Position numbers and translations under genes: made by a program. Positions 1 to 64,000 of a DNA stretch of 64,000 bases are shown in pieces (within the stretch, counting starts at the first letter, position 1; every line of letters starts with the position of its first letter). The notes under the pieces were generated by a model. It saw nothing but the letters and a program-made list of their open reading frames with translations, searched no databases and had not been told where the DNA came from. The stretch comes from Syntrophales bacterium (GTDB taxonomy: Bacteria; Desulfobacterota; Syntrophia; Syntrophales; UBA2185): the NCBI GenBank assembly GCA_052144335.1, contig JBKQQP010000016.1, positions 894 through 64,893 of the forward strand. Direction: 5' to 3'.

Positions 1-164
1 TGCATTATCTTGCGCACGGAGTATAATGGGAAACATAATGGGTGTCAATTACAAATGACCGCGCCTAGCGGCGCGCCGGTGGTTTTTCAGCATTCTCCGA
101 TGATAATAAGATGTCCGCCTTCCCTAGCGCTGCATTTACCACAAACGCCCCTATCGACTGATGC

Positions 165-193
165 TTGACATAATCAACGGGGCGTCATATAGT
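165..193 (+). promoter_or_regulatory. sigma70-type promoter
   Basis: TTGACA (165-170), 17-nt spacer, TATAGT (188-193), upstream of the small ORF at 324 and the RRM gene. Confidence 0.7.
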
Positions 194-323
194 AAATTAA
201 CTTTTAGAGCCGGTGTTTGTCCGAGTCCCATACCCAGAGCTTAAAAAGGGCGCTGGGTTTTTTAGGGCTTAAAGTGATTTCCTCAAAGCGGCACAGACTG
301 CGCCGTATGAAGGCAGGTGGAAT

Positions 324-482
324 ATGGCAAGGCAAAGTCAAAACAAGTTTATCAAGAGGCAAAAGGAACTTGAGCGCATGCGCAAGGCAAAAGAAAAGAT
401 GCTGAGGCGCCAAGGCAAGAAAGACAAGGTGATGGAGCATGATGAGGCGCCGGCATCGGGCGAGCCGGCAGATCAGCCCTGA
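324..482 (+). CDS. small basic hypothetical protein, 52 aa (MARQSQNKFIKRQKELERMRKAKEKMLRRQGKK...ADQP); not in the ORF track
   Basis: Translated by hand; ATG at 324 preceded by purine-rich AGGCAGGTGG, TGA at 480-482; lies between a consensus promoter and the RRM gene. Confidence 0.65.
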   Translation: MARQSQNKFIKRQKELERMRKAKEKMLRRQGKKDKVMEHDEAPASGEPADQP

Positions 483-751
483 ACGCCGCGGGCGATTTAA
501 TGTCAGCAGTTTGGCAAATGCCCTCAAACGGTCACCGGTGCGACAGATATCTGATTCCTGTGAGGGTGATAGAGTCTGCTTCAAGTCTTCTGCACAGACA
601 GCGGTATCTACGGATGAAAGCACTGTCTTCACTTATTCCCCTTTTATATAGCGAAAACAAGGCCGTATCCATTAATTAAAGAGCGAAAAATTTAAATATA
701 CAAAAGAAGAATAAACGAATATAATGCCCCAAATTAAATGAAGGAGATGTT

Positions 752-1048
752 ATGAATATTTATGTAGGGAACTTGGCTTACACCGTTACGGAAGAAGATT
801 TACGTCAGGCTTTTGGAGAATTCGGGCAGGTAGCGTCCGCGTCCATCATCAAGGACCAGTCCAGCGGCCATTCCAAGGGGTTCGGATTTGTTGAGATGCC
901 GTCGACCGAGGAAGCGCAGGCGGCGATCAGCGGCCTCAATGGCAAAGAGGTGAAAGGACGGAAGCTGAACGTGAATGAGGCGCGTCCCCGCACTGAGGAT
1001 CGCCGTGGCGGCGGCGGAAGACGTCCCGGCGGCAGACCGCGCTATTAA
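752..1048 (+). CDS. RNA recognition motif (RRM) RNA-binding protein with Gly/Arg-rich tail
   Basis: RNP2 NIYVGNL, RNP1 KGFGFVEM, C-terminal RRGGGGRRPGGR; RBS AAGGAG. Confidence 0.95.
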   Translation: MNIYVGNLAYTVTEEDLRQAFGEFGQVASASIIKDQSSGHSKGFGFVEMPSTEEAQAAISGLNGKEVKGRKLNVNEARPRTEDRRGGGGRRPGGRPRY

Positions 1049-1070
1049 GAATTTCAATACTGCTATTAAA

Positions 1071-1243
1071 AGCTTTGAAAATTTCCCATCTTGTCATTTC
1101 TACCCTTCAGTTTACTCAGAGTAAACTTCGGGAGAAATCTTATTGACCGTTCATAAATCATAAGATTGACACGTCGCCGCCCCTTTGCATTGCACGGCGC
1201 TGCGGCTTACCATAGCGATGACACTACGCGGGTTTTCAAAGTT
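1071..1243. repeat. degenerate REP/MITE-like palindromic intergenic element
   Basis: Terminal inverted repeat CTTTGAAAA (1073-1081) / TTTTCAAAG (1233-1241); internal TGTCAT...ATGACA and AATCTTA...TAAGATT arms and a GTTTACTC/GAGTAAAC hairpin. Confidence 0.5.
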
Positions 1244-1332
1244 ATCAAGTGTAAGAAAGGATATCGCGACTGCGCCAATCGCAGAACTGATCGGCACAAA
1301 AGTTCCACCCATTGCCTTAATTATTTCATGCC

Positions 1333-1773
1333 ATGAATAAACGCCAAACTTTACTTATCTTTCTTTTGCCAATCATTTTCTCCATCGGTTTGCTTCTTAC
1401 TTCCTGCAAGGAAGAGGGAGAAGTCATCTCCAAGCCGGACGAATACAGGCACATCTATGAAGCAAACGAAAATAAACTCCTTACAGCTATCGCACATGTA
1501 CTCAGTGAGAAGGGCTTCGGATCTGTCGCGATAAATCAGGAGAAGAACGAGGTGGAATCGGGTTACCTGATTCAGGAGGACTGGAGGACCAAGAGCATAG
1601 CCCGTGTGAAACAGATCAACTGGAAGGAATGTGAACTTGTCCTCTCCGTCATCGCAGAGAAGAAGACGTCAACGGGCTGGGAGATGCGGAGGCTTCTAGG
1701 AGAAAAACAGTACGATACATTCTTCAACGCCATCGAACTTCAGCTTTATCAAGAGATGTATAAGGTCAAATAG
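1333..1773 (+). CDS. putative lipoprotein of unknown function
   Basis: Basic N-terminus, hydrophobic stretch and lipobox LLTS-C. Confidence 0.75.
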   Translation: MNKRQTLLIFLLPIIFSIGLLLTSCKEEGEVISKPDEYRHIYEANENKLLTAIAHVLSEKGFGSVAINQEKNEVESGYLIQEDWRTKSIARVKQINWKECELVLSVIAEKKTSTGWEMRRLLGEKQYDTFFNAIELQLYQEMYKVK

Positions 1774-1795
1774 GGCGGCAGCAGGCAAAGGCCGA

Positions 1796-2596
1796 TTACT
1801 TGCGCCAATGCTTCCTGTTGTGTGTGTAAAATTGTTCAACGATGCGTTCCATTTCCTGGGGAGCGATAATCTTGCGATCGGTGAAGAAACTGCCGATGAG
1901 AGGCTGCAGCATTCTCTGTCTCGCAAGCAGGATGGTTCGCTGATAGCTGCTGATGTACCCGCAGCGAAGAGCGCATTCACAAAATTTCTCACCTCTGCGC
2001 CGCATAGATATAATCGCCAGGATGTCGTCCCGATCCAGCCAGTCCCATCGTAAAGCAATGTTGCCAACCATCGGCCGTTTGCTTTTTTGCCATACGATAG
2101 CCTCGATCAGGCTTTTCATCGAAATGATGCCGCTGTAATACAGAAACCGCCCAAGGAGAAGCTTTTTTCTCGGAAGCCCTCCCTGCCAGAGATGTTCACT
2201 CATTCCCTGATACCTGCTTCGATGTGCGCCGCTTCCCGTCCTTATATGCTCATGCGATTCATATGTGTTTTGTTTTCTTCTTACTGACTCATGTTCGTAG
2301 GATCGGTGGGCGGCATAGCCGCTATGCGGGTATCTCCAGGGGTATTCGAGAAATGTGTTTAGTTGATTGTAGGCAAGGTTTATTTCTCGGAAACGCTCTG
2401 CCAGGATTAAGGGCGATTCGGCAAGCGCTGTGGCACGGTCAGGGTGCGCCTCCAAAGCCCTCTTCCTGTATGCCCTCTTCAGACTGGAAGCCTTGAGGCA
2501 GTTCAGGAAATGTCTGGAAATATTTGCATCGGTGCCGAACAAGACAGTACAGGCCTTGTGAAGGTCTGATGATGTGGACGCCATTTTGTCCTGCAT
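1796..2596 (-). CDS. J-domain (DnaJ-like) protein with C-terminal MshEN-like helical repeats
   Basis: LKRAYRKRALEAHPD...FREINLAYNQL J-domain motif; start set at ATG 2596 behind GGGGAG (ORF track extends to 2629). Confidence 0.8.
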   Translation of the reverse strand: MQDKMASTSSDLHKACTVLFGTDANISRHFLNCLKASSLKRAYRKRALEAHPDRATALAESPLILAERFREINLAYNQLNTFLEYPWRYPHSGYAAHRSYEHESVRRKQNTYESHEHIRTGSGAHRSRYQGMSEHLWQGGLPRKKLLLGRFLYYSGIISMKSLIEAIVWQKSKRPMVGNIALRWDWLDRDDILAIISMRRRGEKFCECALRCGYISSYQRTILLARQRMLQPLIGSFFTDRKIIAPQEMERIVEQFYTHNRKHWRK

Positions 2597-3089
2597 TAGT
2601 TCTCCCCGTTCGCCTGCTTCCGGATTCAATTGAGGATATTCCGATTAACCTGATTTATATTTATCATGGGCAACGCGAACTTCGCAAGAAAGAAAAAGGC
2701 GAGGAGGGTAAGTGGAGTGGCCTGCTAAATGACATCCTTCCCCTGATGAGCTGTAGCGATTGTAATGTCAACGAAAAGTTTGAGTGTCCTGTCTTTTTTT
2801 GTTTGATGCCGTGCCGGAACTGATGGAGAGACGGCTCTTGACTTATATCTTATCCGTTACTCGAGATCGGCAACGGGACTTCATGTGAATATATTTGGTA
2901 TGGTAAAAGAGGTAGAGTAGGATAATATGCTTGCAACTTTGTTCGAAGTTGAAGCCGAAAGAGTTCTGGAGGTTCAGACGAATATATTGATGAATATTAC
3001 TTTGTATTTCTAAGAACGCAATACGGGGGGAAAGCCGGTATTGCAAAATACACATCTGTCATATTAGTCATCAATCCAATATGTTATAA

Positions 3090-3956
3090 CTAGTCTCCGA
3101 TCCAGCTTGTGATGTATTCGCAAAGGGTGTCCGGCTTTTCGATCTCTGGCTCCTTAATGTTCCACTTGCCTTTCAAGCCAAGTTCGCCCGCAGTGAGTTC
3201 AAAGTGGCACATGGCGATGCCCATATCCAACCGCTGCAAATCAGCTATATTTAAAAGCCTGAAGGTAAAGCTCTTGCCGTACCCCTTGGTACGCTGCATA
3301 TAGAAGTGCCACGAATTACCGTCTTTGAAAATTCTCCAGGGTTGCTTGTTTGAAGCGGAAGGCGCTATCCGCACCATTTCCAGCGGCGCTGCATAAGGAC
3401 CCGCTTCATTAGGTGAGAGAGGAATGCCAAACTTCTCCCGGAAGAAAAGATTATCCCATGGTTTCCTGTTGTGTCCTCCCACAATCTGGCGGATCGTAAC
3501 CCCCTCTTGCTCCTTCTTCAAAATATATCCGACAGAAGCTACGGCAGGCACAAGTTCGTTAGCAGTCGCAGAAATCTTTTTTGCAAAGCTGCTCCTGGTG
3601 AAACTGCCTCCCAGCCAGCAAGTGCCGAGCCCCATGTCCGTCGCAAAGAGAATTACGCGCTCCATCATGCAGCCAAAGTCTTCCAGGTTCTTTGAAGAAG
3701 GTCCCGCGGCGCCCACGATGAATCCCGATGCGCCCTTGATAAAGCCGTATGTGCCCAGTCCCTTCAGGGCCTTTCCATCCTGGTGTGTCGCTGCTATGAG
3801 TTTAAAGCGCACTGCCGCGCCGAATGGCCCTCTGCCGATTGCGGACAGGAAATCGGACAGGCGCTCCCCGTCTTCCTCCGCGATGGGCTTGTCAATATAT
3901 GTCCGGCAGGAAAAGCGTTTCCGAATGATCTCTGTTACGGGTTTACTGTAAAGCAT
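3090..3956 (-). CDS. nitroreductase family protein (two-domain, TM1586-like)
   Basis: IRKRFSCRTY, GLGTCWLGG, RIAPSASNKQPWR, DMGIAMCHF motifs. Confidence 0.9.
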   Translation of the reverse strand: MLYSKPVTEIIRKRFSCRTYIDKPIAEEDGERLSDFLSAIGRGPFGAAVRFKLIAATHQDGKALKGLGTYGFIKGASGFIVGAAGPSSKNLEDFGCMMERVILFATDMGLGTCWLGGSFTRSSFAKKISATANELVPAVASVGYILKKEQEGVTIRQIVGGHNRKPWDNLFFREKFGIPLSPNEAGPYAAPLEMVRIAPSASNKQPWRIFKDGNSWHFYMQRTKGYGKSFTFRLLNIADLQRLDMGIAMCHFELTAGELGLKGKWNIKEPEIEKPDTLCEYITSWIGD

Positions 3957-3980
3957 AATTAATTTCCATTCAACAGTACA

Positions 3981-5111
3981 CTACATGCGGGACGCGGGCT
4001 CGCGCGCCGGCACAGTTACGAACATGCCGCCGACGCATAAGGCCGCAGCGAAAAGCATAACGCCGCGGTACCCCCAACCATGGGCAATGAGACCGCCGAG
4101 CAGCGGACCCACGGCATTACACAAATTAAGGGTGGACTGGAATATGCCCCCGGCAGTGCCCTTTTCTTTTCCGGCGCGCAATACGATCAACAGGGCGCCG
4201 ACATAGAGGCATGACCAAGCCACTCCCAGGATCACCTGCACTATAACCAGGGCAAACCGGCTTGTGAAAAAAGCATATGCTAAAAACACGAAAACTGAAA
4301 GTACCTGACCCCAGAAGAAAGTCTTGAATTCGGAAAACCTCTCGAGCTGTCGCATTACTAAAAATTGCATGGCATAATTAATTCCCCAGAGAAGACCGAC
4401 CCAAAAATGATCGAGGCCTATGGAGACCAGATACAACGGGAAAATTACCCAGACGGCGCTCGCCCCCAGATGACGGAGGAATACAGCAAAGTAAACCTTA
4501 TAGTCGCGACGCATGACAAGCCACAGATTGGGAGGTTTGGAGAATTTATACGTAGGCATCTTTTGAAAGGCCAGGGAGATGAAAAAAGCCAGTAGGCAAA
4601 ACAGAAAACTGAGCCAGAAAAGAAGTTCAATGTCGCCAACCATTGCTGCCGCGGCAGCGCCGAAAATCCATCCCAGGGACCCGTAGGAGCTGTATTTCCC
4701 CATATTGGCGCCGCATTCGAAGGCGTATGTGAGCGTTGCTGCAACGGCAATGCCAAGTGCAAAGCCTACTGCCGCCCGAACGACAATCAATGCCGTGACA
4801 CTGTGCGCGAGGAGCTGGGCGACGAAAGCCACACTGCTTGTCAGAAGCCCCCACCGCACAAACAGAAGCCTTCCCAAGTGGTCGGACTTCCAGCCCGAAA
4901 TGAGAGAAGAAAACAAGAACGCGACCCCATAGGCTGCACCCACAATGCCGACTTCAAAGTCGGACGCCCCCAATTCCACGCCGAGAAGGGGAACAAAGAT
5001 AAATGAGCTCATCGTGGCGAAACTGAGAAAAAAATTAACGAGGCTTATGAGCCAACGGTAGGACTCGCCTCCCGGCTGATCTACCTTCTCTATAATATCT
5101 TGTTCAAGCAT
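3981..5111 (-). CDS. major facilitator superfamily transporter
   Basis: About 12 hydrophobic segments; motif-A-like GWKSDHLGR; GPLLGGLIA in the C-terminal half. Confidence 0.9.
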   Translation of the reverse strand: MLEQDIIEKVDQPGGESYRWLISLVNFFLSFATMSSFIFVPLLGVELGASDFEVGIVGAAYGVAFLFSSLISGWKSDHLGRLLFVRWGLLTSSVAFVAQLLAHSVTALIVVRAAVGFALGIAVAATLTYAFECGANMGKYSSYGSLGWIFGAAAAAMVGDIELLFWLSFLFCLLAFFISLAFQKMPTYKFSKPPNLWLVMRRDYKVYFAVFLRHLGASAVWVIFPLYLVSIGLDHFWVGLLWGINYAMQFLVMRQLERFSEFKTFFWGQVLSVFVFLAYAFFTSRFALVIVQVILGVAWSCLYVGALLIVLRAGKEKGTAGGIFQSTLNLCNAVGPLLGGLIAHGWGYRGVMLFAAALCVGGMFVTVPAREPASRM

Positions 5112-5164
5112 GATGATTCGTTATCGCATAGACACGGCTATCATATCAACTTCTGCAAAAACAG

Positions 5165-5189
5165 AAAAACCCCGGAAGGGCCTCCAGGG
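5165..5189 (-). terminator. Rho-independent terminator of the kor-hdr operon
   Basis: On the minus strand CCCUGGAG-GCCC-UUCCGGGG followed by UUUUU, about 90 nt after the hdrA-mvhD stop. Confidence 0.7.
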
Positions 5190-5278
5190 CTCATTTTCTT
5201 AATTTGCCGGGAATATATTATTTAATGCATAGCTCTCGCATCCTTTTTGTCCTAGTTGCGATCCCGTTTTGAAATTAA

Positions 5279-7735
5279 TTAACGATCGTTTGCAGCGGCC
5301 GATGCCTTGCTTTTCGAGCGGGTCTTTTGCTCCTTCACGATGCGCATCGTTTCGGCGATCTCCTTGGGAGTGACACTCTTCCTGATCTTTTCCATCTTCT
5401 CCATGACCGCTTGAAAGCGCAGTCCTTCCGCCGCGCTTATCCACTCCAGGCCCAGCCTTTCGGTGCGGAGTCCCATCTTTTCCATCTTCTTCCAAATGCG
5501 CTTGATACGCCGCTCCGTCCACTGATTGGCGTTCATGTAGTGGCAGTCGCCGATGTGACATCCCGACACCAGCACTGCGGGCGCTCCTTTGGCAAAGGCG
5601 CGCCAGATGAACTTCTCGTGCACTCTACCGGAGCACATGGTCCGGATCAGGCGGGTGTTGGGTGGGTAGTGAAGCCTCGACACACCGGCAAAATCGGCGC
5701 CTGCATAGGAGCACCAGTTGCATGCAAAGACGGGTATCCTCTCCGCGGCATTCCCTTCGAGTACGGCATCGATCTGAGCCTCGATCTGCGCGTCTGTAAA
5801 ATGGTTCATCGTAATGGCCATGGCGGGACATTCGGCCGCGCATGTGCCGCAGCCCGAACAGGCCGCTTCGGTAACTTCCGCTGCCGTCTTCGCCTTTGCG
5901 TCCACGCTGATGGCATTGTACGGGCACACCTTCGCACACAGGCCGCACGAGTTGCATAGATCGGGATCAACTGCCGCTGTGATCGCCGCCACGGTGAGCG
6001 AACCGGGATTCATGAGGCGCATGGCCCGGGCAGTCGCTGCGGAGGCCTGGGTGACGGAGTCTTTTATGTCCTTGGGACCTTCGGCGCAGCCGGCAAAGAA
6101 TATCCCCCGTGTCGCTGAATCCACCGGCTGCAACTTCGGGTGGGCCTCCAGATAGAAGCCGTCCGATGTTGTCTGGAGGGCCAGCATCTCCTGAATAGCC
6201 TTCATGTCTGCCGGAGGTTCGAGGCCTACGGCGAGTACAACCATTTCCGTGTGGTGTCTCTCCAACTCATTTGTCGCCGTGTTTTCCACTGTCAGCACGA
6301 GATCCCGCGTTCGAGGGTCCTGCTCAATGTCACCGGGGAGGCCACGGATGTAACGGACACCCATACCCTTACTGCGTCGGAAGAGATCCTCAAACCCCTT
6401 GCCGAAGGCCCGGATGTCAATATAGAACACCTTCACCTCCATGTCCGGATAGTGTTCTTTGAGCATGATCGTGCTCTTCACAGTGTTCATGCAGCAGATA
6501 TTCGAGCAGTAGGTCCGGCCCCGGCGCTGGGATCGGGAGCCCACGCATTGGACAAAAGCGACGGACTTGGGAACCTTGCTGTCCGTAAGGCGGATGACCT
6601 TGCCGCCCGTGGGCCCGCCGGCATTGATGAGCCGCTCGAGCTCCATGCTTGTCAGGACATTCTCATAACGTGTGTAGCCATACTCGTCAAGAATAGTCGG
6701 GTCATAGGCCTCCAGGCCGGTGGCTACGATGATTGTACCGACGTCGAATTCCAACTCCTCGTCGTTCATGTCAAAGTCGATGCAGCGCTTCTTGCATTTC
6801 TCGATGCACTTTCCGCAGATGATGGGATTGTGGCCCAGGCAGCGGGTGATATCCACGGCGTATGCCCCCGGCACTGCCTGCGGAAAAGGCGAGTAGATGG
6901 CCCGTCGGGTGCTCAGTCCCATGTTGAACTCATCGGGAATGATGACCGGGCAGACGTCAACGCAGTCACCGCATGCCGTGCACTCCTTCTCCTTCACGTA
7001 CCTCGCCCTCTTCAGGATGCGCACATGAAAGTTGCCCACGAATCCCCTGATCTCTTTTACCTCACTCATCGTTAAAAGTGTAATGTTGGGATGCCGACCG
7101 GCATCCGTCATCTTGGGCCCGAGTATTCAGATGGAACAGTCCATGGTGGGAAATGTCTTGTCGAGCCGTGCCATGATGCCGCCGATGCTCGGCTGCTTCT
7201 CCACGAGTATCACCTTGTAGCCAGAGTCCGCAAGATCAAGCGCGGCCTGTATCCCCGCCACGCCGCCGCCTATAACCAAGGTGGAGGGTGCCACCGGGAC
7301 ATCCATTTCCGTCTGTGCGGCAAGCAGGCGGACCCTTGATACAGCGGAGCGCACCAAGTCCCTCGCTTTAATAGTAGCATTCTTGGCATCATGGCTGTGC
7401 ACCCATGAACATTGCTCCCGGATGTTCGCCATCTCCATAAGGTAAGGGTTCAGCCCGGCTTCACTGACACACTGTCTGAACGTAGCCTCATGAAGCCGCG
7501 GTGAGCACGAGGCCACCACTACACGGTTGAGTCCGAATTCCTTTATGTCACTCTTAATCTGGTTCTGACCCGGTTCTGAGCACGTGTATCCCTGGTGCCG
7601 GCATATCACGACGTCCGCGAGCTTGCCCGCATATGCAGCTACTGCATCGCAATCGACAACGCCTGCGATATTCGATCCACACTGGCAGACATAGACGCCT
7701 ATTCTGACTGTGTTATCCTGTTTTGATTCTTCCAT
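5279..7735 (-). CDS. hdrA: selenocysteine-containing heterodisulfide reductase subunit A fused to a C-terminal MvhD domain (818 aa with UGA read-through)
   Basis: ORFs 7127..7735 and 5279..7111 are in frame, joined by [20 protein letters not shown] (HdrA DCxxC motif). GGGVAG FAD motif, QCVGSR...CSNICC, inserted and C-terminal ferredoxin motifs, MvhD motifs [25 protein letters not shown]. Confidence 0.92.
7089..7106 (-). promoter_or_regulatory. bacterial SECIS-like hairpin
   Basis: mRNA GGAUGCC-GGUC-GGCAUCC; 27 nt separate the in-frame UGA from the loop; the GGUC loop resembles the E. coli fdhF SECIS loop. Confidence 0.85.
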
Positions 7736-7764
7736 TAATCATCCTCTTGATTCAAACCTCTGTA

Positions 7765-8919
7765 CTAAGCGATCTGGTCGGCCAGAACGGAGACCAGATC
7801 CCGTATTTCCATTTGTATCTTTTTCCCCTGCATCAATGGATCGCGTATGGTGCAGGTGAGATGGATCATACATTTGGGACACGCCGTAACGAGCATGTCC
7901 GCGCCCGTTACACGCGCCTCCTCAAGCCTCTGCACCTGAATCTGCTTTGAGGAGGCATCACAATTGATGAAGCCGCAGTTGCCGCAGCACAACGCCCCTT
8001 TGCCCGAGTGTTCCATTTCCCGGAGCTCCATTTCCGGTATGAGGCCGAGCAACTCCCTCGGTCCAGAATAGCGGTTCAGCATGCGTCCAAGCCTGCACGG
8101 ATCCTGAAAAGTGACTTTGCGCTTAAGCGGCCGGAAGGCCGTACTGCCGGGCTGCATTTCCCGTTGGAGGAGGTCGATCAGCAAAGTTACTCTGACGTCA
8201 AATCCCGGGATGATGCGCGGCATGTGTTCACTCAAGACCTGAAAACATTCAGGGCACGAGACGATGAGCTCCTTCACCCCGGCGTCCTTGAAGGATGCGT
8301 AGTTCAGCCGGCAGAGCGCTTCAAAATTTTCGATATCTCCGGACCAGAGCAGGTCGTGTCCGCAGCACTTTTCATTGGGTAGGAGAACCGGCTTGATGTC
8401 CAGGAAGTTGAGCAGCCGTATGCTGTCTCTGGCTATAGACAGCGTATCTACATCGATGCCGGCAAAGAAGACATTGAAATAGGGCGCGCACCCGGTAAAA
8501 AATGCGACTTCTCCTGACGAAGCGACTTTAATGCCTGGATCGAGCCAGTCGAGGCGGTTCTGCTTGAGGCGCGGAGCGGTCATCATCCTCATCCAGGAAT
8601 GGATGGCGCCGTCGTGGGCGCGGTAGCCCTTCAAGCCTTTAGTTTCAGCCAGCAGTGTGCGCATTTCCAGGATGAAACGATTGAAGTCCACGCCCGACGG
8701 GCAGCGTTCACGGCATACGCCGCAAGTCAGGCATTCCCATACCGAATTTTCGATATAGGCATCATCCTCGCGCTCGGAGATCACTTTGTGCACCAATAAT
8801 CTGGGGGAGTATTCCTTTCCTGATAGCTTTCGCGGGCACGAAGCTGTACACTTGCCGCACTCCAGGCACTGATACAGTGACATATCTATGATCATCTGAT
8901 CGATCTTTGGATCGTTCAA
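7765..8919 (-). CDS. HdrD-like Fe-S oxidoreductase (2x[4Fe-4S] plus two CCG domains)
   Basis: CLECGKCTASCP, CLTCGVCRERCP, FFTGC...CCG...CPEC, QDPC...CCG...CPKC; probable TTG start at 8919 overlapping the mvhD TGA, behind GGAGG. Confidence 0.9.
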   Translation of the reverse strand: MNDPKIDQMIIDMSLYQCLECGKCTASCPRKLSGKEYSPRLLVHKVISEREDDAYIENSVWECLTCGVCRERCPSGVDFNRFILEMRTLLAETKGLKGYRAHDGAIHSWMRMMTAPRLKQNRLDWLDPGIKVASSGEVAFFTGCAPYFNVFFAGIDVDTLSIARDSIRLLNFLDIKPVLLPNEKCCGHDLLWSGDIENFEALCRLNYASFKDAGVKELIVSCPECFQVLSEHMPRIIPGFDVRVTLLIDLLQREMQPGSTAFRPLKRKVTFQDPCRLGRMLNRYSGPRELLGLIPEMELREMEHSGKGALCCGNCGFINCDASSKQIQVQRLEEARVTGADMLVTACPKCMIHLTCTIRDPLMQGKKIQMEIRDLVSVLADQIA

Positions 8920-9347
8920 CTCTTCAACTCCTCCAGTTTGCGGCCGCTCTTCGACATAAGGGGACCCAGAGCCCCTACCTCTTCCGTGAAATTCCACAAA
9001 GTCCGAACCAGCTCTTCTTTTTCATGGGCGCCGAAGGTGCGCTCCACCAGCCGTTTCTGGCGTATGCCGAGAAGGTGAAGTATCCTGCGGACGCGGTGCA
9101 CATTTTCATGGCCCACCTCAGGCCCCGGGCCATAGCGGCAATCCTCGTCCGTGCATTCCAGGAGTATTACGCCGTCTGCGCCAAACTCAAAGGCCCTCAG
9201 GATCAGCGCCTGATTGATGCGTCCGATGCACATCACCCGTATCAGGTGAAAGTTCGCAGGCATGTTCATCCCCGTCATCCCCGCTGCGTTGTAGCAGGCA
9301 AAAGGGCTCCAGTTGCAGCATATGCCCAGGATGCGGACAGGTTCCAT
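8916..9347 (-). CDS. mvhD: MvhD/FlpD-family [2Fe-2S] protein (atypical N-terminal Cys motif)
   Basis: IRVMCIGRI, AFEFGADGVILLEC...DCRYGPG; N-terminal motif is CCNWSPFAC. Confidence 0.85.
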   Translation of the reverse strand: MEPVRILGICCNWSPFACYNAAGMTGMNMPANFHLIRVMCIGRINQALILRAFEFGADGVILLECTDEDCRYGPGPEVGHENVHRVRRILHLLGIRQKRLVERTFGAHEKEELVRTLWNFTEEVGALGPLMSKSGRKLEELKS

Positions 9348-9348
9348 A

Positions 9349-12300
9349 TCACAACTCCCTGACCAGTGCGCCCGCGACGATCTCTTCAAGGAGACGATTG
9401 GTAAAGTAGGGCATGTCCATGGCAGTCACCGGACAGCGACCCACACAGCCGCCGCACCCGACACAATTGTAGCGCAACACTTCCGCCGTATAAAAGCCGC
9501 GCTCATTGGCGACAAGCCTGACGGCGTCAAAAGGACATATCTCCACGCAACGGCCGCAGCCGCGGCATCGCTTCCTGTCCACCTTGGGACTGAGCTCATG
9601 GTCTTTCAAAAAGGCCTCTGCCGCGGTAGTTGCCACGTGTGCAGCCAGGGCAGCACCCGCCTGGAAAGCAGTCACTCTCTTGAGCGTCCTGGGCATTACC
9701 CGGTAGACGCCGATCTGGGGGCTGTGAAAAAATTTAAAGTTGTAGCGATAAAATTTCTTGAGGCCGAACATCCCCACGGGAATTGCCAGAGGGAGGACAT
9801 TCATATCGGCAAGACACACTATGTCCGCATGGAAATTCTTGCGGACGCCATTCTCACGCACCGCCACCGTAAAATCACCCAAGTGTCCCTTGATTCCTTC
9901 GATGAGAGCTTCCTTTACGTGCGTGATAGAAGCCCCGGCGATCATGCTGACAGGTCTTTTGCGGATCTCCGCGGGCACTTTCTGGTCATCCTTGAGACTG
10001 CAACGATGGACCAGACGCACCTTGAATCCCTGCATGTTCAAATTGAGGGCGGTGCTCAGACCCAGTTCCGAACCACCCAGAATCAGTATCCGATTTCCAA
10101 TCTTGGTTGTGCTCTGGCGGAGCGGCCCCATGACCCGGGCGCGAATGAAGGCCTCCCTGAAAAAATTACGCATTCTTTCAACAAGCATCTCTTCTGATGC
10201 GTCCGGAGAGCCAAGGTGATCCCTGATGTTGATTGTCTCAAACCGGCAGCGGTCAAGGCGGTGCCTCTCAAAGAGCAGGATGCGGGCACGGTTTCTCTGA
10301 TCGTTGCAGGAAATGCACTGAAACTCCAGGGGACAGCATACGCAGGAGGCCAGAATGACCCTCCCCAGCTTGTGCTCCCGCACGGCAGCGGCAATCTGGT
10401 CGGCGCCCCCTGGATGGCAGGCAGAAAAAATCAGCTCACTGTGCATCACGCCGGGCATCTTCAGCGCCATATCCCGGATGCGCTCAAGCGCGCCGGGTGT
10501 TGCCAGGGTTCCGTTGCACGTGCAGGTGAATACTCCGAACCGCACTTCTTCTTCAGAAGCGATTGGGACTGGCTGGCAGGGGATACTGTTGGTCCGGAGG
10601 GAGGAGCACTCGGCCATGGCTTGGCCCGCCGAGGCGCTCCCGGCTATTAATACATTCACGAGGTCCGTAGCGCTCCGGAAATCTCCCACGCGGTAGACGC
10701 GTTCTCCATTGGCTAAATCCAAGTGCGCAATCTCTTCATCGCTCGCCACAATTACGGCAGGACTGGAAACAGTCATGAGCTCCCTGTTCTTGAAATGATT
10801 GATGGCCCCTATATCCTTGCAGACGCTTTCGCAGAGGCGGCACTCGCAGCAGGAGCTGCAGTGAAGACAGCGTGCAGCTTCAGCCACTGTCTGCTCCTCG
10901 GTCAGTCCCAGCTCCACTTCTTTAAAATCCCGCCGCCTCTCCGTCGCCTGTCTTCTCGACATTTCCGGCCGGGATTTTCGGGGAGTGTCCTCGGATATTT
11001 CCAGATGTTCCCCGGCGCCGCGAGATTCGTCAGGCAGCACACCCCACGAGGGGCCGGTCCCCGTGAGATATTCGACAGCCTGCGCTGCGGCCCGGCGGCC
11101 CTGGGACATGGAGCCTACCACCGTATCCGGTCCTGTAACCGCATCCCCGGCGGCAAAAACGCCTGCCTGCGACGCCGAGAGACGCGCGTCCACATTGATC
11201 GTCCCCGACCGGCCCGTAATCAGCTCTTTTCCGAGCCCCGTTCCCACCAGAGACGGCTGTTGTCCAATGCCAATAATTACAGTATCCGCCGGCCGGAATA
11301 ACTCTGAACCTTTGACCGGTTCCGGCCTTCGTCGTCCGCTCTCATCAACGGCGCCCTGCTTCATGCTAATCATGTCAAGTCCGGTCACTCTTCCTCTTCG
11401 GGAAATGATCCGGGCCGGCGCCACGAGGTATTCAATCTTTACCCCTTCCTCCTGCGCCCTCCGTATCTCCGATCCGTGCGCCGGCATATCGCCCCTCGTT
11501 CTGCGGTAGCATATGGTGACTGATTTCGCTCCCAGCCGGATGGCAGACCGGGCCGCATCAATGGCCGAATTGCCACCGCCGATGACAACCACATTGCCCC
11601 GGATATTCGGCTTGCCACCGGTGTTGAGCTCTTTCAGCATCTCGAGCGCCCCATACATTCCCTTGGCATCTTCACCGGGAATATTGAGGCGGAGGTCCCG
11701 GTGGGCCCCGGTGCACAGGAGAACAGCATGAAAACCCTGATCAATTAGATCTTTGATGGAGCGGATCGGTGTCCCGGTACGCATCTCTACGCCGGCATCG
11801 GCGATGGCCTGTATCTCTGCGTCGAGGACCTCACGGGGAAGTCTGAAGGCGTTGATTCCCATCCGCAGTATTCCTCCCGCTTCACGATGGGCCTCAAATA
11901 CCGTGACGCTGAAACCCTCCCGATTGAGGAAATATGCCGCCGCAAGGCCGGCGGGACCGCCGCCCACTATGGCCACTCTTTCAGGCCTTGGCAGTTTTTG
12001 GGCGCCGGGCAGCCGCGGTCTGCGCTTGGCCATTTCCCTGTCGGCAAGAAAACGTTTTACGCTGCATATCGCCACCGCCTGGTCCAGCGAACGCCGTCTG
12101 CAGGCTTCCTCGCAGGGGTGGTGACAGACTCGCCCGCATATGCCCGGCAGGGGATTATCCTGCCTTATCATGTCAAGGGCCTCGTCAAACCGCGAGGCAG
12201 CAGTCAGCGCCATATATGCATGGACATTAACACCCAGGGGACAGCTAATTCTACATGGAGAAGGTTTGCGCTTATCCAGATCAAGGGCCCGGGAAGGGCA

Positions 12301-12720
12301 GTAGGCCGGTGTCCTGCGCAGGGGGGGATGGCTCGAATTCTGAAGCGGACAAATCTCCATGCAGCGCCCGCATCCGGTGCAGAGGTCGTAGTTTACATAT
12401 ACGGGGTCTTGTGTAATGACGGCCCGATAGCCGTCGGGACCACGCTTGATGGCCTCGATGCGCGCATGGGTTAAGGCGGTAACCAGCGGATGACGCGTTA
12501 CCTGCAGGTACAGCGGGCGGAACTGGAAATCCAGATCTTCAGGGTAATCGGTAAAGGGAGCGGCTCCCTCGGGATGCTCCAGGAAGTGAATCGCTTTCGT
12601 GACCCAGACCAGGGGCAGGCCGGATTGCGAGAGGTCCTGCGCTACCTTCAAGGCGCCGTAACCGGAGCCTACGAGTAGAACGGCTTTTTTCAGGCTGCTG
12701 GTTGAGGAACTCCTATACAT
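9349..12720 (-). CDS. large HdrL-like flavoprotein: GltD/NfnB-type NAD(P)H module embedded in degenerate HdrA scaffolds, with ferredoxin domains
   Basis: CRISCP...CGRVCHHPCEEAC, VGGGPAG, IGGGNSAIDAAR, YRR, FAAGDAVTGP; HdrA-like FTCTCNG/RVILASC/ETINIRD; terminal CRGCGRCVEICP and CVGCGGCVGRCP. Confidence 0.85.
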   Translation of the reverse strand: MYRSSSTSSLKKAVLLVGSGYGALKVAQDLSQSGLPLVWVTKAIHFLEHPEGAAPFTDYPEDLDFQFRPLYLQVTRHPLVTALTHARIEAIKRGPDGYRAVITQDPVYVNYDLCTGCGRCMEICPLQNSSHPPLRRTPAYCPSRALDLDKRKPSPCRISCPLGVNVHAYMALTAASRFDEALDMIRQDNPLPGICGRVCHHPCEEACRRRSLDQAVAICSVKRFLADREMAKRRPRLPGAQKLPRPERVAIVGGGPAGLAAAYFLNREGFSVTVFEAHREAGGILRMGINAFRLPREVLDAEIQAIADAGVEMRTGTPIRSIKDLIDQGFHAVLLCTGAHRDLRLNIPGEDAKGMYGALEMLKELNTGGKPNIRGNVVVIGGGNSAIDAARSAIRLGAKSVTICYRRTRGDMPAHGSEIRRAQEEGVKIEYLVAPARIISRRGRVTGLDMISMKQGAVDESGRRRPEPVKGSELFRPADTVIIGIGQQPSLVGTGLGKELITGRSGTINVDARLSASQAGVFAAGDAVTGPDTVVGSMSQGRRAAAQAVEYLTGTGPSWGVLPDESRGAGEHLEISEDTPRKSRPEMSRRQATERRRDFKEVELGLTEEQTVAEAARCLHCSSCCECRLCESVCKDIGAINHFKNRELMTVSSPAVIVASDEEIAHLDLANGERVYRVGDFRSATDLVNVLIAGSASAGQAMAECSSLRTNSIPCQPVPIASEEEVRFGVFTCTCNGTLATPGALERIRDMALKMPGVMHSELIFSACHPGGADQIAAAVREHKLGRVILASCVCCPLEFQCISCNDQRNRARILLFERHRLDRCRFETINIRDHLGSPDASEEMLVERMRNFFREAFIRARVMGPLRQSTTKIGNRILILGGSELGLSTALNLNMQGFKVRLVHRCSLKDDQKVPAEIRKRPVSMIAGASITHVKEALIEGIKGHLGDFTVAVRENGVRKNFHADIVCLADMNVLPLAIPVGMFGLKKFYRYNFKFFHSPQIGVYRVMPRTLKRVTAFQAGAALAAHVATTAAEAFLKDHELSPKVDRKRCRGCGRCVEICPFDAVRLVANERGFYTAEVLRYNCVGCGGCVGRCPVTAMDMPYFTNRLLEEIVAGALVREL

Positions 12721-12722
12721 CG

Positions 12723-13304
12723 CTAATCCCTTGGCAACCTGCCCTGTTTTGCCCGGCTCTTGAGGGTAGCCTTGCCGTATTCAGCGCCCCGTTCGAAGGC
12801 CCGCACATTTATTTCCCGCGTGGGCGCCGGTACTGATGTCAGCACGGCTTTGCGCAAAGCCTCTGCGCTCACTAATTCATATATGGCGGCAAGAAATCCG
12901 AGCATGACGATGTTCGCCATCATTCTATTGCCCAAATCTTCGGCGAAGTGGGTCGCTGGTATATTGTATGTGGTTACGTCTGGACGAATTTTTTTTACCT
13001 GCACAAGATCCGCTTCCAGAATCAGGATGCCGCCGTCACGCAGACTGCCTATATTCTTGGCATAACCTTCCTGGCTGAGACAGATCAGGACATGCGGTTC
13101 CTTTATATAGGGGAAAAGGACTTCCTCGTCGCTGATAATAATCTGGGCGGAGCAGGAGCCGCCCCGGGCCTCCGGTCCGTAGGCCTGCGTCATGGTGGCA
13201 AATTTTCCATCGTAAAGGGTGGCTGCCGTTCCGAGGATATCGCCGGCCATGATGACCCCCTGTCCGCCGAAGCCCGTTATGAGAATGTATCTTTCCTTAT
13301 TCAT
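12723..13304 (-). CDS. korC: 2-oxoacid:ferredoxin oxidoreductase gamma subunit
   Basis: GFGGQGV, YGPEARGG, NIVMLG motifs. Confidence 0.92.
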   Translation of the reverse strand: MNKERYILITGFGGQGVIMAGDILGTAATLYDGKFATMTQAYGPEARGGSCSAQIIISDEEVLFPYIKEPHVLICLSQEGYAKNIGSLRDGGILILEADLVQVKKIRPDVTTYNIPATHFAEDLGNRMMANIVMLGFLAAIYELVSAEALRKAVLTSVPAPTREINVRAFERGAEYGKATLKSRAKQGRLPRD

Positions 13305-13314
13305 GTGTTATAGC

Positions 13315-14211
13315 TCATTGCCCTGCCTGATTTTCGGGCACGATCGCGCCTTCAAAATCCGGCCAGTCCCCGATCAGATTCTTGCAGCTCAACTGATAGT
13401 TATCCATAAACGTCGACCGTTCCGTGTCAACAAATTTCCCCACGACTATATTGTTGCGGAAGTCTATGGGAGCCTCTTTCGGATCGATGTCGTTGCGAAT
13501 AAGGCAACGCTCATGATAGAACTTCAGAGTCTCCAGGGCAGTGCCTATCTTGTTACGGCGCCCGAAGGAGGTGGGACAGGGAGTCAGGACCTCGACGAAT
13601 CCGAAACCGCGCTTCTGCATTGCCTCAGTAATGGAGTTTGTGAGTCTCCGTATATGCAAAGATGTCCAGCGTGCGACGTAAACCGCCCCACATGCAGAGG
13701 CCAGATAACAGAAATTGAACGGTTCCTCCGGACAGCCCGTGACGCTTGTGGTAGTCTTAGCCCCGAAAGGAGTGCTCGGAGCGAGTTGCCCGCCGGTCAT
13801 CCCATAGTTCAAGTTGTTCACGCAGATGACCGTGATGTCAATGTTCCGCCGGGCCGCATGGATGAAATGATTGCCCCCTATAGCAAGCAAGTCACCGTCA
13901 CCGGAGACGACGAGCACCTTTAGCTCCGGATTCGCGAGCTTCAAGCCGGTGGCGAATGGCAGGGCGCGGCCGTGTGTTGTGTGAAAGGAATCCAGCTGGA
14001 TATATCCGGCCATCCGCGCGGTGCAGCCGATACCGGAGACTATGGCAGTCTTGTCCAGGTCGTAGCCTGATTTCTGAATGGCGGCAATCACGGACGCGAA
14101 AACAGTGCCGATGCCGCACCCGGCACACCATATATGGGGAAGCCGCTCACTCCGGACCAATCCTTCCATGGGATGTTCGGGCACAGTCTTTTCTGCTTTT
14201 TTCGTCTTCAT
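13315..14211 (-). CDS. korB: 2-oxoacid:ferredoxin oxidoreductase beta (TPP-binding) subunit
   Basis: WCAGCG, SGIGC, HTTHGR, GDGD...NN TPP motif, YGMTGGQ, PCPT. Confidence 0.95.
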   Translation of the reverse strand: MKTKKAEKTVPEHPMEGLVRSERLPHIWCAGCGIGTVFASVIAAIQKSGYDLDKTAIVSGIGCTARMAGYIQLDSFHTTHGRALPFATGLKLANPELKVLVVSGDGDLLAIGGNHFIHAARRNIDITVICVNNLNYGMTGGQLAPSTPFGAKTTTSVTGCPEEPFNFCYLASACGAVYVARWTSLHIRRLTNSITEAMQKRGFGFVEVLTPCPTSFGRRNKIGTALETLKFYHERCLIRNDIDPKEAPIDFRNNIVVGKFVDTERSTFMDNYQLSCKNLIGDWPDFEGAIVPENQAGQ

Positions 14212-15368
14212 TTCTTTCCCTTTATAGAGTCTTCAATGGCGCTCAAGATGGTTGCAGGATGGATTATGGAACCGCCCATGTGGGACACCAGATGAACGGG
14301 ACACGCGCCTCCGGCGCACCGCTGCAACTCAAGCACCATCTGGCCCGCATTAATTTCCGGCATAATTAGGGCGCGCACCCGGCCGGCGACGTCTCTTATA
14401 AGTGTTTCCGGAAACGGCCATACCGTCTCCAGTTTGATAAGTCCCGTGCGTATCCCTCTGCTTCGTGCATCTCGTACGGCTTGTCTTGCGGACCGCGCAC
14501 TGATCCCGTAGGCAACTACAACGACGTCAGCGTCATCGAGACAAACGTTTTCCGTCCGGATGATACTGTCCCTGTTGTTTACGATTTTCGCGATCAGGCG
14601 ATTGACCATCTGCGCCTGAGTCTTCTCGTCCATTCCCGGATAGCCACGCTCATCATGCGTGAGACCTGTGATATGAATCCTGTAGCCGTCACCGCAGTTG
14701 GCCATGGGGGCGACCCCGTCCGCATCCGGATGATAGGGTAGATAATCGCTTGGAGATGCCTTGGGTTTCCGCCTGCCGACAAGCTCGATTTCTTCTTTCC
14801 GGGGAATGACGACACGCTCGTTCATGTGACCGACTACCTCGTCCGCCATGATCATGACGGGTATACGGTACTGCTCGCTGAGGTTGAACGCACGGACAGT
14901 TAGGTTAAACATCTCCTGGGGACTGGATGGGGCAAGCGCGATGACCTCGTAATGGCCATGCGACCCCCAGCGGGCCTGCATCATATCTCCCTGGCCGACA
15001 AGTGTCGGGAGCCCCGTAGAAGGCCCAGCCCTCTGCACGTTACAGATCACACAGGGTGTCTCCGTACAGATTCCGAGACCGATATTCTCCATCATCAGGG
15101 AGAAGCCCGGACCGGACGTGCTGGTCATGGCCTTCACTCCTCCCCAGCTTGCACCCAGAATAGCCGACATGGATGCGATCTCATCTTCCATTTGAATATA
15201 TGTGCCGCCCAACTCCGGCAGCCTGCGTGACATACGTTCGCCAATCTCCGTTGCGGGGGTGATCGGATACCCTGCGAAGAATCGGCAGCCCGCAGCCAGA
15301 GCGCCCTCACAGCAGGCATAGTCGCCGTTCATGAAGTAGGTGCCCGTCAATACGGCCTTGTCAGCCAT
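14208..15368 (-). CDS. korA: 2-oxoacid:ferredoxin oxidoreductase alpha subunit (KorA-like)
   Basis: GYPITPATE, QMEDE, TSGPGFSLM, RAGPSTGLPT; start at ATG 15368 behind GAGGTG. Confidence 0.95.
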   Translation of the reverse strand: MADKAVLTGTYFMNGDYACCEGALAAGCRFFAGYPITPATEIGERMSRRLPELGGTYIQMEDEIASMSAILGASWGGVKAMTSTSGPGFSLMMENIGLGICTETPCVICNVQRAGPSTGLPTLVGQGDMMQARWGSHGHYEVIALAPSSPQEMFNLTVRAFNLSEQYRIPVMIMADEVVGHMNERVVIPRKEEIELVGRRKPKASPSDYLPYHPDADGVAPMANCGDGYRIHITGLTHDERGYPGMDEKTQAQMVNRLIAKIVNNRDSIIRTENVCLDDADVVVVAYGISARSARQAVRDARSRGIRTGLIKLETVWPFPETLIRDVAGRVRALIMPEINAGQMVLELQRCAGGACPVHLVSHMGGSIIHPATILSAIEDSIKGKK

Positions 15369-15427
15369 GCACCTCACCTCGTATAATAAATATTTCTACG
15401 TATAATGACATGCAGCAAGTTCTTTCT

Positions 15428-15730
15428 CTATTTGTTCTTCCTTCGAGACCTAGTGGTCTTGCCTTGCGCTGCTTCAGTTGCCTCTATTGAATATATTGCA
15501 AAGTCCGGACACAGGGCCTCGCAGAAATGGCAGTTGACGCATTTTGACTCGTCTACTACTGCCGGCGTATGATAGCCTTTTGCATTAAATGTCTGAGACA
15601 TGACAAGCACATCACGCGGACAGTATGCGACACAGAATTCGCACCCTTTGCATCGATCCTCAACAATGATGACCTTACCTCTGCTCGCCCTGATGCTCTC
15701 CAGATCGAGGGGTTTTCTCCAGTATTTCAT
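15428..15730 (-). CDS. korD: 2-oxoacid:ferredoxin oxidoreductase delta subunit (2x[4Fe-4S] ferredoxin)
   Basis: CKGCEFCVAYCP and CVNCHFCEALCPDFAI. Confidence 0.9.
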   Translation of the reverse strand: MKYWRKPLDLESIRASRGKVIIVEDRCKGCEFCVAYCPRDVLVMSQTFNAKGYHTPAVVDESKCVNCHFCEALCPDFAIYSIEATEAAQGKTTRSRRKNK

Positions 15731-15786
15731 GCGGCAACGCCTTTCTTCGGTTTCATGCCTTCACGGATTTGACAAACAAAGGAATT

Positions 15787-15815
15787 TGTATATGAGAAAT
15801 GCATGCATATGTCAA
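15787..15815 (-). promoter_or_regulatory. putative sigma70 promoter of the kor-hdr operon with a palindromic operator in the spacer
   Basis: Minus strand TTGACA-N17-TATACA; perfect palindrome ATGCATGCAT (15799-15808) inside the spacer. Confidence 0.5.
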
Positions 15816-16067
15816 TAGCCCATGTGCGCTTCAACTCTATGCTGCATATCCAGAAGATCCCGATACGCAAACGGAAGGCTTGTTAAGTCACTCCGCGAGC
15901 GAAAAAGATACAGGCATAACAACCTATGCCCGCGCTGAGCAGGAGATGTATTTTTCGTCATTTTCTGATATAATTACCGATAATGCCTACGATGAAAATC
16001 TTGAGCATAGCAGATTACTTTAATCAATTCTCTCAATGAGTTAACGCGCGTCAAGGAAAGGAGGGCA

Positions 16068-17501
16068 ATGATGGATACATATGACATTTGCATTGGAGGC
16101 ACATTTCACAAAACAGACAAGATTCTGAAAGTCGCCAATCCGTTTAACAATGAGGTCTTTGCTAATACATATTTGGGCCATGAAGCCGATCTGGAAGAAG
16201 CCATCTTAAAGGCTCAGTCGGCGGAAAATGTGATGAAGGGACTGAGCTCTTTCGAGCGATTTGATATTCTTAGGTATATTGCCGATACCCTTATCCAGAG
16301 GAAAGACCGTTTATCAAGGGTACTTGCCCAGGAGTCGGGAAAACCTCTCATATATGCAGGCGCCGAAATTGACCGCTCCAGTCAAACTTTCCTCATCGCG
16401 GCGGAAGAATCTAAGAGGCTTCCCCGAGAATATTTGAGCCTTGACTGGACTGCTGGCGGTAAAGACAAGGAAGGGCTCGTAAAGTATTTTCCCGTGGGCC
16501 TCGTGGCAGGCATCTCTCCTTTCAACTTCCCGATGAATCTGGCGGCCCACAAGATCGCACCGGCTATAGCAACGGGTTGTCCGATCATAGTGAAACCGGC
16601 ATCGGCAACGCCGCTTTCCACACTGGAACTCGCAAAAATCATCGACGAGACTTCCTTGCCGAAGGGAGCGCTGTCCATTGTCCCGATGGATCGAACGACC
16701 GGAATGAAGCTTGTGACAGATGAGAGGTTTAAGCTTCTCACATTCACTGGTTCGCCGGAGGTGGGATGGAGAATGAAGAAAGAAGCGGGCAAGAAAAAAG
16801 TAGTCCTCGAACTTGGCGGGAATGCTGGCGTCATTGTATGCGGAAGCGCCGATATCGACTTTGCCGTGAAAAGATGCATTTTTGGCGGTTTTGCCTACTC
16901 GGGGCAGATCTGCATCCATGCCCAGAGGATCTTTGTGGAGAGAAGGATTTTTGACGAGTTTCTGGAGAAATTCGCAGTGAGTGCACAGAACTTAAGGTTC
17001 GGTGATCCTCTCAAACCAGAAACACAGATCTCTGTCATGATTGATGAGCCGAATGCGAAACGAGTCGCAGACTGGGTGAGAGAGGCAACAAACGGTGGTG
17101 CAAAGACTGTCTGCGGCGGGAACAGGGAAGGTGCATTTTGTGAGCCAACGGTGCTCACAAACACGAAGAGATCGATGAAGGTCAATTGTCTCGAGGTTTT
17201 CGGGCCTGTGGTTACCATAGAACCCTATACAACCATAGAAGAGGCAGTCCGTATGGTAAATGATACGAACTTCGGATTACAGGCGGGAATCTTTACTCAT
17301 AACATGAACGAAATAAACTATGCGTTTATAAACCTGGAAGTCGGAGGCATCATTGTCAATGACGTTCCCACATTCCGCGTGGATCACATGCCGTATGGAG
17401 GTATAAAAGATTCAGGTTTGGGAAGGGAAGGCCTCAAATATGCCATCCTCGATATGATGGAGCCGAAGATACTGGTTACTGATACGCGTCAACACAAATG
17501 A
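16068..17501 (+). CDS. NAD(P)-dependent aldehyde dehydrogenase
   Basis: PFNFP, KPA, FTGS, LELGGN, catalytic GQICI, EVFGP, PYGGIKDSGLGREG. Confidence 0.95.
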   Translation: MMDTYDICIGGTFHKTDKILKVANPFNNEVFANTYLGHEADLEEAILKAQSAENVMKGLSSFERFDILRYIADTLIQRKDRLSRVLAQESGKPLIYAGAEIDRSSQTFLIAAEESKRLPREYLSLDWTAGGKDKEGLVKYFPVGLVAGISPFNFPMNLAAHKIAPAIATGCPIIVKPASATPLSTLELAKIIDETSLPKGALSIVPMDRTTGMKLVTDERFKLLTFTGSPEVGWRMKKEAGKKKVVLELGGNAGVIVCGSADIDFAVKRCIFGGFAYSGQICIHAQRIFVERRIFDEFLEKFAVSAQNLRFGDPLKPETQISVMIDEPNAKRVADWVREATNGGAKTVCGGNREGAFCEPTVLTNTKRSMKVNCLEVFGPVVTIEPYTTIEEAVRMVNDTNFGLQAGIFTHNMNEINYAFINLEVGGIIVNDVPTFRVDHMPYGGIKDSGLGREGLKYAILDMMEPKILVTDTRQHK

Positions 17502-17503
17502 AA

Positions 17504-17633
17504 CCCCCTCGCATTTGAGACTGAATCGTCGCTAGCTGTTGTCGTGAACGGGCAAAAGGGGTGTGTTAGTCTCCTATAGTTTCTGCTGTTTCACTCATTC
17601 GCAGCACGATTGTAACGCAGTCTCGCGAGGGGG
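17504..17633. repeat. long imperfect inverted repeat (about 130-nt rod-like hairpin) between convergent genes
   Basis: CCCCCTCGC/GCGAGGGGG, GAGACTG/CAGTCTC, AATCGT/ACGATT, GCTG/CAGC, GTGAA/TTCAC nested pairings. Confidence 0.7.
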
Positions 17634-17660
17634 AATACAAAAAATATTTCTGTTTCTCTC

Positions 17661-18002
17661 TTACCCTATGGCCTTGCCGCCGCGTTCGCCCGTACGGATG
17701 CGGATAACCTCGTAGAGGTCCATTACAAATATCTTCCCGTCTCCTATCTCACCCGTCCGCGCCCCCTTGATGATCGCCTGTATCGTAGGCTCCACAAAAT
17801 CCTCGTTGCACGCTATCTCTAGCTTTATCTTCTTCAACAGGCTCCCTACTTCCTTCGCTCCCCGGTAAACCTCGGTTAGACCCTTCTGTCTGCCGCGTCC
17901 AAGTACGTTAGATACGGTCACTAGGTTTACCTCCACATCCTCGAGGGTCTTCATCACTTCGTCCAGTTTGTGGGGCTGTATTATTGCGACTATATATTTC
18001 AT
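17661..18002 (-). CDS. glnK: P-II nitrogen regulatory protein
   Basis: [30 protein letters not shown]; directly downstream of amt. Confidence 0.95.
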
Positions 18003-18016
18003 GTTCGTAAACCTCC

Positions 18017-19252
18017 TTATTCTACAACGGTGTAGGCGGCTTCACTCTGCTGGGTAAGATCAAGGCCGATGATTTCATCCTTCTTTTCTACCCTGATGCC
18101 TACTAATGCATCCACAAATTTGAAGAGTATCCAGGTCATTACAGCCGCAAATACAGGTGCCACAACAATGAGCAGCAGCTGAACCAGAAACTGATGAACA
18201 TCCCCGAAGAACAGGCCATTCCCACCGGCTTCGTTCACGACCTTCTCGGCAAACAGACCAGTTGCGATCGTCCCCCACATCCCGCCGACGCCGTGGACGC
18301 CGAAAACATCGAGGGCGTCATCATATTTGAATAGCACCTTCACCTTGGCAATGGCAATGTAGCAGAAGACACTTACGAGAATACCGATGAATATGGCGTT
18401 CATAGGACTCACAAATCCGCAGGCCGGCGTAATTGCGACAAGGCCTGCAACGGCGCCTGTCGCCGCCCCCAGGACAGTCGGAGCGCCGTGCTGCTGCCAT
18501 TCAATAAGCGCCCAGGTCAATCCCGCCGCAGCCGTTGCCGTGTTGGTCGTGATAAAGGCATTTGCCGCCAGTTCGTTTGCCGCCAGGGCGCTCCCGGCGT
18601 TGAATCCAAACCAGCCGAACCACAGGAGGGCTGCCCCCAAAACGGTAAATGGAAGGTTATGCGGCCGGAAGGGCTGCTCCTGATAGCCGATCCTTTTACC
18701 GATAAGCAGCGCCATCACCAGCGCCGATACACCGGAACTGGTATGGACGACAATGCCGCCCGCGAAATCGAGGGCGCCAAGGTTCTTCAGCCAGCCGCCC
18801 GTTCCCCAGACCCAGTGGCCTAAGGGATCGTAGACAAAGGTCGCCCAGAGAATCGTAAAAAGCAGGAAGGCGGAAAACTTGATCCGCTCCGCAAAGGCGC
18901 CTACAATCAATGCAGGCGTGATGACGGCGAACATGCACTGAAAAATCATGAAAACGCTGTGGGGAATCGTCGCGGCATAATCAGGATTCGGCTGCCCCCC
19001 TACGCCTCTCAATCCCACCCAGTCGAAGCCGCCGATGATACCATGACCCGTATCTGGACCGAACGTCAAAGAGTATCCATATAAGATCCACTGCAAGCTG
19101 ATGACGCACAATATGATGAAGCACTGCATCAACAGGGAAAGAACATTTTTCCGCCGCACCAGGCCGCCGTAAAAGAAGGCCAGTGCGGGCACCGTCATAA
19201 GCAACACCAACGCCGATGATGCCAATACCCATGCTGTATCGCCTGAATTCAT
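18017..19252 (-). CDS. amtB: ammonium transporter
   Basis: [56 protein letters not shown]. Confidence 0.97.
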
Positions 19253-19297
19253 AATAAGTACCTCCCGATTCTTGAAATCCTTTTCAGTGCCTACAAT

Positions 19298-19313
19298 AGC
19301 AATTAGGGTGCCA
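19298..19313 (-). promoter_or_regulatory. sigma54 (-24/-12) promoter of amtB-glnK
   Basis: Minus strand TGGCAC-CCTAA-TTGCT, a full match to the sigma54 consensus; IHF-like AATCAACTACTTT immediately upstream (19320-19332). Confidence 0.88.
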
Positions 19314-19525
19314 CGGATAAAAGTAGTTGATTATATTAATTAATGTGCTATAAGGGTGGCGGCGGGTGCAAACCAATGTAACAATTTTGTACTATATAGA
19401 TATGACTTTGACAAAAATGTAATTCCCTGCGCCTCGCGGCTGCTGATCCTCTTTTTCATTTGACACAGAAGGTGCAGCTTACTAATAATGATGCAGATAT
19501 TTTTTCAAAAGGTGGAAAGAACATC

Positions 19526-20554
19526 GTGAGGGCTGACGACGGACTGCCATTTCTCCTGCGCTACGAGAATGTCGCGGATTACAGGAATGGCGAGGTGTGG
19601 ATATTAGACAGGCGAAAATATCCTGCAGAAGAGGTGTTTGTCCGCTGCGCGGACTATCGTGACGTTGTCCAGGCTATCGCTGGCATGGTAACGCAGAGTG
19701 GGGGCCCGTGGTTGGCAGCAGCCTACGGAATAGTAAGTGCGGCAAGGGGGGTGCGCAATCTCTCCCGCGAAAGGGCGAAAGAAGAGCTGCAGCGTGCGGC
19801 AGACGCGCTGATCTATGCGCGGCCGACGACATCGGCAAATATGAAGATCCACATCATGCGAATTCTCCGGGCAGCCAAGGAGGCCATCGACCGGGGTGAA
19901 GACGCAGAATCCATTACATATGCCTATGTGCGAAAGAACCTGGAAAATCGCTACTGCAATTCGCGCCAGATTGCAACGTATGCAGTGGACTTGATGCCGG
20001 CCGAGGTTAGCATACTCACCCAGTGTTACGCGGAAACCCTTATCGGGTTTGTGCTGCTGGTCTCCCAGGAAAGGGGAAAGAAAGTATCTTTGATCTGCCC
20101 CGAGACCAGACCATATCTCCAGGGGGCCAGATTGACAGCCAGTGTGGCCTATGACATGGGCGTGCCTGTGACAGTTATTACCGATAATATGCCTGCATAC
20201 ATCTTGTCTAAAGGAATGGCGCAGGTATTTATGTCTGCCGCAGACGTGATCACGCTGGACGGCTACGTGGTCAACAAAATAGGCACCTTTCAGATAGCCC
20301 TGGCGGCGCATTTTTACGGCGTGCCTTATTATGCTCTGGGGACGCCATCCGCAGGGAGCCCCGACCTATCCAAGGTTGAGGTTGAAGAGAGAGACCCCGA
20401 AGAAACCGTGCACGCCATGGGTATCCGCACGGCTAAGGATGGTGTGAAAGGATATTATCCTGCCTTTGATATCACGCCCCCCCGATTGATACGCGCCGTC
20501 GTTACGCCGAGAGGGGTCTTCTCCCCACCTGATTTGAAGGGATATTTTTCATAG
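19526..20554 (+). CDS. mtnA: methylthioribose-1-phosphate isomerase-like protein (eIF-2B family)
   Basis: ILDRR, ARPT, ETRPYLQGARLT, NKIGT, EERDPEE, YPAFDITP; probable GTG start at 19526 (ORF track starts at 19460). Confidence 0.85.
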   Translation: MRADDGLPFLLRYENVADYRNGEVWILDRRKYPAEEVFVRCADYRDVVQAIAGMVTQSGGPWLAAAYGIVSAARGVRNLSRERAKEELQRAADALIYARPTTSANMKIHIMRILRAAKEAIDRGEDAESITYAYVRKNLENRYCNSRQIATYAVDLMPAEVSILTQCYAETLIGFVLLVSQERGKKVSLICPETRPYLQGARLTASVAYDMGVPVTVITDNMPAYILSKGMAQVFMSAADVITLDGYVVNKIGTFQIALAAHFYGVPYYALGTPSAGSPDLSKVEVEERDPEETVHAMGIRTAKDGVKGYYPAFDITPPRLIRAVVTPRGVFSPPDLKGYFS

Positions 20555-20576
20555 ATACGCTTTGTTAGGAGTTCGC

Positions 20577-21215
20577 ATGTTACACGAGGAAGCGCGGAAG
20601 GCGTTGCTTAAATGCGTCTTGAGGCTTTACCAAAAAGGTCTTGTCCAGCTAAATTCGGGGAACGTGAGCGTCCGTATTTCCGACGAACATCTCGTGATCA
20701 CACCTACGGGAATATCCTACGACGATATGTCGGAAGAGGACCTCGTTATAATTGACCTCCACGGAAGTTGCATCGAGGGTGAACATAAACCCTCTTCCGA
20801 AACGCCCATGCATATGACCGTATATAAGAATATACCGGATGTGAAGGCCATCGTACATACGCACTCACCTTTCGCCATGGCCTTTGCTGTGGTGGGGAGA
20901 TGTATTCCTATCGTCAGCACCGAAGGACTGGCTGTACGCGGGCCCATACCAGTTGCCGACTATGCATGTCCTGGTACCGAGGCACAGGGCTGGGCGGCGA
21001 TTAAGGCCATGAAAGGACCGCCGTACGTAATGGGAACGCTGCTTAAGAACCACGGCGTGCTCGTTACGGGAGCGAACCTATCGCACGCATATTCGATAGC
21101 CTGTCGGATCGAGATGGCGGCAAAGGTTTATTTCCTAGCTCTGCAGATAGGCGAACCCGGAGTCCTTACAGACGACCAGATTAAGGAGATCAGAAACGTA
21201 TATTTAAGAAAATAG
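20577..21215 (+). CDS. class II aldolase/adducin family protein (FucA/Ald2-like)
   Basis: SGNVSVR, ITPTG, PSSETPMH, VHTHS, LKNHG metal-binding motifs. Confidence 0.9.
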   Translation: MLHEEARKALLKCVLRLYQKGLVQLNSGNVSVRISDEHLVITPTGISYDDMSEEDLVIIDLHGSCIEGEHKPSSETPMHMTVYKNIPDVKAIVHTHSPFAMAFAVVGRCIPIVSTEGLAVRGPIPVADYACPGTEAQGWAAIKAMKGPPYVMGTLLKNHGVLVTGANLSHAYSIACRIEMAAKVYFLALQIGEPGVLTDDQIKEIRNVYLRK

Positions 21216-21251
21216 GGAACGCGGTTCCTATTCATCGCGAGGTTAGTACCC

Positions 21252-22073
21252 ATGATAAATTTCTTTAAAATGAGCGGCAGCGGCAATGATTTCATCCTCA
21301 TCGACAACAGGGATCAGTCACTTACTTTCGAAAACATGGCAGATTTTGTAAGAACCGTTTGCGAACGCAAGGTATCGGTGGGCGCAGACGGATTGATCAT
21401 TATTGAAGATTCCCGGCGCGCTGATTTCCGGTGGCGTTTTTTTAACGCCGACGGCAGCGAAGTGGATATGTGCGGAAACGGATCGAGGTGCGCCGCTCGT
21501 TTCGCTTGTGTCAGAGGGATCGCAAAAGAAAAAATGTCCTTCGAAACCGGGGCAGGCATCATCGAAGCCGAGGTCAGAGGAGATACGGTAAAAGTAAAAT
21601 TGACAGAACCGCAGGCCATGAAGATCAATATTTCACTTATGCTCGAGGATCGACCGCTTGAAGTCAGCTTCGTCAATACAGGCGTCCCCCATTGCGTTCT
21701 TTTCGTCCATGATCTAGACGGATACGATGTATTTACCGTGGGCCGGAAGATACGCTACCATAAGGAATTCCAGCCCGAGGGCACGAACGCGAACTTCATG
21801 GAAGTCATAGACAGACACGTAATCAGGATCAGGACGTATGAGAGAGGTGTAGAAGACGAAACTCTCGCCTGCGGAACAGGCGCCGTGGCGTCTGCCCTGG
21901 TATCATCCTCACGGGGACTGGTGGAATCGCCGGTCGATGTAAAGGTGAAAAGCGGAGAGACGTTGAAGATCTATTTCCACAAACTGGACCACCTTTTTGA
22001 GGATATTTATCTTGAAGGAAAAGCCAATGTGGTTTATGAAGGGCGCATCTGGGACGAGGCTTACAAACGCTGA
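21252..22073 (+). CDS. dapF: diaminopimelate epimerase
   Basis: KMSGSGNDF, NADGS..MCGNG, GVPH, ERGVEDETLACGTG. Confidence 0.97.
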   Translation: MINFFKMSGSGNDFILIDNRDQSLTFENMADFVRTVCERKVSVGADGLIIIEDSRRADFRWRFFNADGSEVDMCGNGSRCAARFACVRGIAKEKMSFETGAGIIEAEVRGDTVKVKLTEPQAMKINISLMLEDRPLEVSFVNTGVPHCVLFVHDLDGYDVFTVGRKIRYHKEFQPEGTNANFMEVIDRHVIRIRTYERGVEDETLACGTGAVASALVSSSRGLVESPVDVKVKSGETLKIYFHKLDHLFEDIYLEGKANVVYEGRIWDEAYKR

Positions 22074-22109
22074 GGAGCTTGAACAGATAATAACCGGAGG
22101 TGTTTTGTC

Positions 22110-23276
22110 TTGCAGATTGCTGACCGACTGAAAAAAATTCCACCTTACCTGTTTGTAGAGCTGAGGAAAAAGATTAACAAGGCGAAGGCTGAGGGCATTG
22201 ACGTCATCAGCCTGGCCATCGGAGATCCCGTGGAACCAACACCGGACTCGATCATCGATGAACTCTGCAGGAAAGCGCGGGACCCGGAAAACCACAGGTA
22301 CCCGACAGATGAAGAAAAAGGCATGCTCGCCCTCCGGCAGGAGATTGCCCAGTGGTACAACGCGAGATATGGAGTATCTCTCGATCCGGAAAGTGAAATC
22401 CTCGGGCTCATCGGCTCCAAAGAAGGCTGCCATCACTTCGTTCTGGCCTGTATAAATCCCGGTGATACGGTGCTCATGACGGATCCCGGATATCCGGCCT
22501 ACCGTGCAAGCATCCTGATGGCCGGCGGCGTTCCTTACAACGTGCCGATTCTGGCGAAGAACAAATATCTCCCCATACTCGAAGACATCCCTACGGATGT
22601 CGCAAAGAAGGCGCGGGGGATATTCCTCAACTACCCCAATAATCCCACCGGCGCCTGCGCAACAAGGGAGTTCTTCGATCGCCTGGTGGACTTTGCCACG
22701 CAGTTCGACATCGCTGTCTGCTATGACAATCCCTATGGTGAAATCCTCTTTGGTGGGCAGGAGCGCTTGAGCTTTCTCATGGCCGGCCGGTCCAAGGATG
22801 TGGGCGTCGAGTTAAATTCCCTTTCCAAACTCTTCAATATGACGGGGTGGCGGATCGGTATGGCAGTCGGTAACGCCGATATCATTACCGGCATGGGCAA
22901 GGTCAAAGAGAATACCGATTCCGGTATTTTCAATCCCATCCAGTACGCCGGGCTCCATGCCCTGAAAAACGAAGCAAAGAACATAGACCGCATGCTCGAG
23001 ATATACGGACGGCGTCGGGAAATGGTGCTGGAAACACTCAGGCGCGTCGGGATAGTCTTTGACGCCCCCAAGGGAACATTCTATTTATGGGTGCCCGTGC
23101 CACGGGGCATGAAATCCCTCGAATTTACAAACCTCCTCTTCGATAAGGCGGCGATTGTCGTAGCGGCGGGCACGGCATACGGCCAGTATGGTGAAGGGTA
23201 TATCAGGATATCGCTTACGGTGCCGGATGCAAGGCTCAAGGAGGCAATGGAGCGGATCGAGAAGGCATTGTCCTGA
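22110..23276 (+). CDS. dapL: LL-diaminopimelate aminotransferase (class I/II PLP enzyme)
   Basis: IPPYLF, GSKEG, NYPNNPTG, SLSKLFNMTGWRIG; adjacent to dapF. Confidence 0.88.
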   Translation: MQIADRLKKIPPYLFVELRKKINKAKAEGIDVISLAIGDPVEPTPDSIIDELCRKARDPENHRYPTDEEKGMLALRQEIAQWYNARYGVSLDPESEILGLIGSKEGCHHFVLACINPGDTVLMTDPGYPAYRASILMAGGVPYNVPILAKNKYLPILEDIPTDVAKKARGIFLNYPNNPTGACATREFFDRLVDFATQFDIAVCYDNPYGEILFGGQERLSFLMAGRSKDVGVELNSLSKLFNMTGWRIGMAVGNADIITGMGKVKENTDSGIFNPIQYAGLHALKNEAKNIDRMLEIYGRRREMVLETLRRVGIVFDAPKGTFYLWVPVPRGMKSLEFTNLLFDKAAIVVAAGTAYGQYGEGYIRISLTVPDARLKEAMERIEKALS

Positions 23277-23387
23277 TACAGCCTGAACTTTTTTGCGGCC
23301 ATCTTCTCGATTTGTCTATTAGTTAACTATCCAAATCATTCCAGATCTCTTCCCCCGGGCAGCCAAGTATTCATCTGACTATTGCCA

Positions 23388-24500
23388 TCAAAAATGTCTT
23401 GCGACAATTCTTCTTATCAGCCTTCCGGGAAATGTTTCCCTTGCGTGGAGGGCGCCATAGGGACAAACCTCAATACAACAGAAGCAGCGGATGCACCGGT
23501 CATAATCAAAAGAGAGTTTCTTTTCATGCAAAAAAATTGCCCCTGCAGGACAGATTTTCCAGCACTCGGCGCACATCTGGCAGGTTAGATCATGAGAGAT
23601 AGGCCTCTGGAGCAGGTGTCTCCTGATAAACCCATGAAGCTTTCGCGGCCCGTACATAAGCGGACCGATATTGGGAAGCCTGAAATCGTGAACTATTGGG
23701 AGGTCGCCATCAATCTCGATATCCGTTTCCTTGATGCCTATCTCCCTTGCCGCTTTCAGGGTTGGCAGTCTGTCAGCGTCCAACCCCAGCATCCTGCAGA
23801 CTGTACTATCTACGGCAAAGGCATCACGGCTGCCCATCAAGATGCCGAGCTCTCTCGGTCTGCCGCTCTTCCCCGGACCCTCGCCTTCCATAGCCAAGAT
23901 TCCATCGACAATTGTGATTGATGGCCCGATTCTCTGATAAATCAGAACGAGCAGTTTTGCAAACATGCTCCGGTTGATACCTGCCCTCATGTGCCACTCC
24001 GCTTTTCTATAGCCGACGATGCAGCCGAACATGTTCTTCACTCCGAGGGTCAGGAGCATCTGGCTGTGCGTCTTGAGTTTGGGAAGGTTGATAATCATAT
24101 CTGCGTTAATGGCGTCCTCGGCCATCTCAATTGCATTAAACGGTGCACCGATATCGATCTTCAGGGAACTTTCAAATGCCCTGCAGTCGACGTCGAGGCC
24201 GACAAGCGCATCCCCAATGCCGCTATCCTTCATGATTTTCTCAAAAGAACCTAGGGCGGGACTATCCGAAACCTGCGGCCGGGCGCCTTTCTGCAGAACA
24301 TATTCCACTGCCGCTTTGATAATCATGGGATGTGTCAGCACAGCATCGGCCGGCGAAGCCGGTGAGAGCAGGTTCGGTTTGATGAGAATACGGAGTCCCC
24401 TCCCGATCAGATCACCTCCGATTGCCTCCATAGTTTCGAAGAAGGCACGTTTGACCATGTCATAATCATAGGTGGATTTTTTCACTATAACTTTAGTCAT
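23388..24500 (-). CDS. DUF362-family protein with C-terminal 2x[4Fe-4S] ferredoxin
   Basis: LIKPNLL, THP, NLPKLKTH, TLGVKN, DGILAMEGEGP; CQMCAECWKICP and CIRCFCCIEVCP. Confidence 0.88.
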   Translation of the reverse strand: MTKVIVKKSTYDYDMVKRAFFETMEAIGGDLIGRGLRILIKPNLLSPASPADAVLTHPMIIKAAVEYVLQKGARPQVSDSPALGSFEKIMKDSGIGDALVGLDVDCRAFESSLKIDIGAPFNAIEMAEDAINADMIINLPKLKTHSQMLLTLGVKNMFGCIVGYRKAEWHMRAGINRSMFAKLLVLIYQRIGPSITIVDGILAMEGEGPGKSGRPRELGILMGSRDAFAVDSTVCRMLGLDADRLPTLKAAREIGIKETDIEIDGDLPIVHDFRLPNIGPLMYGPRKLHGFIRRHLLQRPISHDLTCQMCAECWKICPAGAIFLHEKKLSFDYDRCIRCFCCIEVCPYGALHARETFPGRLIRRIVARHF

Positions 24501-24676
24501 AGGTACGATGGTTTTTTTATTCCTTTGTTTTTCCTGTTGCATTCATTTCTTGACAAAAATAAATTTTTACGTAAAAGCTCCATGCCACTAAGAGAGGGTT
24601 AGAAAATGAAAATTATGTTGTGGTTAATCTGCATGTCGGATATAATTAACAACATAATTTTTGACCATAATAATGT

Positions 24677-25897
24677 ATGAAAAATTTCCGTATTAACAGA
24701 CATTCATCGGGACATGTTTATTTAAAAGTCGGTATCGCCGCAATCATTCTCTTGCTTCTTTCAAACCTGCTTTTATTATACCTTTTTGTCAAAGAAAGAA
24801 ATAACAATAAGAATCTCATCGGTCTTATCGACAGAGCCGGCAAGGATTTCAATCAAATCCATGAATCATTGAAGCAGAAGGATATGCAAAAGGCCTTCCG
24901 GTATCTGACGGAAGCGCAAAAACAGGTGGTCGCGATGCTGCCGGCCGTGCCGCCGCCGGCAGAAAAGGCAGCGCCGGTGTCAAAGGAGCAACAGCCCGCA
25001 CCGCCCACCGAGGCCAAAGCAGCAGCTATGACTGTCGCAAGTGCACCTGCCCCGCCCCAGGATGCACCCTATACGTTTGTCTTTGCCGATGCGGGCGAAT
25101 ACCTTCTCGTCTGCGAAAAAGAGACGAAAATTCTTTACATCTTCCGCTTTTCAGACGGCAGGTTCTCCCTTGTAAAGCAGTACCCGTGCGTCATCGGGGC
25201 GAACAATCATGGCAAGATGAGGGAAGGGGATTTTGCGACACCTGAAGGGGTTTACTTTTTCTTAAGATTTGCCTCAGGCAAAACACTCGCTGAGAACTAT
25301 GGGTATGGGGCCTTCGTCTTAAATTATCCAAATTTCCTGGATCGGAAAGAGAGAAAAGATGGGGGGGGCATATGGTTGCACGGCCATAGCGCCGGCAAAG
25401 TATTGGGGGCGGATGTGCCGGATACAAAAGGCTGCATCGTCGTGAGCAATGATGCATTGAAAGAAATGAGTGGTTACCTGAAGTCGAACGGCACTCCTAT
25501 TGCAATTGTCAACAAGCTCCAGTTTACAAATCTCGAAAGTCAGAAGGAATTAGCGAAGGAACTGAGGAACTTCATCAATTCCTGGAGACTTTCCTGGGAG
25601 AGCATCAACACGAAAAAATACATAAGCTTCTACTCTCCGGCATTTGTTAACAGCGAGGGAATGAGCTTCAATGCCTTCAAACATCATAAGGAAAAGACCA
25701 ATAAGAGCAAAAAATTCATTCGCGTAAAAGTCGAAAATCTCGCGATCCTGATGCCGCCGGAATATGGCGGCAATGTTGCTGTAGCCAGATTTCAACAAAG
25801 ATACACTTCCAATAATTTCAAGAGCGACAGCAAGAAAATATTTTACCTGAAAAAGGGGCAAGCCGGATGGCAAATCATAGGCGAATCTTCATATTAG
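24677..25897 (+). CDS. YkuD-family L,D-transpeptidase/carboxypeptidase with C-terminal NTF2-like domain (Csd6/Pgp2-like)
   Basis: N-terminal TM anchor; GD..TPEGVY, LNYPN, GGGIWLHG...TKGC; C-terminal W..SWES...Y.SFY and F.QRY.S...WQIIGE. Confidence 0.85.
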   Translation: MKNFRINRHSSGHVYLKVGIAAIILLLLSNLLLLYLFVKERNNNKNLIGLIDRAGKDFNQIHESLKQKDMQKAFRYLTEAQKQVVAMLPAVPPPAEKAAPVSKEQQPAPPTEAKAAAMTVASAPAPPQDAPYTFVFADAGEYLLVCEKETKILYIFRFSDGRFSLVKQYPCVIGANNHGKMREGDFATPEGVYFFLRFASGKTLAENYGYGAFVLNYPNFLDRKERKDGGGIWLHGHSAGKVLGADVPDTKGCIVVSNDALKEMSGYLKSNGTPIAIVNKLQFTNLESQKELAKELRNFINSWRLSWESINTKKYISFYSPAFVNSEGMSFNAFKHHKEKTNKSKKFIRVKVENLAILMPPEYGGNVAVARFQQRYTSNNFKSDSKKIFYLKKGQAGWQIIGESSY

Positions 25898-26790
25898 TAT
25901 GCACTACAATTGCCTGTCTTTTTATTGCAACCAATTCTCTGACAATTAAGCAGGATGTTTCATCGAAGCCGAGAAAACCCTCTTTTCAGGTCCAAAGGTT
26001 CTTTAGTGGCACGGACCAGGAGGTGGTTGTATATGTTATTTCCGGAGAAGAGAAAGGCCCCACCCTGCTTATCATCGCCGGAATCCATGGTGATGAATCC
26101 GGCGGTTATCTGACGGCAGAAAGATATGCGGACGTCAAGGTAAAAAGGGGGACCTTGATTGTTGTGCCGCGCTTGAACTTGCCGGCCGTCGTGAAAGAAA
26201 AACGCCAGGGACTGAGCGGTGACATGAATCGTCTTTTTCATCTGCCTGAAGATACCCACACCACTCCTGACATCAAAGTTGTGAATCTTGCCAAATCCCT
26301 TATTAAACGAGCCGACTACGTCCTTAATCTCCATCAAGGTGAGGGCTTTTATTCCCCCAAGTGGATATCCCAAAAGAGAAACCCTTTCAGATGGGGCCAG
26401 TGCAATGTCATTGACGCTCCCATCTTCGATCTGCCTAACGGGGATAAGCTTGAACTCGCGAGCTTTGCCAACAAGATAGCGTCCAGTTCAAATTCCAAAA
26501 TCAAAGATAAGAAATATCATTTTCAAGTCAACAATACCAATACAGCGAGCAGTAAGTCCATCCACAAAGAACAGAGAAGGTCACTTACTTACTATGCCCT
26601 TTACCAGCAACACAAAACGTCTTTGGCACTTGAATCAACGAAGAATTGCACAGTGCCCCAGGCCGTCGGATTTTTAACTATCGCCATTAATTCGGTAATA
26701 GGCGAGGTAGGAATTAAAGCAGAAAATCTTCCTTCCGCGGATCCTGTCACAATCGGGAAGGAGTTCGCTGAGAAAAAACTTAAGACGTAA
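25867..26790 (+). CDS. M14-like/M99 zinc carboxypeptidase catalytic domain (Csd4/Pgp1-like)
   Basis: Signal peptide; GIHGDESGG, GDMNRLF, LNLHQGEGFY.P.....RNP.RWGQ...ID, SLTYYAL, ALESTK. Confidence 0.8.
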   Translation: MANHRRIFILVCTTIACLFIATNSLTIKQDVSSKPRKPSFQVQRFFSGTDQEVVVYVISGEEKGPTLLIIAGIHGDESGGYLTAERYADVKVKRGTLIVVPRLNLPAVVKEKRQGLSGDMNRLFHLPEDTHTTPDIKVVNLAKSLIKRADYVLNLHQGEGFYSPKWISQKRNPFRWGQCNVIDAPIFDLPNGDKLELASFANKIASSSNSKIKDKKYHFQVNNTNTASSKSIHKEQRRSLTYYALYQQHKTSLALESTKNCTVPQAVGFLTIAINSVIGEVGIKAENLPSADPVTIGKEFAEKKLKT

Positions 26791-27079
26791 TCTTTTTCGG
26801 CGATTACTCGCCATCTCCCGCACGGATCGCTAAATCTGTGTAATCCATTATCTCGAGTGACTTTCTTTTGAAAGTTATTGAGAAGATTCCTTTTATCATT
26901 GACATATCACTATCTTTATCCTAATATTTGGTTCCCATTGGAGAATAAGTGATCATCATGCAGCTAATTGGCCGTATATACGCATGAAAATAGCACATCC
27001 GCTATTTGAACCCATATCGCCAGGACAAATTGTGATAAATCCGAAATAATTGAAGAAGGTGCTGTTAAAGGAACCGTTC

Positions 27080-28435
27080 ATGAAAAGCAATCTGTCTTAC
27101 GATGAGTTGATGCTTAAGCTCAAGGAACTCGAAAAGATGACCTCCGCCCATGGGCGACTGGAAGAAGTCTATCGTTCGGTAGTGGAGTCTACGAGCGATT
27201 CGATATATATGGTGGATAAATATTGCCGATATCTCTTCATGAACAATCAGCATTTGTCGAGGCTCGGCTTGCCGGCTGAACAGATCATAGGCAGACGCTA
27301 CAGTGAGTTTCACTCTCCGGAGCAGAATAAATTATTTGCAGAGGCGGTTAACAAGGTATTTTCAAGCGGCACGTCCCTCCAGCACGAGCACAGGAGTCAG
27401 AGAGACGAGAGGTATTTTCTCCGGACATTCAGCCCCGTAAGGGATCGCGGCCCCAATGGAAAGATAACACGCGCCGTCATCATTTCGACAGATATAACAG
27501 AGCATAGGCTGGCCGCAGAAGCAATCAGAGAAAGTGAGCAGAAATATAGGACTATTATTGAAAATATTGAAGATGGCTATCACGAGCTTGATTTTTCCGG
27601 CAATATAGTTTTTTTTAATGACGCCCTGTTAAAAATGCTGGGATATTCCGGGGATGAACTTGCAGGAATGAATTACCGCAATCTCACTAATGAGGAAACG
27701 GCCCGGCAAATGTCGCAGGTCTGCGACGAAGTTTACAAGACGGGAAAGCCGTCCAGAGGAATTGAGATAGAGATAACGAAGAAAGATGGAACCACGAGGG
27801 TGGTTGAGATATCTGTATCGCTGATTCTGGATGCAAAAGGTCAGGAAGTGGGGTTCCGAAATCTCGTTCGCGACGTAACTGAACGTAAGAAGACAGAAGA
27901 AACCATCAGACGATTAGCTTATCACGACCCCCTGACGGGATTGCCCAACCGCCTCCTGTTCACAGATCGTCTTAACATGGCAATAACCAGGGCCAAACGC
28001 AATAGGCAATACCTGGCCGTGATGATGCTGGACCTTGATTACTTCAAGGACATCAATGACTCACTAGGTCATCATATGGGAGACAGGCTGTTACAGGTTG
28101 TGGGCTCTCGGCTAACGGAACTCTTGCGAAAAGGTGATACCATAGCCCGCATGGGCGGTGATGAGTTCCTAATTTTATTGCCGGAAATTAACAATGTGGG
28201 AGTCACTACTACGATAGCGCAGAAGATCGTCGAATCCTTCCAGAGCCCTTTTATAATTGATGACCGTAGACTTCAAATTACGACAAGCATCGGAATCGCA
28301 ATTTACCCGGACGTTTCAGATGATGTTGAGACCCTCATCAAGAACGCGGATATTGCAATGTATCGCGCCAAAGGGTCGGGCCGGAATAACTATCAATTGT
28401 TCGTTCCGGAAATGATCGTTAAGGCCTCGTCGTAG
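27080..28435 (+). CDS. PAS-PAS-GGDEF diguanylate cyclase
   Basis: Two PAS/PAC domains ending DITE and DVTE; HDPLTGLPNR; RKGD I-site; RMGGDEF. Confidence 0.95.
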   Translation: MKSNLSYDELMLKLKELEKMTSAHGRLEEVYRSVVESTSDSIYMVDKYCRYLFMNNQHLSRLGLPAEQIIGRRYSEFHSPEQNKLFAEAVNKVFSSGTSLQHEHRSQRDERYFLRTFSPVRDRGPNGKITRAVIISTDITEHRLAAEAIRESEQKYRTIIENIEDGYHELDFSGNIVFFNDALLKMLGYSGDELAGMNYRNLTNEETARQMSQVCDEVYKTGKPSRGIEIEITKKDGTTRVVEISVSLILDAKGQEVGFRNLVRDVTERKKTEETIRRLAYHDPLTGLPNRLLFTDRLNMAITRAKRNRQYLAVMMLDLDYFKDINDSLGHHMGDRLLQVVGSRLTELLRKGDTIARMGGDEFLILLPEINNVGVTTTIAQKIVESFQSPFIIDDRRLQITTSIGIAIYPDVSDDVETLIKNADIAMYRAKGSGRNNYQLFVPEMIVKASS

Positions 28436-28581
28436 CTTTTAGTTATATTCCGACCATCCTGTAAGAACGCTCTTATGCAGAAATGCTGCTTAGCTAACTC
28501 GCAAAAGCAATTCTTTCCTCACATGGAGGCCCTTATTTTTCGGTTGAGTCTCTTGCCGTCGTCGATGCGAAAGAGCAAAAA

Positions 28582-29190
28582 ATGAAATCCGTCCGCAACA
28601 AAACCGACACGGTCATACAACTTCCGGAGCCTGCAGCTGACGGAGGAATATCAGTTGAAGCAGCACTGGCAAGGCGTGAGTCGGTACGTCATTTCTCATC
28701 CCTGCCTCTGGCGCCTTCTGTGCTTTCGCAGATTTTATGGGCCGCACAGGGAATCACCCGCGATTGGGGGGGAAGGACTGTGCCTTCCGCCGGGGCACTG
28801 TATCCTCTGGAATTATATTTGGCTTTGCGGGACGGCTTCTTTCACTATGTCCCCCGCGACCATCAGTTGGTGCATGTTTCCGACCGTGATTTTATCGACG
28901 ACCTGGCAGCAGTTGCCCTGGGGCAGCAATGCATAAGAGAATCATCTGCCGTTGTCGTCATCGCTGCTGTCTATGAAAGAGTAGAAAAGAAATATGGAAG
29001 ACGAGGCGAGCGCTATGTCAAAATTGAGGCAGGACATGCGGCACAGAATATCCTTCTTCAAGCAGTATCGCAGGGAATTGGGGCTGTGCCCGTCGGCGCT
29101 TTTCATGATGACGATGTGCGGAAGCTCCTGAGCCTGCCTAGGGATCATGAACCGCTGTACCTGATCCCTCTCGGACACATGAAGAAATGA
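28582..29190 (+). CDS. SagB/ThcOx-like nitroreductase family protein
   Basis: RRESVR, LWAAQG, PSAGALYPLE, EAGHAAQN. Confidence 0.9.
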   Translation: MKSVRNKTDTVIQLPEPAADGGISVEAALARRESVRHFSSLPLAPSVLSQILWAAQGITRDWGGRTVPSAGALYPLELYLALRDGFFHYVPRDHQLVHVSDRDFIDDLAAVALGQQCIRESSAVVVIAAVYERVEKKYGRRGERYVKIEAGHAAQNILLQAVSQGIGAVPVGAFHDDDVRKLLSLPRDHEPLYLIPLGHMKK

Positions 29191-29233
29191 TAAGGTACGA
29201 GGGAAGGAACAACCCTTTTGAGGAGCGCAGGAA

Positions 29234-30508
29234 ATGCCACTGAATGTGGATGCAATCGGCAAAAAGATAGGCCCCCTCACAAAAGAGTATACATGGAAAG
29301 ATGTTATTCTGTATGCCTTGGGTATAGGGGCCGGATTTCACGAGATCGACTACGCGTACGAAAAAAGACTCAAGGTGATTCCCACCTTCTCTATTGCCAT
29401 GATATTTGATTTCTTCCGCGAGGTGGCGGCTGCCTCCCATATCAATATTGCCGGCGTCCTCCACGTTGGACAGGATATTATATTTCACAACCCTATCCCG
29501 TCTTCAGGAACCATGATCACGGAAGGGATGATCACTAATTACTATGACAAAGGAACAAAAGGGGCACTGGTCGTAGCCCGAAGTGAGACATCTCACTCTG
29601 ACGCGAAAAAACTTTTCACCAGCATTATGACACTATTTGGCCGACTCGACGGAGGCTTTGGCGGCAAGAATGCACCGCATGAGATCCTGGAATTCCCGGA
29701 CAGAGATCCGGACTTCGTCGTAGAGGCGACGCCGTCGCCGGATCAACCGCTTTTATACAGACTCTCCGGTGACACATTCGGGCTTCACGTAGATACTGAA
29801 TTCGCAAAGATGGTCGGTTTCGAAAAGCCGATCATGCACGGGCTTTGCACATATGGTTTCGCATGTCGCGCCCTGATGAAGAGCCTCACGCCCAGCAAAC
29901 CGGAACATGTCAGGCGTCTTGCCTGCCGTTTCTTGCAGGCCCTCTATCCCGGTGAACCCATCAAGACTTTGGTCTGGAGATCCAGAGATGGAGAGGCAGT
30001 CTGGCGGACGATACATGCCATAACCGGAGATGTCGTAATCGACAGAGGTATATTTGAATATGGTGAAGTCCCCTCGGCAGAAGAGGGAATGGGGGGACAC
30101 GAGCGTATGACTTATTCAACGGGGGATAATCTCCCAACCTCCGGAACAAAGGAGGACAGACCGGCCGTAGGTGCCGAGACAGGAGGAAATTCGATGGTAA
30201 AAGCTATTTTTGAAAAGATGCCCAGTGTCTTCAATGCCGATGCGGCGCAGGGCGTGGATGTTGTGTTCCAGTTCAGTATATCGGGGGAAGGGGGCGGCGA
30301 CTGGTATGCAGAGGTTAAAGGAGGGGCTTGTAAGGTGGAAGCCGGCGTGCATCCAAGTCCCACCTCCACCATAAAGATGGATGCGGCAGATTTTGTCGAC
30401 ATGATAAACGGGAAATTGCCCGCTATGCAGGCCTTCACATCCGGCAAGCTCAAAATCGGCGGAGATATTATGAAGTCGCAGCTCATTATGAGGCTGTTCA
30501 AATTTTAG
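29234..30508 (+). CDS. MaoC-like (R)-enoyl-CoA hydratase 2 (double hot-dog) fused to an SCP2 sterol-carrier domain
   Basis: YALGIGA, YRLSGD..LH.D...AK..GF.KPIMHGLCT; C-terminal FQF.I.GEGGG.W...AFTSGKLKIGGD. Confidence 0.88.
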   Translation: MPLNVDAIGKKIGPLTKEYTWKDVILYALGIGAGFHEIDYAYEKRLKVIPTFSIAMIFDFFREVAAASHINIAGVLHVGQDIIFHNPIPSSGTMITEGMITNYYDKGTKGALVVARSETSHSDAKKLFTSIMTLFGRLDGGFGGKNAPHEILEFPDRDPDFVVEATPSPDQPLLYRLSGDTFGLHVDTEFAKMVGFEKPIMHGLCTYGFACRALMKSLTPSKPEHVRRLACRFLQALYPGEPIKTLVWRSRDGEAVWRTIHAITGDVVIDRGIFEYGEVPSAEEGMGGHERMTYSTGDNLPTSGTKEDRPAVGAETGGNSMVKAIFEKMPSVFNADAAQGVDVVFQFSISGEGGGDWYAEVKGGACKVEAGVHPSPTSTIKMDAADFVDMINGKLPAMQAFTSGKLKIGGDIMKSQLIMRLFKF

Positions 30509-30663
30509 GGGGATAAGCAACCCCTATGCGGATGATTAGTTCATTGCCCGGGAGGTCAATGACTCCCGGCGATGCCCGAAAACGATCTGCAATCCTCTGG
30601 CCGGGACAGCCTGCAGCTAAACGACCTGAAATGAAAGATTGACCCAGATGTGGAGATATTCCT

Positions 30664-30685
30664 GCAGGAGAATTTGTTCTCCTGC
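30664..30685. other. perfect 9-bp hairpin in the intergenic region (a second hairpin lies at 30548-30569)
   Basis: GCAGGAGAA-TTTG-TTCTCCTGC; no U-tract. Confidence 0.5.
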
Positions 30686-30785
30686 GATAGCCGAAAAATG
30701 TGACCACTGATATGTGGTAGGACGTCAAGGCCTGATTGGCTGACAGATTAAAATACAAAGAGTTAATCCTGTGAGGTAAAAAAAG

Positions 30786-31967
30786 ATGCCTGGTCCCCTT
30801 TCCAATTTGAAGATTTTAGATTTTACAACACTTCTTCCCGGTCCATACGCTACAATGGCTCTGGCAGATATGGGAGCCGATGTCTTAAAGATTGTTTCCG
30901 GGTCACGGCCTGACGTAGTCGCCTACATTCCGCCTTTCGTTCCCGGTACCAAAATGTCTGCTGCCTTTGCCTATCTCGGAAGGGGCAAACGCTGTATGAC
31001 GCTGAATCTAAAGGACAGCCGGGCCATAAAAATCATACATCAGTTAGTTGCAGACTATGATATCCTGATCGAGCAGTTTCGTCCCGGAGTCATGGCAAAG
31101 TTCTCTTTGGACTACCAGAGCCTGAAGAAAGTGAAACCCTCCCTCATCTACTGTTCGTTGACCGGCTACGGGCAGACGGGGCCTCTTCGCGACAGGGCGG
31201 GTCACGACATCAACTATCTGTCCCGCTCAGGTCTCATGTCCTACTCCGGGAAAAGAGATGCGGGGCCCAGTCTTGTAGGAATGCAGATTGCCGACGTCGC
31301 ATCGGGTTCCAACAATGCAGTTATCGGAATCCTTGCCGCAGTCGTTCACCGCGACAGAACGGGCGATGGTCAGCACATCGATGTTTCGATGACGGACGGG
31401 ATGATAGCTTTCAATGCCATGTTCGGAGCAGGTTTTCTGGTGGATGGCCAGGACCTCGCACGCGAAAGTACGCTCCTCAACGGCGGCTCTCTCTATGACT
31501 TCTATGAGACCAAGGACGGACAATATATGAGTTTCGGAGGTCTTGAACCTCAATTCTTTGCTGCATTTTGTGAAACCATCAATATGCCGGAACTGATCCC
31601 CGGTGGCGTCCAACCGAAGGACGGGGTGAACATCAAGAAGCGTGTCCGGGAAATATTCAAGACTAAAACAAGGGATGAGTGGACGGAGCTCTTCAAGAAA
31701 GTCGACGCCTGTTGCGAACCCGTCCTTTCCCTCACGGAAGCTTTAGACGATCCTCATGCTATAGAACGGGGCATGGTGGTTGAAGTTGATCTTTTTGATG
31801 GAAAAAAGGTGAAGCAACTCGCGGGTCCCATAAAGTTCTCCGAGACAATCCCGGAATACAAGACCGCTGGCACGCCTCCCGGTCTGCATACAAAAGAGGT
31901 TCTCCTGAAGCTGGGCTATGGACAAGAAGAGATCGAAGCATTCGAAAAAACAGGTCTATTCAGTTGA
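30786..31967 (+). CDS. CaiB/BaiF family III CoA-transferase / alpha-methylacyl-CoA racemase-like protein
   Basis: LLPGPYATM.LAD.GA, FRPGVM, YCSLTGYGQTGP, GHDINY, IADVASG. Confidence 0.92.
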   Translation: MPGPLSNLKILDFTTLLPGPYATMALADMGADVLKIVSGSRPDVVAYIPPFVPGTKMSAAFAYLGRGKRCMTLNLKDSRAIKIIHQLVADYDILIEQFRPGVMAKFSLDYQSLKKVKPSLIYCSLTGYGQTGPLRDRAGHDINYLSRSGLMSYSGKRDAGPSLVGMQIADVASGSNNAVIGILAAVVHRDRTGDGQHIDVSMTDGMIAFNAMFGAGFLVDGQDLARESTLLNGGSLYDFYETKDGQYMSFGGLEPQFFAAFCETINMPELIPGGVQPKDGVNIKKRVREIFKTKTRDEWTELFKKVDACCEPVLSLTEALDDPHAIERGMVVEVDLFDGKKVKQLAGPIKFSETIPEYKTAGTPPGLHTKEVLLKLGYGQEEIEAFEKTGLFS

Positions 31968-32311
31968 CATTTGTCATCCTTGTGTAAGTACTATCTGATG
32001 CAAGCGGATACGCATGGCCACTTCAGGATTATGTTCAATGTGGGCATGAACATGATGGCAATGGCCTTAAATACTTTCGGTTAGTTATCTCGCTCGTGTC
32101 TGATTCAAATTAGTTTGAACGCCCGTAAATGGCATGCGGCGCAACCAAAATATTTGACAGTGTCAACAATTTACTCGTATAGACTCCTTATACAAGGCAG
32201 AGACTATTTCGCCCGATTTCACCGTAACGGGACTGCTCTTACACATCATTCTCAATGATTATCAAATAAAACCGTACCTTAGTGCACATTGACTTTCTGT
32301 CAATTTTTTTA

Positions 32312-32341
32312 TTGACATAGAACCCTCTTTATGCTTATAGT
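32312..32341 (+). promoter_or_regulatory. sigma70-type promoter of the hydrogenase operon
   Basis: TTGACA-N18-TATAGT, preceded by the palindrome ATTGAC-N5-GTCAAT (32288-32304). Confidence 0.6.
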
Positions 32342-32448
32342 CCCGCCAACTCAAAAAGCCCCCTAAGTAAGAAATGGGGCCATGTCAGATAGATAGTTTC
32401 TAAGTTCCAAAAAAATTTGATTTATTTAGAAAGGAGGCGTGGCAAACG

Positions 32449-34230
32449 ATGACGATGGTCAATATTAACATAAATGGCCAGAAAGTCAGTGCACCAGCCG
32501 GCAGTACAATTCTTAAGGCGGCAAAGCAGGCAGGCATTGACATACCGACGCTCTGCGACCATCCTGCATTGATTCCAGTCGGTGCTTGCCGAATATGCGT
32601 TGTAGAGGTTAAAGGACAACGCACCTTGGTCACGGCATGTACTTTCCCCATATCTGAGGGAATGGAAATACAAACAGAATCACCACAGGTTGTAAAAGCG
32701 CGAAAATTAGTCCTTGATCTGCTATTTTCAGAAAGAAACCATGTCTGCCCGATCTGTGAGGCCTCGGGAAACTGCGAATTGCAGGACATGGGGTATCGCT
32801 ATGGTCTTAATCACTGGGCTTACCCAACCTTCACAAAGCCCTTCCCCATAGATGCCACACACAAGTTCCTGTTCATGGAACATAACCGCTGTATACTGTG
32901 CGGAAGGTGTGAGCGCGGATGCAGTGACATCGTGGCCAACCACACCCTCGGTTTGCGAAATCGCGGTAATCAATCCATGATCCACTGCGACGCAAATATG
33001 CCATGGGGTGAGTCTACATGTATCTCTTGCGGTACTTGCTCGCAGTTGTGCCCAACCGGTGCCATATCCGATAAGCGAAGCGCCTTCATGGCCCGTAACG
33101 TCCAGACGGAAAACACAAAGAGTACTTGCAGCCAGTGCAGTATAGGATGCGGCATGGAAATTGTCAGCCGCAGCGGCAACGTTGTGAAGATTACTGGCGA
33201 CTGGGACGCAGAAGTGAGCGGTGGGAGGCTTTGCGAATACGGCCGCTTCGATCCTCTTTACGATGTGCGTAAGCGCATAACCAGCCCGATGCTCCGGCTG
33301 AGAGGCAAACTCGAACCGGTGAGTTGGGATGAAGCCCTGCAAGCCGTCACCGAGCGTATCGGTAAAGCAAGTGCCAAGGACTTAGGGGTGCTTGCTTCGA
33401 CATACTCTACAAATGAGGCCCTTTATCTGCTTGCCAAGTTATTCCGTGGGGAACTGAAAGCAACCAATGTTGGCGTTCTCAACGACGTTGCACCGAAACT
33501 GTCCGACAAGCAAGGCTCGCTTGCTGACATCACCATAAGCGACGTCATTCTGGTTGTCGGTTGTGATCCGCTTAAGGATCAGCCGGTTTCCTCTTTCTTT
33601 GTCAAGCGTTCCGTTGACAAGGGTGCACGGCTCATCGTGGTGGACGGTAAAGATAACGGCCTGGCACCATTCGCCTATATGAATCTGGAGATGGCTGACA
33701 TTAGCAAGGCTATTGAAATCGCGGAGCGTGCCACACATCCGGTCGTGCTGTATGGATCGGGCGTCACGGACAAGGCTGTCACATCTCTGAAAAAACTCCA
33801 GGGGAAGGCTTCCTTCGTGGCAATAGAGAATGGCGTCAATACGCGGGCCGCAGCGGCTTTAGGCCTTAATAATGGATTCAAGCCGTCTGGCGTCAAAGTG
33901 CTCTTCACGTTAATCGGTGAGCAGAAGATGGGCGAGGAGGATGTATCCAAGAATGTTGACAAGAAGGCTTTTGTCATAGCGCAGGCTAGCTTTGTATCTC
34001 CTCTGACCGAGCGGGCCGACGTGGTTCTGCCTATGGCCGTATGGTCTGAACGGTCTGGAAGCCTGACGAATACCGAGGGCCGCGTGCTGAAAGTCAATAA
34101 GGCAGTAGATCCTAAGGGAGAAGCCAAACCCGACTGGGAGGTTCTCTCTTTGCTGGCAAACAAACTGGGAAAGAAGCTTGGCACTTCGTTGAATGAGATT
34201 TCAGCTCGGGCGACCCAGGAAATCAAGTGA
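32449..34230 (+). CDS. HoxU/NuoG-like Fe-S subunit ([2Fe-2S], His-ligated [4Fe-4S], 2x[4Fe-4S], N7-type cluster, molybdopterin-oxidoreductase-like domain)
   Basis: IPTLC...GACRICVV...TAC; HVCPICEASGNC; CILCGRC; CISCGTCSQLCP; CSQCSIGC...LCEYGRF; ADVVLP...ERSGSLTNTEGR. Confidence 0.85.
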   Translation: MTMVNININGQKVSAPAGSTILKAAKQAGIDIPTLCDHPALIPVGACRICVVEVKGQRTLVTACTFPISEGMEIQTESPQVVKARKLVLDLLFSERNHVCPICEASGNCELQDMGYRYGLNHWAYPTFTKPFPIDATHKFLFMEHNRCILCGRCERGCSDIVANHTLGLRNRGNQSMIHCDANMPWGESTCISCGTCSQLCPTGAISDKRSAFMARNVQTENTKSTCSQCSIGCGMEIVSRSGNVVKITGDWDAEVSGGRLCEYGRFDPLYDVRKRITSPMLRLRGKLEPVSWDEALQAVTERIGKASAKDLGVLASTYSTNEALYLLAKLFRGELKATNVGVLNDVAPKLSDKQGSLADITISDVILVVGCDPLKDQPVSSFFVKRSVDKGARLIVVDGKDNGLAPFAYMNLEMADISKAIEIAERATHPVVLYGSGVTDKAVTSLKKLQGKASFVAIENGVNTRAAAALGLNNGFKPSGVKVLFTLIGEQKMGEEDVSKNVDKKAFVIAQASFVSPLTERADVVLPMAVWSERSGSLTNTEGRVLKVNKAVDPKGEAKPDWEVLSLLANKLGKKLGTSLNEISARATQEIK

Positions 34231-34244
34231 AAGGAGAATCGACA

Positions 34245-34790
34245 ATGGCAAAGGTTAAGATTGCCACTGACTGGCTGGCTGGCTGTGCAGGATGTCACAT
34301 GTCGATATTGGACATTGATGAACGCATTGTGAAGCTGTTAGAAGCGGTGGAAATTACATCCAGTCCTGTGACGGACCTTAAACATCCACCGAAAGAAGGT
34401 GTGACTGTTGGTATACTTGAAGGGGCCATCTGCAATACACACAATATTGAAGTAGCGAAGGTCATGCGCGAACGCTGCCAGATTCTGATAGCCCTAGGGG
34501 ATTGTGCTACTTTTGGAAATGTCCCCGCTATGCGCAATTTGTGCGGCACTGATGAGGCCTTGAAACGCGCGTATCTGGATACGGAAAGCGTCGTGGACGG
34601 ACTCATCCCCGACTCCCCGGAGCTTGGGAAGCCGCTGGACATGGTTACAGGCGTCGATAAGGTGGTGAAGGTCGATCTCTTTATACCTGGCTGTCCTCCG
34701 AGCGCGGATGCTATCTTCCATGCATTATCGGAACTGCTCGCCGGACACGTGCCAGTAAGTTTCCCACCCCCATTATTCAAATATGATTAG
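34245..34790 (+). CDS. hoxY: [NiFe]-hydrogenase small subunit (group 3d, HoxY-like)
   Basis: WLAGCAGCHMS, GDCA, PGCPP; short single-cluster form without a Tat signal. Confidence 0.88.
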   Translation: MAKVKIATDWLAGCAGCHMSILDIDERIVKLLEAVEITSSPVTDLKHPPKEGVTVGILEGAICNTHNIEVAKVMRERCQILIALGDCATFGNVPAMRNLCGTDEALKRAYLDTESVVDGLIPDSPELGKPLDMVTGVDKVVKVDLFIPGCPPSADAIFHALSELLAGHVPVSFPPPLFKYD

Positions 34791-34802
34791 AGGAGAATAG
34801 CT

Positions 34803-36233
34803 ATGGGTGCTAGAAAGATAACTATTGAACCTATAACACGCATAGAAGGTCATGGGCGGGTTACTATCCACCTAAATGAAAAAGGGGAGGTGGACCAGAC
34901 CTTCTTCCACGTTGATGAATTCCGCGGTTTGGAGAAATTCACCGAAGGCCGCCCATACTTTGAGATGCCGGCGATTACCCAGCGCATCTGCGGTATATGC
35001 CCGGTAAGCCACCACCTGGCTGCAGCCAAGGCCTGCGACGGTGTCGCCCGTGTGGAATTACCGCGGCCAGCCAAGCTGCTGCGCGAGTTGATGCATATGG
35101 GCCAATACATACAATCGCACGGCATGCACTTTTTCCACCTGGCGGCGCCGGATTTGGTTTTGGGTTTCGACGCTGATCCGGCCATAAGGAATGTCGTCGG
35201 GATTATCCAGGCGGATCCGGAGCTGGCGCTGAAGGCAGTGAATCTGCGCCGTTACGGGCAGCAGGTCATTGAGAGATTGGGTGGGAAACGTATCCATCCT
35301 ACTTTTGCTGTCCCCGGTGGCGTTAATGCGCCGCTGTCCCCAAAAGACCGCGACGCAATGCTCGCCGAATTCGACACGATGGTGGGAATCGCCAAGGTGG
35401 CCGTCAGCATCGGCAAGGGCTGGATCGGGGCCAATAAGCCGCTGGTTGACGCCTTCGCGTCCTTCCCTTCCAACTACATGGGTCTCGTGGATATGGAAGG
35501 CGGCCTGCAACTTTATGATGGTGAGATCCGGGTGAAGGATGCGCAGGGCAACTTTGTAGCGCAGTTCGAGCCGGCTAATTACCTGTCACATGTGGGAGAG
35601 CATGTGGAGCCCTGGTCATTCCTTAAGTTCCCCTTCTACCGCAAGTTAGGCTGGCCGGGCGGAACCTATCGTTGCGGCCCGCTGGGCAGGCTGAATGTTG
35701 TGGACAAGATAGGCACGCCTCTGGCCAACGAAGAGCTTAAACTCTTCAAGCAGATAAACGGCGGTAAGCCTGTCGAAGGCTCTCTGTATTATCATTACGC
35801 GAGATTGATCGAACTTGTCTACGCGCTGGAGCGCCTGGCTCAGTTGCTCGATGACCCGGATATCATGTCCAATGATATCTGTGCCTATCCGTCTGGAGCC
35901 CAGATCCCCGGCCAGGGAGTTGGTGTCATCGAAGCCCCGCGAGGGACCCTCTTCCATGATTACAGCACAGATGAGAACGGCAAATTGACCCGGGTGAACC
36001 TGATTGTAGCCACAGGTAACAATAACTGGGCCATGCACACAGCCTCGGGGCTAGTTGCAAGGGCTTTTGTAGATGGCAATAAGCTCACAGAGGGGATGTT
36101 GAACCGGGTGGAAGCGGCTATACGCTGCTACGATCCTTGCCTGTCGTGCGCGACCCATGCATTTGGGAAAATGCCGTTGGAGATCACTCTGATAGCGGCG
36201 GACGGCACGGTCCTGGACCGTATGTCCCGGTAG
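34803..36233 (+). CDS. hoxH: [NiFe]-hydrogenase large subunit (group 3d, HoxH-like)
   Basis: TRIEGH, L1 RICGICPVSHH, EAPRG, L2 DPCLSCATH plus a cleavable C-terminal extension. Confidence 0.92.
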   Translation: MGARKITIEPITRIEGHGRVTIHLNEKGEVDQTFFHVDEFRGLEKFTEGRPYFEMPAITQRICGICPVSHHLAAAKACDGVARVELPRPAKLLRELMHMGQYIQSHGMHFFHLAAPDLVLGFDADPAIRNVVGIIQADPELALKAVNLRRYGQQVIERLGGKRIHPTFAVPGGVNAPLSPKDRDAMLAEFDTMVGIAKVAVSIGKGWIGANKPLVDAFASFPSNYMGLVDMEGGLQLYDGEIRVKDAQGNFVAQFEPANYLSHVGEHVEPWSFLKFPFYRKLGWPGGTYRCGPLGRLNVVDKIGTPLANEELKLFKQINGGKPVEGSLYYHYARLIELVYALERLAQLLDDPDIMSNDICAYPSGAQIPGQGVGVIEAPRGTLFHDYSTDENGKLTRVNLIVATGNNNWAMHTASGLVARAFVDGNKLTEGMLNRVEAAIRCYDPCLSCATHAFGKMPLEITLIAADGTVLDRMSR

Positions 36234-36264
36234 TATAATAATTCGGTTTCGATAAATTTAACGC

Positions 36265-36305
36265 AAGCGGGTAAACGCAGGTAGTTTACCCGCTTTAACT
36301 TTTTT
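36265..36305 (+). terminator. hairpin/terminator between hoxH and the maturation protease
   Basis: AAGCGGGTAAAC-7nt-GTTTACCCGCTT followed by TAACTTTTTT. Confidence 0.7.
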
Positions 36306-36322
36306 GGCTTGTTTGGAACCTG

Positions 36323-36838
36323 ATGCCTCGTACTCTGGTTATTGGCTTTGGCAATATAGACCGCGCTGATGATGGCGTTGCGTACCATGTGATCAGTACC
36401 CTCAGGCGGCGTTTAGGTCAAGTGATGCTGCACGAAGACGAGACCGGGTTAGAGGGCCTGGGCGCACATATAGATTCCATATTTTTGGTGCAACTTGCAC
36501 CTGAATTAATAGATGTATTAATCTCTTACGACAGGATCATCTTTGTGGATGCGCACGTTTATGAGAACGTGGATAGTCTGTATTATGCCCCCGTATTGCC
36601 GGAGTTCACCACCGCCACATTCACCCACCATCTGACGCCAGCCATGCTTCTGGCGCTGCTTAAGTCACTCCATCATCGAGAACCCGCGGGGCACATCGTT
36701 TCTATCCGCGGCCATGACTTTGATTTCCATCGCAATCTTTCTACCGATACCGAAGCCCTCGTGGAAAAAGCAGTAGACCACATCCTGCTATTGCATGGTT
36801 CCACATGCAATGAATCTCACCCGCAATTGAATTCATAA
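36323..36838 (+). CDS. hydrogenase maturation protease (HoxW-like)
   Basis: VIGFGN.DRADDGVA, IFVDA, THH. Confidence 0.88.
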   Translation: MPRTLVIGFGNIDRADDGVAYHVISTLRRRLGQVMLHEDETGLEGLGAHIDSIFLVQLAPELIDVLISYDRIIFVDAHVYENVDSLYYAPVLPEFTTATFTHHLTPAMLLALLKSLHHREPAGHIVSIRGHDFDFHRNLSTDTEALVEKAVDHILLLHGSTCNESHPQLNS

Positions 36839-37025
36839 TCCCCCATACCGACACATCCTCTCCAAGCCCCGAAACACCTGCAGGGCGCTCTCTCTTTCGA
36901 AACCATCTTTGATGGATTTTTTAGAATTACTATGTTAATTTGAAAAAACAAGTTTGGGAACACATCTCAGAGGGGGTCGTCATAATAGTTTATTCATAAT
37001 AGCACTTCTTAAGGGCCGCCATTCA

Positions 37026-37892
37026 ATGAATATAAAAAAAATTTCCTTGTGCCTGTGTCTGCCTCTTGCAGCGTTTTTTTTCTTTTTTGACGGAGAACTT
37101 TCGGCGGCATCCCGCATTAAACTGAAAGCCAAGTCTGCTATTCTGATTAACGACAATAGCGGCACGATCCTATACGCAAAAAATCCGGACAGGCCAATGC
37201 AGCCCGCTTCCCTCACCAAGATACTGTCCCTGTATCTTGTAAACGAGGCAATCATAGAAGGAAGGATTCATCCTGCTGACAAGGTGAAAATAAGTGCGAA
37301 TGCCCAGATTACCGGGGGATCGAGCATGTACCTAGTAGATGAAACCGAGGTTTCGCTCGATGACCTCATAAAGGGTATGGCGGTTGTCTCTGCAAATGAT
37401 GCAAGCGTTGCCGTTGCGGAACATCTCGGCGGGAGCATAAATAATTTTGTCAGAATGATGAACGCCAAGGCAAAGGCCCTCAATATGAAACGCAGTCATT
37501 TTGTGAATCCCAATGGGCTTCCGGCGAAGGGGCAGGTCACTACCGCCCGGGATATCCTCAAACTCTCCCGCGCTTATATTAGGGATTTTCCGCAGGCCTT
37601 ACAAATCCATTCCATGCAGGAATATACATTCGCCAACATTACCCAGCGCAACAGCAACACTCTGCTTACGCAGTGTGGGGATGTGGATGGACTGAAAACG
37701 GGTTTTGTCCGGGCTGCCGGATTTCACCTCGTTGCAACAGCAAAGAGGGGAGAGACGAGGCTCATAGCTGTCGTCATGGGCGAGAAAAATCCCAGAATCA
37801 GAACACAGGACACGACAAGACTCTTGGAACAGGGTTTCCGTATGGTTGCCGGGAAAGGAAAGACCTCCTTATCGATGAAGAGCCGCTCGTAG
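37026..37892 (+). CDS. D-alanyl-D-alanine carboxypeptidase (peptidase S11, PBP5/6-like)
   Basis: Signal peptide; SLTK, SAN, KTG motifs. Confidence 0.92.
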   Translation: MNIKKISLCLCLPLAAFFFFFDGELSAASRIKLKAKSAILINDNSGTILYAKNPDRPMQPASLTKILSLYLVNEAIIEGRIHPADKVKISANAQITGGSSMYLVDETEVSLDDLIKGMAVVSANDASVAVAEHLGGSINNFVRMMNAKAKALNMKRSHFVNPNGLPAKGQVTTARDILKLSRAYIRDFPQALQIHSMQEYTFANITQRNSNTLLTQCGDVDGLKTGFVRAAGFHLVATAKRGETRLIAVVMGEKNPRIRTQDTTRLLEQGFRMVAGKGKTSLSMKSRS

Positions 37893-38070
37893 TGTTATCG
37901 TTGCCTCAATCAGCAAGCCCCTTATTGAGAAATCACCGGCAGACAATTTTCAAGTGATCCATTGATTTCATTTGACGCACTCCCTTCAATTAGGTTACAT
38001 TTATTTGAGAAAATATCGTCGCTTGAGAAATCATTACCATGTATTTTCTACGATGTAAGGAGGTGGAAAT

Positions 38071-38634
38071 ATGAGAAAAAAGGAGACGGACTACTTCTCT
38101 GCCTTATACGAAGTGGCCAGGGTTATCAATGCCTCATTGGACCCATCCACTGTTCTGGAAAAGATTGTCAAGAGCGTGACACATGTTATGCACGTCAAGG
38201 CCTGCGGCATCAGACTTCTGGATTCACGAAAGAGACAGTTGGTCATTGGCGCTGCCTACGGCCTTTCCAAAGATTACCTTCATAAGGGACCTATCCTGGT
38301 GGAGGAAAGCGGGCTGGACCAGAGAGTCCTGGCAGGTAAGACCGTGTGGTTGAGGAATGTCCAAACCGATAAGAATTTCCAGTACGGAGCAAAGGCAAAA
38401 GCAGAAGGCATTAAATCGGTGTTTGCCGTTCCTTTGTTGCTCCAAAAAAATGCCATCGGTGTCCTCAGGGTATACTCAGAAAATATTTACAAATTTGATG
38501 ATCAGGAGGTTAAGTATTTGGAGGCAGTTGCCAATCTAAGCGCTATCGCCCTGGACAATGCCCGACATCACAAGACATTGCAAGTTCAATGTGATCTGAT
38601 GGTTGCACACAAGTATCGCATTGACGATAATTGA
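38071..38634 (+). CDS. stand-alone GAF-domain protein
   Basis: GAF-like pattern ...EGIKS...VPL...IGVLRVY...F...E...L.AVA; RBS AAGGAGG. Confidence 0.85.
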
Positions 38635-38645
38635 GAGGAGAGCCC

Positions 38646-39656
38646 ATGATTCGCCTTGGCATAAATGGTTTTGGACGAATAGGCCGTCAGGTGCTGAAAG
38701 CCGTCATCGAAAGGTATCCCCGATCTCTCACCGTTGTGGCAATCAACGACCTCTTCGATGTGGAAACCAACGCCCATCTTTTCAAATATGATACAAATTA
38801 CGGACGCTATCCGGGAGAGGTCAAAGCCAAGAAGGACAGCTTCGTTATTGATGGTCATGTAATCAAGAGCCTAGCCTTTCGCGACCCATCATCCATTCCG
38901 TGGGATGATCTGGGTATCGACATAGTTATTGAGAGCACCGGCCTATTTTTGACTGGTCCCAAAGCATCGGTACACATCGACGCTGGAGCAAAAAAGGTCA
39001 TCATCACTGCCCCCGCAAAGCAAGAAGACATTACAGTGGTCATGGGCGTTAATCACAAGAACTATAAACCCGACAAACACCATATATTATCCAACGCTTC
39101 CTGTACGACCAACTGCCTGGCACCCCCCGTCCTTGCTGTCCACGAAGCCTTCGGCATCAAGAAAGGGATGATGACAACAGTTCACTCATATACCAATGAT
39201 CAGCGTATCCTCGATCTCGCTCACAGGGATCTGCGGCGGGCCCGTGCGGCAGGGCAGAATATCATACCAACCACGACAGGTGCGGCAAGGGCGTTGTCTC
39301 TGGTGATTCCCGATCTCGCGGGTTGCTTTGACGGATATTCACTGCGCGTACCCACACCTACAGTGTCGGTCGTCGATTTCGTTGCGGAACTCAAGAGGAG
39401 GACAACAACGGAAGATCTCAAGAACCTCCTCGAAGCCTCTTGCAGGAAACAGTTCAAGGGGATCATGACATGCGAGAAATCAGGTCTAGTCTCCACGGAT
39501 TTTAAGGGAAACCCCCACTCCTCCATAATAGATATGGAGTTCACACAGGTTCTTCGGGGAAACATGGCCAAAGTCGTTGCCTGGTACGACAATGAATGGG
39601 GTTATTCCTGCCGCGTGGCAGACCTCGCTAATTACATCGCGCGAAAAGGGCTGTGA
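38646..39656 (+). CDS. gap: type I glyceraldehyde-3-phosphate dehydrogenase
   Basis: [39 protein letters not shown]. Confidence 0.97.
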
Positions 39657-39662
39657 ACAAAT

Positions 39663-40991
39663 ATGAAACACGGCCGTATTCTGGTAATAGATGATGATGC
39701 AGTTGCCTGTGAATTCTTGCAGGAAGCGCTTTCACGTGAAGGCTACAGGGTAGATACTTTTACATCCGGTAAAGAGGCCCTGAAAAAGGAGCTATCCCAC
39801 TATGATCTCCTCATGTCGGATATCAGAATGCCCGAAATCGACGGACTTCAGTTTCTCCGACATGTGCGTGAGAAGTGGCCGGACCTGCCCGTCATTCTGA
39901 TGACCGCCTACGGATCTCTGGAAACCACCATGGAGGCGCTCAGGCTGGGTGCATGGGATTACATCAGCAAACCCTTTTCTCCTGAAGCCATCCGTGCTAT
40001 GGTGCAAAAAGTTCTCGAAGTACGGGAACTGCGACAGCGCCGCATGCAAGGACAGCCGAAAGTATCGGGAGAGCCCCAGTTCATTGGTTCTTCCGCTACC
40101 ATGGTCGAATTTTACAAGCAGATTGTTCGCATAGCGGATGCAGATGCGAGCGTACTGATCGAAGGCGAAAGCGGCACTGGAAAAGAACTTGCGACAAGAG
40201 CGCTTCATCAGTTGAGCTTGCGACGGGAAAAGCCATTTATCGTCGTTCATTGCGGCGCTATTCCCGATACCCTTCTGGATTCAGAATTGTTCGGCTACGA
40301 AAAGGGCGCATATACGGGAGCGGACCACAAACATGAAGGACTTCTTGCCTCCGCTCATAATGGAACAATCTTCCTCGATGAAATTACGGAGATGTCGCCC
40401 TCACTCCAGGGAAAACTTTTGCGCTTCATGCAGAACGGAGAAGTCCGCAAGCTGGGCGGTCATGAAGTGCTGCACTTCAGCGTCCGAGTAGTGGCAGCTA
40501 CGAACAGAAATATCGATGAGGAAGTAGGAAAAGGAACCTTCAGATCGGACCTCTTATATCGATTCGTCGTGCGTCTGCATATGCCTCCTTTACGGGAACA
40601 TAAAGAGGATCTGCCGCAGTTAATCGAATCTCTGCTGAAAAAGATTGGATACCCGTCTGTCCGCATTTCTGATGAAGCTATGGAACTCTTTATGGCCTAT
40701 GACTGGCCGGGCAATGTCCGTGAGCTGCAAAATGTCTTGGAGCAGACACTGCTTTTGTCGCCCTTCGTGGTGGTCCTACCCGAGCACCTTCCGGAAAGAT
40801 TCCGTCCAAAACGTGATGAGACGCTTCCTCTCTTGCCGCCTCTCGAAGAAGCGGAAAGAAAGCAGATCATCCAGGCGCTGCAAACCACGTCATGGAACCA
40901 GAGCCAGGCGGCTCAACTTTTAGGAATTGACCGAAAGACACTGAGGACGAAAATTCAGCGCTACGGCTTATTGAGAAATGGCGCATCGTGA
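39663..40991 (+). CDS. sigma54-dependent response regulator (NtrC family: REC-AAA-HTH)
   Basis: DDD...SDIRMP receiver, GESGTGKE, GAYTGA, FLDEI, WPGNVREL, Fis-type HTH. Confidence 0.95.
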   Translation: MKHGRILVIDDDAVACEFLQEALSREGYRVDTFTSGKEALKKELSHYDLLMSDIRMPEIDGLQFLRHVREKWPDLPVILMTAYGSLETTMEALRLGAWDYISKPFSPEAIRAMVQKVLEVRELRQRRMQGQPKVSGEPQFIGSSATMVEFYKQIVRIADADASVLIEGESGTGKELATRALHQLSLRREKPFIVVHCGAIPDTLLDSELFGYEKGAYTGADHKHEGLLASAHNGTIFLDEITEMSPSLQGKLLRFMQNGEVRKLGGHEVLHFSVRVVAATNRNIDEEVGKGTFRSDLLYRFVVRLHMPPLREHKEDLPQLIESLLKKIGYPSVRISDEAMELFMAYDWPGNVRELQNVLEQTLLLSPFVVVLPEHLPERFRPKRDETLPLLPPLEEAERKQIIQALQTTSWNQSQAAQLLGIDRKTLRTKIQRYGLLRNGAS

Positions 40992-42556
40992 GGTAGTTCT
41001 ACAGACGTCACATTTTCAACAACCGGGAAGTACAGAACAATTTGAGTGCCTTTATCGGGACTGCTCTGCATCTCGATCTTGCCGCCATGGATCTTGACGA
41101 TATCCTGCACAATAGCAAGACCCAGACCCCTCAGACCTTCATCCGTATGCGTGCTAAAGAATGGCTCGCAGACCCTTGCCAATAATTCATGCGGAATGCC
41201 TGGACCGTTGTCGTGGACTGTAATAGCCACAGCATTATTTTGCGGTACAGCTTTAGCTGTAACGGTGATCTTCCCCCCTCCGGACATCGCCTCCAAGGCA
41301 TTCTGAATGAGATTAAACAGTGCCGTCTGAACACGATATCTGTCAACGAAGAGAACGGGAATCTTTTCATCCACATCCACACTAAGTTGAATGCCCGATT
41401 TCTGTATCAGCGGTTCGACGAGGGGAAGCGTCTCATTCAAGAGATCAGGTACGCTTACGGCCTCAAAATGGGGCTCCGGAAGACGCGTGGCGTGACGCAC
41501 ATTCTGAATGACCGTATTGAGCCTTTGCGTCTGCTGAACGATAAGTTCCAGTTTTCTGCCGACGTCCGGCGGCCATGCGTCACGTTCAAGCAGAAGTTTG
41601 GCTAAGCCCGCAATCGAGTGCAGGGGCGTGCCCAAGTCATGCGCCAGCGTAGCCGTCAGATGACCCAAAGCTGTAAGCTGATGGAGCTGGTTCACCTGCT
41701 GTTGGAGTTGAACCACATTGTGTGTCGCCTCCTGCACCCTCTCCTCCAGCTGCCTTTGGAGTTCCTGGTTCCGCGCCAGGACCCGTTCAATCTCCTCGGC
41801 CATTACATTAAAGTGATCTGCTAAGTGGCCCCATTCATCGAGCCTAGCAATGGGAATTCTCTTGATGTATTTGCCTGCACGGAATTCATCAATAGTGTCA
41901 ATGATGATACCTAGTGGCCTGCCGATAAGCCATCTGTAACTTAAGGCCAGGACAAACAGGATGGCGAATAAAAGGCCTATCGTGCTGAATAGCAGCAGGC
42001 GTTTCGCACGGGCTAGGATCTCAAATCTGGTTTGCGAAAAAACTATTACACCGACAAAAACTTGCGTATCTCTTTCTGATAGAAACGGATACAGCAAGCC
42101 CAGGGCAGGCCCGCCCTCAGTATTCAGTTCAACGCGCTGTGTTTTTGATTTTTCCATGGCCGCCCCGATGATATTTTCAGACCATTCATAGGGAACCCGC
42201 CCGGCACCCACAATATATTCCACTTCGCCATTTACGATGGAGAAAAGATCAATGCGCGCCAGTCTGTCATCTGACTTTATGTGATCCTCCAACGCGTCAT
42301 CGAGGGCGGATAAACCTTTACCGGTCGGAAAATGCTGGTAGTACGTACTGACTGTTTCCGCAAGGTCATAAAGGCGTTTGACCTGCTGTTCAATGAGAAT
42401 TACATTCAGCACCCTTAACTGGATCCAGCCCCAGATTGTCATGGTCACGGCCAGGCCCAAAACGGTCAGGACAATCAAGCGTGTCCGGACGGTCATATTC
42501 GAGACCCTGTATTTCGCCTTCTTGATAAAATCCTTAAGTGTGGACAAAATATGCAC
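40961..42556 (-). CDS. membrane sensor histidine kinase (periplasmic domain, HAMP, HisKA, HATPase)
   Basis: Two TM segments, AHDLGTPL H-box, NLIQNA, DNGPGI, GLGL. Confidence 0.93.
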   Translation of the reverse strand: MHILSTLKDFIKKAKYRVSNMTVRTRLIVLTVLGLAVTMTIWGWIQLRVLNVILIEQQVKRLYDLAETVSTYYQHFPTGKGLSALDDALEDHIKSDDRLARIDLFSIVNGEVEYIVGAGRVPYEWSENIIGAAMEKSKTQRVELNTEGGPALGLLYPFLSERDTQVFVGVIVFSQTRFEILARAKRLLLFSTIGLLFAILFVLALSYRWLIGRPLGIIIDTIDEFRAGKYIKRIPIARLDEWGHLADHFNVMAEEIERVLARNQELQRQLEERVQEATHNVVQLQQQVNQLHQLTALGHLTATLAHDLGTPLHSIAGLAKLLLERDAWPPDVGRKLELIVQQTQRLNTVIQNVRHATRLPEPHFEAVSVPDLLNETLPLVEPLIQKSGIQLSVDVDEKIPVLFVDRYRVQTALFNLIQNALEAMSGGGKITVTAKAVPQNNAVAITVHDNGPGIPHELLARVCEPFFSTHTDEGLRGLGLAIVQDIVKIHGGKIEMQSSPDKGTQIVLYFPVVENVTSVELPHDAPFLNKP

Positions 42557-42630
42557 CCTGCAATAGTGATTACGAACCCTCGGCTCTCATACCAGAAAAA
42601 AATGGAAAACTCAATTCTTCCCTTAGGCGC

Positions 42631-42661
42631 AAAAAAGGCACAGAGATTATATCTCCATGCC
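42631..42661 (-). terminator. Rho-independent terminator of the small exported-protein gene
   Basis: Minus strand GGCAUGGAGAU-AUA-AUCUCUGUGCC followed by UUUUUU. Confidence 0.8.
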
Positions 42662-42694
42662 AGCACGCTACAGACAAACTATGATGTATGGATA

Positions 42695-43111
42695 TTAATT
42701 CCGGGGGGAAGGGGCTTCAGCGGGCGACGGTTTTGTTTCCTTCAAGGGAGGAGTCTTTCTAATTATCTTTTTTACGACCACTGGAGTTACCCTCGTGGCG
42801 AGATTCTTTCCGTCCTTCTTCAGGTAGTTCACCTTTACTTTATCGCCGGCAGTGATCTTTTCAACGGGTTTATCCAGCGCAAACTCCATTATCTCTGTTT
42901 TTCCCTTGATGGTACGCTCAACCGATATCATTGTGTCTGAGATATCCTTAACGACTCCCGTAATGCTTACCTTTGTTTCCTTAGGCGGTTTCACAGTAAC
43001 CGCCTTCGATGCATCGTTTTTGGCAGGGGCTTGAGAAGTTCCGTCAACAGCGAAGACGGCAGCACTGAAAACAAAAACAATACCTGCTATTAATACCATC
43101 AGACGTTTCAT
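42695..43111 (-). CDS. small exported protein, Lys/Pro-rich, with a predicted OB-fold-like beta core
   Basis: Signal peptide MKRLMVLIAGIVFVFSAAVFA; ITGVVKDI...ITAGDKVKVNY...ATRV; RBS AAGGAGG. Confidence 0.8.
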   Translation of the reverse strand: MKRLMVLIAGIVFVFSAAVFAVDGTSQAPAKNDASKAVTVKPPKETKVSITGVVKDISDTMISVERTIKGKTEIMEFALDKPVEKITAGDKVKVNYLKKDGKNLATRVTPVVVKKIIRKTPPLKETKPSPAEAPSPRN

Positions 43112-43194
43112 TCCAGGCAACCTCCTTCTTATAATCTCTAAAGCACAAATATCTCACTGTTTCTAATTAATCTGACGCTAAATACACTTACCAG

Positions 43195-43210
43195 TGCAAT
43201 CCGCATACCA
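43195..43210 (-). promoter_or_regulatory. sigma54 (-24/-12) promoter
   Basis: Minus strand TGGTAT-GCGGA-TTGCA about 85 nt upstream of the exported-protein gene. Confidence 0.8.
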
Positions 43211-43379
43211 TATAGATGTCTGTTCACGAATATTAAACTAACTATATACAATTACGTGAGATTAAATTAATGCTTCTGGTGTGGATAGGAAATGCATGAC
43301 AAAAGAATGGAGAATTAAACCCCAGTTGTTGAGTAATTTTTCATCAATTACTCTATAAGTATGCCCTGGAAACCTAAAT

Positions 43380-44315
43380 CTATGATTTTCTTGTAATCAC
43401 TCTCAAGGCAGCAGGGACGATTTCAGCAACTATCGGCAAGCAGCATGGCTGTTCTCCATCGCAATCTACAAGGACGCGCTCGGGAGAGGATGCACTGATC
43501 GTTTTCCCCGTAATGATCGTTACTTCTTTGATGTCTTTGATTCGGCCATTATATAATTTAGGGAGATGTCTGAAGACCTGGGCGAGAGTCAAGTTTCCGA
43601 TTACCGTTATGTGAAATAGGCCATCATCAATGAGGGCGTCCGGAGCCACAAGCATGCCCCCACCGTGATACTGACCGTTAGCGACGGCAATATTCCAAGC
43701 AATGACATTCATGTCATACGAGTTGTCAATCTGCACACGCATTTTTTTCTTGCCGTAAAGGAAGATTGAAATCAGGGTTGCCCAGATAAAGGAAAGGAAG
43801 GGGCCGAATGCCTTGCCGCTTTTGTTGATCCGCTCGTCAACTTCGCCTCCCAGGCCAAAACTGACGATATTGTGAAAATAGCGGGTGACGGGAAGTCCAT
43901 GGTCATCCTGGTGCCGAAGCCGCCCCACGTCTATGGCCTTGATATGTCCTTCTTTAATCGTGTCGAGTGATTGTTCGATCTCTTCGGGAATGGGCACCGT
44001 CTTAATAAAATCACATCCCGTTCCATTCGGCACAAACCCCAGGAGAGTGTTATTCCGAATCGGTACGCGTTCATCCATGAATCCGTTTACCACCTCACTA
44101 AGCGTTCCATCCCCGCCCACACAAACGATCAATTCGGCCCCCTCCAGGAGCTCTGTCCTGGCGATTCTCACGGCATCTCCTGCTCTTGCGGTCAGATGCG
44201 AGGTAAAATAACCCAGGCGATCATGCGCCATAGCCTGAATGCGGGGCCACCGCCTGCCGGTTGAACCGTTACCTGCGTGGGGGTTAACAATGAAGACAAT
44301 TCTCTTGGAAGCCAA
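43380..44315 (-). CDS. diacylglycerol/lipid kinase family protein (YegS/BmrU-like)
   Basis: IVNPHAG, GGDGTLSEVVNG, P.GTGCDF, GGGM, DGE. Confidence 0.92.
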   Translation of the reverse strand: MASKRIVFIVNPHAGNGSTGRRWPRIQAMAHDRLGYFTSHLTARAGDAVRIARTELLEGAELIVCVGGDGTLSEVVNGFMDERVPIRNNTLLGFVPNGTGCDFIKTVPIPEEIEQSLDTIKEGHIKAIDVGRLRHQDDHGLPVTRYFHNIVSFGLGGEVDERINKSGKAFGPFLSFIWATLISIFLYGKKKMRVQIDNSYDMNVIAWNIAVANGQYHGGGMLVAPDALIDDGLFHITVIGNLTLAQVFRHLPKLYNGRIKDIKEVTIITGKTISASSPERVLVDCDGEQPCCLPIVAEIVPAALRVITRKS

Positions 44316-44396
44316 AGCCGTAACCTACTGTCTCGAATTATACTATCAACGCCGCAATGGAGAGGAAACCCTAAGAGATATTCTACAATTTTTCCC

Positions 44397-45473
44397 TTAC
44401 TTCCTTATGCGCCTATACACCCAGCAGTGTAAAAAGAAAAAAAGAGTAACCAGTCCGCCCTGACGGATCATCTTCTTTGCGACTTCTCTCACATCTTTCT
44501 GCCGATCCACTTTTCTATCGGCAAGATACATACCGAGTAAGCCGCGATTAATCATGTGATGAAAGCGTGCGTTGGGGAGACGCGAGATACTCTGGTCTGC
44601 CCGCTCATAAAAACGCATCAGCCTTGCCGTCATTTTGCTGCCGTCAGGATAGTATGAGCAGAAGTTCAGATCCCCGCCGGCGCGGTCCTCCTCCTGATCG
44701 ATCAGATAATCAAGCAGTATATGTAAACCCTGCACCCACGGGAAATATGCATCTTTGATGCGCTCGACCAGATCCGCTGAACAATCTTCGCGGAAAGCAT
44801 GGGCAACGAGACAGAAAATACCGAGTGTGGAACCTGCGCAAGCCGCAAATTCATACCAGCTCATCTCAGGCAAGTGATCCTTATGTGTATCAAACCATGT
44901 TACCAGGCGTGGCACGCGCTCTTCTATCATCACATGCTTGTGGACTTGCAGTTCACAATAATAGCCGGCAAGTTCGTGAAGGGCAGGTGCAATTAAATGA
45001 TACGTCGGTAACTTTTTGAGGATCTCCTGACACGTCGCGACAAGAGAGAGCAGGTAGCCACCATCATCCTGCTCATTACGGAGTCGGTAATACGCCCCAC
45101 CTGACGCATCGGGGGTCAGGGCATGATGCATTGACTCGTGAAGGGCACGAAAATCGTTCGGATCAAGGGAAGTGCTGCGATCACATAAATTGTCGAGATA
45201 GTCACTGATGGTCTGATAAGCAACAATGAATCGTGCAGCCTCATGGTAGCGATCCCCCGCTAATAGGGCATAAATCGACCCGCCTTCACAGTGGAATGTC
45301 TTTGTCTCAATACTCATGAGGGCCTGCTTGCGGAGCTCCGGATCAGGAATCTCTGTGGCCCTTTTTTCCCACTTCCCCAGATGACGATGAACATCAGGAC
45401 GTACGCGGAGAATAATTTTTGTTGTCATCGTCCAGAGGAAGGGCAGATTGTTCACCAAATGACGCTCCTCCAT
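44397..45473 (-). CDS. tetraprenyl-beta-curcumene synthase (YtpB/DUF2600)-like terpene cyclase
   Basis: KTFHCEGGSIY, FIVAYQTISDYLDNLCDRS, LQVHKH, WYEFAACAGSTLG, YFPW..GLHILLDY.IDQEED..GGDLNFC. Confidence 0.85.
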   Translation of the reverse strand: MEERHLVNNLPFLWTMTTKIILRVRPDVHRHLGKWEKRATEIPDPELRKQALMSIETKTFHCEGGSIYALLAGDRYHEAARFIVAYQTISDYLDNLCDRSTSLDPNDFRALHESMHHALTPDASGGAYYRLRNEQDDGGYLLSLVATCQEILKKLPTYHLIAPALHELAGYYCELQVHKHVMIEERVPRLVTWFDTHKDHLPEMSWYEFAACAGSTLGIFCLVAHAFREDCSADLVERIKDAYFPWVQGLHILLDYLIDQEEDRAGGDLNFCSYYPDGSKMTARLMRFYERADQSISRLPNARFHHMINRGLLGMYLADRKVDRQKDVREVAKKMIRQGGLVTLFFFLHCWVYRRIRK

Positions 45474-45746
45474 TTTGACCGTTTGCTGTTACGGAAACAA
45501 CTTCGCAAGAAGTATCTCCCGCGCTCGAAAGCCCGAAGCAAACTTCGGCAAGTACACACGCTTGCGCTTCATAACACAAGGCATTTTTTAACACAAGCAC
45601 CATGGTGCGTAAGCTTTAGGAATTGCCTTGACCCCCGATTTATTTTCATGTTACCGCTCACAAAGCATAATACCATACTATACACCTAACTAGGAGAGAT
45701 GGGACATCGGTATAGGCGCTAAACGATAAAATACAGCGAGCATTCA

Positions 45747-47126
45747 TTGGAACAGCAAAAATTTATGTATCACAAAGGAAGTGTCATCGTCATTGGCGGC
45801 GGCGCAAGCGGCATGATGGCTGCAGGGAGGGCAGCGGAAATGGGGGCGCATGTCACCCTCCTCGAGAGATCCGGAAAAGTTGGCCGGAAGATACTCGTGA
45901 GCGGAAAGACGCGCTGCAACCTGACAAATGCCAAGGATCTGGACCATTTCATTTCTATGTATGGGCAAAACGGCCGTTTTCTCTACAGGGCTTTTCATCA
46001 CTTCTTTCGCGAAGATCTCATCGCCTTCTTCAGTCGCTATCGTGTGGAAACGAAGATCGAGAGAGGCGGTAGGGTCTTTCCGGTTTCTGATAGGGCCGAA
46101 GATGTTGTCAACGCTCTCAAGAAATACCTGATTGATCAGGGTGTGGAGATATGCGGAAACACGCGTGTCACAGGCATTCAAACCCGTAACAAAGAGGTAA
46201 CAGGTGTCATGACGGCAGGCGGAAGATTCGGGGCAAGTGCTGTAATCCTGGCTACAGGCGGCTCGACCTACCCTTTAACCGGTTCTACGGGGGATGGCTA
46301 CAGGATGGCTACCACCCTCGGCCACACCATAACTAAACTCCGCCCCGCATTAGTTCCCCTTGTTGTCGAGGAGATATCTGTCGCAAAGTCCTTGCAGGGG
46401 GTGAGCCTCAGGAATGTCCGTCTGACTGCATTTCAGTGCCGGGCGGATAAAATTGATCCGTTACGTGTGCCAAAGAGTGACACGGGCCGCGGCACTAAAA
46501 ATACGCGACCACACCCGCCGGTTATCGAAAGCCGCATGGGAGAAATGATGCTCACCCATTTCGGCATCGGGGGCCCAATTACACTGCTCATGAGCCTGGC
46601 CATTGTTGACGCCCTGGAGCGGGGACCGGTAAGTATTTCCATAGACCTCAAGGCGGCCCTTGACAGGGGAGAACTCCGCAAGCGCCTCCAGCGGGATTTC
46701 GACAAATTCAGCAAGAAAGCATTCCGCAATATCTTGTCCGGACTCGTTCCTGCCAAAATGGTCGATCCCCTTGTTCTAATGACAGGCATCCCACCGAATA
46801 AGCCAGGTTGCCAGCTCAATGCGGCAGAACGCGAGAAACTCCTCGACCATCTGAAGTCTCTTCGCTTTAATATCAAAAAGCCCCTTCCAATGTCATCGGC
46901 CATTGTCACGGCCGGGGGCATCTCCCTGAAAGAAATTGATCCGCAATCGATGGCGTCGCGCAAGCTGAAAGGCCTCTACTTCTGTGGGGAAGTAATAGAT
47001 ATTGACGCCGATACCGGAGGCTACAATCTCCAGGCCGCCTTTTCAACGGGCTACCTCGCCGGTGAACAGGCCGCAGTCTATGCTAATTCCACGTTGCCTT
47101 CCCTCGATCGTCATGTAGATATTTAG
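45747..47126 (+). CDS. HI0933/BaiN-family NAD(P)/FAD-dependent oxidoreductase
   Basis: GGGASG, KILVSGKTRCNLTN, GRVFP, TGSTGDGY, TAGG, DADTGGYNLQAAFSTG. Confidence 0.92.
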   Translation: MEQQKFMYHKGSVIVIGGGASGMMAAGRAAEMGAHVTLLERSGKVGRKILVSGKTRCNLTNAKDLDHFISMYGQNGRFLYRAFHHFFREDLIAFFSRYRVETKIERGGRVFPVSDRAEDVVNALKKYLIDQGVEICGNTRVTGIQTRNKEVTGVMTAGGRFGASAVILATGGSTYPLTGSTGDGYRMATTLGHTITKLRPALVPLVVEEISVAKSLQGVSLRNVRLTAFQCRADKIDPLRVPKSDTGRGTKNTRPHPPVIESRMGEMMLTHFGIGGPITLLMSLAIVDALERGPVSISIDLKAALDRGELRKRLQRDFDKFSKKAFRNILSGLVPAKMVDPLVLMTGIPPNKPGCQLNAAEREKLLDHLKSLRFNIKKPLPMSSAIVTAGGISLKEIDPQSMASRKLKGLYFCGEVIDIDADTGGYNLQAAFSTGYLAGEQAAVYANSTLPSLDRHVDI

Positions 47127-47132
47127 AAATTA

Positions 47133-47582
47133 TCATTGTTCCTTCTCTGGTGCTTTCGCCTGCGCCTTCTCCTTCACTTTCTTCTTCTCCGGCTTCTGTT
47201 CCCTTTCCTGCTCCTTTTCCTGCTCCTGCCCCGTTTCCTTTTCCTTCTTTTTCTTCTTTTCCTTGCCTTCTGGTGGGCCTTCCTTTGATGGCTTCCCTTT
47301 CTTTTCTGCCTGATCTTTCGGCACGGCCTTGGGAGCCGTCTTTTCCGCCGCTTTTTCCGCCTTCATCTTTGCCAGCTCTTCCGTCCTTCTTTCATTGGCG
47401 GCGATTGCCTTCAGTCTGTCATTTATAGCCCTGATATTCGCCCGCAGTTTTTTAACGAGCGCATCTTTATCGATTCCGGGAGATTCGATCCCCTTTTTAG
47501 CAAGGGATGATAGGCGTTCCTTCAGCCCTCGTTCGAAATACGCCTTTTGTCGCTCTTGCGTCTCCTTCTTTCTCGATCCCAT
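47133..47582 (-). CDS. highly charged hypothetical protein (coiled-coil, Lys/Glu-rich tail)
   Basis: Clean ORF with RBS GGAGAAG; biased composition; no recognisable motif. Confidence 0.7.
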   Translation of the reverse strand: MGSRKKETQERQKAYFERGLKERLSSLAKKGIESPGIDKDALVKKLRANIRAINDRLKAIAANERRTEELAKMKAEKAAEKTAPKAVPKDQAEKKGKPSKEGPPEGKEKKKKKEKETGQEQEKEQEREQKPEKKKVKEKAQAKAPEKEQ

Positions 47583-48263
47583 GTCTTCTCCTCCCTTTCC
47601 GATTCACTTGTTTGTCTCCGGCAGCCAACATACCGCACAGTATTCTCCCTTTTCTGCCGTCAGATAATTGATAAGAATACATGTATCAGGAAACAAGACT
47701 AAAAACCATCATATTTCTCAATATGACAACTGCAATGGGGATATCTCTTGGGGATTTGCCGCAAATTGATCAAGGACAGAGTGGGGAAAAGTCACACATG
47801 TTATGCTTGGCAGAGTCGGATAAGCTCTTTAACGGGGAGTCACTCTATTATAGTTTCTTATATTCAGGGTGTTTCTGAATAATCAATTTTTCCAGTTCAT
47901 CAAAAAAAGTCAATTGATGGCCGCACTTCTTTCCGATGAATTCCCGGCGGTTGATTTTGACGGTTCATATTCCGACCAATCTAATTCAGCTCGTATATCT
48001 TTATCGCAATCGGCAACAATAGATAGACAAAACAATTTTCTCTTATCTAGCCCTTGCAATCTTCGCCATAACACCTTCTATTGACAAAAATGCACCACTT
48101 CATACCGGCGTCCTTTCATATCTTTCTAATTACTGCCAATCCCCGATAGGTGTTACATTCGCACATATTATTCACACCAGTTTTTCGCGGTTTACGGAGT
48201 AAGCGAGTCACATCTTCTAAATATCAGAATAAAAATTACGACAATCGCAATTACAGAGAGGTC

Positions 48264-49637
48264 TTAGAGGATATGCAATATTTCGCTGAGACTCGGGTGG
48301 GGGATAATCCAGTTCTTGAGTTCCTTCTTCCCCATGCGGTTTGCCACGGCCAGGCTCATGGAGGCGATCAACTCACCGGCGTCGTCTCCGACGATCGTCA
48401 CTCCCATCAAGCTGTCGCCGCAGAAGACCGCCTTTACGAACCCATTCCCTTTGAGTTCGGTCCTGGCCATGATATTTGCCCCATATTCGACCCTCTTTGT
48501 TTCCACCTTTAAACCCATCTCTCCTGCGCGTTTTTCCGTGAGCCCGACACGCGCCACGTTCGGGTGTGTATACACCACGGAAGGCACTGCGTCATCTCTG
48601 TAGGTAATCGAGCGATCGCCATAGAGGTAACTTGCAACCGATCTGCCCTGTTGCATGGCCCTGTGCGCAAGCATGACACCTCCGGTCACATCACCTACGG
48701 CATATATACCCTGCACATTGGTCATCTGGCAGTCATCGACAGATATACCCTTCTCATCGTACAAAATATTGCAACGATTCAATTCTTCCGTATGCAAAAG
48801 AGGTTTCCTGCCTGTACACATAAGAACGCAATCGGCAGTCAATTCAAGGTGATTTGTATTATGATTCGCCTTCAGCAAAACACCGTTTGATGTCTCTTCG
48901 ATTGCCTCCATCCGTGTCGACGTGTGAATGGCGACGCCGAGGCGGATGAGATCATGCCTTATCAAATCGTCGGCTTCTCTGTCTTCATGGGGAAGAAGAC
49001 CATCCAAGAGTTCAACGACGGTCACATTAACGCCAAGCTCAGCCAGGAATGTGGCAATTTCAATCCCAATGAAGCCGCCCCCGACAATGATGATTGATGC
49101 CGGCAGGGTCTGCAGCGCAAGAAAGCCGTCGGATGTTAAAATCCTCTGAGACGTCTGTAAACCATGCGGCAGGAGTGGTTCTGAACCCCAGGCGATAATG
49201 ATATTATCGGCAGTCAGGTGATGCTTCTGACCATGGAGTGACACCCATTCCACCTCTCGGGAAGAAATAAGATGCCCCTCTCCCGCCTTCAGATCCACGC
49301 CCGCATCCTCAAGAGATTGTTCCACACCCTTGGCGGAAATGGTGACCATCTGCCGCTGATGGCGTTTGACCGCGGTGAAATCCACCTTGGCCTCGCCTGA
49401 GGAAATACCGAGACGCTTCAATTTTTTCAGGTTCATGTACTGCTTGCTACAGGCTAAAAGTGCCTTTGTCGGAATGCAGCCCCGATGGGTACAGGTGCCG
49501 CCCCATTGATTTTTCTCAATGACGGCAACCTTGGCTCCCCATCTGGCAGCATGTTCCGCCGCTGCATGGCCTCCGGGACCTGCTCCGATAATGATAAGAT
49601 CATATGACTCGGACACGATAAGAACTCCTCGACTCAA
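48264..49637 (-). CDS. lpdA: dihydrolipoamide dehydrogenase (L protein)
   Basis: GAGPGG, GGTCTHRGCIPTK redox disulfide, GGGFIG, HPSLSE. Confidence 0.92.
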   Translation of the reverse strand: MSRGVLIVSESYDLIIIGAGPGGHAAAEHAARWGAKVAVIEKNQWGGTCTHRGCIPTKALLACSKQYMNLKKLKRLGISSGEAKVDFTAVKRHQRQMVTISAKGVEQSLEDAGVDLKAGEGHLISSREVEWVSLHGQKHHLTADNIIIAWGSEPLLPHGLQTSQRILTSDGFLALQTLPASIIIVGGGFIGIEIATFLAELGVNVTVVELLDGLLPHEDREADDLIRHDLIRLGVAIHTSTRMEAIEETSNGVLLKANHNTNHLELTADCVLMCTGRKPLLHTEELNRCNILYDEKGISVDDCQMTNVQGIYAVGDVTGGVMLAHRAMQQGRSVASYLYGDRSITYRDDAVPSVVYTHPNVARVGLTEKRAGEMGLKVETKRVEYGANIMARTELKGNGFVKAVFCGDSLMGVTIVGDDAGELIASMSLAVANRMGKKELKNWIIPHPSLSEILHIL

Positions 49638-49638
49638 C

Positions 49639-50490
49639 CTAAGAGATCATTGCTGCATGGTAGGAACTGCGCACTAGTGGGCCTGCTTCAACACGCTTCA
49701 TCCCCAGTTCTCGCGCCGCCTCTCTCATGGCTTCAAATTCATCCGGGTGGTAGTATTTCATGACAGGCCAGTGATTGCGTGACGGCTGCTGGTACTGGCC
49801 GATAGTCACTGTTTCGCAGTGAACTCGAGCCAGGTCCTGAAGCAAGACTGTAATGTCATTCCAGCTCTCTCCGAAACCCACCATGAATCCCGACTTGACG
49901 ATAACTTCGTTCTTGCCGTATCGGCTTATCCGATGGAGCAATTCCAGAGATAGATGATAATTCCCCTGCGGTCTGATTTGGCTAAAAAAGGCGGGAACGA
50001 CTTCCATGTTGTGGTTTATCACATGAGGTCTGCTCTTGACAATGCATTCCAGGGCATCCCAATTACCATGTAGGTCCGGAATAAGCACTTCTACCCTGCA
50101 TCCCGGCACTTCCTGATATAGCATCTCCACACAACGGGCAAACAGCCCTGCTCCTCCGTCTGCGAGGTCATCCCTCGTGACAGATGTGATAACTACATAC
50201 CGGAGTCCCAGCTTCTTGACCGCATGGGTGAGCCTTTCCGGCTCCATCTCGTCCAATCCTTCGGGCGTCCCGTGCCGGACATTGCAGTAGAGGCAGTTTC
50301 TCGTGCAGATATTCCCGAGAATTAAAAAAGTGACCGTTCCGGAATGAAAACATTCGGTGACATTGGGGCAATGCGCCTCCTGACAGATGGAATGGAGATT
50401 AGACTGCGACAGAATCCCTTTCACATGCTGGAATTCATGCGAAGCAGGGAGTCTTACCTTTAACCATTCAGGCTTCCTTTTTATCTGCAT
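49639..50490 (-). CDS. lipA: lipoyl synthase
   Basis: CQEAHCPNVTEC, CTRNCLYC, VRSSY. Confidence 0.97.
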   Translation of the reverse strand: MQIKRKPEWLKVRLPASHEFQHVKGILSQSNLHSICQEAHCPNVTECFHSGTVTFLILGNICTRNCLYCNVRHGTPEGLDEMEPERLTHAVKKLGLRYVVITSVTRDDLADGGAGLFARCVEMLYQEVPGCRVEVLIPDLHGNWDALECIVKSRPHVINHNMEVVPAFFSQIRPQGNYHLSLELLHRISRYGKNEVIVKSGFMVGFGESWNDITVLLQDLARVHCETVTIGQYQQPSRNHWPVMKYYHPDEFEAMREAARELGMKRVEAGPLVRSSYHAAMIS

Positions 50491-50887
50491 TCACACCCTG
50501 AACCCTTTTCTTGGCTTTGGCGAGACCGAAAACACCGAAGACGAAGAACATGATCCCCATGATGAGCTGGGGCAAGGCAGCTTCCATCTGACGCGTTTCG
50601 ATAAAATGCGCTATTGCCTGCAGCAGATTTACAAGACCGAAAAAAAGAAAAATGGCGGGAGCGATATAGTTGACCAGTTTGCGTGCATCCATGGGAAGTT
50701 TGGGTAGTCCTGGCGCCTGCTCCCGGACAGGAGCCGCATCAGTCTTGCCCGACTGTGCAGGAGCCGGCTTTTCTTCCGAGGCATCTTTTTCCTTACCTGC
50801 AAGAGCCCAAATGATTTTGTCCCTTTCTCTGGGATTCTTGACCGTCTTAAGTTTTCTGATGAGTTTATCCCTGTCCATTTCTTTCAA
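50468..50887 (-). CDS. small membrane protein (2 TM) inside the gcv operon
   Basis: Two hydrophobic segments in the C-terminal half; overlaps the lipA start. Confidence 0.7.
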   Translation of the reverse strand: MKEMDRDKLIRKLKTVKNPRERDKIIWALAGKEKDASEEKPAPAQSGKTDAAPVREQAPGLPKLPMDARKLVNYIAPAIFLFFGLVNLLQAIAHFIETRQMEAALPQLIMGIMFFVFGVFGLAKAKKRVQGVNADKKEA

Positions 50888-50929
50888 TCTTCCTTCCCTT
50901 ATTATATCAATGTATGCTTCGTTCCTCGC

Positions 50930-52372
50930 CTAAACTTTCCCCCAGCATACGTCAGGCTCCCTGGCGGCCTTGACGTCATCCAGCCGCCTCACGGTCGTGG
51001 TCAGGGGCGCTGATTTGACCAGCTCCGGATTTTCCTTCGCTTCCTTGGCAATGGTAATCATGGTATCACAGAAGGCATCAAGAGTCTCCTTGCTTTCCGT
51101 CTCATTGGGTTCGATCATAATGGCCTCGGGCACGATCAGGGGAAAGTATATCGTCGGCGGATGATAGCCGTAATCGAGGAGACGCTTGGCAATATCCGAG
51201 GTGTGGACACCGCTCTCCTTGACCTGCCGCTTTCCGGAGAAGACGCACTCGTGCATGCATATCCGGTCATAGGGAAGATCATAAAAGGATCTCAATCGCT
51301 CCTTGATGTAATTGGCGTTGAGCACAGCGGTCTCACTTGCCTTCTTCAAGCCGTCAGGCCCGAGAGATCTGATATACGTGTAGGCCTTCACCATTACATT
51401 AAAATTTCCATAGAACGCCTTTACCCGACCGATACTGTCCGGAAAGTCGTACTTCCAGTCATACCTTTTCCCTTTTTTTATGATACGTGGCATGGGAAGA
51501 TGCCGAACCAGATCTTTTCTGACCCCCACGGGCCCGCTTCCGGGGCCGCCGCAGCCATGGGGCGTTGAGAACGTCTTGTGGAGATTGAGTTGGATGACAT
51601 CGATGCCGAGTTCGCCAGGTTTTGTAACTCCCATGAAGGCATTGGCATTGGCGCCATCGCAGTACAGTATACCTCCCCTTCTGTGAACAATCTCCGAAAC
51701 TTGTTCAATATTTCTCTCAAAAAGGCCCAGGGTGTTGGGGTTCGTAATCATCAGTCCTGCCACATCTTCCGTCATCAGCTCCCCAAGATGGCTGATTTCG
51801 ACACCTCCCTCGGCATTTGACCGCACGGTAACAATACTGTATCCGCACAACGCCCCCGAGGCCGGGTTTGTTCCGTGGGCAGTATCGGGGATCAAGATCT
51901 TTGAACGTTTCTGTCCTTTCTTCTCGAAATATTTTTTTATCACCATGACGCCGGTGAGTTCGCCATGCGCCCCGGCTGCGGGCTGGACGGCGAAATCGGC
52001 CATGCCGAATATCTCGCTCAAATACTGCCTCAGTTCGTACATGATCTGTAATGATCCCTGTGAAAATCTAACCGGGGAGTAAGGATGGAGGCATGTAAAT
52101 CCGGGCAGACGAGAAACATCCTCATTGATCTTGGGATTGTACTTCATGGTGCACGAGCCAAGGGGATAGAAGCCCACATCAACACCAAAGTTCCGTTTCG
52201 ATAGTTGCGTATAATGGCGGATGAGATCCACCTCAGCCACCTCCGGCAGGTCCACATCATCCCTGAGCAGACTCTTGTCGATAATATCTGTAACGGCCAC
52301 ATTGGGGACATCCGATTTAGGAATGCCTGTGGCTATTCTTCCTGGCCTGCTCTTCTCAAATATGAGTTCCAT
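50930..52372 (-). CDS. gcvPB: glycine dehydrogenase (decarboxylating) subunit 2
   Basis: [35 protein letters not shown]. Confidence 0.97.
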
Positions 52373-52396
52373 GAATTACCTCCGGCTTATATACTA

Positions 52397-53722
52397 TTAA
52401 GCAGCAAGGGAAACTACCCTGTCGATGTCTTCTCTCGTAAGCATCTCAGTGGCACAGAAGAGAAGGGCGTTTCCAAGTTCAGGATAATCTTTTGCGAGGT
52501 CGTATGCTCCTATGATACCTGCAGCCTCGAGTTTTCGATTGACCATCTTCGGATCAGGACTGTGAATGACGAACTCATTGTAGACAGGGGCGGTGAAGAC
52601 AGCCTCCCAGCCTGCAAGTTCCGAGAGCCTCCGCTTCAGATAATGAGCTTTCCGGATGTTGAGCTCCGCTAATTTTTTGAGGTTTTTCCCGAGACTGACG
52701 AGATAGACGGCAGCAGCCAGAGCGCAGAGAGCTTCATTGGAACAGATATTCGATGTGGCCCTTTCCCGCCTGATGTGCTGTTCCCGTGTCTGCAGCGTCA
52801 GGACAAAACCCCTCTTGCCCTCTTTGTCCACTGTGGCTCCGGCAAGCCGACCGGGGATCTTTCTTAAGAATTTGTCAGTGCTCGCAAAAATCCCGAGATA
52901 GGGGCCTCCATAGTTCATGGGGTTTCCAAAGCTCTGCCCTTCGCCCACGACAAAGTCTGCCCCCATTTCACCTGCGGGTTTAAGAATACCCAAAGACGTC
53001 GCATCCGTGAACGCTGAGACAAGTAGCGCTCCCTTTGCATGCACTGTGGGCTCGATTGCGGCAATATCCTCTATGACGCCAAAGAAGTTCGGGCTTTGAA
53101 CCAGAACTGCCGCTGTCCTATCGTCTACAGCATTAGACAAGGCATCCCTGTCAATCTGACCTGATTTGCCATAAGGAATTTCCACGACCTCGTATCCATT
53201 CGCCCAGGCGTATGTACCGACAACCTGCCGGTACTCAGGATGTACGGAGCGAACAATGACGATTTTATCTCTGCTTAAGGTTTTGGCAGCGAGCACCGCA
53301 GCCTCAGCCATGGCCGACGCGCCGTCATACATGGAAGCATTGGCGACCTGCATGCCTGTGACCTTCGCTATCATGGTCTGGTATTCATAGATGGCCTGAA
53401 GGATTCCTTGGCTGATCTCCGCCTGGTAAGGGGTATAAGCTGTGTAGAACTCTGAGCGTGAAATGACATGACCCACAACGGCCGGGATATAATGGTTGTA
53501 AGCCCCCGCCCCCATGAGGGTAATCGGGATAGCAGCGTTTCGGGCACTGATGCCCTTCATCAGCACTGCGACCTCTTGCTCGGAGAGGCCAGGAGGCAGA
53601 TTAAGGAGCCCCTTTAATTTATATTTTTCGGGAAGATCGGCAAACAGTTCATCCACCGTTTTGATGCCGACAATCTCCATCATCTGTCTTTGATCTTCGG
53701 GGGTGTGTGGAACATAGTCCAT
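52397..53722 (-). CDS. gcvPA: glycine dehydrogenase (decarboxylating) subunit 1
   Basis: YTAYTPYQAEISQG, NASMYDG, TREQHIRRERATSNICSN. Confidence 0.97.
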   Translation of the reverse strand: MDYVPHTPEDQRQMMEIVGIKTVDELFADLPEKYKLKGLLNLPPGLSEQEVAVLMKGISARNAAIPITLMGAGAYNHYIPAVVGHVISRSEFYTAYTPYQAEISQGILQAIYEYQTMIAKVTGMQVANASMYDGASAMAEAAVLAAKTLSRDKIVIVRSVHPEYRQVVGTYAWANGYEVVEIPYGKSGQIDRDALSNAVDDRTAAVLVQSPNFFGVIEDIAAIEPTVHAKGALLVSAFTDATSLGILKPAGEMGADFVVGEGQSFGNPMNYGGPYLGIFASTDKFLRKIPGRLAGATVDKEGKRGFVLTLQTREQHIRRERATSNICSNEALCALAAAVYLVSLGKNLKKLAELNIRKAHYLKRRLSELAGWEAVFTAPVYNEFVIHSPDPKMVNRKLEAAGIIGAYDLAKDYPELGNALLFCATEMLTREDIDRVVSLAA

Positions 53723-53831
53723 ATTGCGATCCTTTCTCTGGTCTACTTAGAGCACTCTGATATCGCGGTTGCTTTGATGAAACAATCCTGAAATTGGAAT
53801 CGCCGCGCCCGGGCTGTAATAGAATGGAAAA

Positions 53832-54230
53832 TTAGTGCTTCACCTCTTTGATCATCTCCGTGTAGCTGGCTGCATCCATGAGATTATTCAATTCAGCGGG
53901 GGCGTCCATCTTAAGTTTGACCATCCAGCCTTTTCCAAAGGCATCCTGATTTACGAGTTCCGGGTGCTCCTCCAGCTCTTTATTGACTTCTATGACTTCC
54001 CCGCTCACAGGCGCGTAGACGTCAGAAACAGACTTTACGGATTCTACCACCGCCATCGGTTCCATTTGCTTAACTTTCTTCCCTATGGCCGGAAGTTCTA
54101 CAAAGACGATATCAGTAAGCAGCTCCTGAGCGTGATCCGTAATACCCATCTTGACCGTTCCGTCTCCGTTATCCATTGCCCATTCGTGTTCCTTCGAATA
54201 CTTCCTGTCTGCTGGATTTGGTTTTGACAT
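53832..54230 (-). CDS. gcvH: glycine cleavage system H protein
   Basis: HEW, GITDHAQ, lipoyl-Lys motif VESVKSVSD. Confidence 0.97.
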   Translation of the reverse strand: MSKPNPADRKYSKEHEWAMDNGDGTVKMGITDHAQELLTDIVFVELPAIGKKVKQMEPMAVVESVKSVSDVYAPVSGEVIEVNKELEEHPELVNQDAFGKGWMVKLKMDAPAELNNLMDAASYTEMIKEVKH

Positions 54231-54294
54231 TGCTTTCCCCCTTCAATCTATATCTCTACGGCCTCAACACAGTTTCCCGCATATTCCGAGAACA

Positions 54295-55389
54295 TCATTT
54301 CTGCCTCCGGTAAAAAGGCAATTCCACAATACGCGCCGCGGCATGGTGATCACGTATTTGTATGAAAATATCGGTGCCAGGCCTGCTCACCGCCACGGGT
54401 ACAAAAGCCAGTCCCACCGACTTCTGCAAGGTAGGAGTGTATGTTCCCGATGTCACAACGCCCACTTCCGTCGCATCTTTGAATACTTTGTACCCGTGTC
54501 TTGCTATTCCCCTATCTGTCATCTCGAAGCCGACCAGTTTTCTCGCTATGCCATGCTCCTTTAGCCGCTTCAAAGCACTACCTCCGACAAAATTTTTCTC
54601 CAGATTTATCACCCACCCGTAGACGACCTCCAACGGGGTGATCGTCTCGTCCATGTCGTTTCCGTATAACATCATCCCCGCTTCCAGACGCAGGGTATCC
54701 CGTGCGCCTAATCCGACAGGTTTAAGCCCAAGGCACGTCCCGATTGCCAGGAGTTTGTCCCAGATTTCTCCTACCCTCCGACTATCCGCATAGATCTCGA
54801 AGCCGTCCTCTCCGGTGTAACCGCTGCGTGACACGAGAGCAGGTATTTTCATAACCTGCGTGTCCCTGGCATGGTAGAAAGTCAAAGATGCCAAATCATC
54901 CGATGCAAGGTTCTGAAGAATCTCCTGCGATAAGGGCCCCTGCAGATCTATCTTGCCCGTTCGATCGCTATTATCCACGATCTCCACACCGGATAAACCC
55001 AGTGACTTTCCCTGCATCTCGATCCATGAGAGATCCTTGTCCTTCGTCCCGGCATTCGTGACGACCAGATAACGCTCATCTTCTAAGCGATACACCGTTA
55101 CATCATCGATGATGCCGCCGTTTTCATTCGTGATGACGCTGAGTTTGATCTGTCCGATGTTCTGTCCTTCTATATTTCTGCTCAGTACCCATTGTAATAG
55201 CTCAAAAGCCTGAGGTCCTTTGACCTCAATCTCTCCCATATGGCAGATGTCAAAAAGCCCCGCTTTCATCCTCGTTGCATGGTGCTCTTCAATCACATTG
55301 CTGTATTGAACCGGCATTGCCCAGCCGCCGAAATCAATTATCCTTGCGCCAAGTGCGACGTGACGGTCATAGAGTGGAGTTTTCTTCAT
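54295..55389 (-). CDS. gcvT: glycine cleavage system T protein (aminomethyltransferase)
   Basis: MKKTPLY, FGGWAMP, FDICHMG, SRSGYTGEDGFE, GARDTLRLEAG; start at 55389 behind GGAGG. Confidence 0.97.
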   Translation of the reverse strand: MKKTPLYDRHVALGARIIDFGGWAMPVQYSNVIEEHHATRMKAGLFDICHMGEIEVKGPQAFELLQWVLSRNIEGQNIGQIKLSVITNENGGIIDDVTVYRLEDERYLVVTNAGTKDKDLSWIEMQGKSLGLSGVEIVDNSDRTGKIDLQGPLSQEILQNLASDDLASLTFYHARDTQVMKIPALVSRSGYTGEDGFEIYADSRRVGEIWDKLLAIGTCLGLKPVGLGARDTLRLEAGMMLYGNDMDETITPLEVVYGWVINLEKNFVGGSALKRLKEHGIARKLVGFEMTDRGIARHGYKVFKDATEVGVVTSGTYTPTLQKSVGLAFVPVAVSRPGTDIFIQIRDHHAAARIVELPFYRRQK

Positions 55390-55808
55390 TGACGGTTCTC
55401 CTCCGGGAGGCGGACAGGCTTGCGTCGTGCAAGTCAGGTCCTTCAAACTGGTTCAATGAAAGAGCCTGTTTATGATTTAATACCAGTACTTGCAGTAAAT
55501 GAGGGACCAGATTACGAGAATAAAAATTACGAAGAAAAATATTTGTTTTCTTGAAAACCGTGGATCTTGCAACGAGATTCTTGCGATTTTTGTAGATTGT
55601 CCATTTCGATTCAACAGGATTCTGTCAGCAGACGAGAGAGTAGCTTTTCCATATGCTGCCCGGTTCACCTAATGTTAAGATGAGTAACATAGGCAAGGCT
55701 ATATTTCAAGATATAAAAGAGATATAAAAGAATTTGCCCTGGCTCCATTCATGTGCTGAGAAATGAATTTTGAAACACGGATAAGAAAGGGTGATATCAG
55801 CTATTTCG

Positions 55809-56396
55809 CTATATCCCGTTGCCGGTAACTGCTTTCATCTTTCCAAAAGTTCTTTCAAAGAACTCTTGTTTTTGTTTCGGAATATATAGTGGACCTTCGC
55901 AATCGATGATCAACTTACCTTCAAGGTGGTCAATCTCATGTTGTGCAACACGGGCGACGTAATCTGTATAGCGCTTGTTTATTTTGCACCCGCTTATATC
56001 AAACGCCCTCACTTTGATCTCAGGAAATCTGCTGACTTCGACCTGGATTTCCGGGCATGAGAGACATCCCTCAGTCGCGGTCACCATTTCACCACGGGCT
56101 TGCGTAATCCGGGGGTTGATCAAAAGCTCGTAATCGTCCGCGTTCTTTGACCAGCCCTTCTCACTGAATCCCTTATTTCTGAAGATAATTATTTTTTTGC
56201 TTATTCCGATCTGCGGAGCCGCCAAACCTGCAGCTTCATCCATGGACAAGAAGGCGTCGACGAGGGTCCTGATCTCCTTTTTTCTTTTCTCATCGAAGGG
56301 AACCCGTATGTCCTCACATAGCCTCCTCAAGACAAGGGCTTCCTCCTCATTAATCTTGTCATCCTTCCACAGTGTAAAAACTCTCACTCCAGACAT
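55809..56396 (-). CDS. def: peptide deformylase
   Basis: GLAAPQIG, EGCLS, QHEIDHLEG. Confidence 0.95.
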   Translation of the reverse strand: MSGVRVFTLWKDDKINEEEALVLRRLCEDIRVPFDEKRKKEIRTLVDAFLSMDEAAGLAAPQIGISKKIIIFRNKGFSEKGWSKNADDYELLINPRITQARGEMVTATEGCLSCPEIQVEVSRFPEIKVRAFDISGCKINKRYTDYVARVAQHEIDHLEGKLIIDCEGPLYIPKQKQEFFERTFGKMKAVTGNGI

Positions 56397-56562
56397 CACT
56401 TTCCCCGTCACAAGTCGTTCAAGTTTTATATAACATCCTGCAGCCATTATTTCAAGTCTCTTGCAATTTTCAATTGCCCTTGATAATTTTACGGATGTCT
56501 GCTAATTTTTCTCCCTCAGACGGACTTGGAAACCCCTTGAAAATAACAAAAAGAGTGCACCC

Positions 56563-57801
56563 TTGATAAATGCCATCGTGACAAAAAAGGCAAAACTGGA
56601 ATTTGCCAGACTGATGAAATTTGAAAACGGAGGACTATCGATCACAGCTTCCGGCGCCTTAAAGAAATTGCCTCTCCTGTACATACATATCCCCTTCTGC
56701 GAAAAACTATGTCCCTACTGTTCCTTTCACCGCGTCGTCTTTGACAGCGCCCTCTGTCGCGATTACTTCCAGGCCTTAAGAAAAGAGATCACGCTCTATA
56801 AGGGCAAGGGGTATGATTTTAGCGGCATGTACGTGGGAGGCGGGACACCGACCATCCTCATAGAAGAACTCGAAGAAACGCTAAAGCTGGCGCGGCAATG
56901 TTTTTCCATTCGGCAAATATCCGTCGAGACAAACCCGAACCATCTGACAGATGCAACTATCTCCGCTCTGAAGCGAGCCGGCATAAACCGGCTTTCCGTA
57001 GGAGTCCAAAGTTTTGACGATCAACTGCTTCGCAATATGGATAGATATGACAAGTACGGGAGTTGCGAGGCTATAACCAATCTGTTGTCGCAGACCCTGG
57101 GGCAGTTTGATACCCTCAATGCGGATATGATTTTCAATTTCCCTTCCCAGACCATGACGATGTTGGAGAGGGATCTGGACATCCTGATGGATTTAGGGAT
57201 TGACCAGATCACATACTACCCTCTCATGGTTTCAGATTCTACCCGTCAGGACGTTGGTGAAAAGTTCGGGCAAGTCGACTATGCAAAAGAGGAACAATTT
57301 TACCATCGGATCATAGAACGGCTGCTGCCGACATACCGGCACTCGTCTGCATGGTGCTTTTCAAAAAATGCCGCGATGATAGATGAATATATTATCGATT
57401 ATGATGAATATGCCGGGATCGGGAGCGGATCGATCGGCTATTTAAACGGCATATGCTACGCCAACACCTTCAATATCCCAGAATACATCGCACGGGTCAA
57501 CCGCGGCGAGATGCCTATTATGGCCTCGCGATCCTTCCAGCTCAAGGATCAGTTGCAATATGATTTCCTCATGAAACTTTTCGGTATGAACATGGATATA
57601 CAGGCATCGCAGGCAAAGTATGGCGGGGGTTTTTATCGGGCCCTCTGGTTTAATATTCTTGCTTTTGTCCTTGCGGGTGCTTTACAGTATCGTTCCTCCC
57701 GTCTTTACCTGACAAGGCGCGGATGCTATCTCTGGGTGATCATGATGAGGGAATTTTTTATCGCAGTTAATAACTTTCGTGATTTTTGCCGATCAAGGTA
57801 G
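56563..57801 (+). CDS. HemN-like class C radical SAM enzyme, probable menaquinone methyltransferase (MenK/MqnK family)
   Basis: YIHIPFCEKLCPYCSFH, MYVGGGTP, QITYYPLM, SAWCFS, DEY...EYAGIGSG, C-terminal YLWVIMMREFF. Confidence 0.75.
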   Translation: MINAIVTKKAKLEFARLMKFENGGLSITASGALKKLPLLYIHIPFCEKLCPYCSFHRVVFDSALCRDYFQALRKEITLYKGKGYDFSGMYVGGGTPTILIEELEETLKLARQCFSIRQISVETNPNHLTDATISALKRAGINRLSVGVQSFDDQLLRNMDRYDKYGSCEAITNLLSQTLGQFDTLNADMIFNFPSQTMTMLERDLDILMDLGIDQITYYPLMVSDSTRQDVGEKFGQVDYAKEEQFYHRIIERLLPTYRHSSAWCFSKNAAMIDEYIIDYDEYAGIGSGSIGYLNGICYANTFNIPEYIARVNRGEMPIMASRSFQLKDQLQYDFLMKLFGMNMDIQASQAKYGGGFYRALWFNILAFVLAGALQYRSSRLYLTRRGCYLWVIMMREFFIAVNNFRDFCRSR

Positions 57802-57843
57802 TAAGATAATTGCAAGACATCATATTTTCTGCAACAGAGCCAT

Positions 57844-59274
57844 ATGGCAAAACAAAATCTTGATGACCACAGAATGACACTATTGAGGGGCCTCCCCAAG
57901 ATCGACGAGATAATACTTTCTCTGGAAAAGAAGGAGGCATTTGCAGGAACCTCAAAATATATCGTGAAGTCTATCTGCCGATCTGTCGTGGAAGAACTGA
58001 GACAGGAGATCCTGAATACAAAGATGGATGCAAAAGGAATGCGCCTGCCTACAGCGGGAGATGTCGTCGATAAAGTTGGGCAAATAATTGCCGGGCTTCA
58101 TCAATACAGACTTCGCAAAGTGGTAAATGCCACAGGCGTAATTTTGCATACCAACCTGGGCAGAGCGCCTTTATGCGCCGATGCCCTGAAGAGGCTCATG
58201 GAAGTAGCAGGGGGATATTCGAATCTGGAATATGACCTTGCGAAAGGGGAGAGAGGCCTCCGTTATGACCATGTGCAGAAGATTCTCTGTGAGCTGTCGG
58301 GCGCGGAAGATGCTTTAGTAGTCAATAACAATGCGGCAGCCGTGCTGCTTGCGCTTAATACCCTTGCGGAGGGGAAGCAAGTTATTGTGTCGCGGGGAGA
58401 GCTTGTGGAAATCGGCGGCGAATTCCGCATACCGGAGGTCATGGAAAAAAGCGGGGCTTGTCTTTATGAAGTGGGGACGACCAACCGGACCCGCCTTAAA
58501 GATTATGAAAAGGCCCTTGGCCCGGAAACAGTGCTTATCCTGAAGGTCCACACGAGTAATTTCAGAATTATCGGCTTTACGGAAGATACGGATCTCGCCT
58601 CTCTTGTCGCCCTGGGAAAAAATTGTGGCATACCTGTGATGTATGATCTGGGCAGCGGTTGTTTCGCAGAGCTTGACCGTTACGGACTGGAGAGAGAACC
58701 GACGGTCCGCGATGTGCTGGCAACAGGCGTTGGCGTCGTGACATTCAGCGGCGACAAACTCTTGGGCGGCCCCCAGGCGGGCGTCATTCTCGGACAGAAA
58801 GACATCCTGCAGAAAATCAAGAAGAATCCTCTCAACAGGGCGCTTCGTATCGACAAGTTGACCCTGGCTGCGTTAGAGGCCACATTGATGCAATATCTGC
58901 AACCGGAAATGGCCGTGAAGCGTCTCAGGGTTCTCATGGCATTGACCGAGCAGCTTGCGGATGTGACAAAGCGGGCAAAGAAGCTTCTGTCCGCGTTGAG
59001 GAAAGGGCATTTTGCAGGGCTCACCATCTCCGTGAAAAAAGGATTTTCCATGTCAGGAGGGGGTTCACTTCCCGCCCAAGAAATTCCCACGATGCTCCTC
59101 AGTATAGTATCAACGCACATGTCGCCGAGCAGCATTGAAGAACGCTTAAGGAGGCTTGATGTTCCGATAATAGCACGTATTGCAGAAGACGAGATTCTCT
59201 TCGATTTGAGAACCATAGAGGAAGGAGAATTCCTATATATAAGGGACGGGCTGAAAAAGATCACCTCATCATGA
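57844..59274 (+). CDS. selA: L-seryl-tRNA(Sec) selenium transferase (selenocysteine synthase)
   Basis: VNATGVILHTNLGRA, YSNLEYDL, VNNNAAA, EIGG.FRIP, FSGDKLLGGPQAG. Confidence 0.97.
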   Translation: MAKQNLDDHRMTLLRGLPKIDEIILSLEKKEAFAGTSKYIVKSICRSVVEELRQEILNTKMDAKGMRLPTAGDVVDKVGQIIAGLHQYRLRKVVNATGVILHTNLGRAPLCADALKRLMEVAGGYSNLEYDLAKGERGLRYDHVQKILCELSGAEDALVVNNNAAAVLLALNTLAEGKQVIVSRGELVEIGGEFRIPEVMEKSGACLYEVGTTNRTRLKDYEKALGPETVLILKVHTSNFRIIGFTEDTDLASLVALGKNCGIPVMYDLGSGCFAELDRYGLEREPTVRDVLATGVGVVTFSGDKLLGGPQAGVILGQKDILQKIKKNPLNRALRIDKLTLAALEATLMQYLQPEMAVKRLRVLMALTEQLADVTKRAKKLLSALRKGHFAGLTISVKKGFSMSGGGSLPAQEIPTMLLSIVSTHMSPSSIEERLRRLDVPIIARIAEDEILFDLRTIEEGEFLYIRDGLKKITSS

Positions 59275-60260
59275 GAGATAAACCGATTGGTTCTCCTGAA
59301 CGAAAGAGCGATGAATTCATCGTTGCTTCTAACGAAGCTGGGTTAAGGCTTGACATCTATCTTTCCCTTAAGGATTTAGGCTTATCACGCTCACAGGTCA
59401 AGAAGTCTGTAGATGACGGACTGGTCCGGGTAAACAGTTTCTATAGCAAGGTGAGTCATCGGTTAAGGCCCGGAGATATTGTAGAAATCGATAAGCGGGA
59501 ACCAGCAGCCTGCCGTGCTTTACCGCAAGACCTGCCCCTGACCATCATATACGAAGATCCGCATATCCTAGTGGTCGACAAAGCGGCGGGAATGGTTGTG
59601 CACCCGGCGGCGGGACACTTTCAGGATACGATGGTGAATGCTATCCTTTACCATTGCCAGAACCTTTCCGGCATTGGCGGCATCCTGCGACCGGGGATCG
59701 TCCATCGTCTGGACAAAGGAACATCGGGATTGCTGGTTGTGGCCAAATCGGATGAGGCGCACCACGGTTTAGCCGGTCAGTTCAAGCGGCACGAGGTTAA
59801 GAAAACATACACGGCGCTAGTCTATGGCAATCCCAAGGAAGATGAAGGCCAAATAAACTTGCCTGTGGGCAGACATACGGTTGATCGGAAGAAGATGTCT
59901 ACGAAAAGCCGGCGCAGCAAAGAGGCGCTTACGACTTGGAAGGTGCAGGAACGGTTCGGCGTAGCGACAATGTTGGACGTGAACATCATGACGGGGAGAA
60001 CACATCAGATCAGGGTTCACCTGTCCGCTCTCGGTCTTCCCGTGATAGGCGACAGCGTATACGGCAACCCCAAGCGGGCTGATGCCGTTCATAATACCTT
60101 TGTGAGATCAAAGCTGAAGACAATGAAACGGCAAGCCCTTCATGCTGCAAGGATCGGGTTTGTCCATCCCATAACCCGCGAGGATATGATGTTTTCATCT
60201 CCCCCGCCCGATGACATGGCAGCCCTAGCGGATTTTCTCAGGAGACATACGCAGGTATAA
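59271..60260 (+). CDS. rluD: RluA-family 23S rRNA pseudouridine synthase with S4 domain
   Basis: RLD...SRS S4 domain, KAAGMVVHP, RPGIVHRLDKGTSG, TGRTHQIRVH. Confidence 0.93.
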   Translation: MRDKPIGSPERKSDEFIVASNEAGLRLDIYLSLKDLGLSRSQVKKSVDDGLVRVNSFYSKVSHRLRPGDIVEIDKREPAACRALPQDLPLTIIYEDPHILVVDKAAGMVVHPAAGHFQDTMVNAILYHCQNLSGIGGILRPGIVHRLDKGTSGLLVVAKSDEAHHGLAGQFKRHEVKKTYTALVYGNPKEDEGQINLPVGRHTVDRKKMSTKSRRSKEALTTWKVQERFGVATMLDVNIMTGRTHQIRVHLSALGLPVIGDSVYGNPKRADAVHNTFVRSKLKTMKRQALHAARIGFVHPITREDMMFSSPPPDDMAALADFLRRHTQV

Positions 60261-60263
60261 TCT

Positions 60264-60977
60264 ATGCACTTGAAGAGTATTACCATCGATCAGTCAAAAT
60301 ATCCTACCTACGACCATTACCCTTTCAATCTGCCCGTCTTTCAGAAGACGAAGCGCATAACCTTCAATGCTCCGGTTACTTTTTTTGTGGGTGAAAACGG
60401 CTCGGGCAAATCAACATTATTACAGGCGCTGTCCCGTTCCTGCGGCATTCACATATGGAAGGCGGCGGAAAGGACCCGCTATAATAATAATCCCTATGAG
60501 AATAAATTATGCGATAATTTGGCGATCGAATGGTCAAATGGCAATGTGCCAGGCTCCTTCTTCGGTTCCGACATCTTTCATCACTTTACCGAAATCCTCG
60601 ACGAGTGGGCAGCGGCTGATCCCGGCCAACTCAGATATTTCGGCGGCCAATCCCTGATCACCCAGTCTCATGGCGAATCTCTCATGTCGTTTTTCAAGGC
60701 ACGCTACCAAATCAAAGGCCTCTATCTGTTAGACGAACCGGAGACGGCTCTCTCCCCCCGTAGCCAGCTTGCACTGCTTGACTTACTGACGGAGGCGAGC
60801 GTCAAGGATCATGCCCAATTCATTATTGCCACCCATTCCCCGATACTGCTTGCGTGTCCGCGCGCATTGATATACAGTTTCGATTATAGTCCTGTTAGAC
60901 AAATACCATACGAGGAAACGGAGCACTATAAGATTTACAGAGACTTTCTCGAAAACAGGACCAATTACTTAAAGTAG
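60264..60977 (+). CDS. ABC-like AAA ATPase (COG3910-like)
   Basis: GENGSGKST, QSHGES, LLDEPE, ATHSP. Confidence 0.88.
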   Translation: MHLKSITIDQSKYPTYDHYPFNLPVFQKTKRITFNAPVTFFVGENGSGKSTLLQALSRSCGIHIWKAAERTRYNNNPYENKLCDNLAIEWSNGNVPGSFFGSDIFHHFTEILDEWAAADPGQLRYFGGQSLITQSHGESLMSFFKARYQIKGLYLLDEPETALSPRSQLALLDLLTEASVKDHAQFIIATHSPILLACPRALIYSFDYSPVRQIPYEETEHYKIYRDFLENRTNYLK

Positions 60978-61023
60978 CCGCCTGAAAATGTCAGCATGTA
61001 ATCCTCATCGAAAGAGTGCAAAC

Positions 61024-61743
61024 ATGAAAGATCAAGAAAAGACAAAAGAAGCGCTGATGACAGAGAACAATGATTTGCGTTCCCGCATCGCGGAACTTGA
61101 AAAAGCGGATGCCGAACGCGCGCAGGCAGAGGACGCCCTCTCAAAGAGTCTAGAAAATCTGAAAAAGGCAACAGGCTTTATCATTGATGTCATCGTCATG
61201 GTTGTTGAAACGCGGGACCCATATATGTCCGGACATCAGAAAAGGGTTGCCGATCTTGCCCGCTCTATTGCCGCGGAAATGAAGTTGTCGGGGGAGATCA
61301 TTGACGGCATCGGCATGGCCGGCTTAATCCATGATGTGGGAAAGATATCTATACCGGCGGAAATCCTCGGACAACCCCGTCAGCTCAATGACGCAGAATA
61401 TAGTCTAGTCAAAACTCACCCTGAGATAGGTTATCAGATATTGAAGGACATCGATTTTTACAGGCCTGTTGCCCTCATTGTGTATCAGCATCATGAGCGG
61501 ATAAACGGCACCGGCTATCCACGAGGCATCAAGGGAGAAGATATCCTTCTGGAGGCGAAAATCCTGGGAGTCGCCGATGTTGTCGAGGCGATATGCAGGC
61601 ATCGGCCTTACAGGCCAGCGTCGGGATTAGATAAGGCCTTGAAGGAAATTTCCCAATACAGCGGTGTTCTCTATGAACCGGAAGTGGTTGATGCCTGCAC
61701 AAAGCTCTTCGCCGAAAAAGGGTTCACATTTAAATCCCGTTAG
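61024..61743 (+). CDS. HD-GYP domain protein (putative c-di-GMP phosphodiesterase) with N-terminal coiled coil
   Basis: HQKRV, HDVGK, HHERINGTGYP, VAD. Confidence 0.92.
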   Translation: MKDQEKTKEALMTENNDLRSRIAELEKADAERAQAEDALSKSLENLKKATGFIIDVIVMVVETRDPYMSGHQKRVADLARSIAAEMKLSGEIIDGIGMAGLIHDVGKISIPAEILGQPRQLNDAEYSLVKTHPEIGYQILKDIDFYRPVALIVYQHHERINGTGYPRGIKGEDILLEAKILGVADVVEAICRHRPYRPASGLDKALKEISQYSGVLYEPEVVDACTKLFAEKGFTFKSR

Positions 61744-61820
61744 AATTGACAGATAGAGGAATAAAGCGGTGCACTGCAAAGATGTTCCTTTGCCGTGGCA
61801 GCATTGCAATCTGTAAGCGA

Positions 61821-62627
61821 ATGTTTATTTTTTCAAAAAAAGGCCCTGTAGAGTATTTGGAAGCGACAGCACTCACGGCTTGCAATTTCCTGACGCATGC
61901 TTTTTGCACCCGGCGCGGAGGCATTAGTGAGGGTAATTTTGTCGGCCTCAATTTCAGTCCGAAAGAGGGAGACAGTAAGGAGAATGTCCGCGCTAACTGG
62001 AAGATTCTGGCCGAGGCTTTCAATCTTAAGATGGAACAGTTCTTTGTGGTCAATCAGGTTCACGGTGATGAGATTCTCGCCATTGATCGTCCTCTTGCCG
62101 ACTTCATCGTTCCGGAACAGCCTCAATTTGATGCCATCATAACAGATCAGCCGGGGGTTGCCATCGGCATAAAGACGGCGGATTGTGTGCCTATTTTCTT
62201 TGTAGACAAGGTCAAGCGCATCATTGCAGTCGCCCATGCAGGTTGGCGTGGGACCGCTCTTGCGATTGCCGCAAAGGTTGTGCAGGCCCTCATTACAGAA
62301 TTCGGCTGCTGTACAGAAGACCTTATCGCTGCCGTCGGTCCTGCTATCGGACCATGCTGCTATCAGGTGGATGAGCTCGTTTTTGACGCCATGAAAATAC
62401 AGAAGGAGAAAGCATCTTTCTTGTCCCCCTGCCGGGAGCAGGGAAAATGGATGCTTGATCTTTCTCTTGCCAACAGGCTGCAGATGATCGGCGAGGGTAT
62501 CCCCGATAAAAATATATGCATCGCAAACTACTGCACTTCCTGCCGTAGAGATATGTTTTACTCCCACAGAGGCGGGGGAGGAAATACGGGCAGACAGCTC
62601 AATTTCATTACGCTCACTCCTTCATAA
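61821..62627 (+). CDS. pgeF: peptidoglycan editing factor / purine nucleoside phosphorylase YfiH
   Basis: TRRGG.S, QVHG, TADCVP, HAGWRG, GPAIGPCCY, FYSHR. Confidence 0.93.
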   Translation: MFIFSKKGPVEYLEATALTACNFLTHAFCTRRGGISEGNFVGLNFSPKEGDSKENVRANWKILAEAFNLKMEQFFVVNQVHGDEILAIDRPLADFIVPEQPQFDAIITDQPGVAIGIKTADCVPIFFVDKVKRIIAVAHAGWRGTALAIAAKVVQALITEFGCCTEDLIAAVGPAIGPCCYQVDELVFDAMKIQKEKASFLSPCREQGKWMLDLSLANRLQMIGEGIPDKNICIANYCTSCRRDMFYSHRGGGGNTGRQLNFITLTPS

Positions 62628-62688
62628 GAGAAGAGTTTGAAGGTCTTTTCTCACTGGTGTATTAAAAACATGTTTGTTTAAAAAGTGC

Positions 62689-62717
62689 TTGACATGGGGG
62701 AATGGGTGATATAAATT
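62689..62717 (+). promoter_or_regulatory. putative sigma70 promoter of rho
   Basis: TTGACA-N17-TAAATT, giving a leader of about 220 nt. Confidence 0.45.
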
Positions 62718-62941
62718 ACGAAAAAATCATAGAAAGGCTGAAATAAAGTCCTTCCTTTTTGGATTGTCTGAAGAACCCAATTTAACAACTCATTACTAAT
62801 CCAAGTTATTCTTTATATACTTCGCCGTATGTTAATTCTGCCATGTCTTTTGTTGATAAGTGTGGTTTGAACTGGGAGTCGGGAGCTTTGGTGGTTATTT
62901 TTCAAAACTAATAGATAGAGGTGCGAACAAGAGAATTGATT

Positions 62942-64000
62942 ATGAATATCGAAGAAATTAAAAGATTGCCAATCAGTGAACTTACCAGCATGGCAAAGGA
63001 TTTGAGTGTCGCAGGCGCGAGCGGTATGAGAAGACAGGATCTGATCTTTGCGATATTGCAAACTCAAGCAGAAAAGAATGAGAGCATCACCGGGACGGGA
63101 GTGCTGGAAATCCTTCCTGACAGCTTCGGTTTCCTCAGGGCCGTCGATTACAATTATCTGCCGAGCCCTGATGACATCTATATCTCGCCATCACAAATCC
63201 GGAGATTCAGCCTCAGGACCGGTGATACGGTATCAGGCGAGGTCAGGCCGCCGAAGGACGGTGAAAAATATTTTGCCCTGCTCAAGGTGGATGAGGTCAA
63301 TTTTGAAAGTCCGGAAGCCGCCAGAGACAAGATACTCTTTGACAACCTCACGCCCCTATACCCGGAACAGAAGCTGAACCTAGAAGCTGATCCGGAAAAT
63401 TTTTCGACAAGGATCATGGATCTTTTCACCCCCATCGGAAAAGGCCAGAGAGCGCTGATTGTTTCGCCGCCGCGGGCAGGAAAGACCGTGCTCCTTAAGG
63501 ATATCGCCCATAGCATTTCCACAAACCATGAAGAAGTTATTCTCATGGTTCTCTTGATTGATGAGAGGCCGGAAGAAGTAACCGACATGCAGCGCAGTGT
63601 GAACGGGGAAGTGATATCATCAACATTTGACGAACCGGCCACACGGCACGTCCAGGTCGCAGAGATGGTGATTGAAAAGGCAAAGCGCCTCGTCGAACAC
63701 AAGAAGGACGTGGTGATTCTTCTTGACAGCATCACCAGGCTCGCCAGGGCTTATAACACGGTGGTACCGCCAAGTGGCAAGGTCTTATCAGGCGGTGTTG
63801 ACTCGAATGCCTTGCATAAACCAAAACGATTCTTCGGCGCCGCCAGAAATATAGAAAATGGCGGCAGCCTGACCATCATTTCTACGGCGCTGATCGATAC
63901 GGGAAGCAGAATGGATGAAGTTATTTTTGAAGAATTCAAGGGTACGGGTAATATGGAACTTCACCTGGATCGCAGGATTGCAGACAGAAGGGTATTCCCC
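62942..64000 (+). CDS. rho: transcription termination factor Rho (truncated by the window end; not in the ORF track)
   Basis: Hand translation: MNIEEIK...[27 protein letters not shown]...GKGQR...PPRAGKT...DERPEEV. Confidence 0.97.

Follow-up and report, generated by a model that had tools for sequence, protein, structure and literature searches.

Among the closest described systems is the class II benzoyl-CoA reductase of Geobacter metallireducens, Bam[(BC)2DEFGHI]2, for which we draw on the available text of a preprint (bioRxiv 10.64898/2026.04.10.717634). Bam shares with the locus described here an HdrA-type bifurcating flavoprotein with two HdrA-like units, only one of them catalytic, an MvhD-like adaptor, a selenocysteine near the site of flavin chemistry, an outlet of high potential that is HdrD-like (fused HdrBC), and an NAD(P)H-linked input module. 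In Bam, low-potential electrons go straight into the catalytic module and not into free ferredoxin, as may also be the case here. The enzymes at the low-potential end differ, being the tungsten enzyme BamB there and a TPP/Fe-S 2-oxoacid oxidoreductase (OFOR) here. So do the NAD(P)H-linked modules, which are NuoEFG-like (BamGHI) in Bam but NfnB/GltD-like, and inserted in a protein we call HdrL-prime, in our locus. Further, the two HdrA-like units lie here on two proteins, HdrA and the truncated HdrL-prime; selenocysteine is placed in HdrA (CxxU) rather than in the MvhD-like subunit; and HdrD keeps all its CCG cysteines, whereas the distal cluster is not intact in the majority of BamD homologues. 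The direct wiring of an HdrA-type module to a catalytic low-potential module in Bam offers a precedent for the proposed Kor-Hdr connection.

HdrL/MvhD of Desulfobacterium autotrophicum (PMC2702500) and the ANME-1 HdrA-NfnB fusions HdrA9-11 (PMC9012536) resemble HdrL-prime in being HdrA-like proteins whose inserted ferredoxin domain is broken by an NfnB/GltD-like NAD(P)H module. An mvhD gene comes next, and some members are selenoproteins. HdrL-prime is shorter, lacking the CxxC motif and the greater part of both TrxR cores; kor always comes before its gene, and hdrD with a separate, complete hdrA comes after it. An OFOR neighbour is not mentioned in the available text of either paper. The methanogen Mvh/Fdh-HdrABC-Fmd/Fwd complexes (PDB 5odc, 7bkb, 8rvu, 9sw6; PMC13518236), as far as the accessible text describes them, combine HdrA, MvhD and an HdrBC-type disulfide reductase, and pass low-potential electrons to a CO2-fixing enzyme via ferredoxin-like domains. 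Their donor is H2 or formate, whereas here it would be NAD(P)H; their low-potential enzyme is formylmethanofuran dehydrogenase, whereas here it would be the OFOR; and here a fused HdrD takes the place of HdrB and HdrC, in a bacterium with no CoM/CoB context. HdrA2B2C2 of Methanosarcina acetivorans, in the portion of the source at hand (PMC5296606), likewise has an HdrA with a C-terminally fused MvhD, but takes electrons from F420H2 and has separate HdrB2 and HdrC2, where our locus has HdrL-prime and HdrD; our locus also has Sec. Finally, NfnAB, Nfn-ABC and StnABC (9bov_A, 8oh5_C, 9n5u_A, 5jca_L) have the same NfnB-type FAD/NAD(P)H/2[4Fe-4S] module (41% identity to 9bov_A over 477 columns), which in our operon lacks an NfnA or HydBC-like partner and is embedded in an HdrA-like scaffold. 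Full-text searches of the literature turned up no account of the complete kor + HdrL-prime/MvhD/HdrD/HdrA(Sec) architecture, in line with the suggestion of an earlier note on this DNA that it may be undescribed.

The window is a 64,000-nucleotide stretch of a Syntrophales genome; the host is a peat-dwelling anaerobic bacterium. In the list of open reading frames, eight genes occupy positions 5279-15730 of the minus strand in the order korD-korA-korB-korC-hdrL-prime-mvhD-hdrD-hdrA(Sec)-mvhD, the last two names denoting one fused gene (Table 1). With the start codons chosen in the earlier note, its intergenic gaps of 59, -4, 10, 2, 1, -4 and 29 nt were reproduced, including 2 nt between korC and hdrL-prime and 1 nt between hdrL-prime and mvhD. 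The true start of hdrD is probably 8919 or 8895, from among the candidates 8895, 8919 and 8997. The promoter proposed earlier is present and plausible as sequence; it was not listed by our consensus scan because the scan demands T at the last -10 position, where this site has A. The terminator previously placed at 5165-5189 was recovered as a strong hairpin and T-run by a scan whose yield over the whole window was only modestly above that of shuffled sequence (16 sites vs 9.9 +/- 3.1).

Table 1. Features of the kor-hdr locus (positions in the window)
Feature	Position	Strand	Details
Putative sigma-70 promoter	15787..15815	-	TTGACA (15815-15810), 17 nt, TATACA (15792-15787)
korD, delta subunit	15428..15730	-	100 aa; two [4Fe-4S] motifs; Pfam Fer4 + Fer4_7
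korA, alpha subunit	14208..15377	-	389 aa from GTG 15377; 386 aa from ATG 15368
korB, TPP-binding beta subunit	13315..14211	-	TPP_enzyme_C; 4 nt overlap with korA
korC, gamma subunit	12723..13304	-	PF01558 POR
hdrL-prime, NfnB/HdrA fusion	9349..12720	-	1123 aa; Fer4_20 + Pyr_redox_2 + HdrA-like pieces
mvhD, free-standing [2Fe-2S] adaptor	8916..9347	-	143 aa; PF02662 FlpD, E 6e-33
hdrD, soluble	7765..8997	-	Fer4_8 + two CCG stretches
hdrA(Sec)-mvhD fusion	5279..7735	-	818 aa; U203 in motif DCSIU (TGA=U translation)
UGA read as selenocysteine	7127..7129	-	single in-frame TGA of hdrA; orthologue conservation
SECIS-like hairpin	7090..7105	-	GAUGCC-GGUC-GGCAUC (fold); begins 21 nt past UGA
Intrinsic-terminator-like hairpin	5167..5192	-	11 pairs then T-run; 87 nt past hdrA stop

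Pfam and NCBIfam bear out the gene and domain assignments made earlier for all eight genes. KorA carries POR_N and PFOR_II and exceeds the cut-off of NF006412, '2-oxoacid:acceptor oxidoreductase subunit alpha' (574.5 bits against 411), while KorB (NF007207, 253.5 bits against 364), KorC (NF006323, 199 against 235) and KorD (nearest models OGOR_delta and OorD) remain under theirs. HdrL-prime reads, from its sequence, as a tandem HdrA-like scaffold that is doubly truncated. Residues 13-126 hold the opening part of an HdrA TrxR domain and the first half of its inserted ferredoxin, without a CxxC/U motif; residues 150-650 form an NfnB/GltD-like FAD, NAD(P)H and 2[4Fe-4S] module, whose sequence and fold both match the NfnB-like subunits found in bifurcating Nfn-ABC, StnABC and NfnI; residues 611-634 contain the second ferredoxin Cys motif; and an HdrA N-terminal domain with a degenerate Rossmann start (723-906) and an HdrA C-terminal 2[4Fe-4S] ferredoxin domain (1043-1119) follow. 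Compared with a long HdrL (L057), it is 355 aa shorter, and most of both TrxR cores are gone. Consequently, the sole complete HdrA-type flavin domain would sit in Sec-HdrA. The predicted structure of HdrL-prime is of low quality except in the NfnB-like part (mean pLDDT 65, pTM 0.48), and the proposed domain packing thus lacks model support. HdrD is a fusion of an HdrC-like 2x[4Fe-4S] part with an HdrB-like part bearing two CCG stretches, and among 20 orthologues with identities down to 39% every cysteine in the two CX..CCG..CXXC motifs is invariant or almost so.

HdrA(Sec)-MvhD scores 1217.6 bits against the HdrA2 model NF040770 (cut-off 1100) and ends in an FlpD domain. It matches methanogen HdrA over its full length (5odc_A, E 4e-239) and MvhD (5odc_D) at its C-terminus, which provides a precedent for the logic of the module. 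The presence of selenocysteine, as the earlier note had proposed, is well supported by comparative evidence. The in-frame TGA is kept in all 28 readable hdrA orthologues, whereas the paralogous forms of HdrL and HdrA carry TGT or TGC (Cys) at this position. All six pairs of the downstream hairpin are retained in 16 of 16 orthologues, and its wobble positions are frozen while flanking wobble positions vary. Further, the genome encodes tRNA-Sec and SelB, the latter above its cut-off.

Gene order is conserved far beyond close relatives. Among 39 loci with a short HdrL-prime, the full set of eight genes stands in unchanged order in 25; another 13 are truncated by contig ends at precisely the points where genes are absent, and a single one (L021) is without hdrA. 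Where HdrL-prime is at least 53% identical and upstream DNA is present, kor lies directly upstream (31/31 loci). The order is kept even in the five most divergent loci (L115-L119), where identities are 31-36% for HdrL-prime, 38-40% for MvhD, 41-43% for HdrD and 59-62% for KorA. The flanks are variable, the best-shared flanking family occurring in 7 of 27 loci with four kor genes and HdrL-prime. Looser clusters of kor, HdrL(-like) and HdrD/HdrA genes occur in Zixibacteria (L053), Anaerolineae of the Chloroflexota (L040, L062) and, in a reduced form whose HdrL comprises hardly more than the NfnB-like part, Thermoanaerobaculia of the Acidobacteriota (L083). That two adjacent operons merely stay side by side, through chance or common descent, is already disfavoured and seems to us barely credible, given an order held at such divergence, in several phyla and amid changing flanks, and junctions that overlap or span 1-2 nt.

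A more serious alternative is that the unit is functional but not physical. HdrA(Sec)-MvhD, HdrL-prime, MvhD and HdrD would then bifurcate between NAD(P)H, ferredoxin and a disulfide or other acceptor, with Kor merely co-expressed as a source or user of the same ferredoxin pool. Stand-alone korDABC orthologues, found at 26 of the loci sampled in sister families (KorA 74-80% identical), indicate that Kor can work without the Hdr module, presumably using free ferredoxin. HdrA2-type enzymes also use free ferredoxin, according to the available text of PMC5296606, and the pair of long HdrL and MvhD is widespread without kor, HdrL-like matches of mostly the ~1480-aa type occurring in 275 of 301 genomes from the order. 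However, a Pfam search of the operon's genes found no ferredoxin gene, and co-expression alone leaves unexplained both the fact that in 31 of 31 cases the short HdrL-prime has kor directly upstream and a signature in KorD that tracks linkage. This signature, M-x-[Y/F/H]-W-R-x-P-x-D (MKYWRKPLD at the KorD N-terminus in the window), is present in 36 of 36 hdr-linked clusters and missing from 26 of 27 stand-alone kor operons (families f15/f13), although the stand-alone loci come down, in essence, to a single clade and one further genome, such that the pattern amounts to one or two evolutionary events. It also appears in 120 of the 120 best KorD homologues in a large protein database, a count made on the proteins by themselves. 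In the KorA tree the stand-alone operons nest within the linked clade, where linked clusters are over-sampled because loci were collected by HdrL-prime search. On balance, we regard co-expression around a shared ferredoxin pool as possible but rather unlikely.

Kor could instead form an NAD(P)+-dependent 2-oxoacid oxidoreductase that does not bifurcate, with electrons relayed by Fe-S wires to the NfnB/GltD-like FAD in HdrL-prime and from there to NAD(P)+, and with HdrA and HdrD acting elsewhere, possibly in regulation or redox repair. Built-in NAD(P) modules occur in known OFORs such as the 2-oxoglutarate:NADP+ oxidoreductase of Azoarcus and the pyruvate:NADP+ oxidoreductase of Euglena. Weaker NCBIfam matches include NADH-dependent phenylglyoxylate dehydrogenase PadE/G/I, and OFOR genes are repeatedly found beside an NfnB/GltD-like gene where no Hdr parts are present, in this genome (C13:45614-49042) and elsewhere (L074), the reduced L083 cluster pointing the same way. 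Nevertheless, 25 of the 26 loci with room for both retain a complete Sec-HdrA and an HdrD that has its full set of cluster ligands, and so strongly constrained a TGA and hairpin are hard to square with a dispensable role. We consider an arrangement of this kind improbable.

We give roughly even odds to a single soluble complex in which flavin-based bifurcation reversibly couples 2-oxoacid/acyl-CoA + CO2 and NAD(P)H to an acceptor of high potential at HdrD. The eight genes would form one operon for a multi-subunit oxidoreductase in which KorDABC is wired directly to an Hdr/Nfn-type bifurcation module, bypassing free ferredoxin. HdrA(Sec)-MvhD would carry the bifurcating FAD beside a Cys-x-x-Sec pair and be partnered by the HdrL-prime scaffold, which would supply the NfnB-like FAD/NAD(P)H module together with some 7-8 [4Fe-4S] clusters, and also a free MvhD of its own. 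HdrD, whose two CCG cluster sites are intact, may act as the high-potential outlet or inlet, and KorD, with its clade-specific N-terminus, as the low-potential connection to the TPP enzyme. That the proteins form a complex, and the path of its electrons, the stoichiometry, the substrate and the direction, are all inferred from sequence. The overlaps and 1-2 nt gaps, including the korC/hdrL-prime junction, argue for a single complex, as do the eight-gene order kept amid variable flanks, kor directly upstream of HdrL-prime in 31 of 31 loci, the looser clusters in other phyla, the KorD signature, the retained HdrD cysteines and the precedents for the module logic. Against it stand the stand-alone korDABC orthologues, the locus without hdrA, the signature's presence in all 120 of the best KorD homologues, its origin in one or two events, the over-sampling of linked clusters, the poor model of HdrL-prime and the energetics of 2-oxoacid oxidation considered below.

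The earlier reading of an OFOR joined to an Hdr module for bifurcation or confurcation keeps its foundation in the genes, the selenocysteine and the synteny. It also keeps the lack of partner genes, since the domain search found no hdrB/hdrC, flx or hydrogenase domains among the operon genes, nor Mvh/Fdh partners. Two of its premises are weakened. The organism has dsrA, dsrB and dsrC, so the label 'syntroph' is not established. The 'unknown disulfide' assigned to HdrD is one option among others, because the HdrD-like subunit of Bam, in the available preprint text (10.64898/2026.04.10.717634), passes electrons to ETF and not to a disulfide.

The net reversible reaction of the proposed complex would be 2-oxoacid + CoA + 2 NAD(P)+ + 2 reduced high-potential carrier <-> acyl-CoA + CO2 + 2 NAD(P)H + oxidised carrier, in which RSH or some other HdrD partner could serve as carrier. 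A 2-oxoacid, at about -500 mV, reduces ferredoxin without bifurcation, and the energetic rationale hinges on a putative high-potential partner. Running forward, the complex would confurcate, raising high-potential electrons to the level of NAD(P)H at the expense of 2-oxoacid oxidation. Running backward, it would bifurcate from NAD(P)H and drive reductive carboxylation with no free ferredoxin pool. In either direction, this conserved and tightly packed probable operon suggests an undescribed enzyme complex that would link 2-oxoacid chemistry to NAD(P)H.

The eight-gene cluster is genuine, conserved and, within the reach of our search, undescribed; its mechanism is one that we infer by reasoning. 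The eight minus-strand genes named in the earlier note lie at 15730-5279, their gaps of 59, -4, 10, 2, 1, -4 and 29 nt are reproduced with the start codons it had chosen, and Pfam and NCBIfam confirmed every one of its domain names. A 2-oxoacid:ferredoxin oxidoreductase (OFOR) encoded by korD-korA-korB-korC is followed by a module comprising HdrL-prime (a short NfnB/HdrA fusion), MvhD, HdrD and a selenocysteine-containing (Sec) HdrA fused to MvhD. A terminator-like hairpin with a T-run stands at the operon's end. The promoter proposed upstream of korD can be read directly in the sequence, but the consensus scan did not list it, and Rfam returned no matches on the whole window. The genome measures 3.98 Mb in 94 contigs, of which the window covers C16:894-64893, and its closest public relatives are Syntrophales and Syntrophaceae MAGs sourced from peat and fen. 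Two further elements were noted near the operon's ends. In the divergent intergenic region, some 95 nt before the putative kor promoter, lies a 10-pair hairpin with a T-run (15910-15933, minus strand), with no minus-strand gene for 1.7 kb upstream of it. A 120-aa ORF (5199-5561, minus strand) overlaps hdrA at its 3′ end in a different reading frame and most likely does not represent a gene.

Coordinates of the operon (nucleotides of the window) and of the parts of HdrL-prime (amino acid residues)
Feature	Coordinates	Strand	Basis or remark
korD	15428-15730	-	ORF
korA	14208-15377	-	ORF; or start at ATG 15368
korB	13315-14211	-	ORF
korC	12723-13304	-	ORF
hdrL-prime	9349-12720	-	ORF; 1123 aa
mvhD	8916-9347	-	ORF
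hdrD	7765-8997	-	ORF; start probably later
hdrA-mvhD	5279-7735	-	ORF; requires readthrough of TGA 7127-7129
Terminator-like hairpin, 11 pairs, and T-run	5192-5167	-	Scan; 3′ of hdrA
Putative promoter TTGACA-17-TATACA	15815-15787	-	Direct reading; absent from consensus-scan list
HdrL-prime, start of HdrA TrxR-like domain and first half of inserted ferredoxin domain	residues 13-126		Without Cys-x-x-Cys/Sec pair
HdrL-prime, NfnB/GltD-type module	residues 150-650		FAD, NAD(P)H, 2[4Fe-4S]
HdrL-prime, HdrA N-terminal domain and degenerate Rossmann start	residues 723-906		
HdrL-prime, HdrA C-terminal ferredoxin domain	residues 1043-1119		

Scanning for HdrL-prime, with one genome per species, yielded 77 loci, 33 of which encode a protein at least 53% identical, and kor genes lie directly upstream in all 31 of these that have upstream DNA. 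A tally of 39 loci, including L040 and five loci added from two other families of the order (HdrL-prime 31-36% identical), contains all eight genes in the same order in 25 cases, while 13 clusters are interrupted by contig ends precisely where genes go missing. The synteny that the earlier note had proposed to check among relatives is kept down to those low identities. It is very improbable that kor and the module adjoin by chance. The one remaining locus, L021, lacks hdrA despite 8 kb of downstream DNA; its cluster (L021:12948-19366) is otherwise complete, HdrL-prime is 63% identical, and the 6.4 kb that follow hdrD hold no hdrA. Looser clusters occur in records titled Zixibacteria (korDABC, a long Sec-HdrL, mvhD, hdrD, hdrA), Anaerolineae (korDABC and HdrL-prime, then the contig end) and Thermoanaerobaculia (korDABC with an NfnB-like gene, a small ferredoxin/MvhD-like gene and hdrD).

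The flanks are variable. Among 27 loci, an aldehyde dehydrogenase is common to seven, an MFS transporter to six, a nitroreductase-like gene to six and amtB/glnK to four. In the window, glnK (P-II) and amtB (17661-19252, minus strand) stand upstream of a divergent aldehyde dehydrogenase gene (16068-17501, plus strand), an arrangement shared only by the four closest relatives. A link to nitrogen assimilation, suggested by glnK-amtB and the GltD-like module, was consequently rejected as a conserved feature. Past the terminator lie, both on the minus strand, an MFS transporter gene (3981-5111) and a TM1586-type nitroreductase-like gene (3090-3956), which are found downstream in only six close relatives.

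OFORs interconvert a 2-oxoacid and CoA with an acyl-CoA and CO2 at about -500 mV, using TPP and [4Fe-4S] clusters, and their delta subunit is a ferredoxin-like exit. By Pfam, the kor genes encode together the alpha (POR_N and PFOR_II), beta (TPP-binding), gamma (POR) and delta (2x[4Fe-4S]) subunits of a four-subunit Kor/Oor-type enzyme. KorA exceeds the cut-off of NF006412, a generic model and the sole kind of NCBIfam model it passes. The nearest specific models are of the 2-oxoglutarate type, and all score below their cut-offs (NF007206, 387.8 against 579; NF007207, 253.5 against 364; OGOR_delta, 64 against 125). Homologues carry the database name '2-oxoglutarate ferredoxin oxidoreductase subunit delta', which is annotation only. 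The genome holds a second, conventional korDABC on contig C25, whose KorA is 51-52% identical. On another contig (G000:C13:45614-49042), beyond the window, the alpha and beta genes of a Por/Vor-like OFOR adjoin a separate NfnB/GltD-like gene whose product shares 35% identity with residues 152-647 of HdrL-prime, giving the genome a second place where an OFOR and an NAD(P)H module are neighbours.

Like the HdrL of D. autotrophicum, HdrL-prime combines an HdrA-like portion with an NfnB/GltD-like NAD(P)H module, and mvhD comes next in the gene order. NfnB-type modules pass electrons among NAD(P)H, flavin and two [4Fe-4S] clusters. That of HdrL-prime (residues 150-650) is 41% identical to 9bov_A, the NfnB-like subunit of a bifurcating Nfn-ABC, and sequence and fold agree on the assignment: Foldseek, which recovered only this part, matched it to StnABC, NfnI, Xfn, GltD and DPD, and the TM scores normalised to target are 0.75-0.76 for 5jca_L and 4ylf_B. 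Long HdrL proteins, such as that of L057 (about 1478 aa; L057:8001-12440), consist of two tandem HdrA-like units with the NfnB module inside the first. HdrL-prime, by comparison, has no equivalents of long-HdrL residues 664-866 (about 200 aa of the first flavin core) or of about 170 aa of the second, and its CxxC is absent. It is filed as a short variant of HdrL, and since both of its flavin cores are truncated, Sec-HdrA supplies the operon's sole complete HdrA-type flavin domain. The AF2 model of HdrL-prime (mean pLDDT 65, pTM 0.48) is confident only in the NfnB-like part (residues 240-560), and domain packing was not taken from it because uncertainty elsewhere is too great. An HdrL-like match occurs in 275 of the 301 sampled genomes of the order. 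The long HdrL of L057 and of the other long-HdrL loci (L043-L085) follows the 'fused HdrA dimer' plan that the preprint on class II benzoyl-CoA reductase (BCRII, or Bam) reports for BamE.

In HdrA, electrons are split at FAD into a ferredoxin branch of low potential and an HdrBC branch of high potential, and MvhD is an input-module adaptor. The HdrA of this operon possesses the full HdrA2-type domain set (N-terminal domain, TrxR/FAD core, inserted and C-terminal ferredoxin domains) together with a fused MvhD, and scores 1217.6 bits against the NF040770 cut-off of 1100. Its residues 11-659 correspond to 5-650 of 5odc_A (Methanothermococcus HdrA, E 4e-239) and residues 666-790 to 5odc_D (MvhD), and on this similarity it is assigned to the HdrA2 subtype of bifurcating HdrA. 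The selenocysteine claimed for it stands on several observations. The TGA at 7127-7129 sits in the motif DCSI-U-ILG and is kept in all 28 orthologous loci with a readable stretch (L030 is masked by N), whereas paralogous HdrL and HdrA forms have the cysteine codons TGT or TGC there. A hairpin, GAUGCC-GGUC-GGCAUC, is predicted to fold 21 nt downstream of the UGA; its six pairs are intact in all 16 orthologues compared, and its wobble positions are invariant where neighbouring ones vary. The genome further encodes tRNA-Sec and a SelB above the family cut-off.

HdrD carries two CCG domains with complete CXnCCGXmCXXC motifs and an HdrC-like 2x[4Fe-4S] domain. Both ferredoxin-type motifs and each CCG cysteine are kept in 20 orthologues, down to 39% identity, and because the CCG sites are intact, thiol/disulfide chemistry is permitted at HdrD. 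The operon contains no HdrE, the membrane cytochrome b partner of HdrDE, and HdrD here is soluble. DsrC was rejected as its obligate partner, as the distribution of dsrA in the sample of the order does not follow the cluster: dsrA occurs in nine of ten genomes of the organism's own genus, in none of the eight f20 and two f22 genomes (both cluster-bearing groups), and in 33 of the 78 f15 genomes (a family without it). Within the genus, DsrC is a possible partner. The genome encodes dsrA, dsrB and dsrC (G000:C77:7207-11499), with a CCG-domain match nearby (C77:13105-13461), so respiration of sulfite or sulfate is possible and the organism does not have to be an obligate syntroph.

Gene content, conservation and the KorD signature are direct results; from them, as our preferred reading, we infer a complex together with its electron path, stoichiometry and direction. 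That Hdr-type pieces can be combined is shown by the BCRII structure, in which two HdrA units, one catalytic and the other structural, are fused into a dimer, alongside an MvhD-like adaptor that contains Sec, an HdrD-like outlet feeding ETF, and a low-potential branch wired directly into the catalytic subunit (bioRxiv 10.64898/2026.04.10.717634). By analogy, HdrA(Sec)-MvhD would form a heterodimer with HdrL-prime-MvhD, with HdrD as the high-potential port, the NfnB-like flavin as the NAD(P)H port and KorDABC as the low-potential port. The reaction would be reversible: 2-oxoacid + CoA + 2 NAD(P)+ + reduced high-potential carrier <-> acyl-CoA + CO2 + 2 NAD(P)H + oxidised carrier. A plain NAD(P)-dependent OFOR that relies on the NfnB-like flavin alone is favoured by other OFOR and NfnB/GltD-like adjacencies (contig C13, L074 and L083), but almost every cluster keeps HdrD and a Sec-HdrA that is costly to make, which counts against it, and we consider it quite improbable.

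The chemistry proposed for the complex could also proceed through free ferredoxin, with no physical contact between Kor and the module, and stand-alone kor operons bear on this. A KorA orthologue at E <= 1e-140 is present in 75 genomes of the 301-genome sample of the order and the short HdrL-prime in about 30, most others having the long type only. In f15, a KorA 74-80% identical occurs in 43 of 78 genomes, and short HdrL-prime was not found in that family. Of 27 such KorA loci lacking short HdrL-prime, 26 have korDABC alone, with no hdr genes in the available 1.7 to 10 kb downstream; the 27th, L122, is a 6.5-kb contig ending within korB. Kor therefore occurs without the module, and the module was not seen without Kor. 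While stand-alone operons are what free ferredoxin would lead one to expect, the strict upstream position of kor and a signature in KorD argue against it, and we regard this alternative as somewhat unlikely.

The signature is a KorD start of the form M-x-[Y/F/H]-W-R-x-P-[L/I/F]-D, found in all 36 HdrL-linked clusters, including those of Zixibacteria, Anaerolineae and Thermoanaerobaculia. The 26 stand-alone KorD proteins start otherwise, with MQK-x-KKY-x-I in f15 and a different sequence in the family f13. In a 5.8-billion-protein collection, the best 120 of 708 KorD homologues all have the motif, 117 by pattern and three with L-W-R. Of the 27 KorA loci without short HdrL-prime, the exception is L122, whose KorD carries the signature and whose downstream DNA lies beyond the contig. 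This f15 locus (G297:C143:4255-6544) has the N-terminus MKYWRKPLN, typical of Hdr-linked KorD, and a korA with an internal TAA; an extra copy of kor and contamination of the bin are both possible explanations. A separate Kor clade specialised for the module was only partly borne out. In a quick maximum-likelihood tree, sampled via HdrL-prime and hence favouring linked loci, the first seven stand-alone KorA (L108-L114) nest within the linked clade (support 99 for a 19-row and 100 for a 35-row clade). Because these f15 and f13 proteins nest there, we claim no separate Kor family, only a difference at the KorD N-terminus.

As a sequence feature, the signature is the most specific hint that KorD may contact something from the module, and it rests on one or two independent losses. 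A complex prediction of KorB and KorD with HdrL-prime 100-660 scored 0.01, which we count neither for nor against binding. We speculate, with low confidence, that the proposed complex is a hard-wired, ferredoxin-free '2-oxoacid synthase' super-complex, in which NAD(P)H would be bifurcated on the Hdr/Nfn module, the low-potential electron passing via KorD into reductive carboxylation of acyl-CoA and the high-potential electron exiting by HdrD, with WRxPxD as the docking element. Such an assembly would correspond in bacteria, with NAD(P)H as the driver, to the CO2-fixing Hdr-Fmd assembly of methanogens.

Known bifurcation partners of HdrA are hydrogenase, formate dehydrogenase, F420H2, Flx/NADH, MetFV and a benzoyl-CoA reductase module. 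The systems closest to ours are BCRII, D. autotrophicum HdrL/MvhD, the ANME-1 HdrA-NfnB fusions, methanogen Hdr-Fmd and the Nfn/Stn transhydrogenases. BCRII is a resemblance in mechanism, not membership, as the operon has no tungsten AOR-family domain and thus no BamB-type subunit. The D. autotrophicum HdrL shares the fusion plan and mvhD, but its full-length, tandem form of about 1480 aa with TrxR cores and CxxC is not matched. NfnAB has the NfnB-type subunit in common, but no domain of its NfnA partner (FAD and [2Fe-2S]) is present in the operon. FlxABCD-HdrABC, Mvh-Hdr and Fdh-Hdr differ in that neither the eight genes nor those next to them include a flx, hydrogenase or formate dehydrogenase gene, in line with the earlier note's statement on flx and hydrogenase. 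No OFOR appears as a partner of the closest systems in the accessible portions of PMC2702500, PMC9012536, PMC5861303, PMC6085437 and PMC5296606, nor in those of PMC9723716, PMC5736913, PMC13685792, PMC5606693, bioRxiv 10.1101/2024.09.26.615249 and the BCRII preprint. The view that the architecture is uncharacterised agrees with a full-text literature search, which found no description of the cluster, although an earlier passing mention is possible (Pereira et al. 2011; supplements including Fig. S3 of PMC2702500; Hdr tables of PMC9012536). We rate as new the OFOR as catalytic partner and the short HdrL form within the Hdr-type bifurcation family; the parts belong to known families.

If the proposed coupling is true, a TPP-dependent 2-oxoacid oxidoreductase would constitute a new class of HdrA partner, and a central carbon reaction, acyl-CoA + CO2 <-> 2-oxoacid (about -500 mV), would have a direct tie to the NAD(P)H pool. 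Given such a coupling, energy-limited anaerobes of peat, sediment and groundwater could either make 2-oxoglutarate or pyruvate with no need of a ferredoxin pool at low potential, or carry out reverse electron transfer by a soluble route. The cluster has a wide distribution in uncultured lineages, with at least 39 species-level genomes and at least 120 signature-bearing KorD clusters in the protein database, and is therefore relevant to MAG-based metabolic models, in which kor and hdr currently count as two unrelated functions (Table 2 of PMC13685792 is an example).

Follow-up and report, generated by a model that had tools for sequence, protein, structure and literature searches.

HdrA has long been known as a selenoprotein family in the Deltaproteobacteria: PMC1794560 records four selenocysteine (Sec)-containing HdrA proteins in Syntrophus aciditrophicus and seven in Syntrophobacter fumaroxidans, and PMC2702500 lists Sec-containing hdrA1, hdrA2, hdrL1 and hdrL3 in Desulfobacterium autotrophicum. 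In a 2026 review the family appears in Table 1 as "heterodisulfide reductase alpha subunit, NF040770, CxxU" (PMC13188914). A Sec-containing HdrA with the same fold is likewise present in the Methanococcales (Sec197 in M. maripaludis; PDB 5odc, 8rvu and 9sw2), where, according to PMC13518236, the recoded residue occupies the Cys197/Sec197 column of the same DCxxC/U motif; in these archaea, however, the SECIS element lies in the 3'-UTR and the MvhD equivalent is a separate subunit, VhuD. A further parallel is offered by BamE/BamF of the class II benzoyl-CoA reductase from Geobacter metallireducens, which likewise couples an HdrA-type bifurcating module to an MvhD-type adaptor and uses Sec. As described in 10.64898/2026.04.10.717634, its Sec resides in the MvhD-like BamF (Sec19), whereas the HdrA-like CxxC has none; a fused HdrA dimer makes up BamE, and one conformational state shows a disulfide within the Cys59-Cys62 pair that is the equivalent of CxxC/U.

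The gene considered here lies on the reverse strand of a window of 64,000 nucleotides (the whole stretch of DNA analysed) from a Syntrophales bacterium, whose nearest named relatives are Syntrophaceae MAGs. Read directly, it appears as two ORFs in a common frame separated by a single TGA (7129..7127): a 202-aa ORF (7127..7735, (-)), which supplies the N-terminal portion of HdrA2 as far as the UGA, and a 610-aa ORF (5279..7111, (-)) whose initial Met (GPK-M), the first to occur, lies five codons past it. A Shine-Dalgarno-like AAGAGGA (7748..7742) is found 6 nt ahead of the ATG at 7735. Our preferred reading, to which we assign a probability of about 0.93, is that this apparently broken gene specifies one 818-residue HdrA-MvhD subunit, the internal UGA of which would be read as Sec by means of a hairpin in the message.

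Translation of the full hdrA2 gene (5279..7735, (-)) with TGA as U gives 818 aa and a stop, with the predicted Sec at residue 203. This read-through product scores 1217.6 bits with the HdrA2 model NF040770 (cut-off 1100), its residues 11-792 covering model positions 1-775 of 777, and Pfam recovers FAD/Pyr_redox_2 (152-351), Fer4 (587-643) and FlpD/MvhD (668-784; 2e-44) domains. Alignment to proteins of known structure places residues 11-659 unbroken on the HdrA chain 5odc_A (4.2e-239), with 8rvu_a also matched (8.6e-227), while residues 666-790 align with MvhD (5odc_D) from the same complex as 5odc_A. The alignment is gap-free across the TGA and sets U203 opposite Cys197 of 5odc_A, making the recoded UGA (7127..7129, (-)) the second position of the CxxC/U motif, Cys200-x-x-Sec203 in DCSIU. 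The sequence-only reading, which had proposed a single-frame 818-aa Sec-HdrA fused to MvhD with the TGA at the second Cys of DCxxC, agrees with the translation and the structural alignment alike. Both the whole-protein score and the architecture of an HdrA core joined to MvhD/FlpD place the product in NF040770, from which it differs neither in architecture nor in the CxxU motif; since that family is already catalogued with CxxU as a selenoprotein family, the gene adds a member to a known kind. The call is sound, but what it contributes is a further member in a Syntrophaceae-like genome, and nothing in it should surprise selenoprotein or Hdr specialists. With respect to the Methanococcales form, the differences are the C-terminally fused MvhD and, the gene being bacterial, a SECIS situated in the coding region just past the UGA. 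The deltaproteobacterial Sec-HdrAs are likewise bacterial and co-located with mvhD and HdrD-type genes (PMC1794560, PMC2702500).

Following the UGA, 20 nt lead into a perfect 7-bp stem, GGAUGCC (7106..7100) pairing with GGCAUCC (7095..7089) around the loop GGUC (7099..7096), the candidate SECIS thus spanning 7089..7106 on the reverse strand; the loop begins 27 nt past the UGA. Stem, loop and distance are as had been noted from the sequence, and the interval 7089..7129 given there extends exactly from the UGA to the hairpin's 3' end. The published bacterial SECIS model calls for an apical loop of 3-9 nt, an upper stem of 4-16 bp, a G in the first two loop positions (G[G|U]), a UGA-to-loop distance of 16-37 nt and a minimum free energy of -7.5 kcal/mol or lower (PMC13188914). 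The loop of 4 nt, the stem of 7 bp, the GG opening the loop and the spacing of 27 nt all conform, as does the folding energy, which is -12.6 kcal/mol for a 32-nt stretch of a related locus (L058) with an identical hairpin sequence and -13.2 kcal/mol for 48 nt taken from the window. Folding energy of the single sequence is nevertheless uninformative and not exceptional: the 76-nt fold has a z of -1.34, with 17 of 200 shuffles folding at least as well. Neither is a hairpin by itself rare, a downstream stem of at least 6 bp occurring at 227 of the 1482 in-frame TGAs of the genome with at least 60 open codons on either side; a stem of at least 7 bp with a GGUC loop is found at just two of the 1482, in hdrA2 and in a MerB-like gene. 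It is the comparative signal that clearly exceeds chance. Rfam returned no match over the whole window at gathering thresholds, and the sole match in sensitive mode on 7030..7160, AniS, is a chance one (E 2.5, opposite strand).

The letters of the hairpin also encode the peptide (T)DAGRHP, which is itself conserved, so that part of the hairpin's conservation is due to the protein; only tests of synonymous sites and of covariation separate the two. We compared 73 related loci across GTDB species genomes, of which 43 have TGA at the column and 30 have TGC/TGT, in keeping with the Cys or Sec that the sequence-only reading had proposed to look for there in homologues. Among 42 Sec forms with the peptide D[AV]GRH, the codons are nearly frozen (GAT in 41/42, and GYC, GGT and CAT each in 42/42), whereas the flanking Gly and Pro codons vary, with third-position entropies of 1.3-1.8 bits; in six Cys forms that share the peptide, none of these codons is constant. 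In the hairpin, 95.8% of 308 cells are paired. The stem pair 29:36 covaries (CG 27, UA 11, UG 5, other 1), its covariation score being reached by none of 500 shuffles, and a FastTree protein tree, in which some forks are unresolved, requires 13 or more changes in the state of this pair. The hairpin is thus under RNA-level selection independent of the encoded peptide. Within the same order, 15 of 29 motif-bearing loci have the TGA and all 15 have the hairpin, which is lacking in the 14 loci with TGC/TGT. We regard this comparative evidence as decisive for the call of a putative Sec-UGA with its SECIS.

These patterns bear directly on the possibility that the gene is truly split or decayed, such that the UGA stops synthesis at 202 aa and the remaining 610 aa are untranslated or restarted at the ATG at 7111. 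That ATG does sit only five codons past the TGA, and gene callers have treated close relatives in just this way: among the best 120 database matches, 51 are fragments of 587-612 aa with 85-100% identity, 48 of the 51 beginning with MTDAGRH, as anticipated by the sequence-only reading when it supposed that automated annotation would split the gene. Frozen synonymous sites and compensatory pairs, however, would not be seen in a pseudogene, and the TGA occupies one exact column in 43 of the 73 loci, which come from MAGs bearing the labels of at least 10 phyla, the intervening five codons being conserved in frame as ILGPK. A split would moreover cut a FAD-binding thioredoxin-reductase-like domain that is continuous in solved HdrA structures, and would leave the genome retaining a complete Sec machinery. 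We consider a split gene highly improbable. With hdrA2 and dozens of its close relatives stored publicly as truncated fragments of about 600 aa, annotation systematically mis-calls a subunit central to electron bifurcation in syntrophic and sulfate-reducing bacteria; the pattern of TGA, 20 nt and GGATGYC GGTC GRCATCC could serve as a simple diagnostic for repairing such calls. The full-length database homologues, 69 in number, all have C at the column, although the database display writes U as C; by BLASTP nearest-locus assignment, used because no full-length database protein matched a DNA locus exactly, for 64 of the 69 the closest locus has TGY in its DNA. In Methanosarcina, the HdrA2 that has been studied biochemically is a Cys form, and the Methanosarcina locus (L128) has TGC at the column.

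A second alternative, which we judge even less probable than a split, is that read-through occurs but inserts a residue other than Sec, be it by a near-cognate or suppressor tRNA for Trp or Cys or in a TGA-sense code. Any read-through would equally give the 818-aa product, and the inserted residue is indistinguishable by sequence. Against this, TGA is the commonest stop of the genome, ending 532 of 1304 ORFs of at least 350 codons, and hence the genetic code is not TGA-sense; the hairpin, selected at the RNA level, fits the SelB-dependent SECIS model; and the column holds Cys in all non-TGA homologues, the usual pairing of Sec with Cys. Further, the apparatus for Sec insertion is complete, with every component above its curated cut-off. 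The selA gene (L-seryl-tRNA(Sec) selenium transferase), which the sequence-only reading had placed at 57844, is the ORF 57844..59274 on the forward strand (TIGR00474, 601 bits; cut-off 267.9), and the selB, selC and selD that it had proposed to look for elsewhere in the genome are all there: selB at 382.6 bits (cut-off 242.25), a Sec-type selD at 384.7 bits with an in-frame TGA of its own, and a tRNA-Sec at 76.2 bits, which ARAGORN also calls as tRNA-SeC with the anticodon tca (UCA). That the TGA is a sequencing or assembly error for TGC/TGT, as might be imagined for a draft genome in 94 contigs, is effectively refuted by the same TGA in 14 other genomes of the order, in 43 species genomes and, with no other letter at 7127-7129, in metagenomic contigs of four runs, one from each of four studies (one run sharing its study with the possible source sample). 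In those contigs the hairpin is unchanged except for 7090 G>A in one run, which converts a G-C pair to G-U; no RNA run was among the runs listed as containing the stretch.

On the preferred reading of Sec insertion, the UGA (7129..7127) would be decoded as selenocysteine during translation of a single hdrA2 gene, the hairpin 20-37 nt downstream acting as a bacterial SECIS that, by analogy with the established bacterial mechanism, would recruit SelB-GTP carrying Sec-tRNA(Sec) when the UGA occupies the ribosomal A site. The resulting flavin and iron-sulfur protein would consist of an N-terminal FeS domain, a thioredoxin-reductase-like FAD domain, two ferredoxin domains and the fused MvhD. For residue 203 the literature on solved HdrA structures suggests two roles: it may ligate the partner protomer's N-terminal [4Fe-4S] cluster, or it may cycle as a Cys-Sec selenylsulfide, acting as a relay that connects this cluster with the bifurcating FAD. 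The former, which the sequence-only reading had taken for granted in speaking of a cluster-ligand position, accords with one published description, in which Cys197 is a ligand to the partner HdrA's N-terminal [4Fe-4S] cluster (PMC9012536). The 2026 cryo-EM study of M. maripaludis instead describes density, located between FAD and cluster A3, that it attributes to a Cys-Sec197 selenylsulfide, and calls the role unresolved (PMC13518236). As structural papers of 2026 leave the role of Cys-x-x-Sec beside the bifurcating flavin unresolved, the natural alternation of Sec and Cys at this column within a bacterial clade offers material for comparison.

The neighbouring genes on the same strand point to the likely partners. 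Immediately upstream is a fused HdrC/HdrB-like (HdrD-type) Fe-S protein (7765..8997, (-)) with a 4Fe-4S dicluster domain and two CCG domains (Pfam CCG 1.2e-26, Fer4_8 7.7e-11). With the HdrC equivalog models it reaches only 52.6, 45.5 and 42.9 bits against cut-offs of 160, 270 and 350, and is accordingly named HdrD/HdrCB-like only; the HdrB plus HdrC partners that characterize methanogen HdrABC are not what is seen here. Beyond it, also upstream, lie a stand-alone mvhD of the FlpD family (8916..9389, (-); PF02662, 6.1e-33) and a 1123-aa protein (9349..12720, (-)) combining a GltD-like NAD(P)-binding flavoprotein (NF009410, 504.7 bits) with HdrA-like N-terminal and ferredoxin parts, to which segments of the HdrA2 model also match, and for which we use the name HdrL after PMC2702500. 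The order hdrL-mvhD-hdrD-hdrA resembles the loci of Db. autotrophicum described there. In contrast to the Sec-containing deltaproteobacterial HdrL, however, neither the HdrL-type protein, which also lacks the FPTxDCxxC motif, nor the stand-alone mvhD contains an in-frame TGA. Further upstream, and tightly spaced on the same strand, are the gamma (12723..13304), beta (13315..14211) and alpha (14208..15377) genes of a 2-oxoacid:ferredoxin oxidoreductase, identified by domain and profile matches.

Judging from this gene order, HdrA2 would probably partner the adjacent HdrD-like, MvhD and HdrL proteins in a cytoplasmic flavin-based bifurcating or confurcating module, linking ferredoxin from the neighbouring oxidoreductase and NAD(P)H to a disulfide-type acceptor. 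In a Syntrophaceae-like bacterium one would not expect a CoM-S-S-CoB substrate, or coenzyme M/B metabolism at all. A scan of the neighbouring genes (window positions 1796..21215) showed no hydrogenase or formylmethanofuran dehydrogenase genes and no AOR-type bamB.

Elsewhere in the genome, the MerB-like gene has two TGAs, with hairpins bearing GGUC(U) loops, and is a probable second selenoprotein gene. RNAfold gave no clean hairpin in the region downstream of the selD TGA; a possible GGUC-containing loop can be made out there by eye, on which we do not rely. Hairpin-based candidates on four further contigs (C13, C26, C40 and C42) were rejected, their translations looking non-coding or corresponding to an ABC ATPase that starts after the TGA, and a codon-usage log-odds scan for additional read-through genes was dropped as too unspecific (1607 of 7120 candidates passed). 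Given that no TGA occurs in the best match to formate dehydrogenase or in any MvhD copy of the genome, the Sec clients might be very few, namely SelD, HdrA2 and the two-Sec MerB-like protein; if so, HdrA2 would be a main reason why the Sec trait persists in this genome.

It is conceivable, though we place it at somewhat less than even odds, that Sec-HdrA2 is a single ancient invention that has spread widely with its SECIS nearly unchanged, and that the costly Sec machinery is kept here for few clients. Under this joint reading, the element GAUGYC-GGUC-GRCAUC may be near-invariant across a large bacterial clade, the occurrence of clade members in MAGs labelled with at least 10 phyla would mean that a ready-made selenoprotein gene has spread widely by horizontal transfer, and at least three reversions to Cys may still carry decayed, "fossil" stems. 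The HdrL-like paralogues of five other genomes of the order have TGA at the same column followed by a different stem, CUGGCCG-AGGU-CGGCCGG.

The hdrA2 gene, which encodes an HdrA-MvhD fusion on the minus strand (7735..5279), appears as two ORFs in one frame: a first of 202 aa (7735..7127), ending in the TGA at 7129..7127, and a second of 610 aa (7111..5279). Translation with this TGA read as selenocysteine (Sec, U) yields 818 residues with one recoded position, U203, and direct reading of the sequence places an AAGAGGA 6 nt 5' of the ATG at 7735. The read-through product scores 1217.6 bits against the NCBIfam HdrA2 model NF040770 (cut-off 1100), spanning model positions 1-775 of 777, and Pfam recovers from it the FAD/pyridine-nucleotide-disulfide oxidoreductase region, two 4Fe-4S ferredoxin motifs and a C-terminal FlpD/MvhD domain (2e-44). 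Residues 11-659 form an unbroken alignment with the solved HdrA of Methanothermococcus thermolithotrophicus (5odc_A; 4.2e-239), in which U203 stands opposite Cys197, the second Cys of DCSIC; residues 666-790 match the MvhD of the same complex. As the HdrA alignment continues across the UGA, this codon splits one well-known fold mid-way rather than separating two genes. The sequence-only reading had claimed a UGA-recoded HdrA-MvhD selenoprotein with a SECIS-like hairpin; its coordinates, motif and product length are correct, as are the stem, loop and distance that it gave for the hairpin. Its observation is confirmed and its interpretation supported: we place the probability that hdrA2 encodes a genuine Sec-HdrA2 at about 93%.

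Alignment of homologues, which the sequence-only reading had proposed as a check, revealed both TGA and Cys codons at the position of the second Cys of the DCxxC motif (hereafter the column). Of 80 loci listed from GTDB species genomes, 73 have the motif on the expected strand, with TGA at the column in 43 and TGC or TGT in 30. A search of 121 genomes of the same order gave a match at E <=1e-100 in 55; among 30 loci listed from this order the motif is present in 29, 15 of which have TGA, each followed by GGATGYCGGTCGRCATCC, and 14 TGC/TGT with no such hairpin. Three further fragments from the order likewise combine TGA and hairpin. Among the GTDB species genomes, the window has its nearest named relatives in two 'Syntrophaceae bacterium' MAGs (92% and 80% identity). 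At the protein level, the closest 51 of the best 120 database matches (85-100% identity) have lengths of 587-612 aa, and 48 of these start with MTDAGRH, i.e. at the first Met after the TGA. This implies that they are truncated gene calls with the same stop in all. The 69 full-length matches among the best 120 (61-76% identity) uniformly show C at the column in a tool that stores U as C, and 64 of them are nearest to a DNA locus reading TGC/TGT.

The hairpin (7106..7089) begins 20 nt after the UGA and consists of GGAUGCC (7106..7100), GGUC (7099..7096) and GGCAUCC (7095..7089), thus forming a perfect 7-bp stem with a 4-nt loop that starts 27 nt 3' of the UGA. The bacterial SECIS model, as set out in a 2026 review (PMC13188914), specifies an apical loop of 3-9 nt (here 4), an upper stem of 4-16 bp (here 7), G in the first two loop positions, usually G[G/U] (here GG), a UGA-loop spacing of 16-37 nt (here 27) and an MFE <= -7.5 kcal/mol (here about -12.6). 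Taken by itself, this fit is weak evidence for a SECIS. Genome-wide, 1482 in-frame TGAs are comparable, and a stem of at least 6 bp lies downstream of 227 of them; the folding z-score of the region is only -1.34, and no Rfam family matches the hairpin. A stem of at least 7 bp closed by GGUC is found at only 2 of the 1482. This loop presumably resembles that of the E. coli fdhF SECIS.

The D-A/V-G-R-H-P peptide encoded by the hairpin is itself conserved; hence, constraint on the RNA has to be separated from that on the protein. Across the 42 TGA forms with D[AV]GRH the codons are nearly fixed as GAT (41/42), GYC, GGT and CAT (42/42 each), against a third-position entropy of 1.3-1.8 bits at the nearby four-fold codons Gly +3, Pro +4 and Pro +13; the 6 Cys forms with the same peptide vary at every hairpin codon. 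With 44 TGA forms aligned free of gaps, 95.8% of the 308 stem cells are paired, compared with 21.8-57.5% when the partners are slid. One stem pair covaries (C-G in 27, U-A in 11, U-G in 5, unpaired in 1) through an Ala/Val replacement in one arm and a synonymous switch of Arg codon in the opposite arm, with a score reached by none of 500 shuffles. On a FastTree tree of the proteins, in which some forks are unresolved, this pair undergoes at least 13 state changes (an approximate number) and, therefore, the covariation is not one inherited event.

Contigs assembled from four metagenome runs (four studies, one of which is also that of the possible source) carry no alternative letter at 7127-7129. 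Within the hairpin they differ solely by 7090 G>A, present in one run and turning a G-C pair into G-U. Summed depth is 4- to 9-fold higher only over ~7085-7144 in three of the four runs, where extra short contigs match that stretch alone; this rise fits, as a hint, nucleotide-level conservation of the TGA-SECIS stretch among co-occurring relatives.

The genome (94 contigs, marker-gene completeness 100%) encodes selB, selC and selD, the genes that the sequence-only reading had proposed to look for elsewhere in it, and selA lies at 57844 as that reading had it (57844..59274; TIGR00474 601 bits, cut-off 267.9). Profile searches identified selB (382.6 bits, cut-off 242.25, model positions 2-581 of 581) and selD (384.7 bits), and the tRNA-Sec was recovered by Rfam (76.2 bits) and by ARAGORN (tRNA-SeC, anticodon tca). 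The selD gene, outside the window on the minus strand (C68:71435-72361), has one in-frame TGA in HGAG-U-ACK and is accordingly a Sec-type SelD; RNAfold gives no clean hairpin 3' of this TGA. Since TGA is the most frequent stop among long ORFs (532/1304), it is not a general sense codon here.

The minus-strand run around hdrA2 comprises the alpha, beta and gamma subunits of a 2-oxoacid:ferredoxin oxidoreductase (15377..12723), an HdrL-type GltD-HdrA fusion (12720..9349), mvhD (9389..8916), an HdrC/B-like CCG protein (8997..7765), hdrA2 itself and an MFS transporter (5111..3981). A similar arrangement is described for the hdrL-mvhD and hdrA loci of Desulfobacterium autotrophicum (PMC2702500). 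The HdrC/B-like neighbor scores below the curated cut-offs set for HdrC models of methanogens; hence, the enzyme is termed here an HdrA2-type bifurcation module rather than a CoB-CoM heterodisulfide reductase. At the longest GTG/TTG starts the mvhD ORF overlaps its neighbors by 82 nt (7765..8997) and 41 nt (9349..12720), and the real starts of mvhD and the HdrD-like gene probably lie further downstream.

The locus is a single gene with a UGA at the Cys197 column and a hairpin under selection, in a genome with complete Sec machinery. By the established bacterial pathway, the hairpin would be bound by SelB-GTP carrying Sec-tRNA(Sec), which would deliver Sec once the UGA enters the A site. Homologous structures suggest two possible roles for residue 203: it might be the fourth ligand of the N-terminal [4Fe-4S] cluster of the partner protomer (PMC9012536), or it might pair with Cys200 in a reversible selenylsulfide (Cys200-Sec203) that passes electrons between this cluster and the FAD (PMC13518236, which leaves the role unresolved). 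A preprint on Bam reports that the equivalent pair, Cys59-Cys62, is a disulfide in one of the conformational states (10.64898/2026.04.10.717634).

In an exploratory FastTree analysis of 74 HdrA2 proteins (44 Sec, 30 Cys), the Sec forms group without exception in a single bacterial clade of 49 members (support 94). Every archaeal HdrA2 protein and every member of a second bacterial/Bathyarchaeia clade has Cys. The Sec/Cys label changes at least four times, a count as low being seen in none of 500 shuffles. Five Cys forms nested in the Sec clade (Desulfobulbus rhabdoformis, a Desulfatiglandales MAG and three Dehalococcoidia) look like three Sec-to-Cys reversions. At least two of the five, those of D. 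rhabdoformis and the Desulfatiglandales MAG, can still fold a weaker stem of 5-6 bp where the SECIS would lie, now lacking the GGUC loop, and these stems look like fossil SECIS elements remaining after reversion. Variants also occur among the Sec forms: a Phycisphaerales MAG locus (L097) encodes MEAWRH and folds as GGAGGCG-UGG-CGCCAUCC, and in two others (L112 and L123) the loop is GGUA. The MAG labels of the Sec forms, as given and possibly imprecise, span at least 10 phyla.

HdrA has been a listed bacterial selenoprotein family since 2006, with 16 members including four HdrA of Syntrophus aciditrophicus (PMC1794560), and a table in the 2026 review has the entry 'heterodisulfide reductase alpha subunit, NF040770, CxxU' (PMC13188914). 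Given this long cataloguing, the finding is the correct restoration of a mis-called gene as a further member of a family known beforehand. How widely this SECIS is distributed with so little variation, and the seemingly single Sec origin, may be modestly new; a literature search, with supplements and subscription journals outside its range, found no description of them.

Further candidate signals lie in paralogous and unrelated genes. Five further genomes of the order encode, at loci L053-L057, HdrL-like paralogues of ~1030 aa with TGA at the column (FPTNDCSMU) and a different SECIS stem, CUGGCCG-AGGU-CGGCCGG, 22 nt from the UGA; the HdrL of the window (9349..12720) has neither motif nor TGA. 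No TGA occurs in the genome's best formate-dehydrogenase alpha match or in any of its four MvhD-domain matches. FdhA is usually the commonest bacterial selenoprotein. A second Hdr-type cluster outside the window (C13:100141-106414), with HdrA-like pieces, an MvhD domain and this best FdhA match (832.8 bits), has no in-frame TGA in any member, and its FdhA appears to be a Cys form. Also outside the window, a plus-strand gene of the MerB (alkylmercury lyase-like) family (C53:158841-159545) matches Pfam PF03243 at 3.6e-16, its scores against the NCBIfam MerB/SaoL models being weak (28.8 and 27.7 bits, under cut-offs). It has in-frame TGAs at residues 91 and 156, both within the Pfam match and each with a hairpin downstream whose loop is GGUCU or GGUC, the second on a perfect 7-bp stem. 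A third TGA with no hairpin is likely the stop, and the product is probably a double-Sec selenoprotein.
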